Made by a program: the position numbers and the translations under genes. This document shows positions 1 to 64,000 of a DNA stretch of 64,000 nucleotides, in pieces. The notes beneath the pieces are model-generated. The model did no database searches. It was given only the letters and a program-made list of their open reading frames with translations, and had not been told where the DNA came from. The DNA lies in contig JAYWIR010000005.1 of the NCBI GenBank assembly GCA_036172245.1, positions 3,968,001 to 4,032,000 on the forward strand. Reading direction: 5' to 3'. Every line of letters starts with the position of its first letter. Position 1 is the stretch's first letter. The stretch comes from Raillietiella orientalis (taxonomy: Eukaryota).

Positions 1-2624
1 AATGTGAAGTCCTTACTCACAGACCATCTAAAATATTTTTTTTTTTTTTACTTCATATGAAAGAAAAGTTTCTTGAATGTGAACTGTTTTTTTATTAAAT
101 GATACTAACTCATCTTATTCTGCTCTAACAGTGTTCTTTCAAAGTAAACACCTAAAATGAAACCTCATGGAGGAAAATAAAGAACAGGAAAACCAAGAGA
201 GGTAAGAAAAAATACGCGAAAATATCTCAAATAAGTTTCTTGTCTGTCAACTTATATTACATTATGCTTATATTACATTATTCTAGCCGTTATAAATAAC
301 GGCTAGAATTACATTTCCTGAAATATGAACGAAGGCTTGAAAATTCCTTGCTACCAGTGAGCACGATCCAAAATCGAATTCTGATCATGGCATGTATTCA
401 TTCAAAGGTAATTAAATCCTACAAGTCTCCAAAAGAATTTTGCAAGGATTATTTTGTATGTGTGTTCACTAATCTCGTTTGTCAACGAAATAAAAATGAA
501 TTAAATATGAAAGTAACAGTGATCATGAAGAATAAGTGCACTGTTGTAGATGAAAATTAATCTTTACACTGGGAGCCTGAAATTTAGAAATTTCACACAT
601 TTTCCCATACATTTACTTTGCAACACGAATTATATGCATTCGGGTTGCAATTATACTAGAAGAAAAAAATTAGTAATACAATTCAGCTTATCGAAAAATA
701 CAGAACTCAGTTAGCTATATCAGTTCGCTTTTTAATATGAATTTTCATAATGATAATTTATATATTATTGTCATCAACATAAAATATTATATTAACATTC
801 CAAATGAATTCAGCATTCTTCAATAGAAAGTCATAATCGATGCATTTTCAAAGTTGCAAAATAATACGATAGCTCATTAAGTTAGAAATACTTATGTTTT
901 CTTCAAAAGACATCAAACTTTAATAAAACAATCCTTTTAAGGAATCATGCTGTTGAGAAAGCCTTCTGTAACACTTTCCACATATCATTAATTACTGAAA
1001 AGCCACCTACAATATTACAAATCAATTATATTAATCAGTTCTATTATTTGCACAATCAATGGGGTGTTTTATCACCGTCGTGGAAGTCCGAACCGTTGTT
1101 TCACCTGAACAGATATGAATATGCTAAGATTGTTAGAATTTGCTGGAATTTTTAAATTAGAACCTAATTGTTCTAGATTTATAAACGACAAAGGAACGAA
1201 TAGTCGATATAAATACTCAATATAGTCCGAATCTATAACATAAAATTATTTTCATTTCATTCTTGATTTGATTTTATATAGAATGCAATATACATTTCCC
1301 ATACATAAACATTCTGTATAATATGTGATACTCTTCCAACAAATGAATTTGTTCTCATACACAAATGATTTTTGCGATTTTATTGAAATCGTTTCAATCA
1401 AAAGAATATCTGATTAAGAGCCATTTCTCTTTCCCATGGATTTTATGCTAATTTCCTGTGTATCAAAGACATTTCCTTTTCGTGAATTTTCAGGTTGTGA
1501 GAGAACTTTGTTTCAAAAGGGAAAACTCTTGTTTTGCAAAAGGATTGAAAACTTAAATCACAATCATCACAGAGCTGTCATGCATTACACTGAAAATGCT
1601 GTTCTTACCATGATATATTTATGCATAATCCTTCAAGAAATATGATTACAATCGATCAAGTTTTTTAAAAAATGGAATAAAATCGAGAATAATTTGATTT
1701 CGATGCCAAATTTACGTTTTATTCTTTTTTATATAGACTGATCATTTCAACATGTAACAGATTTAGGAGTCTCGGATTGTTTTTGGAGATCAGAAAACTT
1801 GTCTTTGAGGAATTGATGATATGATAAACACGTAATTTAGTGCTAATTTTAACCCATTTAGTTTTCTAGTTAATATGTTCGAGGTTTCACTAAAGTTAAT
1901 TCTTTGTAAGGATACTCTAACGCATCTGTCTGCACTTGGATAAGCTAAAGAAATTCAATCAATTGGAATTCACGGAAAAATTCAGATGTCGATCGTTAGT
2001 GCAATAACAACTTTACAATGATCATCTTTAATTGGGTCGTTCATCTCGGAGTACACAAATACTAAAATTTTAAAAATATGCAACCTATTTTTTCAAGTAT
2101 GCGAGATACGGAAGTTTCGTATTAGAAAGAAAATTTCTCAGTATGTGAGTGATATGTTGATACAAAAGGAAAGTAAACTTAGTAAAACTTCTCGTTTAAT
2201 TTTTTTTAATGTTTATTAACTATTTTGAAAAAATGAATACATTTATTAGTTTGGCATCTCTGACTTTTTACGCTTTTAAATAGCTTGTGGAACAGCTAGA
2301 ATGTTTATAAATCTCTCTAAAGATTTCTTGCAAATTCTGTCCGTCTTGAAATTAGCTTTTAAATATTTGTCACTGGTGTAGTAATGTTTTTCGTTTCGTC
2401 TCCATATTACATGTTTAGTAGTAATTAAAAATTTAAGTTATGAGAATAAACTGTATTCATGAAGAACTTTTGGTGTGCAAAAACGAAACTTTGTATCATA
2501 TTCAGTGTTGTTTTTTTAAATAACTATCCGTATGAGGTATATTTGCATTCAAAGCCGTGGAAGGTTCCTAATAATACACTAATTTATCCTATAATTTGAC
2601 TAAAAGTTGTGTGCATTTCGCAAA

Positions 2625-3694
2625 ATGGATACTTCTTGCATCAACAAAACTTGGGAATTGTCGTTGTATGAATTAAACAGAACCCCTCAAGAACCCATAA
2701 CAGACAATACTGAAATTGCAGTTTCTCCACGAAGTTTGCATAATGAGTTAATGTGTCCAATTTGTTTGGATATGCTTAAAAATACAATGACTACTAAAGA
2801 ATGCCTGCATCGATTCTGCCAGGACTGCATAATAACGGCACTTCGTTCTGGAAATAAAGAATGCCCCACATGTCGCAAAAAACTGGTGTCTAAAAGATCA
2901 TTAAGGCCAGATCCGAATTTTGATCTGCTGATTTCCCAAATATATCCAAACAGAGAGGAATATGAAGCACATCAAGAAAGAATATTAGCCAAGCTAAACA
3001 AATCACATAATCACTCTGCACTAGTTTCATCAATTGAAGAGGGGATAAAATTGCAGTCACAAAATAGACCTCAAAGGTCAAAAAAAAATCAAGCAGAAGA
3101 TAATTCACATCAGCAAAGTCAAAATAATACTCCTAATCCTAGTGCTCCATCTACTCCAACTTTATGCAGTTCTTCTACTGAAGCAACCTCGTATACTCCG
3201 TCTCATAAGAGACTGAAACTTGTTTCAGAAACTGAATCTCATTCTGGCATTGATTCTGAAGGCACTGTTGAATCTGTCCAAAGTCCTCCATTGGAGATAG
3301 ACTTAGTCTTTAAACCACATCCTGAACTTATGTCTACTGATAGCATTTTATTGCAAGAACTGAAAGAAAAAACAGTCAGATACTTGAGGACTACTGGAAA
3401 TGCAACTGGTGGGTAAATTCTTCAGTGATAGAGTGGAGATAATCTTGTGCAATGATGCATAATGTATAAGTTTGGTTTTTTGTAGTTGATCATCTGAGCA
3501 AATATCTAGCCATGAGGTTGACTGTCGACACAGATCTACAATTACCTGATAGTCTAAACAATGTATGCATATATGTTGCACCAACTTCAGGACAGTTTGT
3601 CATTCTAAATGGCAATCAGACCTTGGAAGAAATTAGCGAAAAATGCTGGAAACTCAATCATCCATTAGAGATGTATTACTCTTGGAAGCGATGA
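2625..3694 (+). CDS. Sce: E3 ubiquitin ligase RING1/RING2 (Sex combs extra), PRC1 subunit; exons 2625-3408 and 3486-3694
   Basis: N-terminal [16 protein letters not shown] motif, C3HC4 RING (CPICLDML...[10 protein letters not shown]...CPTCRKKL) and C-terminal RAWUL domain. The GT-AG intron 3409-3485 restores [18 protein letters not shown] in frame. Confidence 0.95.
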
Positions 3695-3859
3695 TGTGAT
3701 GACTGCATTGTTTTTTGCTGTACGGTATTTTCCATTAAGTTATGAAAATATAAATATATTGTATAAAGATATGTGAATGCATTGGTATACTGAATAAGTA
3801 TGACTGTATATAAACATAGGCTTTAAATAAATTGCTTATTGGGTATAAAAATAAAGAAC

Positions 3860-5530
3860 TCAAGTTCTTTTTCGAGCTGCTACTTGATTTCGGAATTCTT
3901 CTTGTAATCTTTGCCAGAAGGTGCGTGGTTCTAAATCTTCTTTGTTGAAATCAAAGTCTGCTTCTTCTACCATAAGTCTGAAACTATTCAAAAATATTTT
4001 CCATTGCAGAGTAATTGTGCTACCTTGTTTGATTCTTGATGTAACAACCCACACCAGTGATGACCAAAATAACAGCCAGGACGCTGCATATTACCGGAAT
4101 GAGTACTACTGAAAGTTGAGGTTTCCGTGCCACTGAATATGAACTGTCAGATAACGTTTTTTCCAACAGACTTACCATCATATACATTAACTGGAATGAT
4201 GGAAATTTTATGACTTACATCATTTGATATAATGATGACCACAGAATACTGGGAGGCTTTAGAGAAGTAATGTATTACAGGAAATACGCAGCTATCTATT
4301 TTTGTAGGAAACTCACAAGTTTTGTTATCTAAGCAGGATTAATATATAATTTTCTGAAGCCTTTTTTTTACCTGTTACATTAACTGAGCCTGGATAAATT
4401 CCATAACAGTAAACCCAAGGTTCACTACCAGAACAAGATACTGTTAGCTGTAACAACTCTCCACCCTGAAGAAAAACATTTCCATCTACATTGATGCTAT
4501 TTATAGGATCTAAAATAGAAACAATAACATGATGATAAATCTAGAGTTCAAAGTTTACCTTTAACCATAAAGTTAAGGACAGCATATCCTTCTAAGATAC
4601 GAGCATCTTTAAATAGATCTTCTTGTGTAAGATAAGCATGAATGTTGACATGCACATTATATGTTCCAACAGTCAGATTATTCAATGTTAAATTTGATTC
4701 TTTATATGGTCCATAGCTCAGCTCATCATTGATGATCCAGAAATAATAAACTTCATAAAATCTTTGCATGTATTTTTCTGGGTCATACATGTTAGCTGTT
4801 ACTGCCAAAGATTCTACTGATGTGACATAACTGTTGTTATCTGCAATTTGTTCTTGATGCTTACTAATGTTACAATTGATTGTTTCTACATTTGATGAAA
4901 TTTGATGATGAGTTCACAGTTGCAACAGTGTGCTTACTTGAAACACTATATGAAGAGTGGTTCTCAGCCACCAAATGATCAGGTAAAATGTATCTATGTC
5001 TGTAAACTTTTACATTCATATTACAAGTTTTTTTCATGTGTACCAGAGGTGCATAAGTTACATTCCATGATACTTCTGAGGAATTAAACACACCACTCTG
5101 GAAGACAAAATACATCGAAATTGACTGGGCATTATTACCAGCCTGCCAAATATTTTCTTAATATATAGAAACGTAGATATGCAAAGGAAAATATCTGCAT
5201 ACGAATCCAATTTGCAAAAACAGTTTTGAAACTCAGGTTACACTTATGTATTTAATCTGGAACATACTTACACCAGATCTACGTTCAAAACAGTCATCTT
5301 CCCAAAAATAGGTGTATTTAAAAGTATTTTGTAGAGAATTATCAATAAGCTTTGCATTGAATGTAATGGGCAATCCTACTATTCCTGGTCCATTATTCGA
5401 AATCAATAATGTGGAATCTTGTTCTGAAACAATTTGAAATCGTTTGGCAATTTGGTTAATCATCACAACAGAATTTACCTTTGCTGACTGCATTAAGGAT
5501 GGTTATAATAAACAGGCAAATTAACTTCAT
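3860..5530 (-). CDS. TMEM130-like / PKD-domain type I membrane protein, multi-exon
   Basis: Signal-peptide exon MKLICLFIITILNAVSK (5479-5530) splices in phase to EQDSTLLISNNGPGIVGLPITFNAKL. Internal beta-rich exons (YYFWII...VGTYNVHV), a transmembrane segment and the C-terminal VEEADFDF...TFWQRLQEEF motif resemble arthropod TMEM130-like proteins. Internal exon boundaries were not all resolved. Confidence 0.7.
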
Positions 5531-7803
5531 TTTTTGCGATGCCGTTTACATTACTCATAATACTATCTTTCATGATAGTAAATAATGTAATTCTGTGTTC
5601 TTAAAATGTTACTTACATTTCTAAAGTGCTGTTCGATTAATGTTCAATAAACGCATCAGCATGTACCTTGCGGGGCAGTGTTCATTAGCTGAAGCATTTT
5701 GCGTTCTCGTTTCCTATTATTACTTTCTTATTATTTGCAAAACAAATACTGCAATCTGGAACACGAATATTGGATCGCCAGTTATTATGTATTTGAATCA
5801 TCAACGTAAGTAACCCATATAGAGATACATAGAGGTGATTCACATTTTTCACAACAAAAAATCGGATTTAGCTAACTACTATGCTGGAATCTACGAGTCA
5901 CTCATCCAATTTGGAGAAAAGTTAGAAACCGCAGAAGAAAGGGAAAAGTGAAGAATCGGATTTCATTAATACCACACATTACATTAAATCACGGTAGCCT
6001 TGTTATTGTTGCGATGAATTCTCATCCTAAAAGAATTACTTTCTTTTGAGACATTATTAGCTGTTAGTCATTCTTTCGTTCATCACAGATCAAAGGATGA
6101 AAAGAATACTTTAGTTTGTCAACTCTCACCAGTTAGCTTCTTTGCTGAGAAACAACAACAATAATAATAAACATATACAGGGATCTAATAGAAGTTATTC
6201 TGTAAAACTCGGAACATTCAGATTGAAGAGCGATTGATTCATTTCCAATTAATCCAGAACAGAAACCTCAGATTTCGAAGTCATAAACCACGGACAGATT
6301 TTTTAAATGATGTCATTGTATTTTGTTTTTGTTTTTTTAAATAAAAAACGGATTCTAGGAACATTCTTGAAAAATTTTCTTAACCAGAAAAGTAAGATAA
6401 TTAAAACGAGGTACTTGTATTTAGCTTGTTCGTAAAGAAGTTCGGGGAATGCATTTAATCTTTCAAAAACAAATAACATAGTTATTCTTAATGAATTTAA
6501 ACTAGATTCGACAGTATCTTTTTGGAGCTTTCTAGAAATGCTTTGCGACTCTCTAAGCAATAGGCGAAAATAATCTAGATTTTCTCACAGTTACAAACTA
6601 CAAAAACCTTTAAATTTCCATTCACAGGAGTTGAGAAAAAAAACGGAAGAGTTATGATTTCAGCCAAAGTAGCGATTCATGATTTTTGAAATTTTCAATG
6701 AATTTCAATTGAATCGTAATTGTAAGGAAAATTATTCAAGCATAATTTTAAGGACATTTAACTGTTTTGCAACGTGGAATAACTTCAAAGCTTGTTAGGC
6801 AAAATAAAACAATCTCTATGACAGGAAAGTAATGGGAAAAGAGACTACATAATCCAGAAAATATTACTGTATTTTAATTTAGAGTACAGAACCTAATAGT
6901 AAAAGAAAAAAGTCTAAGGTCTATATCTTGAGATTAATTCAGAGAATTAAAAAAGCAGAAAGTTTTCCGGAATTGTAGGTAAGAAAAAAAAAAGGATGGG
7001 AAGGGGAAGGCACTTGTACTGAACAAGCATTGTTTTCTTGTACTGACATTGGAAATCTGTATTAGAAAAAAATATACAGATGGATTCAGAATTTCTGAAG
7101 AAAATAGTATTCAAAGAATGAGGAGGAAAATATATACAATACGGTGTAGCCAATATTTGTCATTGACAATGACATCATTTAATAAATCTCTCTTATTTCA
7201 AGCGTTCCTTTTTGGTGTCGCCTGCTCACAGTAATCTAACGAAGGAAATATTTCAAACCATTTTAATCAGATAGATCTCATGAGGAATCTTGGAGTTGTA
7301 TGGCGATGTTGTACGATGGCAATAGGCGTATAGCCGTCGAGGTGTGCTGATTCCGCTTTCTGTCTGGCAAGATCGAAGGCGTATCAATGGTACTCCATGA
7401 AAGAGTAAGCGATGCTTTCATGATATAGTTAGTTTCAGAGGGAGCATTCAGAGTAGACTGAGATGGCGGCAAAGGTGTTTTCGAATCAAGAGCAGGAGCA
7501 GTTTCCAAATCTTAGAAGTTTTGTAATGAGTGGAAGTGGGTCTTCAAAGTTGAGCAATTCCAAGATTGCTGTCGGTGCTGTAAGGAATTAGAGTTCACAT
7601 TTTCCAGTGTGCCTCTCAAAACAGAAAGCAACATAAAAAAGGATACTAAGAATTGATTAGTTCTCTGAGACTAAACAAACAGTCACACAGGAACCCAAAG
7701 CTAGAGATGAAATTTCTTTGGAAACTGTTTGAAATTCGTGATGAAATACAAGTAGAGAGCTACACTTTATTTTTCAATTATTCGTCGATGAGAGTGCAAG
7801 ATT

Positions 7804-8299
7804 TCATTGATAGGGCTGCTGGAAGATTGTGATTATAGGTAGAGATTGTCCACACACTTCAATATGCTGACTTTCTTGCATTTGGAAAGGTGCATTCTAG
7901 GAAAAAAATGTGCTCATTAATAAATTCTGTCTTTCTTTTTTTTTTAATCCATTTTTTGCGTGAGCTTAAGTGTTTTAAGAACATTCATTTCAGTGAACAA
8001 GGGAACATACAAATATGCTTTTCTTAGGGAGAGGATTGGTTAAATGAGCTATATGGAAATAAATAAAGTTTTACCTTAATATTGCCTGTTACAGTTAAAC
8101 AGTGTTCTGCACTCCGCATTGTACAAGATATAGAATTAAGGTCCACATAATCAGGAAGATTAATTTTGTTGGAAAATTTTCTAGAGACGAGACTTTCTCC
8201 ATCTTTCTTATCATTTTGTTCTCCTTCAAGGACTGCGAACTTTGGAAAAACGTATATTTTCAACTCATTGGAGGAAAAGGGGAAAACATGGAATGTTAT
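7804..8299 (-). CDS. Small heat-shock / alpha-crystallin domain protein, 3' exons 8075-8299 and 7804-7896; 5' end unresolved
   Basis: ITFHVFPFSSNELKIYVFPKFAVLEGEQ...VSRKFSNKINLPDYVDLNSISCTM...LTVTGNIK follows the HSP20 pattern (F.peEl.V...VeG....isR.F...y.LP..vD...i.s.....LTi). Phase-0 AG/GT sites flank the exon, and the last exon ends LPIITIFQQPYQ*. Confidence 0.7.
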
Positions 8300-9681
8300 C
8301 TAGTTTGGGAAAAATCGAGAAGTTAGTAAGAACTGGAAACAATCCCGAATCCTATATATTTCTTCCTTATTGTCTTGATTCCCATAGCATACTTAAAATA
8401 CCTGTATTTACAGATTTTCGGTAGTTTTTTTTTTTTTTTCTTCCAACTTTTCTTTCGTGTCTACGGAATTGTTATCAATGCATTTGATTCATATTTCATT
8501 CTTTGACGAAATGGATCTATTATTTCAGAATCATTTCTCCCCATTCAATATATTATCAAGACTTTCAGCATGCACAATGCTCTGCATGTTGAAAGTCTAT
8601 GGTTAATTAGCGATGAAGAGAATCGAAAACTCAACTCTAGTGATGTTTCAGAATTCAAGATAGCTGAACAGCTTTAAAACCCCAAAATGGAAACAATTTT
8701 CCTTATCAAAAATGAAGCTGTTGAAAAGGCATGGGTCTAACTGTTAAGAAACGGAAATATCGAGCAAAATATCGAGATTCGTCCATCATATAAATAAGGA
8801 AAAGCCTATATTTCCATTTATGATTATAACAGATGCTCTTAGAATTATCCTTAAGTGGTTCATCGTATTAGTCTGAAAATATGAAGTTAAGTCATATATT
8901 GTATCTTTCTTACAGTTGTGTTCTCTACAACTCTCCTTTCAACATTCACATAAAATCTGTTTGCCTTTCATTAAAAGAGATCGTTTGCTGTCATAATTTC
9001 AAGCTTGGTAACTTAATTAAGGTTTTATCAACACGAACTGTTTTGCAATGTGAAACGACAGCTGTTGCTTGAGATTTCGTTGGTTTCGCCTCGGCTCAAC
9101 CAAGGTAGAAGTTTGTGCAATTGGAAGCATGGCTTTACTTATGGACATTCGGAAGATGGGCTTGTGTACCACAGTTTTTACCTGCAGTTTTTGTGATTAT
9201 GGCAAAAATTTGCAAAATGTTGTGAATTTGCTTTCGTGTTACAGTGGCCACTACACGAGTATTTCAGTACCACAAGTCGATGTTGATGCAGTTGAAAAAG
9301 CCTATCGTTTCATTACATGTGTAAAAAAGAATGCAGATTTGAATTTTTAATAAACGTTTTTGTGTCTTTAGTTTTTTGAGGAAACCAAATCATGGTTTGT
9401 AACATATTAAGGACGTCTAGTAGGACATGTTCACCAAAACAGCTGTTGTTTAAATCAGTAATGAAAAAATAATTAGGCGCTACTGATGTGGAGACTGTGT
9501 AAGATTTCAAATTATTATCAGTAAATTAAGTATATTTGGCAATAAATTAAGTATTGTAGTGGTTTGTTTTTTTAGCCATGGAAATGAAATAAGGGAAAGA
9601 TAAACTCTACCATGCCTTAACATTAAATGAGATGTATTAAAATATATCACTAGTTTTTTTGTTCATTACAAAGTTAGAAAA

Positions 9682-10128
9682 CTATGCATATACCTTGAAC
9701 TTATCTGCAGCAACTTCCAGCTCTACATTCCCATGAGTAGATTTGCAGATACTGGTTTTGCTTGAACTCATAACACAGGGCTGGATTTGGCTGGTAACAA
9801 CAAAATTTGGATGAAGAGTAAAACGTTGCATTTGATTTTGTATTTGTGGATTCGTGATAACAGGTTGCATTACACATTCTTTAGAACACAAAGCTTGATC
9901 TTGAGGTACACAATTTGATGTATCCATTGGTTTCATTGGGGTTACTATTTGTATGACATTTGGACTGGGTATAGTCTGTTGTGATTTAGTACTTGTGCTG
10001 GGACTACCACTAGCTGTTGATCCCCCAGGAAATGTCTGGTAAATTCCTGATGGGAACACAGTTTGGTTAATAAATGACGGTGATGGAACATTTGTTTGAG
10101 TTCCTTGACTAATATTCCAATTATCCAT
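9682..10128 (-). CDS. S/T/Q/P-rich exon of an unknown protein, possibly the 5' part of the HSP20 gene
   Basis: 148-codon ATG ORF in AT-rich DNA, ending at a donor-like site (FK|gtatat), on the same strand and upstream of the HSP20 exons. No family recognised. Confidence 0.4.
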   Translation of the reverse strand: MDNWNISQGTQTNVPSPSFINQTVFPSGIYQTFPGGSTASGSPSTSTKSQQTIPSPNVIQIVTPMKPMDTSNCVPQDQALCSKECVMQPVITNPQIQNQMQRFTLHPNFVVTSQIQPCVMSSSKTSICKSTHGNVELEVAADKFKVYA

Positions 10129-13100
10129 TTAGAGCTTCTGGGTCTTCATAGGTTTGAGTGTAAATGCATTAAATTTGAAAATTCATTTCTGATTTGATCT
10201 CCAAAAATCAAAACAATGGGTATCCAAGCGAATTTTTTTTCTGAAACCATTTATATTATTGCACAATGAAATGAAGAATTGATCCATATGACCATTATTC
10301 TATGTCTGTTGAAAGAATTTCATAAATTGGAAAGTTTGGAAAACATAGTTGTAAATACCATTATCATTGTTTTATAAAATGTTCCATCCTTGGATTTGGC
10401 TTGGGTAAAAGGAAAATGGAGTCATACAATCATTGTGTTTAGTGTTTTCATGATGGAATAGAATACATGTGATGTTTGATTTGCCATCAAGAATGTATTT
10501 GTTTGACTACCTATAACTGATGTTGAATAAGTTGATAATTAAAGATCAGTATAAACTGAAAATTGTGTTTTGAAGATTCAATTTTTCCATCAAAGTTTTC
10601 ATGATTTTGAGTTTATAGTTTAAAAATGTGTAGATAAACTTTGTTGGATATATGTCTGTGCATGTATCTATCTATAAATTTTATGAGTGTGGCCAATGCT
10701 TTACATTCTGAAAGCTGGAGTCTGCTAATGTGATCAGGAATACAGTTGTTTGATTAGCTCAAATAGCTTGTGATTTTAGGACTGTTAAATAAATAACCAA
10801 TTAATGTGATTATATGATTATCAATGTAGTGAATCATGACAGTATTATGTAACTAATTTCCACAAATAACATTCATGCTTATGTATCTTTAATAAAAGGA
10901 GTGGTTTTTCATCAAAAATGACTAAAATTTGTGTAGTAAAATATGTGAATTTGAATTTCAGCTAATGGGCAATCATTCAAATTAATCAGTATTATTAGCA
11001 TGAATTAATATTATTTGCAGTATTTTATAGACTTGAGTTTAAAGAAGCATGAGTGAAGTGTCCCTTGGAAACATAAGCTAGTGAAGCCAATAGTTATGTT
11101 ACCAGAAAAAACTGCAAAATTCTGTGTATGTAATTTCTAAGGTACATTTGTAAACTGAAATTTCCATTATAGGACATAATATGTTGACATAATGATTGTT
11201 CAGATTATTTATTCTGTAAGTTGTTAAGTTCTTATTATGAGTAATGCTTTGTTTCAAATGTTGGTATTTAAATCTTAAAAACAGCAATTGGATGCAAAGA
11301 GACCTTTTGCTGTGTTCTCACAGTGGCAAGTAACAGGTTGAGACTGATTTTTGCAAAATTCTTTTTTTAATAAATCCATTAAATAGTCTTTGATAATATT
11401 GATACCCTTAATGAGTCATCCACATGGTAGCTTATAAGATTTAAACATATCTAAAATCAAAAAAAGGTATATGGTAGCATGGTTTCTAAGACTTGACTGA
11501 AATGTGATCACTAACAAAAGTTCAATGCTTCGCAACATGTTGAAAAATCGCATTTTCGAAAGAATAATGATAAATATATGGAGTAAGCACCAAAATCAAT
11601 TACATGGAAAATTTTCAGGAAAAATGGTTTATGAACAAAGACTTAATTTCATAAAAAACTAGTTTCCCTAAACTTAGATAACAGTGATTTTGAATAATAA
11701 TGCATGAATTTTTAAAGGTGAAAAGAAAACTGCTTAATGTGAAATGATATTTAGAACTGATATCATGTTGGCTTATTTTTTTCTATTTTTCCAGTTGTCA
11801 ATGAAAAGTTTTCTTTAATAACAAGGCACATTTAAAATGTATAATGATACTATTAATCTGTTTTACATAAGACGGAAAATACAAAAAGCACAAACATCTG
11901 TGTGAATGCTATGCAAGTAAATAACATTTTCTTCTCAATTAGTAGAAATCATAAGGGTGGACTGTGCACATTAGAACATAGAAAACATTTCTTCAATGTA
12001 ATTGAAGTCATTTTTGTCAGAGACTAATCGAAATCAACTATGAGAGATATAAGATTATCCAAACTGTTTAATTAAATTCAATAGTTTATGTAGGATTAAT
12101 GTTCTAATATTCTAATGAATCACTTATTCTAATGGACAAGTGATTTCTTTGTACTATTGGATCATTTTATTTTAGCAGTTCTTCAGTGTCATATTTTCCA
12201 AAATATTATTCCTTTGCCTTTTAGCAAATGTTATATGAATCAAGTTTCAAGTTCTTTGGGCATTTTTTCAGTGTATTTTCTAAATATTAAATTGAACCAA
12301 AACTAAAGCAGTCTCTAAAACCACTACAGTCCTGGAGTGGGCGTTTGTTCCATTTGTTTTAGAACACAAAACTTGAAGAACATCTTGCTAATTGTTTTAT
12401 TGTCAGTTAAACTTTAATCACCAGACCACCACAACCACCATTCTGTGCATTGCTAAAGCATCACACAACTAGTGTATGAAAGCAACAGCATATAAGTGAA
12501 ACACAGAAGGATGTCTTTATAATCACTATTTCTAATTGTCATAAAAGTAAGTGAACATAGGTATTTACAGTTAATAGGCAAGGTTTTTGTGATTGAGAAG
12601 CCTGGCGAATTAGCAATGTAGTATGATATCGGAATCTCTGATTTCAAATTACAGACTGTACAAAATTAACCATAATGTAGGAAAAAAGCATTACAGTCTC
12701 AATAGATTATGTGTTCTTTTCAGAAAAAAAAAAAATTCATTCAAAACCATTACTTTAAAATTGCTGTTGTTTTCTTTCTTATAATCCTCCATTCTTGCAC
12801 TGTGCTGAGGCAGGGTATGTAAAAGTTCAAGAATCTTATGTCATTTAAAGCTATTCATTTGCTACGAAAATTCGATTAAATAAAAATCATGGAATTCCAT
12901 ATTGCCTATGCAAATGACAACATCGTTGAGGGGGGAGTTTATTTTTTCTTAGCATTCTGTATTTTTTCTTGAGTGACATGAAACTGAGCTGAAACATGGG
13001 ATAAGATATTTTATTATTGTTTGTTCCTATCAGCTGTTCTGATGGTTCCTTTCTTTTTTTTTTTTTTTTAATGCCCTTTTTCGTCTAAAATCCTATGGAT

Positions 13101-14253
13101 GCCAGGATTACATAGCATTACCTTTTGTAAGATTTCTTCATATGCCAACGAAATACTGTTGTCTATCAATTTGCAAGGAAGTCATCTGTTTCCTTCAGAA
13201 AGTTTTTTTTGGTGAATATTATTTTTGCAACGCCCTGAAGTTTATTCATTTCTCCATGTGATAACATAAATGTTCACATTTATACATAATGAAAATTTTT
13301 GAAGTACTGTTTAGAGCCATTTGATATAATATGAAACCAATAATACACTAATAACGTGAAACACCTGAATGAAAGAGGTAAACAAATTCCTTATTGTTCT
13401 TGATCATAAGTTTCCGATTGATCATGGTGCTTTAATTTGGAGCAACATTTGATCTTTTTGCTTTCATATGAACTATAGGTTTTTTCTTGTTACTGTATGT
13501 TTGTGTTTTATTCAACAAGAAAATACTTTTTGAATTTCTAAGATTACATTGAAAGAGCAATCAGTATCTTGGATTCTGTTTGACTATGAGATGTGAAAGC
13601 TGAACAGGGTACATTATGTCCTGCATTATTTATTTCGCCCTGGACATTAACTATGTCCGTTTGCATGTGTTTGATGTCTATTACGTAATAGTTATGTGGT
13701 ATAATTGTGTGTTCTTTTATTCTCACGTATTAGTATTAACCCTAACCCTTACATATTTGCCTATTGGAAAAATTTGAATCTGGCACTTGTGATGTAAATA
13801 CTATTTTGTAATTGTTTGATTGCTATATGTACTTTTGTAGACAGTTTCCTTTAAAGGAATATACTTCCTGTTGTAATTACAGTATTACATTTGTTTGATT
13901 TCTATCTTGCAATTTTCATTTGTGGATTTTGGAATTCAGTTATTTTCTTCTTTGAAAGCTTTGATTTAAAATTATTCAACTGTCTTCAACAGTCCTTATG
14001 CTCTCTATTTTTTCCAGAGAAATTAATCTAGAAATCAATCTCCATTTGAGTGGACCAATTTGTCCACACATCTGAGATTGCACAGCTAAAGGAGTGTCAC
14101 CTTTCACAGGATTACTACTCCTTGTCCCATTACTCGTGAGCAGTGTCACATGGCATGAATTAGTTCGTTTCTTAGGATGAATGGTAAAAAAACTGTAAAC
14201 TTTTTTTTTTACTGAAAATTGAAAACCCATCTGTTGTAGTATAATCAGCTACC

Positions 14254-17200
14254 ATGATCAATGCATTCAAAAAACTCAAAAAGAAATCAGAATCAGAAGT
14301 GTGTGGTCCACCACATGGTCTTCAATGCATGCCAGCATCATTGCAAAGGAAATTTGCCAATGGTGTACAGTACAATTGTAAGAATTTTTTGAGCTCACAA
14401 TAAGCAAACAGCAAATTACATATTACATACGTTATTAGCATCTTCATATTACACACAACACAGCCATTCTGGTAAGAATAACTGAGTACACTTCATATGA
14501 CATGAATGCTATGATAAAAATCAAATATGTTATCATCCATGGTTTAAAATATTGAGCTTAAAATATTTAAGATTTCTGCTTTGTTGAGTTTTGATTTTAA
14601 TTTGTGTTCCCAATTTTTATTCCTTCTGCACCGTAATTCAAGGAAAGTTGTAGTGATTTTTTCCAGATTTCTGACAGCAGTGTTTAGCTAAAAGTGGTTT
14701 ATGTTGAAAGTCGCTTTAAAGAAAAGGATCTTATTAGATGAGCTCAGCAAAAACAGTCAACTATATTGAAGTTGTTAAGCATTTAGTGTTACATTTTGAA
14801 ACTGTTCGAATAGTTGATTGGGATTTCGAAAGAAAGAAAGTAGATATGAAAAAGGAGAAAGAGATTTGATGTGATTATGCGTGAATGCAACATTTTGTGG
14901 TGGTGGTTGTTTTCCTGAGAAAAAAATACACAAGATATGTTGTTTTTTTGGCATTGAAGAAAAGTGTAAGCAAATGAGCTTTGTTACTTTTATGCATTTT
15001 TGTAACTTTTTTGTGTTGCTTCTAATTTTGGTTTAGTATGGGTTGGTTATGGTGGAGTTACCAGATGGTTTGTTTGGTAGGTGATTTATAGAAAATTTTT
15101 TAATTTTTATGTAGTGTTAATTTAATTGTTAGGGAATGGGTTAATTTAATGAGTAATGGGATGTGAATGGAGTATAGTGTAAAGGGAATGTTAATGGATT
15201 AGAAAAATTTTGTTATAGTAGCATTCAGTTATGGATTTATTTGGAGAGTAAGTTTGATAATTATATATTTTACTTTAATGTGTGTTGGAGTATGTGATTG
15301 GGTAAGGGATGGTTTATTAGTTTGGAAGTTTAGGTTGATGTTTATTTGGAGTTTATTGGGGTTTGTTAACTTCTGTTTTTAATAATAAATAGTACACATT
15401 TATTTGGGGTAGAAGTCCATAATATCATATAATATGATGCGAGCATTTCCATTTTAAAAAACTTATGCGATTGTCTTCATTTCTTGGAGGCTATTTTCCA
15501 CAGTTGGAAATGTTACAAATAAAGAAACGACGTAATTTTTTTTCCGACTTTATTTTTTTCAAGTTGGAAAATGAGTTTTATTATTAACTAATAGAATAGC
15601 GTGAACTAATCTTCCTAGAGAACCAAAAATGAACCACAAGAAAGATTCTCAGCAATAAGTTCATATTCTGGACATTGTTTGTGTTGTTGAGAAAGAGAAA
15701 GTCATTCTAATTTAACTGATCTGTTAGTCATATTTTTAATTTTTTGTCTGTACAGTGTGGGTCACAATACCAGTGCAAAAGAAACTGCTATGATGGCTCA
15801 ATAAAATAGTGTTGCAAATAGGTTTGACACTATCCTCAAAGCCTAATGTTTTTTGTTCTGTTCAGTATTCATTCTACTTAATTTTCAAAGAAACTAGGGA
15901 TTGTATCACACAAGGTCTCGAGGTTGCTTGAGTTTCAGGCATTTATGTTGAGAGATGACACAAGTTTATAAATCTTGTATGTGTTAATGAATATTTACCT
16001 TAATTCCACGGAGTTACAATTAAAGACTATTCAATAGCTTGTGAACATAGTCATTCAAGTAACATCAGTAATCATTAGATAGTAACGTATTGTCTTAGCA
16101 ATATGTTTCACACATATAGCTTAAAGTCGAGAGGTTTTTTAAGAATAAATATAATCATCATATTATTTGCATAATACCTGTTGCATGTATGATAGTGGCA
16201 TCAATTATCAGGTGCATACCAGAAGAGCACATTAAAACACAAAAATTTATATTAGTAAAATAAGTTATAAAAAAAAAAACGTTCATGTGAAAAAACAACT
16301 TCTGATAAGATTAGATAGCAGGATAATTATAATGAAGTTTATCAGAAAACTGGATAATTATTCAATGTGTATCTTAATCTTCATAAACGTGGGATGTTTG
16401 GAGACATTAGATTTCGCCAATTCTATTTATTCTGAACCTTGATGTGATTTATAAATAATTCAGAAGTTATCTTGAGTATGTTCATATTCAGTAGTTGTGA
16501 ATGTGCGTTTATGCATATCCATAAGGACTTTTAACATTTGGATGTTTCAAACAGAAATTCAAAGATTAAGGTTGCCCATATTTTGGAATTTTTGGGTATT
16601 AGAATAATCATTACTTAATCTCATTTGCCCAATCAGATGGAAGTGTAAGTTTAGGTAAATACTGATCTTAATGCTTTTATATTTTACCAAATTTATTTTC
16701 ATCCAATTAAAAAAATCCTTATCCAGAAATTATATCTAGAGCATCACAGCTTATGGGTGAAGAATATGTAAAATTTTGTCTGTTGAATGGAAATTTAGAA
16801 ATGATTAGCTTAGAACACCATTACAGAGTTTTCTTGAGTGCAGAAACGAAGAAAATGGGTTCACCAAAAATGGAAAATTCTAGGCTTACTCAAAGAAATT
16901 CATCATGACATTAGAACCATTTGATTGTGCTCCACTTTGTTCCAATTTCTGCTTTCTTTTAATAGCGTTATGCTTGGCATGTGTAAAAATTTCCATGATA
17001 ATCTTGAAAGAGTTGAAATTACAGGTGTAATATGACAGATACCCTTTGCTGCCTGGTGGGTTATTAATTATGTATTTATTTGTTGTTGTTTTGTAAGATA
17101 ACCAATTATGACAAATCAACTCATTATTATTAGCAATTTTTTCAAAATTTGTGTTTAGTATTGCCATTTATTTTAGTGAAAATAATAATAAAAGGTGATC

Positions 17201-18531
17201 GTAATGTTGGCAAGACATGCCTGTTTCATAGACTTCAGGGTTTGTCATTTGTGGAGGAATATATCCCAACTGAAGAAATACAGGTTGTTACTGCTTTGAA
17301 GTGCAAACAAGTGAGTTAGTTGCAGGTAGCCAGCATACATTGGAATTATAAAACATCAGATGATGTTGTTAAAGTAGAGGTATGGGATATTGTTGATAAA
17401 GGTGTGCAACAGAGGAAACACATTGGACTGAAAATTCATAGTAAACAAGCGTTATCTCTTGTGAATTCAGCTTTGGATGCTGATTTTTTAGATGTTTACA
17501 AAGGTACCCATGCAGTAATTTTAATGCTAGATATTACCAAGCGTTGGTATGTTTTTATGTTTCTGCCAGTAATTTTACATATTTGTCTATAGGACCTTTG
17601 ATTATGTTTGTCGAGAGTTACCACAGGTTCCCTCTTCAATTCCAGTACTAGTGTTTGCAAATCATTATGATGGAGATCACAAAACAATAACCAAAAAAGA
17701 AATTCATGATTTGATTGAAAGAATAGCGAAGTAGGCAATTACCATTTTTTAAAACTATTTTTATATTAAGAATGTGAAGTCATCTAAAAAGAGCGTATAC
17801 AGTGACCCTAAGTAGAAATTTTGTTCTATTTCAGCTCCAGAAATGCAAGCATACACTTAGCAGAGGGATCAATGAGAAATGGCTTTGGATTACGATTATT
17901 ACATAAGTTTTTAGGCTTACCATTTTTAAAATTACAGCAACAAACATTGATGAGACAAATAGAAGCAAATGCTTGTGAACTGAAATTGATGGAAGAAGAA
18001 TTGGATATTTATCAGAATAGTGAAGAATGTGATTATGACTGCTTTCTACGGCGTTTAGTTAATTACAATCAAAATACTTTAAATGCAAAACAGAATAAAG
18101 AAGATCCTAAACCTCAAAACGTGAAAGATGTTTCTTTGCCTCCACCTAAGCCTGAAGTGCTTCCTGTTCCTCAAACACTAATGCTCTCAAATTTTTCACA
18201 AGAGAACCAACAAAACATTTGTGTTCCCAATAAACAAACGAACGAATCATCCACTATTGTAACACAGAAAAAAATGCCTCTCGGCATATCTTCAGTTCTT
18301 CCACAGTCAAGTTTGCCCAGTGTAGATGATTTCCAACCAGAAGAATCATTATTTGATGAATCTGTATTGAATGAGTTTCTAGAACGTCCCACTGCAATTT
18401 CTCAGTGGACTAGTCCATCGCCACCGTCCATACAGGCTGATGATGACAGTGACGTTGATGAAAGAAATCCCGATGTACTAATTGTTCAAGAAGATTTTGA
18501 TCCAGAAGATGCCATTAACACAGCGATGTGA
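14254..18531 (+). CDS. RABL6: Rab-like protein 6 (RABL6/RBEL1/PARF); exons 14254-14377, 17177-17283, 17326-17546, 17593-17730, 17835-18531
   Basis: The spliced product reads MINAFKKL...[34 protein letters not shown]...[34 protein letters not shown]...[12 protein letters not shown]...[23 protein letters not shown], all characteristic RABL6 motifs. The introns are GT-AG and in phase. The first coding exon is missing from the ORF track. Confidence 0.92.
15030..15373 (+). other. Extremely C-depleted G/T-rich tract, candidate mitochondrial insertion (NUMT, nad4L/nad4-like) inside RABL6 intron 1
   Basis: Only 3 C between 15063 and 15369. In the invertebrate mitochondrial code one frame gives a hydrophobic peptide containing GVCDWVSDGLLVW, reminiscent of the ND4 N-terminal GCDxLSyGLilLsfW. 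Confidence 0.4.
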
Positions 18532-19019
18532 TTTGTGACTTTTTTATTCAGCAACCCATGAGCATCAGTGAACAGTATCAGTGAAATTCCTTGAGTTCAG
18601 AAACACCAATTTGAAATTTCAAGTTAGTATATATGGAAATCAATCATTTTAATCTGTGTAAACTTTTAATTAGATGTATGACATTTAAAAGCATCTTGTA
18701 ACGAATAGTCCCGTTTAAATGTTCCCGACGGACAGAGAATCATCGATATGTGTGCCAATTTTTTTTATTGACGATATGAATTGACTGGGAAACATGCAAA
18801 TTATCAAAATAAAATACATTGGATGGTTGACGACCAAATAAAGAATAGTTCATTTGTGAATTACAATAGACGACAAAGGAAGTGAACGAAATTTCATCGT
18901 ACCCTACTTCTGTACAATTGCAAGCTTTCAGGCGACTGAAGGATGAAAAGTTAAAGATTTTTATGAGTTCAATTCTTGTTGCGGTGATTTTATTGAAACT
19001 ATTTTATTTCGACCCTACG

Positions 19020-22000
19020 ATTTCCCAATTATAAACCAAGAAAAGTTCATTTTCCCACCGAACTCACGGTAGGTCGCGTTCAGAATGCTTTCCGTCCTCT
19101 GGGCACAGTGCAGGTGACTGTGGAGAAGTCCTGGGTTGATCACTAACGAGATTCCTTGTGCCACTTGCATTCTCAGGAACAAAATGGGCCCATCGGGAAG
19201 CATGTTTATAAACATAATGATTAAGGGTTCTCATTTCATTTATGCATGTGATTTTCATTTTTCCGTATGTGTTGCACTCGAGCTGTTCAACTGTACACAT
19301 ACTCTGGCTCGTTACATGAGAATTGTTCATGGAAGGTGTGACTGAAACGGAACTCCAAAACCGGGAACAAGTAACCTGCTCCTTGCCACCAAATGCAAGA
19401 AACTCTTAATTGTACGGCTGTAAAACAGATCAAACCAGAGTAGGGTTTCCGGATCAACTCATCGATCAGCACCTGCCTTCGTTTCGAGTGCATCCGAATT
19501 GCATGTCCTCGTAATTCCCATTCACAGTTGGTAAAATCTCAATGACGTTCCTGTGAAATGAGAGCAGCTCCGAAAACAAAAGAAAAAAATTTATGTGTTG
19601 TGAACGCCAAAGCGTGCTCAAAAGATGGCACCCCTGCAAACCTCACTTCGTGTGGTTCTCAGTCGATCCCAATAGGCAAAACCATAGCTGCTCGTCAGGA
19701 TTGAAAGTTTCGGATCTCCAGCTCAAGTCAAGCTTTGGGATGCTGTTTTACAGTTTGCAAATCCAGCAGAGGATAGCTATACTCGTGCTTTTTTCAAAAG
19801 TTGAATTTTCAGTAACTCGCCGGACCAGCTTAATGATTGATGGGATCGATCTTCGTATGTCATTTTTATTGCATACAGGGAATAGGTAGATAAACAAAAA
19901 AGAAATCTCAAAGTCCAAAAGTAGCTTACAGACGTAGGCAGAAGCCAATGGGGTACTTCAGTTTGAAGCAACATGAGTCATCGGTTCCTCTTTGCTGATT
20001 TCTAGTCTTATCCTTTTAACTATTTGGCAGTCTTCACACATGTAACAGTTCCTGTTAATTAAGAGCACTGCTACGACAAAGCATCATGGTAAAAATGCTA
20101 TTCTTGGCACTGGGTCCCGGCACAAAATCAGTCTTAAAGAATTAAGGGAAAAACTAAAGCAAAAGTTGATCAAAGTGCACTCACTTCGTATGCGAGTTCT
20201 CCAGCCATACTAATGGTAGTTTATTCAATTAAACCACAAGCAAACACAATAAAGTACAAAGAGAAAGACGCAAAGTAAAACAGCAGGTGTCTACGTTCAC
20301 TCCGTGTGTCACTAAATTAACTTCAATGAGAGAGGTTTGTGTACATGTACTGCAATCAATACAATATCCGTCCCTTTCTCAAGTTTCGAGACAATGTCCA
20401 AATTACAGGTGGGCTATTGGACGGAACAAATAGATCGCCGTCGTATAACCAGGTCATGGGGACCATCATTGCCTTCTTTATTAAAAATACTCTTGATAAA
20501 AATCACGAAAATGAGAAGAGAGGGATCCCAGTATGACAGATACTGGTAAACATATGGCTCCATTGAAAAAGGAAACAGTGTCCAAGGCTGCTGGAACGCT
20601 TCCGCGTGGACCCATCATTACATCCTGAAGAAAGTCCATCAAGCAGTCCCCAAATGGAAGATTCTCAACGAGAGAAGTAAACGAAGAAACGCACAGGACC
20701 TGTAGGCAGCCTGCATCTACAACTTGATTGCATTGTAATGCGTCGATGCATTACTTTGGAGTGTAGTTGAATGAATTGCCTCATTGCTTGTCGATTGAAG
20801 AAAACGGAAACGTTCACACCATAACATTCTTCCTTCGTATCAACAAGTCTGACAACTGTGCTTTGCTGGTGAACACGAATGCAGTACAATGCATTTCCTG
20901 AATCACACCTTTTGCAACTTTCATCTTAATCTTAAATGCATGCTTCATCTGTTCCTTGGATGCGGTCCATTTTACTTTGCGAATGAATTTCTAAAGGAAT
21001 TTTCCAAAAGTCTGTCAACGATGCGAGTGTCATTCTGATGAATCCATTGTGATATAACTCTCGATTCTCACCTAAACTACTACTGCTACTATGCATTTGC
21101 TATTTTCTCTCGAAACGCAATGAGGATCTGCATAACAGTCCATCTTCTTGTTTTCCCAGTGCGATTCAAAAATCATTGTAATTCTCTCCATTCTCTTTCT
21201 CATCCCGTTTGCTGAATCGAGCGCTGAAAAAAAAGGAAGAAAAGAAGAAGAAAAGAAAACGCAGTTTGTGATGGAAAGGCACTTTGCTATCGTCGAAGCG
21301 CAGCTGCTTCAGATTCTGTTTCTGACAATCTGTACTTTTCTTTATGACCTATTTTTGTATCCGATTGCATTCTTCAAGAAAGCGATCCGAGAAATTCTAT
21401 CCATGTTTTTTTTTTTTTTTTTCCCTTTTGCATTTCGAAGGAGAAAATGCACGTGCACGATCCTTAGTGCGTAAAAACACATAGCTGGCCGAAGTGTTCT
21501 GTTTCATGACTGCATTACTCAGGGTGCTGTGGCAACGCAGGTGAATGGATGAAGAGAAAATAAATTATTCAAGGGCGCAGGGTGTGTCTGACTGATTCGT
21601 GCGTAAGTCTAATCGCCAACGGCAGTTCTTCGTAAAAGACTGGCTACTTTCAGAATGACTCATCGAAACCGAAGTGGCTTTCAACTGGGACCACTGATGG
21701 TTTTGTGATTAGTTGTTACTTGTTATTCAGTTTCAGTGCATGCCGTTGCAATTATCGTTACAGCTTTTCTATCTGTTCATTTTAAAGTCCTGTGAAAAAG
21801 ACCAGTGAGACGAACGTTAACACTTACGATACAGCAAGTCCTCAGACTTTTTTCTGTAAAAGAAGTTCATGCGGTTTCAAAAAACCATCTTGTGCCATTA
21901 GCCTTAAGGCGTACTCAACTCTGAAAGAGAAAAAAACAACATTGCCAACTGATTACATTTTCTCCCCACGAGATATAATCGAAGCATTTGCTACTCAAAT

Positions 22001-23320
22001 CTACTGCGACCAGTGGCCAGCGTTTGCACGTCCGCTTCTTCACAGGCCATAGCAGTCTCGGAGAATATTGAAATTCATTGTGATCCATGGCTTCTCTAGA
22101 GTTCCATAAAGCTACAAAAGACTGCGCTCCAGACCAAGCGGAAAACAGTGACCCTTCGAAGAAATAGAAGAAAAACGTCCAGCTAATTGATCTGCGATAT
22201 GTTCAACTTTCAAAAGAAACCAGTGTATCCACTTGACACTTTTGATTACTGTCAGGTCAAAGAAATCGTGAACTTCTAATGAAAAATCATTCAGAAAGGA
22301 AAAAGAGTACGAAATGAAGGGAGAATGAAAAAAAATCACCACGTTCAAATACAACGAAGAAGCTGCATGAAAGACTGCAGCTGCAGTTTACTTCGCCTAC
22401 TTGTGGAATGCATTTCTCTCAATCTCGCAAATCTCGAAATTCTACATGTCAATGAAAACAGCTCATCCCAAAATCTCTTGGACAATAAACCTCAAATTTT
22501 CGAGGACGAGCAATGCTGTTGGCTAAAATTGGTGAGAAACGGTCTCTTGTTGCTACCACCCTCTTGTTGCCCATGGAGACACCGTTCTTCAAAGACATGA
22601 AGAACTACGCCAAGATAGCAGCCTGAATCGAAAGAATTGGGTCTCTTATGGCTCCGAATTTGAAATGGGAGTCTAAAAATGGAGATAAACCCTTGGTTTT
22701 TGATAAGGGAGTTGCCCGTGGAAAAAGTTTCCCTAATTTGGTGTTCAGAAGAAAGGCCGACTTGACAGTGTTCTGAAACACCGTTCCCAGAGGCAGATGT
22801 TGGCAGGATGCTGCAACTCACTGTAATCGGTGCTGGTTTCATTAACTCAAATTCAAACTGTGTCTGGGAGCCATAATTTTTCTGACAGCTTTCAGAGATA
22901 ATTCAGCATTACTACTTGATTGCTTCGGAGAGTTGGGTTTGTCAGTTGCTTCAAAGGAAATTGGAATCTAGACTTGGAACATCGACCAGAAGCTCGGAAA
23001 ACATTTCTGGAAAACTGTCGGAATTCACAGCCACATTCCGTTTGTATCTGGCAGTGATGTGCATCCATGTTAGTACTGAACATTGCGAATATTCGAGATC
23101 CAGCTCCGAGCTGACACGTGTCAGCGCGAGGAAGAATTACTTACATCCCTCAAGCAGTGAAGGACACGGAGTTTGCAGTTCATTCACAATGTGCGTGATG
23201 TACTGAGTCAAGAAAGGGAAGCTTCTGGAAAGTGGATCCATCATTACAGGACGGGCACAGAAATGCGTCCGATATCCTGAATTAAGAGTTACTTGGAAAA
23301 CACTGAGAGACTTGAAAGAT
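19020..23320 (-). mobile_element. Highly decayed BEL/Pao LTR-retrotransposon pol relic (protease-RT-RNase H-integrase)
   Basis: Motifs occur in the expected order on the minus strand across frameshifts: QTECG (T.lGW, ~23040), FRLPFQ...NSFD (~22660), LSDLLIR and RFF...NLPFG (~20850-20650), LYDGDLF (YVDD site, ~20440), QLLKKARV..SIPKLDL (KsRVaP..tIPrLEL, ~19800-19730), IWWQGAGYL (lWw.GP.fL, ~19390) and a His-rich integrase zinc finger (~19130). No LTRs were seen. Confidence 0.6.
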
Positions 23321-24213
23321 ATGAAAAAACATCCAATTACTGGTGTATACTTATCTGAATCCGTATTACTGATGTCAGTACTTAAAGCGATCTATCAGTT
23401 CTCAGAGATCTATCGTTCTATCAGTCTCACAGAGACTGATAGAACAGATGCAGGTGAGACTGACCTTCAAGAACCTCGTTGCTCATCCCCTTGAATCTTC
23501 TTCCCAGACAAACTTTTCCATCTAAAGGGCTTTTTACGCTGCCAATCAGGAAAACTTCCGGTAAATGCTAAGGAGTCGTCGCTTTGTAGACTAAGAAAGC
23601 GTTTGGTATTCAAAATTAATGGAATATTCTTCAAAAATTATGATTTTTCTTCTATTTCGAAACTGACGTCCCGAGAACCCGGACGGCTAAGAAAGACTGC
23701 CAACTCGCAAATGCTTCCGCTTATTCCTTCACATCTCATGCAGTTTTCTTAAATACATATGCTAAGATGCTTGTGCTTTCGCAAGTGGAATCTTCCGACA
23801 ATCCTTTCTGGCAATCTGACATCTGGAAATCGACTTTGAAAATCTGGAAATAGAAAAAAAAATTCCATGGGCAAGAATTTTCAGCTGTTTTCATTTTAGG
23901 CCCACCTGGAAACGAAATGTGGAACGAGTAAACTGGAAAATAAAAAGCACAGGAATATGATGCATGGAACAAGCAGGCAGTTGCCGATAAGTCGAAGAAA
24001 TCTGGGACTCCACGGTTCCATTCTAGAGATGAAAGGATCAAGAGCCATTTCCTGGAACCCAGTTCCAAATTAGAAATAGACAAACTTGCGATGAAGACTT
24101 GGAACATCGACCAGACGCTTTGAAAGTATTTCCGGAAAACTTGGAATTCACAGTCAGCCACATTCTGTGTGCGTCTGATGATGATGTTCAGCCACGTTAG
24201 CACTGAGCACTTG
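22974..24213. repeat. Diverged ~110-bp direct repeat, copies at ~22974-23084 and ~24100-24213
   Basis: Both copies begin ttggaacatcgaccaga and continue ...ggaaaact..ggaattcacag..ccacatt...gatg...cca.gttag.actga.ca. Probably two fragments of the same Pao family. Confidence 0.75.
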
Positions 24214-24399
24214 AAGAAGACAACAAACTTTGAGTTTCCGCTTACCGCCTAGAGCTGAATCCAAAAGAAATTTGTTATTTCAGAGGCGTGGAATGCATTC
24301 ACCGTTTCAAACGCGTTGCACAGTTCAGCTGCGGCAGAGTGTGGATTTTTTTTCCGAAACTTATTTTGGAAACAGATTGCGTCCATCCGAAACATCGAA

Positions 24400-24955
24400 G
24401 GTGACAAAGAAACGAACTGTCGTTTGGCAGCATGGCGGAGAGTCGTGTTCTGGAGGCCCTTGACTCGGCCTACAGGAGCGGCAGCAAATTATTCGATCGT
24501 CTGGGAACTTTTCCTTCAGCTGGCAGGAGCAGCTTATGAATGCGATCGCTTATCCGAGACTCCTTACAAGGGTCAGAAAAGCAGCAGCTGCATTGCGGAG
24601 GACCGAATCAACACGAGCTCATTTCGTGTGGACGAAGCTAATACATGAAAGGTGTCCGATTCTTCTTCCAAGCTGCAGAGTATTGACGTGCCCCAACACT
24701 TTGGTTCTGTTCTTATTTATCTGTTTGTTTGTTTGCGGAACTGAGAGTTCGGGAGATGCAGCGAAGACGTTGATTTCCAACACCTCTAGAATGATCGCAA
24801 AGCGGACTGGAGGCGCAGCAAGCAAGTAGTCCTCTGGCATCCGCCATTGTCCTTGTAAGTGCTGCCAGAATATCGGAGAAACTGCGAAGACTGACGAAGA
24901 TGACATAGGTCTTTCGAACTTTCCTGCTTTCCTCTTTACGGAGCTCGCTTGTTCC
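24400..24955 (+). mobile_element. Possible inverted BEL/Pao gag-protease fragment
   Basis: LASAIVLVSAARISEKLRRL...RTFLLSSL resembles the Pao aspartic peptidase (vLLaTa.V.v....R.llD.GSq.tFi). It is frameshifted and the similarity is weak. Confidence 0.3.
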
Positions 24956-27920
24956 AAGAAAAACAAAACAAAAGCAATATATAAGTACATAAGGGTATTC
25001 GTATTCATCCGTTTCACAAATAAGCTAGGGGAATAACAAAAAATAGTTAAAAAAACATTGCCCTTATGATGAATAAGGAGGGCTAAAAAAATTAAAGAGT
25101 CGGAAATGATGAATACTAAAATATTGCTTCTATAATTGAAAAACAATGGATAAATACATAATGAAAATAACGCATAAGCGATAATAAATGAAAAACATCC
25201 TGCCTGTAATAAGTAAAAAGATAACTAAATGGAGATTGTGGAAATTGGAATGATAAGAATGTAAAATTATTCATAATCAAAATGAAAAAAGGTATCGGAA
25301 TTAATAAATAACAAAAAATATAGCTTGCAAAGGAATCAGTGGATAAATAGAGAGAATAAAAATAAGAAGGAACCACAGATAATAAAAACTAAATAAAAGT
25401 CCTTGCACCTACTGTCGTAGGAGTCACATTCTTTGCCTGTTGCATGAGGATGCCAGAATCGGCCTTTCACCTGGCCTACAGGACACGGAAGGAAGAAGCT
25501 TCAGCACGCTGGGTCGCAGTCCCCATAGCCGGCTGACCCTGGCTGCCTGAGGCTCAAGTGAGGGCACAAGAAAGCCACGGATCGGTTCGTGGTGCAGAGC
25601 CACCTTTCTTCCCTCGCGCGCCGGACGCTTCCGCATTTTCGTGCAGGGCTGGGCTGCCCGGCGTGCCGGATCCTTGCGTCTTGCTGCTGCAAGAGACCCC
25701 TCCTGAAGGCGTGCGAGGAGATGAGCGTTGGCGAAGAGGCGGAGACATCTTCGCCATAGGCGGGGCTAGAGCTGCCCGCGGCCGAGAGGGGAAGAGCCAG
25801 TGAAGAGTCGGTATGGAATCCTTCCTTCCCGGCAACCCCTTCGTCTCTGAAGGCATCTAATGGCTGAAGAGGTCTGAAGGAGGACAACTGCGGGAGGAGA
25901 CAAGGAAGCGAGGTGCGGGGGGCGCCAGGTCATGGCGGCTGCGCCAAGGTCTCATCGACGGGGGCTACGGAAAAGATCGCTGTGGGGGAAGAGCTGCTCC
26001 GGTGGGCCGAACTTCCTTCCGCGCGCGCTCTTGGAGGGACAGGTGACGACTCTTCCCTCCAGACCTCCGGAAGGGCCACCCTTCTTCCTGAGCTGGGCCT
26101 CTCGCGCCCCTTCGCTGACTGTGGACGCCTAGAAACGCCTCCTAGGGTTAAAACTCCTCGCCAGAATGTAGAACGGTTGAGTACGGAGGCCTCCACAGGC
26201 AGTAGCCTGAGAAAAGAGCACCGGCTCGTTCCTCCCCATAACGGGAGAGCCACCTGGTGGAGCCTCTCCATGGGAGGCGCTTGATCGCAGCTTCCCTCGG
26301 CTCCACTTCGGGAAGCGAAGTTCCGGAGTGGGAGGAAGAGAAAAAGGAGGAAGGACTTTCCTCTCTTTCTCTCGGAGCTGAGAGCTTGTCCTGACCTTTC
26401 GAAGAGCGATTGACCTGAGGGCTGATGTTCAGACTCCCTCACGCAAGTCCTGACGACCGTCCCCGACTCGCCAAAGTCTGCACTCTTGACCCATTCAGGA
26501 GTTACCAGTCTAGCTAGAAACTCCGGGGCCAGGAGCACTCCCGGATGACCTCGCTCCTGCGCCCTCCTTTTGACTTCGGTCTCACGCTCTATTTTGAAGG
26601 GGAACCACTCCCACCAGACCCTTCCCACCGCTAGGCCGGTGATGGAGTCTCGGCTGGAGGTGGAACGACGCGCGGGAGAGGCCCAGGAAGGTGATAGCGT
26701 GGGTGGTTCCCACTCCCACACTCTCTCGCGCCGTCTGCCGGAGCCGTAGGGTCACGGAGTGCCCGCACGCTGCTGCGCCTCCGTGCAGAAGCTGCCTCTC
26801 GCCATGGCAGTCCCGTTGCCCACGATCCCTGCCTGCCTCCTCCCCGTCTCACCCCCACCCGCATGTCCCAAGCCACAGCTGTACGATTGACGCCGACTTT
26901 TCCACAAAGCGCCCCTCTCTAGGAGGAGAAGGCGGACCAGGAGGGGCAAGGGGTGCTTCTTTCTCCCAAGAAGGGAAGGTCCCTCGCAAACCTCTTCGTC
27001 CAGGAGAGTCTTAAACGTCTCCGTTGATGGGCCCGTCGCCGGTGGAACCGAAGCGGAGAGGTGAGGTGCATTGAAGAGGGAACAGGCGCGTAGGGGTGAG
27101 GTGGAGAAAAGGTAGGATGAGGAGGGCAGTCCAACCTTGTATGGAAATGATGACAGCATGGGTGGGAAAGAGAGGAGATGCGGAGAGGATGTCCCTGTTT
27201 TCTCTGTCGGGATCGCTCGCTGAAGGTCTCTGGAAGTCGAACCTTCGGATTGACCTGCAACCACACTGGATAGGAGTCTCCTGGGCTAGGAAGAGGGTGA
27301 TATGTGCCTCTCTGGATCCTGCGAGGTCGCTCCCTTTCCTCTGCAAGTCTTTCCCCTGGTTCTGTTCTCCCAAGAGGGGAAGAAGGGAAGGGACCATCAG
27401 CCGCGGCTGCGTCGAGGGCTCTGGAGCCTTGGGGATGCCTCAAAGGGGTCTTGCAAGGGTGTCCAAGGCACCTGGCGGAGAAGATTTCCAAGGCAGGGAT
27501 CCTCCGTCCCCTCGACCCTCCCTGGACCAGCTACAGTCAGAGGGAAGAGGACACCCTCGAGCCGCTTGGCCTGAAGAGTGCCCAGTTCCCCTCAATCGAG
27601 TCCCGGGTGCGGTCTTCTCCGAGAATCCTCCCCCCCCCATCCCCATCCCTGCACAGTAACAAGGTCGTTGGACTTCTTCCCTCGAGAGGTGTGCTCTTTC
27701 AGCTACACTCAGGATTCGGCGTCCTTCCTGGGCCCTAAGGCGTGTTTCCCGAGTGCGACCGGAGGGGACCGCGTTGCTGTCCTCGGCTGGAGGGGAGGGT
27801 AGGGAAATTGGGAGAGGGGGGGTAGAGCGAGGAGGGTGGTGTCTTCGGGAAGGACAGGTGATGTCGCAGCGATTGGCCAGCGTGGACTCTCGGGTGCGTC
27901 CAGCCGGTCCCGAGAGCTCC

Positions 27921-29712
27921 CTACTTCTCGAACCAGGACCCGCCGTGGCCATCCTCGTGCAGCCTCCAGATGGAGGAGATGTTCCTGTAGAACTTGAAAG
28001 GCCTACGGAGATCGCTTCTGAGGGGGTTGGGCGCTCCGCGCGTTTCGGCCGCTCCAAGGACCTCCCGGTGTATCCTGAAGATTTTCCTGACCGCATGCTG
28101 GAAGAGAAGGGGAAGGGAGTGCGCAGCGCCGGCAGCGGGGAGAGAGGTCTCCTGGAGGCAGGGGAAGGGAAGGGATGGAGGTGCACCTCTGATCCGGTGC
28201 ACCCTTCCTCGTAGAAGGGTGCTCTACAGATGCTGCCGGGCGCCGCCGCCTCGGCCGAGGTCTCTGTGGGGATGGTGCGCGAGAGACGGACGGACGAGGG
28301 TGGGGAGGGAGGACTTACCAGGATCTGCGGCACCACCGAGTGCGTCAGAGACTGCAGCCACATCTTCTTCTGTTGCACGAAGTTCTTGTATTCGTTCCTC
28401 TCCTTCGCGTAGCCTTCCATCCGCGTGATGATGGTCGGCAGCTTCTTGTCCGTGGGGCCCCTCATCTGCAGGAGGCAATCGCGGTCGGGTCCCGGAGGCG
28501 GGAGCGCAGCTCCGAGGGAGGGGTGCCCACCTGACCGAAGCACTGCTCCATGTTCTCCAAGAGCAGGATCTCCACCTCCAGCCTCCGATTCACGTGCTTC
28601 AAGGAGAAGAGCTCGCAATCCACGGCGCTCTGGTCCAGTCCGGTATCCTCCACGAGGTGCGGGTCCTGCAAGAACTCAGCCGCCCTGAGCGCTTCCCGAA
28701 AGCGGGGCAAGGGGGCAGGAGAGTTCAGGACGCTTCCCCTCTCCTTTCCTTCCTGGTCCTCCCGTCCCCCAGCCCTGACCACGCCCTCACGTGGACGGGT
28801 TCGCTCCTTCTCGTCCCTTACCCGACAGTCCCCTCGGAGGGAGCGCCCACACTCATTGGTGCACCCCCTTTCTCGCGCCCATTCTAGATGGGGATGCAGG
28901 CAGGGAAGGAAGACTGACCTTCTCCATCGCCAGAAGCGCCCTCCGGAACTTCCTCTCGTAGGTCAGCTCCTTCAGCAGGTCGTCCGCCACCTGCTGCAGG
29001 TGCTCCGTCACGTAGACGAATTTGCACCTCATAAGCTGCAATCAGAATGACAACGGAATGACCTTGAAGCGGACTCTTTCAACCGGGCTCCCCGGTCCAG
29101 GGGGGCAAGGGAGGGGAGACAACGATGGGACAGCCCCGAACGCCCTGCCTCTGCTCTCGCGTGCGCTCACGCCTCAGCCGCCGACGAGAAGGCCACCGGC
29201 TGCCGGAGGCACCTGAATGCTGCCACCTTCTTCCTGCGTTCCCCGCGCAAAGCCCTGGGAAGGTCACGCCCGCTCACCCCCCTCGCTTCCTCTTTTCCCC
29301 TGGGCTGGGGTGCCGTCTGGTAGCATACGTCCACGCAGCTCTCCCAGGACCTCCGACTGACCCCGCCGCTTCTGCTGTCGACCAGAGGGGATGCTCTTGA
29401 GAGACCCCACCCACCCCGGGAGATGGAGGCGGTAGGAAACGCTCGGCCCCTTGGGGCCTTCCCTCTCCTCTCGCTCGCGGCTGTACTTACAGACAGCTGG
29501 TCATGCTTCGCGAAGGACTTCAGCTGCTGGAGGCACAGGAGGCGGGAGTCGCCTCCCAACACTTCGTCCTTCCTCCCCTGTCTGGAATCGCGTCCGTTCG
29601 CTTCCGGGTCCCCCACGTCGCCAGGGTCCTTCCAGGTCCTTTCCGGAGAGCTGCTGCTGCGGCGGTTCCTCGCGAGCACCTCCTCTCGACCTTCCTCGCT
29701 GGGGGTAGGTGA
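27921..29712 (-). CDS. Further orphan coding exons in the GC island: ~29490-29712, 28919-29035, 28531-28665, 28319-28465, 27921-28097 (same or second gene)
   Basis: Three consecutive exons of 117, 135 and 147 nt have CAG acceptors, donors gtcagt/gtgggc/gtaagt and are all phase 0. They read LMRCKFVYVTEHLQQVADDLLKELTYERKFRRALLAMEK-DPHLVEDTG...LEVEILLLENMEQCFGQ-MRGPTDKKLPTIITRMEGYAKERNEYKNFVQQKKMWLQSL...QIL-HAVRKIFRIHREV, an amphipathic, coiled-coil-like sequence. Confidence 0.6.
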
Positions 29713-29757
29713 CCTGAGGAGGGTGCCAGAAAGGCAGGTGAGGGAAGCCTCCTTCCC

Positions 29758-32080
29758 TCATGCCCCCCTCTGGCAGGGACTCGACGATGAGGGTAACGGG
29801 AGGGAAGTAGGACCGCGGCCGGGGAGCGTCTTCCCGGCCGCGAAGCTCAGTCTCCGCGGCGCCGGTAACGAGGTGGTCTCAGTCCGGCTCTTTCCCGATC
29901 TGGGGTTAGTGATGCACCCGGGGTGACTCAAGGAGACGGAGGGAGACCGCGCCTCAGCGGCAAGAGGCGGGAAGCGCGGGTTCCCGGAAAAACCGTTGCT
30001 GAGCTGAAGAGGGAGGGGGCGTTTCAGGCTAAGGCGTAGGCGTCTGAGGAGAAGGGAGGGGGGAAGGGAAGAGTTATGTCGGAGCTTGAGCTCGCCCTCC
30101 CTGGAGAGCTGGTCTCCCTGGTCCGGTGCGTCTCTCGGGGAGAAGGCGACCCTCCTCCCTTGGTGGGATTTCCATGAATCCAGAACCTCCACCGGGGAAG
30201 AGAGGGTCCGCCATCTTTCTTGCGAAGGTGGAGGATCCTCGCGCGCGGTTTCCGAAGAGGCGGAAGGAGAAACGACCTCGAGCCCCCGCGACCATCCCGC
30301 TGACCTTTCGTTCCTCTTCCTCCCTGCAGACAAGGAGTGGAGGCATTCCGCCAGCGCCTGCGCGCTCCCTTCCTGCGCTCTCGCCGGATGGGGAGGGAGG
30401 GGCTCCTCGTCGTCCTGGAGCGGTCCCTGCAGCTGCATCCTAACCTGCTTGCCCTTCTTCGGAGGAGCGCCATGCCTGCCGCGCCGCTCCTCGTCGGATC
30501 TCTCTCCGGAGGTGGCAGAAGGTCCGCGAAGGCACCCACGAGGGGGGAGGGGGAGGTGGCCGCTGAAGCCGCAGCGGCAGCAGGAAAGCAACGCCTGCTG
30601 CTGCTGCTGCCCTTGCCGAAACCCCTCGTGCTCCTCGCCGTCGGAACAGAGCCTGTTTTCCTGCTTCTCTTCCCGATCTTCCTCCTTTTGGGCCGGAGCT
30701 TGCTCCTCAGACGTGGACGTCGACGATGACGGCGTCGACGACCTCGACGACAGAGATGACGGAAGCGGAGGCGGCGACGGCGCTCCCGAGTGGCGGTGGC
30801 GGCAGCAGCAGCAGAGAGCCTCAGTGTCCGCCTCCAGGGTCCCGGCAACCTTTGCTCCCCCTCCGGACTGAGATGGAGAACGGGATGCGACATTAGGGGA
30901 GCAAGGGGGAGGATGTGAGGTGGAGGGGCGGAAGATGCGGCCGTTGCGGCGTGGGCGCGCCGCTTCAGTCTCTGGAAAGAGCTCTCTCTGGAGCTTCCGC
31001 AGGAAGGCGACCTTGTCTTCTATCTGCCGCAGGCACTGGGAGAGGCGCTTCCGCTCCGTCTTTCTCCTCCCGTAGCAGCGCCTCTGGATGAAAATGTACG
31101 ACTTGCTGAGGACGGTGAAGGCTTTCTCGAAGCGGTCTGGACCGTACATCTCCGGGAAGAAAGTGGCGGACGCAGAACCGTCGCTGGACCTCCGGGAGCG
31201 AAACAGCAGCAGCAGCTGCGCCACTACACCCACTATGCGCAGGTTGATGTCTTCCTCCACTTCTCCCACGTCGTTGTTCGCCTCCTCCTTCGTGGAGGAG
31301 GAAGAGGTGGGAGGGTGGCAGGCGGCACGGAGGGCGTGCTTCTCCTGCAGGAGGAACTCCAGGTGGCGGCGGGAATCTCTGGCGTCCCCCTTGCAAGGGT
31401 AAAGGGGCACGCGCCCGGGGTGACTGTCCTGCATCTCCTTGCAGCCGTCTCGTACTGTATCCAAAATGAGGGAAAGTGGACTGATGCCATCGTCTTCGAA
31501 GAGACCGTAGCGACGCAGCTTCCAGGCGATCTTGTAGCCGCAGGAGAGCGCGCTGCTCCTCATGCCCAGTTGCGACCCGCGACCGGCGTCTCTCGGTCTC
31601 TCACCGACAGAGAACCTCAGGTTGAGGTGAATGGTCTTCTCCGTCTTGCTGAAAAAGAAGAGAAGGGGAAGAGAGACAGACATGACAGGACGAGAATGGA
31701 AGAGGGAGGGATGATGCAAGCAAGGTGGACGATCCAGGAGCCCACCTCAGATCCCCTTCCCTTGGCAGGAAAGCTCCAGGAGCAGCAGCAGTCTGATGGC
31801 TCTCCCTGGAAGTCTCTTTTGTGCCTCTGTGGCCGCCGCTGCTGCTACTTCTGCTGCTTGAGGACAACAAACCAGCGTCATTGCCAACGCAACCCGTGGC
31901 GCAGTCTTCACCCCCAGCTTGGGCGGAGGTTTCTCTGCTGCCCTTCTTCTCGGAAGAAACTTTCTTAACAGTGGCGGATAGGGAGTCCTCCTTCCCCCAA
32001 AGCATGTCCTGGATGAGGCTCCTGGCATCCTCGAGACTGTCGCAGCACTTCATGGCCAGCTTCTTGCCCATCGCGGGCAT
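29758..32080 (-). CDS. Orphan spliced gene in the GC island: exon 31746-32080 plus long exon 29758-31648 (~740 aa if it stops at 29758)
   Basis: The ATG at 32080 is preceded by an in-frame stop. A phase-2 donor (ag|GTGGGC) and a polypyrimidine acceptor (ttcttttcAG) define intron 31649-31745, which joins exactly into the 653-aa ORF frame. The product has a helical-looking region (IAWKLRRYGLF...RLSQCLRQIEDKVAFLRKLQRELF) followed by S/P/R/E low-complexity sequence. Confidence 0.6.
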
Positions 32081-32747
32081 GTGTGCGCGGATTCACCTCT
32101 CGGAGACCAGGATGTGTGGGCAGAAGAGGGGGGATGAGCAGTGGCAGGTGGTGGGACCGCCCCGATTTGGAGGCAAAAGAAAGGAAGGTATTGAACTGCA
32201 AAATGACGGGGGAGAAAGGTCAGCTGCTCGCTAACTGACCGGCAGAAGCAGGGATGAGTCCTGTGCGATGGAAAACTAGAGAAGGATGCACTGGTATGGG
32301 GAGGCGGACGAGGGAGGGTAACGCTCAGAATTTGCACCGGGAGTACGAACGGATGGTTGTCGTGTAGCCGGCGGGGCAGTGGGACTGCCCCTGCGATCTT
32401 TTGCTCCTCAACAAGGAAAAAAAATCTAAATCTAGCTCGAGCGCTTTGTCATGGAAACAGAATTCCACTTCATTCTGTCTCCACGCATGCTCTCCTCCGC
32501 AGGGAACGTCTGCATGTATCTTCCCTTGCCCTGCTATGCCTTCGGCTGTCTCTGTTACCAACGAGTGGGTGATGATGATGGCGGTGGTGGTGGTGAAGCA
32601 GGTGATAAAGACAATGTGGATGATGGTGCCTTGAGAGATCCCTCTCTTCTTTTCTTCTCACCTCCATCCTCGTTTCCCCTGTGCGAATGGCCAAAGTCAA
32701 CAGAAAGACCACGATGCCCGCAGGAGATGAACTTTCCCTTGGAATAC

Positions 32748-33812
32748 CTTCCGCCTGCGGGAGGATGCCATTCTGAAATGGTGAGGACGCACACCTCAGA
32801 GTGGTTATTCGTCCTCTTCAGCAGCGCGCACACTCGAGGTTTCCGGCTTCTCTTTATCCACGGGTTCGTCTCCAGGCCGCTACCTTACGAATCCTCCCTC
32901 TGGTTGCTCCGTCCCTCTTCCGAAAGAAAGCACCAACGACAGCGACTGTGGTTCAAATCAGCCCCATCAGCACTACGCCCCAACTCGGGAAAGCTCTGAG
33001 AGATCGTGATGAAAAGAAACCAAACTTTTCTGAAGGGAAGATCTTCCATCGGAAGATCGTGATGCAAGGAGGGTGAGAGGAGGTGAGATTCCTACAGTCA
33101 CCTTCCCAGGAGAGACTTCAAAGCGCCCTGGATCAGGGACATCCTCGGAAAGCAGTGGTCTCGACTCTTCAAGGGTCTTCGAGTAGCGGTTTGCCATCCT
33201 GGGGGGTTTCTCAGGAGAGTAGGGCAGGGAAAGGGAATAGGAGAAAGGGCGTGAGCGAGCACCTCGCGGGAGGAAAAACCGTGAGGCGAGCCTCAATCCA
33301 GTCTCCACCTTGTGATATCCAGACGCAAACTGCTGCAACCAGAGGGCGGGAAAAGACTAGGAACATCGGAAGGAAACTTTCCTTATTTGCAGCACTCTGT
33401 GAATGAAGGGACGAGAGACCGACGGTATCCCAGGGCAAGGAAGAAGCCGCAGACCACCTCGAGACGCAAAGAGGAAAGTGCAGATGGAAACCACTTCCTG
33501 AAGGACAAGTATCTTGTTCACCTTTTGTTGCTCGGCACTTCCTCCTTTCTCACGCCTCCGACCACAATGACAATGGGCCGGAATAAAGTTAAAATGAGCT
33601 GATTTGGAGCACAGTCGCTGTCGTTGGTGCTTTCTTTCGGAAGAGGGACGGAGCAACCAGAGGGAGGATTCGTAAGGTAGCGGCCTTGAGACGAACCCGT
33701 GGATAAAGAGAAGCCGGAGACCTCGAGGGTGCGTGCTGCTGAAGAGGACGAATAACCACTCTGAGGTGCGCGTCCTCACCATTTCAGAATGGCATCCTCC
33801 TGCAGGCAGAAG
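32748..33812. repeat. 215-bp inverted repeat (arms 32748-32962 and 33598-33812) around a 635-bp spacer
   Basis: Manual alignment is ungapped with 9 mismatches. The ORF track shows the same peptide (GGCHSEMVRT...RPLPYESSLWLLRPSSERKHQRQRL) on opposite strands. Confidence 0.95.
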
Positions 33813-34395
33813 AGCGCGCCTTCTCGGAGCACTGTCCTCCGGTGGCAGAGAAATCGTTTCCAGCCTCCCAATTCCATGTAGCAAGACAAAAAAAAAATGG
33901 CCTAGAGAAATAGGTCGAGATCGTAACGGGAAAGGGTATCGTCCAAGAGTCGTTTGGGAGAATGAGGGAAGAACTAGATCGTTCCCACCAGATAAAAGAA
34001 CAGTCACGCTTTCTGGATGCTCCCAAACAAAAAACATTTCAAGAAAGATAGGAAGGCTTCTTTGGCTCTAGCTCTTAGCCCCTCCCTCTTTTATCATCTT
34101 TCCGAAAACCAGTATCGGCTTGCTTGTGACTGCTCCACGGAGGATGACAGCGAAGACTGGCTAGCATAATCTCATCAGTACTTGAATTAACACCTCGAAA
34201 AGATTCAAGATATCTTAAAGACGTCAAGAAAAGATGCCAAGATAAGGCAGCAATCAGAAGTCTTAACCAAAAATCAGTGATGATAGTGCCTATTCTTCGA
34301 GAAGAGAAAAAAGAACCCTTTTGAGACTTTCTTTTTCCCACAACTGGCTATAAATTCACGGAAATATGATTGCTAGCTCTGTGGATCACAGAAAC

Positions 34396-34472
34396 AATTT
34401 AATTTAATTTAATTTAAATTTAATTTAACATCTGTGCATCGGGGGCCTTCATGACCCCCGATGCACAGATGT
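34396..34472 (-). repeat. (AATTT)n microsatellite abutting a perfect 18-bp stem-loop; possible 3' end of a LINE/SINE
   Basis: acatctgtgcatcggggg (34428-34445), a 9-nt loop, then cccccgatgcacagatgt (34455-34472), directly next to aatttaatttaatttaatttaaatttaattt. Confidence 0.6.
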
Positions 34473-37100
34473 ATAAAAAAATTCACAATTTCTTTGCACA
34501 AATAGCATTAAAAATTTTCATTATCAAAATGTCATTAATAACGGAATTATTAGAATGCAATGCATACAAATTGCAATTGCTTAATTTTGTAGCTGAAATT
34601 TTTGAGTATTACTTGAGTTACACTTGGCAACTCTGACATTTCTAAGAGCTCTGGTAAAACGATTTCGAATTGCGGCACTTTGATCCTTTTTATTCCATTT
34701 TTTTTTCTGAAGCTCATGCACAGCAGTGACTCAGTTTATTCATTCGAATGTCAAGGAAAATAGCAAGTGTGAGTATGGATATCTTTGTACCAGATGGAAA
34801 ATTGGACTTTGGGCTCTCATGATATCTGTTAATTTTAATTGAAACACTTCTGTGTTTGACAAGTTCTCAGTAACTATGAAGCGTCACAGAATGAAAAATG
34901 CATTTCTCTTTTTACCTCAAGCTACCAAATAAACAGCCGGTTCCCCAAAAATTTCGTGAGAATTCCGCTCCAGCAGTTTGCTTTCTTCTACCTAAAAGCG
35001 TTTTCATTTTCCTTTCAGTAAACTGCAAGGAAAAAGTTTTGCTTTGAAAAAGTTGCGTTATCTCTAAGCGTACAAAGTGCACATTAAATTAAATCAAAAA
35101 TGTTGAGGCAGCAGAATTTTCGGAATCCATATTTACATGCTTTCCAAAATTCGTGTACGCTTGCACAGAATTGGAACTGTTTGTCGATGATTTCACCGTC
35201 TGATGAACACTCACTTTATCACGGAATCCCTTTGCCTTGTTTGTGTTCCTGTTCCAAACCGGCCAAGTTGACTTTCCTGGAAGCGTTCATCGTCTGGCTC
35301 TTGACGGTGATTAAATTCTTCGCGACGCAGTCCACAGCCTTTTGGTACAAATGATCCAACTGTAAAAAATAATGCACACTGGGGGAAAAAGCATGAGTCT
35401 CGTCTTACTGATTTTATGAGGTTTCAAGTGAAATTTATATTGGTACTTTTTATTTCCTTGTTTAGTTCAGTCGTCTAACGTATTTTCTATTTCAGTCTTA
35501 CCACTTCCTGCTGTTGTTTTACAGGTTAACCGTAATAAGTTTGAATATAGGATTACTAATTCAGTTATTTCTTACGAAGACGTGATAGTAATCACACCAC
35601 GGACCCCAAAAATCAGTTCACTTACAGTTGTTTGCTTAAATGGAATAATTTTAGCAGTGAGACGCCAGACAAGACACAATTATTGCAGTAAAAACTGTTT
35701 TAGGGATGGATTGATGTCTCAATTTAGCATATTAGCTTGATGAACCACGATTCCAAGTAATTTCACAGAAATGAAGCAAGATCATTATTTTTACTTATAT
35801 TTTAAAGGAAGGAATGCGTTAAGTAAAGAGAATGCATCCTGATTTCATTTGCAACAGATTCCAGGCAGGCAGAATTCTATGTAGTTCGCTTGGTTTTCAC
35901 ATTTGTGACCCAAGTTCGTTCGAGACACTGAAAAGTCCAAGCAAAATTTTTGAAAAATGTGCTGAGAACTTGATGAATTGACATTTTTAGCAGTTTTCGA
36001 GGAATCTGATAATTCGTTTCCCTCTACAACAAATGCATTCTCATTGCAAGTGCTTGATCACATCAAACGGAATTTCCATACTCGTTGAGCATAATGCGTG
36101 CTACGCACGTATTATGTTTCACATAAAACTTATGTGGTACCTTAATTCCTAATTAGCAAAACTTTAAGTACTCTACTTAGCAGCGATAGGTGCTATTCTT
36201 TTGATCTTTAAAGAATCTACTACATTTGCAAAATAACTGAGTTCGCTGCGAAGATGTGGACTGCACAGAACCGTGCTTGGTATTCTGATATGAGATCTTA
36301 GTTATGCTAATATCATACTTTTCCCTAAAAATAATTTCTGCCGTTAAAAAGGTGTACATCAAATTCACGTGAACCTTTTTAGAATTTGATCGTACGCAAC
36401 CTACGCGCGTAATGTTTACAAACAGTTCATGAAGGCCCCTCTTAGACACAGGCAGCATGACCCTAGAAATACGTTACAAGCATCGGTTTCAAATTCAGTT
36501 TCTGCATGAATAACCAATAGCTTTTAAATGTGGATCGTGCAGTTCCACCCCAGTTTACAAAAGTCACCAGTAACATCCTACAAGATCAGGTGGTGGGCAA
36601 GCAATGGATAGAATTCGTGATTGGCGTTACGTGCAGAAGAAGAAAGCGTTTGTCAGGTGTAAAGGGACTGTCAAAATCATTTGTAGCACTGGCCACTTAT
36701 TATACATGATTTCATGAAACAGTACTTTTCACATTTTCTTTGAAAAATGCTGCTCGGACGCCCTTGGTCACAAATTCATATCAAATTAGCCTTAAGAGTA
36801 GAATCGTGAAAAAAAAAAAAAAGAGAAAACCTTGGATTCAAATCGAAACAGTCAGATAAACTCTCGCGCATATAAATTTGATTTGAAACTAGCCAAGACT
36901 TTTTTTGTCAAAAAACCAAAAAAAAAAAAAAACGTTACTGACTTGTTATTCTCCAAGATGAGATGCTTTCATCGAACTTTTGACTTTGAAAGAAAAAAGG
37001 TTCCACTGACTGGAACTCATTTATTGAAATGTCTTTTCTCTACTTTATCTTAGTAGCGAAAGTAAAAGATCGGAAATGCTTTTTTTTAATGTATTTAATA

Positions 37101-39417
37101 TCAGGTATAAAATTCTGGCAGAATTGTCATTGGTTGACTAGTTGATGCCATGTAATTGCTATCATATTCTTCAAACAAATCAACAGGCTCAGTTTTTGGT
37201 ACAATCATGTCAAATTTTTCTTCATTGGATTTTTCTATTTCATTAGTTGTATTACTAACATCATTAGCACTAACATCAATACTGGGATGATTTTTTTCCT
37301 GATGCTTTAAAAGTAGGGTAGGTGTTTCATAACATGCCCCACACAAATCACAACAATTCAGCTTCAAATGCACTTTCTTGGCATGCTTCATGATTCCACT
37401 GCTTGTCTGACATACCTTCTTGTTGCAGTACTTGCACATATACAAACGTGTGTGACCTGTATGTACAACAAGGTAATGCTTTGAACGAAGAGTATCCTGT
37501 AAGAAGGTGAATGATTTGATCACAATTATCTGAACAAATTACTTGATCACTTTCTGAAGGACTTTTCTTCTCTCCATCATCTTGCATACTACTATCTGAA
37601 AATCCACCACTTGCATTCACAAAAGTTGAGGAATTCTGAGAGATCCCTGAGTGAGTTGAGGAAACAGGAGAAGGCTGCTCTTTGCTGTGTTCTTTGTTCT
37701 CCTCTTTTTTGCTTTCATCAGATGCATTCTTCTGCCGACTATAATTAATCCAATCCTTTTCATCAATTAGCATTTAAATGATGAATAAATGGACTGCATA
37801 CCCGTTTAGGATGTGCATGTGGGACATGCAAAACCAGTTTGCGCCGTTCTCCAAATGTCTTGTTGCAAATCAAACACTTGTATACTTCTAGATGTTTGAT
37901 ATGATGGAATCGGTAAGTTTTGCGATTACTGCTCACATGCATACACATGGAACACATCAAATTGTCAGAAAATGGAATATGCAATGAGGATTCAGAAGGG
38001 TATAACGTTAAAAGCAGATTCTTCAACTGGGTTGGTGTTTTAGCTTTATATTTGCTAATTGCATTTTTGTCATGATGCTTGCTTAGCATATTTTTCAGTT
38101 CATGCCTCTAAAAGAAGAATGCTAAAATGAGAAACACAAAGAAATTCTTATAAACCTTGTGCAAGACATGGATGTGCCTGAGTAAATTTGCCTTATTGCT
38201 GAATGCCTTGCCACACTGAGAACAGGTATGCTGTTCTGCATGTTCTTTGTTAACCTGAGAGTGAATTACTGCAGTATGTTCTGCAGTCTGGCAGAAACTA
38301 CAATGTCGATCTTTCATCTTTAATATTTTGAAACTTGTACAATTTGTGCTGCTAAGTCTGCCATCATGAAGTTTTCCTTAAAAAGAGGAAACTGATTTTA
38401 CAGAAAGGAGCATTTAGTTATACATACGTTTCCCAAGGGAAGACATAGCATCATTTTTGAATTCTTGCTAAAATATTGTTACAAATCATGACAAAGTGAT
38501 TGGCAGCCAATCATACCTTGTGCACATGACTCACATGAATTCTAAGTTTTGTACTTTCTCCAAAGCATTTTCGACAATACTGACATTTATAAAGTTGTTG
38601 ATGAATAGCCCAATGTTTACGGTATGAAATTCTAGATGCAAACGTGGTATGGCATTTTTTGCATTCAAGATCAAGAGGTACAATGCATTTTTTTTTCCTG
38701 CTTATCTTCCTTTTAATTGTCGTTGCTTTAATTACATTTGAAGATAAAGGTCTTATTCTTAGATTTGAACTGAATGGTTTCACAATTTTTTTTTCTTTAT
38801 TTTTGTCATTCTGCAACAAAGTTAAAAAAAAAACAAAAAAAAAAAAAAAACATGACCATCTAATTCCCATTTTATTAATCCTATTAACAAATATTATTTT
38901 GCTGCAAGCATCCACAAAACATGAATGAAACATAAGTATGACCTACTTCTGATTCAGTTAAAGATGCACTTGCACGGCCAACTTTCGGCTTCCCAATTTT
39001 GATTTTGAATTTCGGTAAGCTCTCCTCCTCCTTGACATCTTCCACGTTGGAGGGATTCTCTTGCAGTTCACAGCACTTGATTGCATCGATCTCCAGGAAC
39101 GCACCTATTTCTGATAATTTACCATGTTCCTCTTGTTCCAGTGCAACTCTTCCGTAGTAAATCAGGTGTAGCAGGTCGTACACCACCTCATAGTCGAAAT
39201 CGGGCAACGACAGGCTGATGTAGTCCTCGTTCCTGTCTGCAAGCAGGGTTCGGAGGACCGGGCTGACAGCAGACAACACGGCTTTGTGGCAGTTCACGAA
39301 GCCATCATTGCAGTATATGGTCGTGTCCACATAAGACTGGTTTTCGAAACACGTCCCGAAGGAGTCGGCAAAAGCGTTACTGTGCTCCTTCCAAGGTATC
39401 CGAATTCCTTCCGACAT
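37101..39417 (-). CDS. BTB/POZ domain + multiple C2H2 zinc-finger transcription factor, multi-exon
   Basis: Arthropod-type BTB (IPWKEHSNAF...YVDTTIYC...HKAVLSAVSPVLRTLL...LLHLIYYGRV) followed by many CxxC...HxxxH fingers. In-phase introns were identified at 38108-38155, 37756-37801 and 37497-37542. Confidence 0.88.
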
Positions 39418-42400
39418 GGCCGAAAAGCTACGAATTGTTCGGATCTGTGCCACACAAAGGATTCTGCATCAATCCCGTAACCACGGCATCCGGCACTGTG
39501 CCGCCGAGTGATCTAAAAAAACATGCCTCGGTGAACTTTCACAAATATATGCCGTTTCCCTGTGATTTTGAACGAGCTCCCCGACAGTCAACAGATCTTT
39601 AATTTTCGGCACGCAACTCCAGCGTAGTTTCGCACTACACGACGTCTATCTACGCCACCAGCGACTGCCACAAACTCCTAAGGACTCGACAATGAGGAAA
39701 CTGGATCACAAAAATGAGGAGCATCCCCCCACGCATTCAACGGGGGATCCGAATGCATTCGCATCACACAACAGTTGCCCGGTGGGGGCTTGCATTTTCC
39801 GGGGGGAGGATCGGCCACCGTGCTCTGGAAAGTACCGAATGACTGGGGATTCCGGATCCAATTAAATCACTTTTCACACATACATGTGCACAGGATGAGG
39901 AGCGGAGACGAAACGCACCTTTTCCTGATTTTTGCTTGTTTTTTTGGGGGGGGGTAGTCCCGCCGCTTGCAGCTGAAGATTGGGATCTCCCCAGTTACAT
40001 GCAACGGCTTAGCTTCGAGATAAATCTTTTATGAAGGGAATTCATTCCGGACTCTTTCCAGCATGGGGAGCGCTCTGCGAAGACTCAACTCGCCAAAATA
40101 TCTAACGATTCCCTCGGCCGGCGAGCCCTGTGGGCATCCAGAAACAGAAACTCCACCCGCAAGTACATGAAATAAACAGATTCACCAGATCGTTTCAATC
40201 GCAAGATTCTCATGGAAAACATCCGCGGCGATTCCTTTAGACGAATCTTGTGTTTTACGGTGGCTACCCTCGGCACCACACGATAGCAAGTCATTCTGAT
40301 CCACTTCCGTTAGAGTTCTGTGCTTTTCATCAGTCACCAAAAAAATCTCCATCATTTCGTGCTTCGACGACAGAAGGAAAGTTCTGTGAGCAAGGAAACA
40401 TGACTCGAAAAAAATTCGACTCGGAAATGTCTAGCAAAAAAAAGCAACAGAATCTGCTTCTCCTGTAAATTGTGCTGAAAAAGATTTTAAACGTGGAGAG
40501 TATGCCATTCATTTTCGTAGAGGAAAATTTGTGGAATAGTCTCACTAAGGTCACTGAATTAGAAAACTTAGATGTTGGCGGTCCAAACTTATCACCACTG
40601 ATGATTTCCATGATTCTTTTCTTGTATCTGCGTTTCGCTCCTCAGCCTTTTGGCTAAGATCAAAAGCGTTTCTGATATCGCTAGCATCAGTAAGAAAATT
40701 TCTTAAGCAGTCTGCAAGTGGTAATGTGCATAATTTTTCATATTCACGTGCACAATGTGCCGATGCATAGGATAATGGTTCAAGCATGATACCAAATTGT
40801 AAATTATGACCACTAATTTTGATGGTCTATGTAGTTGATATTCCTAATTTTGCTTCTCTGTTTTTTTTTCGTTTTTTTTTTTTTATAGAAAAGTACTACA
40901 CTTCATGTGTAAGTGGACCGTATTTTTTTATTTGTTTTTAAAAAATACTCCTCCATAGTTAGTATCGAACAATTAACTATTTTTTTTCTTCAGCAACCTT
41001 AACGCACCCTTGATACATTGGTTATTCTATAGTTATGCAAAATAATTGCTTAAAGATCTCAAAATATGCCTTACTACGTTTTGTGACATTGAAGTCACTG
41101 GATTAGAGTTTTTACAAAATGAATGACTGTCTCGAATAATATCAGTAATAAAATTTTCCTTATACTAATCGGCGTTCTTAACTATCAATGTGAAAATCTA
41201 AACATATAGGGAGGAAATATCCTTGAAGGTTTTCAAGCCCGTTGACCAAATTCCAATGAATAGCCGCGCTTCCAAATTTGCATTTTGTGAATATACAGCA
41301 GTATGTATGTGCATATACATATACACTACTAGTCGATGTGTACATTACAATCTTCAGAGAGTAGCATAAAGTTTACGGACGACGCCTTTGCCACATCTAT
41401 TGACGTTACGTTATAAATTCCAAATTAAGTTATATCCCTTTATGAACTACTGATAAAGTTACATATATTACATGATTTATTCAAATTAGCTTTAGCATTT
41501 TCTAAATGTACAGAATCGCTTTATAATTGTGGTTTATGTAGATTTCCTCAGATATTGCAAGTTTGCTCCTATTATAAAAATAGAAATGATCTCCGATCAG
41601 CGTGATTTTATATTGAGATCAATCTCCATGATTTCAGTTAAAGTTAGTTAAGATTTTCTGAATACATATAAATGTTTATTGAAGTTAAAAAATTATTTAT
41701 AAGACATAAATAATTCCTTAATTTCAAATCTAACAGAAATGCCGCTGTAGACAATTATGTTCCTTTTGAGTTGCAGCCTACCACAGGGGGTGCCAGCAAC
41801 AATACAGATTTTACACTTATTTGAAGTGACACACCTTGACAGAAATGAATCATTTTTCTTCATCTAAGTCTTCTGCTTATAAAAATAAGAGGAAAACATT
41901 AGAAAATTTGCCGTCAGGTAATTTATAGACAAAAAATAGAGCTTTGCTTTCTACGATTTTTTTACCATGTTTTATGCTTCATATGCATTTTTTTTTGACT
42001 TTTTTTTTTTTAAAAAAAGGAAGCAATTCCTCTGTTTGCTTCAGGAAAAAAATAGATTGATTATTTTCTCCATACACTTTTCAATATCGTCAGACTGATC
42101 TTTTGGGGTCTCATTTAAATTTATTTCGATTCTCTTCATGCATAGAAATTCCATCTTTTTAGTAATTTGTTTAAATTCTCTTGAGGCTTAAAGTTGAAAT
42201 GACCTTGATTTATAGAATGTTAAAGACTGGAATCCTTATATCAAATTCCTGAAGTCTAAAGATATTGCTTTGCTCGTAACAATTCGTTCATACGACTTTA
42301 AATGATATTTCCTACTCCATAAATTTAAAATATTCCATAATGCGCCTTCTTATCATCATATTTATTGGGTCCTTTTCAGTTTTATCATGAAGCTGAAATT

Positions 42401-43541
42401 TAGGATATTCCGTCTGCAAATCTATTGCAAGAATTTCTTGGCATTCTCGAGTGTCAAGCTGTTTTTAATTTTTTTCAACATGATATCTTATGGGTTTTTT
42501 TTTTTTTTTGCACAAAGCTCCTCATTGATATTCCATGAAGTCCTAAAGTATAATTCAACTTTAAAATCATTGTTATCTGTAACTCTGAATTCAATGCTTT
42601 TTTCCACTGTTCACAAGCATCACTGCCATTAGATTGCGTACCATTATATGCTGCAGAAATGATTCTGTAGAAACCAAGCCCAAGTCGGAGGCCGTGTCTC
42701 CGTGCGTGATACCATGCCCTCGATGAGAACCGGGACAAGGAGAGTCGATGTTCGGGTCCTTCTAGGAATCAAGGAATAGGAGTCCCCCCTCCGGTTGTGA
42801 AGGAGGGATTCCTCCTTAGAGAAGGACCCTCCGTGTCGCATCATGGAGTAGGTGTGTTGCCAACTCTCCAGAGAGTGCAGAGAAGCGCGCCGCTCCCTTC
42901 GGGGAAGCAGCACCCTTCCAAATTTCGGAATCATTCCTTCGAGGTTCTCTTTAGAGGAGTGAACAGGAGCGGTTTCCTTGCCGGTTCCCTCCGGAGAAGA
43001 AATTCCTAATAGGGAATCCTTTCCGGGATCCCTTCGGAGTCAATCAGGATGGACGTTCCCTTCGTGGATCCTTCCCCAGGCATGAGAAGAACGGACTCCG
43101 AGCCCTTCCTGGATTCATAGGGCAGTCCCTCCCGGAGTACCCTGTCTTGAAAGAAGATAGCGGTCTCTCTGGGTTTAAATCAAGAAATTTTCGAAGAACT
43201 AATTTCGTTTGTAAAACTGGAAACAATTTCTTGAGTTTAGGGTTGCTTCCTATAAATCTCAAATGGAACGCATCATATTTATTGTACTTCTATTTTTTCT
43301 ATTCTTTTCTACTACAAATACTGAAACAAATACAAAATTTGGAAATACAAAATTTGCATTATGGAGTTAAGAATTTGCATCAATAGATGTAATCTTGACA
43401 CTGTTCTGCGCACGTGATTTCATCATCCCGTGAACATGGTGGGTTTGCTTGGTATGTACTTTCAATAAACTAGATTTCGTTAGCAATTATGTAAGCAAAA
43501 AGAGTACTTATAAAAAAAACATCCAAGAATATCATGAAGAA

Positions 43542-50481
<6,940 letters not shown>

Positions 50482-50959
50482 AGAACAAGTTACTTCCACA
50501 AATAAAGTTGTATTTATTGACTTGTTAGTAAGCAAGAAAATCAGTGAAGCACAAAAAAGCTACCTATCCTAGGCAGGCTCGCAAAATTTGTACATGGTCA
50601 CGAAAAGAATTGACCGGTTAAGCGAGTTTGGCGTGTGGATTCGTCTTGCAAATATGTGTACGATGTGCAAAAAAAAAATTACACCCTGCTTTCGAAATAC
50701 GAAATTTTAGTAAAAAGTTGAAACAGTCTCATTTAGTTGCTCTTTTACTTCTGTTTCGATCGGAACTGCAATGTGCAATGACCGTATTAATTTTCTGTCA
50801 AAAGCCGTTTTTGAAGTGATATAAGGTGTGCCAACCAAACAAAAAATTATTTCTTTTTCTTTTTACACACTGGGTGTGTTTACATATATTTTTACCTAAT
50901 TGAAGCTCTTGAGAAAAATAATGATTTTCCTCAATTGAGCCTTCAAATGATTCGTTCTG

Positions 50960-52366
50960 GCAGAAAGTGATCTATGTAAGATGTAAACGTAATTTTAGTT
51001 TTTTCATTCTGAAAATGACCAAAACATGACTTCAAAAAGCAGAACTTCTAAGATTGAAACTTTGGAATTATATCCAACATGTATGCATATAAGTCCTCAT
51101 ATATTCCCGAACGAGACAGTTGTGTTGATTGATCCTTGTTATGGAAAGGATCCTTGTCTTGGAAGCAGTATATATACCTTCTAAAAGGAGTCGTTTTGGC
51201 ATAAAAATTTTCGTCTTACGCGAAAGTCAACCTGGATAGATTTGGAATTTCTGAGCATACATTGGCACAAATACAGGAGGTGGTCAAAATCATCCTCAAC
51301 ATAATAAGACTGCGACTCGCATGGTTCTTGAACTTTCTCATCACCTATTAAGCCAGGGACATAAATTCAATTTAAATAACTGGTACACAAGTACAGAACT
51401 CGCACAGAAACACTGTACTTGTAAGACAGACATTATGGGTACAGTGAGGCAACATACGCTTGGTATTCCTGAAGATTTGAAAACAACTTCTCTAAACAAA
51501 GGAAAGTACATTGCAAGATATAAAAACAAAATCATGTTGTTAGTGAATTGGGGAGGACAAAAGGGACGTACTGTTCCTCAGTACAATACATGGCGCCGGT
51601 ATGATGGAAACGAGGTATACGCCGGCAAGAAAAAGGTTAAAGTATTACAGGAAAATATTTCTCGATCTTTTGCACGTGTTGTGCTTGAATTTCTATTTAT
51701 TATATGGAAAAAACAATGGAAAATTAAATCGATTTAATTTTTTGCTCGAATATATGGAACAAATTATTGAGGAATCTTCAGTTCAGGAAACTGTGACAGC
51801 TGGTCCATCACCTGTAACTGCCAAGCTCACACGTGTTTTCGGAACACATTTTCCAAATTTTATGCCATCTACACCATCAAAAACGAGTGCATCGAGAAGG
51901 TGCATCGTGTGGTGTTCAAAACATGGCATTCGTAAGGAAACACGATGCCGGTGCTTCACCTGTGAGGTTCCATTTGTGTCATGTCGTGCCTTGGAACATA
52001 TGCTGCAAAGTGAATTCCTTATGAGCTTTTCTATCGTTCTTATGTATGAAGTTTTGTAGTATCTATCGGAATTTTTTCGAATCAGATTTTTTTTCCTTTT
52101 TTTTGTTTTTCCCAATGAAATTTACAATAGGTACATTTGGTGTGCGTTCAACGTATATATCAGTCTTCGCCAGTTTTAATTGCGCACCCACGGGTGCACT
52201 TTTCGAAAAAAAATTGCTCTCTTGGCAGGTTCAAATAGTCATGAAATTTCGTGTCAGCTTGAAGCCACAAATAAATGTTTTCTCATTTGTAGGTCAAATG
52301 CATGTCATCCATGAATCTCCTAAAAGCCCATCGCGGTTGTGGTGGTTCCTAGCTGTGGTAGGTTAA
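50960..52366 (+). mobile_element. Defective piggyBac (PGBD4-like) DNA transposon with right end at TTAA
   Basis: YIPERDSCVD*SLLWKGSLSWKQY/IPSKRSRFGIKIF, LNNWYTS, GTVR, DKRDVLFLSTIH, KYYRKIF and the C-terminal Cys-rich RRCIVWC...RKETRCRCFTCEV, with stops and frameshifts. The element ends ...gtagg|TTAA at 52363-52366. Confidence 0.88.
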
Positions 52367-54999
52367 GCTTGCTGTTAGATGTAATTGATCACTCTCAAAG
52401 TCAATCAAAATAAACCTTTAGATGTCGTCTTTGTAGAAATTACAAATCCTGACTGGAGGCATTCGGCAATTTTGAAAGGTTTCATAATTAAAACATATAA
52501 GAACAGAACTTTGGAATAGCTTGGTTGAAACTGCAAAGGTCCAGCTTTTTCAACAGTATGAGATGAAAATTTTGGAAGGTTTTTTCTTCTAAACCATAAG
52601 GTCAGTGGCTATTCCTGCAGTGTTACTAGAATGCAAATTGACTTGATTTCCGAATTCAAATGTCTACAATTAAATCGCGAATTTCAGGCGGGAGGTTTGG
52701 TTACATACCCTTTTTTGAGACTTGGGAGATTCACGTGTGAACAAGGTTAGATATTATAAACTACATTCGCTATTCCGAGGTATTTAATAATAATGCTCTA
52801 TTCAATCTGAATCCTTTGAAATAGCATTCGGTTTGCTAAAGTGCTACGCACCTTACTATAAACACCTGGTAGGACTCATGCGACGATTTAAAGGAAAGGG
52901 ACACCCCGGAATCGGCATTTTTCGTGGGTTCACGGAGTGTTCTTCTAAGATTAAATGCCAAACTGAAATGATCTCATTCTGAAGCGAGCTTGTTTGATCA
53001 GAATTCACGAGGAGTTGGAGATCATCACTTTTTCTTTCAAGTTTAGGGCTTATAACAAGGCTGAGTATATACAGTTTAAGTGGAAAGTCTACGAATAAAA
53101 AAAAAATTCAATATGCAGTAAATATGACAATCACTATTCTTTTTCCTGAAAAGAATAACCCTTATTCTGAGAATCATTACAATCTATCTGTGTGAGTGAG
53201 TTGGGATGTATGCATGTATTCTTCGGACGAATAGTAAAGAGAAAAAATTTTTCCATTTCACTTTAGATTGCAGTTATTTTTATTTGATTCTGATTATAAA
53301 AGGAGTCGCAATTTCTAGATAAAATTCCATGCTTCATCCTGGATTGCTGAAGGTTCAAACATAGAAAGTGCTGCTATCTTGTTTCGGCGGATGTACATGT
53401 AGGGAGAGAACTATGTATATAATTAATGTTTGATGTGTGCACAGACTTACTGTTAACATCCGACAGAACTTTGGTGGTTTTATTCTTCATTTCCTTCGTA
53501 ATATACGCTCCTTTGGCATTTGGTGTGTGTTTCTTAACTTTGCATACAATCACCCCCACCACCAAAGATTAATCCACCGATAAGTTTTGCTCGTTGTTCG
53601 GTGTCAAGTTTAGGCAGTTTTTTTCTGTTAATAACAGCGTTCTGGAGAACTTGGTTTATGAAAGTCATCTTGTTCTGAAAGATCTGTTTAGTAGCAAACG
53701 AAGCTCTTGCTCTAATTACAGTACCTTTTCTCATTCATTAATTTCAGGTTTTCCCCCAAATCTGAGAACGTTTGTTCCCTAATTACCTGTATATAAACAA
53801 AATATTATTGTTAATGCAAGGAGATAGGTGTCATTTTTTTTATAGATGCTTCATCACTTGCAGTATGTAGATAGCACTGTCTGGAAGATTATTTTTCAAG
53901 TTTGCCAGCTTCACAGATTAAATTGTGCTCACTCGTTCACCAATCTATAATTTCAATATTAAATCTTTAAGGTTAAGACATAACTGTTAATTTCGTTTTT
54001 CTCTAAAAAGCACGTAAATGATCACAAAGCATCATTTTGAAAGCTCTGTCATATCTGAATATTTGTTTCATTAAACGTCTGTGCGCTATCGAGTCAACTT
54101 CAGCTAGCATATAGCTAGCATGTAGTCCATATTTTTCTCATTTCTTTATTCTCCTATATAGAAACTCGTTTTTAAAAAGGCATTTCCTGGATTTGAATTA
54201 AGTACTTAAGTAATCAAATATTAAGAAACTCTCCTTTTTTGACAAACTTCAAAATCTCTTCCTCAATGAGAAAAGGGTCATCAAACCACTTTAGAAATCA
54301 TATTTTAGAACTCACCATGAATACGAGTTCCCCTTCCATTTTTCTTCAATTTTTAAATACTTTCTCGAACTCTGAAATCAGCAACATTGACAAATTTGAT
54401 TTGCTTTTTGATTTTCAAAATAGAAAGATGGATCTCATGTATGGCTTTTCTTTTCATGTTGGTAAGACTGCGTTCCCAGATTGAATGCATTTTGCTGCAT
54501 TACATAGTTTGTCCACTTTCGCAACGGTCATAAATAAGAAAAATAAAGCAACTCAATCACACCAATGTAGGATATTCATATTGAAGAATGTCAGTTTACT
54601 TTCCAGAAGCTTATCTTTATTTGTGAAGCTCCATGGCGCATACAGAATTGCAATGGTCGTTTATGTTCCATAACTTTTCATTCTAAAGGTCTCAGTTAGC
54701 GCGATGAATTGTTTCAGTGAAAGAGTCGCATTATTCAAATTCTCAATATCCGAACATATAATTATATGAAACATATGCAATCGGTGCCAGCTGAAAAGAA
54801 ATAGACAACTGAAAATTTGAAAGATAAGTTTAATATGTGTGTTTAAAAGATGTTACAATAAAAGAATAAACTGATCTACTTAAAATCTAAATTTGTTGTT
54901 AGCAAAGTTACAGAGTAGTTGCAGAGAGCAAAATAAGAACAGAAAACATTCCGGATGTGACCCCCGAAGGCAACCTCACGCAGACGAAAATCCCCACCT

Positions 55000-56708
55000 C
55001 TTTCTGGAAGTATTTGAATAGCCTGAGTTGTTTTATTTTTTTTTCTCTTCAAACCTCCGTGCATATGTTTGCAGACGCCATGTCGATGTCTTGACGAATT
55101 TGAATGCTTCGATCGAGGGTAGGATCCTCATCCATAATTTCATGTCCTTCAGACATTCTATAACCTGAAAGACATCCTCAAACTCCCTGCGGATGAACTG
55201 CTCCACTTGCACACTATCGCATTCTTTGGCAATGTTATCTGCTTCTTCAAACTCTCTTTGTTTATCTAAAAGCAGATTATATCCTTAGTCAGTTCTTCCG
55301 AATGGTGAATCGATCAGCTCCTCAACATTTTCATTCTCTAATTCATGGAATCCAAGCACTCTTTCGATCTTTACTGTTTCTTCTATAATAGCTTTTCCTT
55401 CGAAATCACTATTACCTGTGCGGTGGGACAAAACGCACTTCCACGGTCCCCTCATGTTGTTCGTGGTTAAGGTTGCGATTAATGTTGCATCCCTGATATA
55501 TAATGATTCCAGAGTCCAGTTGTAGAAGAGGCGTTATCTTCGACATTGTTTGTTCCAATGCTTTTCTTATGTACTAGGTCTTAAGTGGCCTCTGGATGCA
55601 TGGACCGCAGCGTGGATTTGTTTGGAGGCAAGAAAGTAATTTTTACATCTTCAGACAATAAACCGATTGTATCAGGATGTCCTGGTGAATTTTCCTCAAA
55701 TCATTTGTGTTTGAAAGCAGTACTACTGTTGCATTATCTTTCAACAGCTTGTCAAAAATACATCAGTGAACAGTAGTTGAGTAATCCGTGCTTTCTTATT
55801 TGACCACCGAATAACCGAAAGTGGTCTATTGTTATATCTTGCAAGAGCGCGAGGATTCTATAAACAAGCAGTGATTTATTTCCATTTAAAATATCTGGGA
55901 ACACTGGTTTGCCAAGTGTTAGACGCTCTTGAAGCACTTTAAAACCTGGCTGTTTTCCTTCGTTCAGAAGTTCAGAAAGGCATTCCTTCCCCAAATACAT
56001 TCAACATTAAATATTGATTGACCTCTATATCCACCATCTTCGATTGTTCTTTTTGAACATCGATAATTTTTGACGTTTACATTCGGAGGCTATCGTTCAA
56101 ACTAGCGGGCACCTGCATCCACTGTTCCTTCTGCTTCATTATTTTTTTCTTTCACCCTCTTGAACGAATTTAAGCTTCTTGTCTAGATGGTTTGGTTTGT
56201 TGACTGCGGTCTGCATTGCAGTTTTCAGTCCATAAAGGACGCTTCGCTTCCATCATGTAACACTCCCATTCTTTGTAGATGTTTGCAATCCACAAAAACA
56301 TGATGCAACTTTCATTTTTTTCTCTGCGTGTTTTACAATAATTCTGTACCGTACATTCGGACACGGCTGCATCTCGTCCAATTTCTAGTTTGCGATGGCC
56401 TCGTCCGTGTCCGCATGGAATTTTTTGCTCTACGTAGAAACGTACCTCTCCTTTCCTGCACTCCAGTGTTCTTGCCTGAAGGGATGACCTTCATGTACAT
56501 TTTCTTGGGGCAGTTTTTAAAACAAAAACAGATCATCGAAAGTTCAGACCAGAGTGGCAGCGCCTAAAACTAACGGGGAACCGACGATTTCAGCTACGGA
56601 CGAGCTGGCCCACCTTCAATTTGGTTCTCATCAAGCACTATCTGGACTTCCAAAGTCCTAAGGGACTTTGCAGTATTCGAATTCGCGCTAAACGGGGGAT
56701 TTCCTGTA
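55000..56708 (-). mobile_element. Decayed Tigger/pogo (CENP-B HTH + DDE_1) transposon
   Basis: Minus strand: EIGRDAAVSECTVQNYCK (HTH), MEAKRPLWTENC, KQPGFKVLQERLTL (aPGfK..KdRlTl), ITFLPPNKSTLRSM (FLPPNtTs.lQPmD) and GFHELENENVEELI. A candidate terminus TA|caggaaatcccccg lies at 56706-56708. Multiple frameshifts. Confidence 0.8.
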
Positions 56709-56769
56709 TTTCATCTTAGTGACACAAATATGTTCTCAATCACACGTAACCATATATCGGCTAACAGAC

Positions 56770-56858
56770 GTGCGCGCGTGCACACACACGCACACACACA
56801 CCCATTTTGTGTAATATTTATGCAGGAAACAATGTCAGCTACTGTCTCTCTCTCTCTC
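56770..56858. repeat. Short (CA)n and (CT)n microsatellites
   Basis: gtgcacacacacgcacacacacac and tctctctctctctc are visible directly. Confidence 0.8.
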
Positions 56859-58623
56859 ATCCTATTCACATTCTGCATGCAAAAACGTGGGTTGCAGCTT
56901 GCAGCATGATGATGGGTTGGTTTCGCACGGACCCGTGGCGAGCGGGGAACTTCTGGAGGGACAATCACGTGACCGTTCGAGGCTCCACCGGTCTAAGGGT
57001 GCATCTCCGACCCAAAGCACGTGGATAGTCATGAATGACTTCATGAATGACTTTTCCACGCACCCTTTGAAACAGTCATTATAGGCAAAATAATCATTGA
57101 TACTACTGAAAGCATTGTCTTGAACCAAACTAAAAATTATTAAGGCAATGCTGAGTTGATGTCAACTATTTTTGATTCGTGCACTTATAGATTAAGAATT
57201 TTCGCTGCCCATTTTGCGGGGCAATTCGTGTGACTTTGTGTGTTCACTGGTTCTTGGTGTATTTACTGGACATCTGCTGATTGTTCGAAGCATCATATTT
57301 CAGTGTTTACAAATTAAAGGAACTCGTCATATTTGGAGCAAGTATGGGTGTTTCTAAGAATTTTCCAGAAAGATGTAATGGATGGATGGTAAGTGATGGA
57401 TGATAATTTTCGAACTTATGCTCGATGGACATGCATGGAAACCCAGGATTGCATATTTTTAATTTTTGAGTATACTTTAGACTTTGCTTTCTTAGCAGTT
57501 CATTATTACTAAGAACGCAAAATCCAAATTGATTCTCTGATCTCTGCATGAACCAAATACAACTAATAAGGAAATGTTTTTTATCCATTGCAGGAGGTTA
57601 GGGTACTGCTGTGGAAGGCATAAAAGGCCAGCGACCAAAAATTTTAATCCATAAACGAATGGTAGCTGTTGATGTGTTGACACGCTTTTGCATAGGATTC
57701 CTGTTGCAATTGTCCCATGGGATGATGAATGCTGTGAACAGTCATCAGATCGATATATTTTAAATAGCCACAGCCATTTTCTACAGAAAATTAATCATTG
57801 GACCGGCCTAAGTTTCAGCAGCAGCACTGGCCCCTTATGTGTAAACCCCAATGAAATCCAGCTTTTATTTTCCCAATACGAAAGTATTTAAAATATCTAA
57901 CATTTAACGAAGGTCATGTGCATTTATAAATATGATGTGTACCGACTTTGAGGTTCTTTTTATTTGTTTGCTCCTTTGGTCTTTTTTCATCTATGTCGTC
58001 CAATGTTTCCGGACCATAACCCATCTAATTAATGGCGTTCTTTGTGTTGATAAATGAAAGTGATATATTCGGTTGTCTGTCGGTTGCTGACATTATGTTT
58101 AGCAATTGCGTACTCTCGGATTCAAGATGTACACTCACTTGAACGCAAATTTCGCACCAAAGTGTGCAGCTAAGCCACAGTTTCCTGTCTTTCGCATCTT
58201 CGAGCGGCAAAAACATTTTCTACAACCCTCCTTTAGAACCAATTTTATGATGCTAACAAAAACGAATGATTAGCGAGAAAGTAAACGAATCCAACTTTCG
58301 AAAACGCATCGAGAATTCAAAACCAGCAACCAGCCAAATAAACGATGAAGGGAGAGTGGTAAATCAGGGACATCTGAGGAAGTGTAAAAATCGAAATCAG
58401 TACTGGAGAAAACTTGATTATGAAATGCTCCATTTCAAAAATCATCACAGTTTTCCGAATATCATTTATGGTTACTAGGATTTACCAGGGTAGTTTGTCT
58501 TTATGAATGTTTAGAGATTTCACTTGGACACCCATTTCTTCATTGATTTTCTGATTCCTTCTGTGTCTATAGCTATGCAGCATTAATGGTCAATAGACTA
58601 AATATCACATTATTTGTGTAGTT

Positions 58624-60038
58624 TTTTTTGCAATCAGTTCTATTGCATACATACAATACATAACACTGCATTGCATTTGCAGTATTTCACATGAATCAGT
58701 TGTAAATAACAGAAACCTTGTAAAATTTGCATGTTCGAAGGTGAACCTCATCGAAATCTAATGTCTGTAACTTGATTAAAAGCTTTTTTCTGAACCTTCC
58801 CTGTCCATTTTGCATAGCCATGACCTAAAGGTGCACACTGATGCTTTTCTTTGAAAGGGAACCTAAGCAAAAAGTGTCCATGCCATGATTTCGTTAAGAT
58901 TTTTCAAAACAATTCGCCCAACATGATGGGTAGGCTTAAAGAAGAATATGCTTAATGGGAAACAGGATGAAAACACATTATCCATTTGAGACTGGAAAAC
59001 AGCGCATTTTTTTTTTTACTGTAGAGCAAGGTATGTTAATAACGTAGTAAAGAAGCATCCAATGAAGTTTCGGTGATTTTGAAATACATCTTTTGATACT
59101 GACATAGTTGATACATCAATTGATTAGTCTGACCCATTTGAAATAGTGGAGATTTGAACAGAGATAAGAGGTAAACAGACATGTGTGGCTCCTGATACAC
59201 CCCTTTTTTTTTTGTTCAGAGTCCGTAAATAGAAATACGTGCCGGACTTTCTATTTGCTTGAAAATGTTTCGAAACTGAAATCGTTTAATTCATGGGAAA
59301 TATCACATGAGGATCTTTACTCTATGATGCAGATTAAATTTGAAAAGTTCTCTCTTTCAAGAACACCACTTTGTAATCTCTCCCAAGCAATTAACTACTG
59401 AAATACTATTCACGATGCCATGTGAAGTTCAAGTTTCCAGGTTTGCACGTTTCCAATTTTGGTGCACGTGCAGCCGAATCGTGGTTGTTTCAAACAAAAT
59501 GTTCTACAAAACTGACTTCTATGAAACGGTTAGAATACCTGATAAAATTGTCAGGCTGTCTTGATAATCGTTGCCGTAAAGCTTGATATGACTTTCACTG
59601 TCAATTCACATAAATCACGAAAAAGGAAAGCAGAATACGAGGCTCGTCATTCTTCAGGGTTTTTAGAATTTTCAGCAGGTCAAGGATCGAGGCTCGGCAA
59701 ACCTCGTGAACTTGGACGACATCGCCTTCGCGAGAACTTGCGTGATGGTGAGGATTTGGTGGTCAGGTTTTGGTGCGAAGCCTCGGGATTGAATATGCTA
59801 TGCACAGTATTTGTAGTATAGGTACATGGAGATCGAATGCTTGAACAGACTGACTTTCCGAGTTAAAGCAAAAACGGCAAGGTTTTTTTTTGTAATCAGT
59901 TCTATACCTAACGATGCATACAAACAATTCTTACCTCTGTAGAGTATTTGACACGAATCAGTTGCAGGTAATGGAAACTTTGAGATATTTGTATGTTCGA
60001 AGGTAAATCACATCGAATCGCGTACCTGTAACTTCATT
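58624..60038. repeat. Diverged ~150-bp direct repeat, copies at ~58624-58777 and ~59885-60038
   Basis: Shared colinear blocks aatcagttctat, gtattt.aca.gaatcagttg, atttg.atgttcgaaggt.aa, catcgaa and ctgtaactt.att. Confidence 0.75.
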
Positions 60039-62032
60039 TATATATTCAGCATTTTGGGAATGGCGACGGGCGTAAAAATAATCGGAAATACCAAATTCCT
60101 ACTGCTTCGTATGACGTTTTATTAGTAGAACTGCTGTTGTGGTTAAACATGTGAGCGAGAAATGGTGAGATTAGGGCATAAATGTCGATGGTGCAGTATG
60201 CAAGTCTGATTTCAATGAAGGATGGAAGTTACAAAAATTCTGCGCAAGGTGCACTCGATGTATTTTTGGGGTTACCTAGGATCGTCGGCACCAACAAAAA
60301 CATTACTTAATTTAATGTGGATTCGTCGCGTTAAATGATCCCGATAAAATTGTTGGATAATTGGTGATAATTATTAAAGTTATGATCATTATGGTCTCAT
60401 ATGCTTGATATGTTTCTCATATGTTTGACGTCAGTATCGTCTCGGTTATCAGTATAGTCTCATATGTTTGATATCTTGTTATCCTTATCATCTCGTTTGT
60501 TTTCTCAACTTTTAAGCATTTTCTGCCGTCTGTCACAATTTCTCAAAAGATCTCATTTTTAGGAAGTTAATATCAAAATTATTTCCCTTATTGTCAGCAT
60601 GTAACTGGCACTTGTACTTGAAGTGCGATGTTAGGTAGCCACCGCTGTTTGATAAATATAAGCATGAAATCTATACTCAAACTCATCTCGTTTTCAGGTT
60701 ATCACCGTGTTTGTTTCCAGGTGCCTTAAGTTTATTTAGGATGCACCCTTGAAATTGAAACTAAAATTTTCCACCATTATCAGGGTTTGAAATTGATTAA
60801 ATCATATGATTTTACAAGAGCTCATGCATAAAATTATATTATATTTGATGGAATATTATACATATTGTTTAGGATAAATAAAACATTCAATTCTTTCCAA
60901 AATAAAGAATGGTTTGATTTCATTGCTTATATTATGCAAATTAGTCTTAGTAATTGTATCGTTGACAGTAAGTCCCACAAAACTGATAAGAAAAACTCAA
61001 GTGGAGTCATATGCCTTTAGAATATTGTTAGCAAGTAGCAGTCATTTAGATCACAAGCATTCATCTAGTTTGTGGCTTCAGCTCTTCAAATGTTGATACA
61101 AACTTTTTAAAAATAACAGATACAAATTGGTTGTTTTGGACATGGTATAGCTTTTTACATACATATAACTTGTATTGTTTATGTCTTTTCAACATTTGTG
61201 AACAGATTTCCTTTCATTTTCTCATTTCTCTTTACCTATTATTGTTTTTTTGTTCCAGGATAAATAATGAAAACTTTTGTAATACAAATGCAATGAAAGC
61301 AAATGCATAAAAGTCCATATATTCTAATTCTGATTTTCCAATAATTTCATGCACACATCTTTATACAGTAGCCTGGGAAGAGTAATTTAGTGCAGATAGC
61401 TATTTTTGGGTAAATTTAATATATCACCTACATGAATGCATTGTTTGTAAATAAACACCTTATAACTAAATAAAGAGCAAGCCATCATGCAATTCAATTT
61501 TAAAGTAGTAGTATCAGTATGACAGAAGAAAGTTTAATCAAAAAAGTTGGCATAATCCACTTAAAAACAATGCTAATTAAGCAAGTCAGTGGACTTGCTT
61601 AATTACTGCTGACTTAGAATTTTGACAACAATCCTGTATTTTGTAATCAAAAATTCTCAAAGACTGCATTTCAAGTCATATTCTTAAACAGTTTGTACAT
61701 AGAGCGGATGCTTCTGTAGTCATTTCCCACCCAGCTTTGAACCTCAAAGATTTACCAGTTACCTAAAAGCAAAAACTGCACAGCTTGGCACATTCGTTGT
61801 TTACAATCTATGCAATTAGTCTTAACTTTGAACATCAGAGCAGCAACACCTTTTATTCAACCATAAGAAACTGTTTCAAAGGCACAAATTGCAACAGCGC
61901 CAAACAAATTATTACAGATCTGCAGTGATTTTATTGCAGATCTTTTTTTGTATGAAATTCTGAGAATTATTATGCATTGATTCATTGCAATTATGAATGT
62001 ATAATATAATTATCTATGTAAACTTTCATCAC

Positions 62033-63067
62033 TTAATAAAGCTTGTTTTTTTTATGTGTGGGAGAGTCCATTATCACATCATGAGAAGGAGAATTGGAAC
62101 CTGTCCTTTTGATTCCATGTCGTACAAATTCATCACAAATAAATGTATTTAGCTCTGTTCTCCATTTAGCAGAATTCATCACAGGTGATGAAGGATTACT
62201 CAAGATACCAACTGCTGACATACCACTGGTTCGACCTTGGATGGGAACATTGTCATAAAACAAGAAACATGTTGTAACTTTTACCTGAAACACCCAAAGC
62301 TTCCTTGAATGTATGTAAATGTTCCTCAGAGAATGGATTTGCATGAGAATGTTTTCTTTCATGTTGTGAACAATGTTTCTCTCCTGGTAATCTTTGGCGG
62401 GATGATGCCCTAAAGATGAGACTTATTAAGCATCAGAATGCATTATAATGGAAGAAAAAGTTACTGATTTAATGACAACATACCTGTGACGAGAAGTGAT
62501 TGATTTTCCAGAAAGGAAAGAAATAAGGTCTTCCCTTAAAATGTTCCGCCTGCGCTTTTTTGCCCAAGCAACAATATCCCGATTTCGGCGTTGATATCCT
62601 GCTTGCATGCTTATATCATGTGCCTTATGCAAGTTTTCCACTGATTCTAATATATTTCTTAGTTTTTTGTCTACTGACATTGCTGTGAATTACCTTTGTA
62701 TAGAGCAGTAACATTGCCAGCAGCTGCTTGAAATGGAATCCATAATGAAATTTCCTGCCAACCAGCAGCTAAAAAATTTACTTTTCTTTACCAATTCACA
62801 ATATAACAAACCCTACTATACAAAACTTGCAAAATGATGTTTTTCCAGTAGGTTTAAAGCATATGCAAACTAATTACCTTTGTAAAGCTGTGCCACAGAT
62901 GCTGCTGAACTTTGAAACAGATTCCATAATTTTTGTTCCATTAAATCTCTTTCTGATTGTATTTGTGTCTCAAAGTGAGATGACGATTCTATTTCGTTGA
63001 TGCATTCTCGTTCCCAGCTGCTCATCCAAATATCAAGACAGTCATCATCATTCTGTTCATCAGTCAT
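62033..63067 (-). CDS. HAPSTR1: HAPSTR1 / C16orf72 (UPF0472) homolog, multi-exon
   Basis: WMSSWERECI...QKLWNLFQSSAASVAQLYK, SLWIPFQAAAGNVTALYK-ESVE...GYQRRNRDIVAWAKKRRRNILREDLISFLSGK and C-terminal ELNTFICDEFVRH...DVIMDSPTHKK. In-phase GT-AG introns include 62769-62877 and 62647-62693. Confidence 0.92.
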
Positions 63068-64000
63068 TTTTAAAAACTATGTTAAAGCTAACTATTTCGG
63101 ATGTGCAACGATACATCCATATCTTAAGAGGACGAAACTACGGTTCTAAAATATGCTATTAACTGTACCAAACACCTCACAATAGAATATAAAGTTTTTT
63201 TTTTTTCACAATCATCTAAAACAATTTCCACAAAATTTGAAGCATGCAGATACAATTATTTGTCACTAACTTATCTGTCATACTTTCATTTTATTTCATC
63301 TCTACATTAATGACGCCATCAAGAATGAGACTGAGAATTTATGCAGCCAATGCAAATTTCCGATTTACGTTTTAATGAAGTTTCCATTAAGAAAAAATCC
63401 GATCAACAAAAATAATAAAACTACTTTTATTAAGTAAATACCATTCTTAAAGGGATATTCAGTACACTACCATTACAAAAGTAAAAAATGCTTTAACCTT
63501 ATATCAGAATATATACTGCAAAGTGGTAGCAATTTACCATTAACAATGAAGCAAATATTCAATGAAACATACAAAATGCTGTGAAAAACATAGTAAGTGA
63601 TGAGAAACGGCTGGTTTTCAATGTTAATTTACGAAAACGTAATGTAATTCAAAAGAGATCATCATTCAGTATATGAACTCAAATCGATGTGAACTATTGG
63701 GGCATCCACTTGAATGCCACACTAATGGAGTCCAATGCTAACTTTCCACTCGTCAACATGATAGAATAAACTGAATCCAGAAACAATTTCAAAAACGCAT
63801 AATTATTGAGGCACAGTTAAAATACATGTACAAAACATGACCATCAAACATGCATAACGTAACTTACATCTAAGGTAAAAAAATTATGAGCTTCGCTTTT
63901 ACAAACCTATAAAAGTTACAATCTACTGAAACAACATTCATTTATTTTACTTTTTATGCATATATGATCGATAACTTCATCTTTATCATCGATACTTTAA

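Follow-up and report, generated by a model that had tools for sequence, protein, structure and literature searches.

Gene transfers from eukaryotes to arthropods in which introns have been kept, such as those of fungal carotenoid genes into aphids and spider mites, are among the described systems with which the locus reported here can be compared. Domains shaped by GC-biased gene conversion (gBGC) give the honeybee strong GC heterogeneity within an AT-rich insect genome, and genes in those domains evolve quickly. CpG islands of the vertebrate type are recognised, following Gardiner-Garden and Frommer, as segments of >200 bp with GC >0.5 and a CpG observed/expected ratio (o/e) >0.6, and apicomplexan contamination of assemblies was reportedly described by Borner and Burmester in 2017.

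The locus is an 8.6-kb GC-rich island in a 64-kb window (the whole stretch of DNA that was analysed) of a Raillietiella orientalis contig. It has in common with the intron-keeping transfers a gene of non-animal style that is linked to arthropod genes and differs from its neighbours in composition and introns, but those transfers are recognised from phylogenies in which the donor group is named, whereas the island gene had no homologue in any search. Some 4.5 kb of non-coding flank belongs to the island as well, a feature not shared with those transfers and more suggestive of a raw piece of genome than of a long-domesticated gene. As in the honeybee-type domains, exons, introns and intergenic DNA are raised in GC together, but a step-like edge, a dinucleotide signature distance (delta*) of 0.24 and an excess of purine/pyrimidine runs are unexpected from conversion bias alone. 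All three properties of a vertebrate-type CpG island are present (8.6 kb, GC 0.60, o/e 0.75), but the island has some ten times the length usual for promoter CpG islands, takes in an entire gene as well as the 3' flank, and is least GC-rich on its promoter side; the host's other unmethylated DNA has the same o/e at a GC of 0.35-0.50. Like the contaminants of animal assemblies treated in the available part of PMC7003083, it is eukaryotic sequence of foreign appearance within the assembly of an arthropod. Contaminants usually form separate contigs, whereas the island is internal and gapless with host genes on both sides. Its S/R/P/E-rich protein and its DNA rich in purine/pyrimidine tracts may recall those of coccidian genomes.

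Position, edges and composition of the island

A RABL6-like and a BTB-zinc-finger gene point towards each other across 18.5 kb, and the island occupies part of the spacer between their 3' ends. The left-hand host genes are RING1 (66% identity to its best relative), HSP20 and the RABL6-like gene, and those on the right are the BTB-zinc-finger gene, mitochondrial EF-G, a piggyBac-like ORF and a TAPR1-like gene. A horizontally transferred segment is expected to share its contig with securely identified host genes, and the island does so if the assembly is correct; the joining to arthropod genes on both sides likewise agrees with the synteny that PMC7003083, in its available part, asks of transfer candidates. 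The non-genic DNA beside the island includes a degenerate repeat with a 1.1-kb spacing. The non-genic features are as follows, in window positions.

25,020 to 25,415 (395 nt), plus strand: A-rich, purine-rich tract outside the island, adjoining its left edge; GC about 0.25-0.27, AT skew +0.34 to +0.41
25,416 to 34,070, no strand: the whole GC-rich island; GC 0.60, CpG o/e 0.75, 20% in purine/pyrimidine runs of at least 8
32,748 to 32,962, no strand: left arm of a 215-nt inverted repeat, 96% complementary to 33,598-33,812; spacer 635 nt
33,598 to 33,812, no strand: right arm of the same inverted repeat

The preliminary description had placed an island here with GC-rich exons, introns and upstream DNA and an abrupt left boundary, and in these respects it stands. 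From 25,416 to about 34,070 the GC content is 0.603 (0.623 in the core, 25,416-32,400), against 0.317 far to the left and 0.357 to the right. The 43 windows of 200 nt within the island have a mean GC of 0.604, against 0.350 for the other 277 (sd 0.062, maximum 0.555), and 36 of the 43 lie above that maximum. Every compartment is GC-rich, at 0.53-0.75: the six introns span that range, the 3' flank is at 0.61, the 5' flank at 0.53, and the coding sequence has GC1/2/3 of 0.60/0.50/0.76. Along the island, GC keeps to a plateau through the gene body into the 3' flank and has its minimum on the promoter side. The island is CpG-dense in absolute terms, but its o/e of 0.75 is no higher than the 0.7-1.0 of host non-genic DNA (0.1-0.5 in host gene bodies).

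The difference from the host persists in composition-normalised measures. The island differs from its flanks by a delta* of 0.21-0.24, compared with 0.05 between the two halves of the island and 0.04-0.10 among host regions. The ratios for AG/CT and GA/TC are 1.4 in the island against about 1.0, that for TA is 0.35 against 0.7, and purine/pyrimidine runs of at least 8 make up 20% of the island against 6.5-9% of the flanks. In a third-order Markov model trained on 26,416-31,400, the untrained ends (25,416-26,415 and 31,401-34,000) score as island-like, and host-like scores are obtained for the stretches at 18-25.4 kb and 34.1-38 kb.

At the left edge, GC rises in a single step from 0.25 at 25,200-25,399 to 0.58-0.66 from 25,400 onwards, and the Markov log-odds go from -0.68 to +0.41. 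Leftward of the A-rich tract is a 6-kb shoulder where GC drops from 0.49 to 0.40. The right edge is gradual, decaying over about 400 nt (33,800-34,300), and 0.3 kb past it are an (AATTT)6 microsatellite (34,396) and a palindrome; the 300 nt between the compositional edge (about 34,000-34,100) and the microsatellite are host-like. There are no N bases anywhere in the window.

Host GC is itself uneven, reaching 0.50 in the BTB exon and promoter and 0.40-0.49 at 19-25.4 kb, and further GC-elevated blocks lie at 24,301-24,900, 39,101-40,300 and 42,601-43,200. The GC-elevated BTB promoter block has a delta* of 0.20 to the island and 0.12 to the host. A 0.5-kb patch at 42,690-43,230, just 5' of the host mitochondrial EF-G gene, has the run-rich, GA/TC-rich character of the island, and given this patch, island-like composition may be native to the host.

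Debris of a Pao element had been reported at the left edge, but no Pfam family was found across 18.4-25.4 kb, either in ORFs of at least 75 aa, in the 79 ORFs of 38-74 aa, or in the six read-through frames of 18,532-25,418. The island itself is likewise devoid of recognisable transposase, integrase or viral domains, as had been observed earlier: none of its 132 ORFs has a passing Pfam match, and the sole match listed (BCL9, E 0.03) falls under its cut-off. Terminal inverted or direct repeats, a target duplication and a filler signature were not found at its ends; comparison of edge with edge by BLASTN (word size 7) gave only chance matches of at most 22 nt, the repeat search reported the internal 215-nt inverted repeat alone, and there is no second copy within the 64-kb window. 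Of the marks of a transposable element of the LTR/Pao, DNA transposon, Helitron or Maverick type, the island shows neither hallmark domains, reverse transcriptase included, nor terminal repeats with a target-site duplication.

The island gene and its predicted product

One gene, of 7 exons and about 951 aa, is predicted on the minus strand of the island, with the following features.

32,072 to 34,070, minus strand: 5' flank, about 2 kb; GC 0.53, dinucleotide signature as in the core (delta* 0.05)
31,746 to 32,071, minus strand: coding part of exon 1; ATG at 32,071 with G at -3 and +4, N-terminus MGKKLAMKCC
31,649 to 31,745, minus strand: intron 1, 97 nt; GTGGGC...TTCAG, GC 0.53, 78% pyrimidine
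29,918 to 31,648, minus strand: exon 2, 1,731 nt; globular-looking N-terminal part, then a long S/R/P/E/Q-rich low-complexity region
29,714 to 29,917, minus strand: probable intron 2, 204 nt; weak donor GTGCAT, acceptor CTCAG
29,491 to 29,713, minus strand: exon 3; GC1/2/3 0.65/0.51/0.78
29,036 to 29,490, minus strand: intron 3, 455 nt, phase 0; GTAAGT...GCAG, GC 0.66
28,919 to 29,035, minus strand: exon 4, 39 codons
28,666 to 28,918, minus strand: intron 4, 253 nt, phase 0; GTCAGT...GCAG, GC 0.64
28,531 to 28,665, minus strand: exon 5, 45 codons
28,466 to 28,530, minus strand: intron 5, 65 nt, phase 0; GTGGGC...GCAG, GC 0.75
28,319 to 28,465, minus strand: exon 6, 49 codons
28,098 to 28,318, minus strand: intron 6, 221 nt, phase 0; GTAAGT...CCAG, GC 0.67
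27,921 to 28,097, minus strand: exon 7, 58 codons and a TAG stop (27,923-27,921)
25,416 to 27,920, minus strand: non-coding DNA 3' of the stop, 2.5 kb, GC 0.61, without codon periodicity

The joined reading frame is open over 951 codons with six GT-AG introns and no frameshift. Five of the introns are canonical and frame-consistent, four of them in phase 0; the probable intron 2 contains an in-frame TGA (29,760-29,758) and has the GC by codon position of non-coding DNA (0.49/0.73/0.75). Codon periodicity (chi-square 31-39) equals that of host exons and is strongest in exon 2, where GC3 at 31,647-31,000 is 0.80, and the codon positions follow the pattern GC3 > GC1 > GC2. Judged by periodicity, open frame and phase-consistent splice sites, the island is predicted to hold a protein-coding, spliced eukaryotic gene, the weak point of the model being intron 2. 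A second in-frame ATG lies upstream at 32,080 in a weaker context, and the ATG at 29,032, inside exon 4, could be the start of a separate gene of 190 aa.

The intron sizes of 65, 97, 221 and 253 nt noted previously were reproduced, and introns of 455 and probably 204 nt can be added. The contrast drawn with a host class of 41-48 nt finds agreement in three candidates from a crude scan (43-46 nt, GC 26-38%) but not in the one host intron verified by protein alignment, which is 77 nt long with a GC of 0.34. Similarly, the island gene had been called unlike every flanking gene, which is so for GC3 (0.76 in its exons against 0.26-0.36 in host exons) except in the BTB exon, at 0.54.

The predicted product has a possible N-terminal acylation motif (MG...CC) and would comprise a helical N-terminal region, a disordered S/R/P/E-rich middle of about 400 aa and a helical C-terminus of about 190 aa. 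The residues GARP account for 31% of it against 18% in host proteins and FYMINK for 15% against 27%, and G+C for 76% of third bases against 33%; together with GC3, these biases suggest that the gene evolved for a long time under GC pressure. On the gene strand, neither AATAAA nor ATTAAA occurs in the 3 kb 3' of the stop, whereas host genes have AATAAA 134-300 nt past theirs. Because of this, and because a weak donor is required to skip the in-frame TGA, expression of the gene in the host appears doubtful.

Searches with the 662-aa ORF found no homologue among 1,835,955,588 protein representatives, and none was found with exons 6 and 7 as queries. Atlas, PDB, metagenome and viral searches returned no relative, none of 25 pattern matches in viral contigs being confirmed. 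Two of the marks by which horizontal transfer is recognised thus differ in outcome: composition is atypical of the host in GC, delta*, run content, GC3 and amino-acid bias, but closest homologues or a phylogeny placing the gene in a non-host group are absent, there being no homologues. Since the donor search gave no match at all, the argument for foreignness is a compositional one.

Origin of the island

We tentatively favour, at a probability of about 0.38, the reading that the island is genomic DNA of a different, GC-rich eukaryote that was truly inserted here. The differences in signature, codon usage, amino acids and introns (65-455 nt and 53-75% GC in the island; 77 nt and 34% for the verified host intron) point to a foreign origin. 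The fragment would have brought a single complete gene together with the introns and flanking DNA native to it, and its capture would most likely have been by end-joining at a chromosome break rather than on a transposon, as its ends lack repeats and duplications. The insertion would be evolutionarily young in the Raillietiella orientalis genome, because the 2.5 kb of non-coding DNA is still 61% GC although it should decay in a host where neutral DNA stands at about 32%, and because the gene has no frameshift. Against a foreign origin, a host gene that evolves fast, in a lineage that is poorly sampled, would be just as likely to appear an orphan, and host GC is uneven, the right edge gradual, the patch by EF-G island-like and a target duplication lacking.

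Of the three origins that had been offered without ranking, a non-host one, by acquisition or chimera, is favoured over a conversion hotspot by delta*, the excess of purine/pyrimidine runs, the amino-acid bias, the intron type and the step-like left edge. The hotspot is thereby weakened, and it is kept alive by the island-like patch upstream of a housekeeping gene. It would make the island gene a host-born, lineage-specific gene in a long-lived gBGC (recombination) domain, where a fixation bias towards G/C lifted exons, introns and flanks jointly and shifted the make-up of the protein towards residues with GC-rich codons; the A-rich tract would have been inserted later and have made the left edge sharper. 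We consider this possible but somewhat doubtful. Conversion bias predicts GC enrichment in all site classes, coding and non-coding, as is seen; a population-scaled bias B of about 1.3 would, by arithmetic, raise 0.32 to 0.63; and the CpG o/e like that of the host's own unmethylated DNA, the other GC-elevated blocks, the intact gene with canonical splice sites and an orphan status unsurprising in a poorly sampled lineage all accord with it, as may the shoulder to the left and the decay to the right. However, neither the normalised delta* nor the threefold excess of runs follows from a W-to-S bias, the BTB promoter block has not converged on the island signature despite its raised GC, and the plateau with its promoter-side minimum and the missing AATAAA also speak against it. 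To our knowledge, hotspots are narrower and less sharp than a step-edged plateau of 8.6 kb. Every argument for foreignness counts equally for a mis-assembly, in which a contig of a contaminating GC-rich eukaryote (parasite, epibiont or gut content) was misjoined or gap-filled between host sequences; the gene is undamaged, as in a living donor, the A-rich tract at the left junction and the microsatellite and palindrome near the right one are places where graph assemblers mis-join, and contamination is frequent in arthropod assemblies according to the available part of PMC7003083. A chimera nevertheless needs two false joins that set 8.6 kb neatly between host genes in a window free of N, its right edge does not coincide with the microsatellite but is separated from it by host-like DNA, and an in-frame TGA spliced out through a weak donor is odd, though possible, in a working donor gene; we regard it as quite unlikely.

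That the island is cargo or the body of an uncharacterised large mobile or endogenous viral element, with a composition unlike the host's, appears highly improbable. The expanded intergenic spacer with its neighbouring degenerate repeat, the inverted repeat inside the island and the piggyBac-type ORF, which marks the region as tolerant of transposons, would suit such an element, but the proposal of mobile-element cargo finds no support in the island, which lacks passing Pfam domains, terminal repeats, a target duplication, a further copy within the 64 kb and confirmed relatives in viral contigs, and six spliceosomal introns would not be virus-like.

Within the favoured reading of a foreign insertion, a more specific version is unlikely but worth stating: an 8.6-kb fragment comprising a promoter region, a 7-exon gene that retains its native GC-rich introns, and a 3' flank was recently transferred in raw form and has been caught before eroding towards the composition of the host. 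The donor would belong to a GC-rich protist lineage not yet sampled, and may have lived in the host germ line as a parasite or symbiont. The patch at 42.7-43.2 kb might then represent another, older fragment from this donor, and, if this were true, nuclear DNA of a symbiont would have leaked repeatedly into the host, a eukaryotic counterpart to Wolbachia insertions.

A GC-rich island in AT-rich DNA

Most 1-kb bins of the window are AT-rich, with GC contents of 0.28-0.40, and the one conspicuous exception is the block extending from 25,416 to approximately 34,070, to which we refer as the island and within which 25,416-32,400 forms the core. Mean GC is 0.603 across the island and 0.623 in its core, as compared with 0.317 in the far left flank and 0.357 in the right flank. 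The 43 non-overlapping 200-nt windows within the island average 0.604 (range 0.49-0.69) and the 277 outside it 0.350 (sd 0.062, maximum 0.555), such that 36 of the 43 lie above the maximum of all the others; outside the island, a GC content of at least 0.48 is seen only in four short blocks (24,301-24,900, 39,101-40,300, 42,601-43,200 and 56,801-57,100). The GC-rich island noted in the preliminary description is thus confirmed, well beyond chance, as is the abrupt left boundary described there, at which GC steps from 0.25 at 25,200-25,399 to 0.58-0.66 from 25,400, immediately after an A-rich and purine-rich tract at 25,020-25,415. At the right edge, GC falls gradually across 33,800-34,300. Approximately 0.3 kb beyond that edge, an (AATTT)6 microsatellite leads into a palindrome whose 29-nt arms enclose a 9-nt loop (34,396-34,483).

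The island also differs from its surroundings in ways that are independent of base composition. The dinucleotide signature distance (delta*), which is calculated from relative abundances normalised for base composition, is 0.20-0.24 between the island and every flank, versus 0.05 between the two island halves and 0.04-0.10 among host regions. AG/CT and GA/TC are over-represented within it (approximately 1.4 versus approximately 1.0), TA is strongly avoided (0.35 versus approximately 0.7), and purine-only or pyrimidine-only runs of at least 8 nt occupy one fifth of the island as compared with 6.5-9% of the flanks. A third-order Markov model trained on 26,416-31,400 only scores the untrained ends (25,416-26,415 and 31,401-34,000) as island-like; the adjoining 18-25.4 kb and 34.1-38 kb score as host-like, and the sign changes at 25,400 and near 34,000. 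No hexamer is over-represented in the island (top z 1.8), and motifs typical of coccidian promoters are not enriched.

The CpG observed/expected ratio of the island (0.75) is close to that of host non-genic DNA (0.7-1.0). CpG is depleted in host gene bodies, with ratios of 0.09-0.5 overall and 0.09-0.4 at 10,000-18,000, 44,000-47,000 and 61,000-62,000, in contrast to the intergenic DNA and the 5' exon of the BTB zinc-finger gene, at 0.7-1.0. This mosaic of depleted gene bodies and undepleted remainder points to germline gene-body methylation.

The island gene

Segments with codon periodicity as strong as that of host exons are found at 28,201-28,800, 30,401-30,900, 31,001-31,500 and 31,801-32,100; the minus strand fits each, and on that strand the periodic segments of the island have GC3 > GC1 > GC2 (GC by codon position). 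They are accommodated by a single predicted minus-strand gene with a joined frame of 951 open codons.

Predicted structure of the island gene (minus strand throughout, in order of transcription)
32,071, minus: start ATG, with G at -3 and +4; a weaker in-frame ATG lies at 32,080
32,071-31,746, minus: exon 1 (coding)
97 nt, minus: intron 1
31,648-29,918, minus: exon 2
204 nt, minus: intron 2 (probable)
29,713-29,491, minus: exon 3
455 nt, minus: intron 3, phase 0
29,035-28,919, minus: exon 4
253 nt, minus: intron 4, phase 0
28,665-28,531, minus: exon 5
65 nt, minus: intron 5, phase 0
28,465-28,319, minus: exon 6
221 nt, minus: intron 6, phase 0
28,097-27,924, minus: exon 7, followed by TAG

The introns are GT-AG throughout with pyrimidine-rich 3' ends, and the lengths of 65, 97, about 220 and about 250 nt that had been proposed from inspection are recovered as 65, 97, 221 and 253 nt. 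The weak point of the model is intron 2, whose best in-frame candidate has a poor donor (GTGCAT). A 662-aa ORF stops at an in-frame TGA at 29,760-29,758, set in sequence that is otherwise unbroken, GC3-rich and coding in character; the frame remains open beyond it, and this codon is probably spliced out with the weak-donor 204-nt intron, as suggested by the non-coding codon-position pattern of the removed segment (GC1/2/3 0.49/0.73/0.75) between two coding-like neighbours. Alternatively, the TGA could separate two genes, which would encode 738 and 190 aa, or could be a single fresh nonsense mutation. An alternative genetic code or selenocysteine is unsupported, as only one codon is concerned, and an Rfam search of 25,000-34,600 gave nothing at E 0.1 or better, and thus no SECIS element to rescue it; across the whole window there are no Rfam matches at the gathering threshold and no tRNAs.

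Both the DNA 3' of the stop (27,920-25,416, GC 0.61) and the 2-kb 5' flank (GC 0.53) are without codon periodicity. The 5' flank contains a 215-nt inverted repeat (arms 32,748-32,962 and 33,598-33,812, 96% complementary, with a 635-nt spacer) that has no domain and no further copy within the window. The gene strand carries neither AATAAA nor ATTAAA between the stop and 24,900; AATAAA follows the stop at 134-158 nt in the host RING1 gene and at approximately 280-300 nt in the RABL6-like gene. This absence carries little weight, since only about 0.1 such signals would be expected by chance in DNA so rich in GC. A scan for bacterial promoters and terminators is irrelevant to a eukaryotic gene.

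Coding properties of host genes and of the island gene
Exon GC3: host 0.26-0.36 (BTB exon 0.54); island gene 0.76
Third bases G or C: host 33%; island gene 76%
G+A+R+P residues: host 18%; island gene 31%
F+Y+M+I+N+K residues: host 27%; island gene 15%

Such a bias in amino-acid content implies a long evolution of the protein itself under GC pressure. The introns likewise are set apart, at 65-455 nt and GC 0.53-0.75; the one host intron verified by protein alignment (RING1, 3,409-3,485) is 77 nt long with a GC content of 0.34, and a further three candidates in the host measure 43-46 nt, with GC contents of 0.26-0.38.

The island gene is an orphan in all sequence searches. None of the 132 island ORFs examined (9, then 123) has a passing Pfam match, in agreement with the earlier statement that no transposase, integrase or viral hallmark gene lies within the island. 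When the 662-aa ORF was compared exhaustively by HMMER with 1,835,955,588 representatives, no match reached E 0.001; exons 6 and 7, each searched singly against a 5.8-billion word index, gave 1 and 14 candidates, none of which scored; and the ESM Atlas returned no usable match. PDB sequence searches with a 250-aa piece of exon 2 and with exons 5, 6 and 7 gave 0, 0, 2 and 0 matches, respectively, and the two matches of exon 6, to designed SAKe proteins over 21-23 residues only, were treated as chance. An AlphaFold2 prediction made without an alignment for 250 aa of exon 2 was unusable (mean pLDDT 41). Among metagenome contigs, none of 176 pattern matches to the exon-2 piece and one of 210 to exon 6 were confirmed; the latter is unrelated, being a 21-residue match within a 625-aa ORF that has a secretion-signal-like start and lies on a 48% GC contig. 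None of 25 pattern matches in viral contigs was confirmed, and a full-text literature search turned up no account of a similar block. Orphan status neither proves nor disproves a foreign origin.

Origin of the island

The presence of non-coding DNA at 61% GC in a genome whose neutral DNA is near 32% implies that it arrived recently, that it is maintained by biased gene conversion, or that it is not of this genome. The preliminary description had offered horizontal or mobile-element cargo, a GC-biased gene-conversion hotspot and a chimeric assembly, and these can now be narrowed, with foreign-type DNA favoured and mobile-element cargo, which has no hallmarks, unlikely. The island lacks terminal repeats and a target duplication, and has no second copy within the window; a 23-nt similarity linking 24,455 and 25,461 could not be extended, and a Helitron-type end at a small hairpin (25,409-25,422), picked out by eye, was rejected for want of a CTRR terminus. 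We accordingly regard a mobile or viral element of unknown type as very improbable.

The signature shift, run content, amino-acid bias, intron architecture and step edge together point to DNA that took its shape in another genome, and we tentatively place the probability of a true insertion of foreign eukaryotic DNA at about 0.38. A native domain of GC-biased gene conversion is somewhat less probable. Against a foreign origin, no donor for the island gene was found, and the host has GC heterogeneity of its own, including a 0.5-kb patch upstream of the mitochondrial EF-G gene (42,690-43,230) that is run-rich and GA/TC-rich like the island and has no sequence in common with it. A chimeric assembly, in which the block would not belong to this genome, is less plausible again, as it would require two false joins and the island is internal in the contig as assembled, with host genes on both sides and no gap; other explanations make up the small remainder. 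Linkage to host genes is the criterion described for arthropod HGT candidates (PMC7003083), and the island is so linked in the contig as assembled.

The block would turn out to be a eukaryote-to-animal transfer of a rare kind, seen at an early stage, or a GC domain native to the host and extreme in degree, or else a fault of assembly. Should the junctions prove real, this would be one of very few animal genomes to carry a recent, unprocessed fragment of a foreign eukaryotic chromosome complete with its introns and flanks. It would then be possible to test by which route such DNA enters a genome, whether a foreign gene architecture can be read by the spliceosome and polyadenylation machinery of the host, and how quickly composition drifts towards that of the host. 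If native, the island would be an extreme, sharply bounded GC-conversion domain with a fast-evolving orphan gene in an AT-rich genome of crustacean lineage, and of use for studying recombination landscapes; if chimeric, it would expose a fault in the assembly and also a GC-rich eukaryote, not yet sequenced, that lives in association with the animal. Whichever applies, surveys of gene content and HGT should leave the block out, or treat it specially, pending a read check.

Flanking host genes and the left spacer

The flanks code for a RING1-type ligase, HSP20, a RABL6-like gene, a BTB zinc-finger protein, mitochondrial EF-G, a piggyBac-type ORF and a TAPR1-like protein; the RABL6-like name combines the label in the preliminary description with an ORF at 17,320-18,531 that itself has no Pfam match. 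With the RING1 exon as query, 1,986 of 2,300 candidate proteins matched at E 1e-10 or better, the best of them just 66% identical, and the named top matches with full coverage are from barnacles, Daphnia, decapods and insects. A quick one-gene tree, drawn without support values, places the window sequence beside two barnacles, and these results together indicate that the host is a pancrustacean of a poorly sampled lineage. The N-terminal motif of the BTB domain is one that we take to be typical of arthropod TTK-type BTB proteins.

The spacer to the left of the island (18.5-25.4 kb) has GC contents of 0.40-0.49 and a CpG ratio of 0.83. The Pao debris placed here previously was not recovered: Pfam families were absent from the ORFs of at least 75 aa, from the 79 shorter ORFs (38-74 aa) examined among 115 listed, and from six read-through frames. 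The sole repeat in the spacer is a degenerate direct pair (22,958-23,085 and 24,083-24,213, approximately 79% over 122 nt, 1,125 nt apart). Codon periodicity is borderline at 21,601-21,900 (chi-square 25), where neither an ORF nor a domain accounts for it.

Within a single host gene (37,104-39,468, minus strand), the BTB-domain exon has a GC3 of 0.54 and a CpG ratio near 1, and a zinc-finger exon a GC3 of 0.32. A piggyBac-type transposase remnant (51,255-52,056; DDE_Tnp_1_7, E 3e-14) extends across two overlapping ORFs in different frames. The patch at 42,690-43,230, a second small island-like block, sits 0.5 kb upstream of the first coding exon of EF-G; it has a GC content of 0.52, 26% of its length in purine or pyrimidine runs, a GA/TC value of 1.56, Markov log-odds of +0.13 to +0.24 and no Rfam match, and it contains many short palindromes, with RNA folding z-scores of -2.3 and -3.0.
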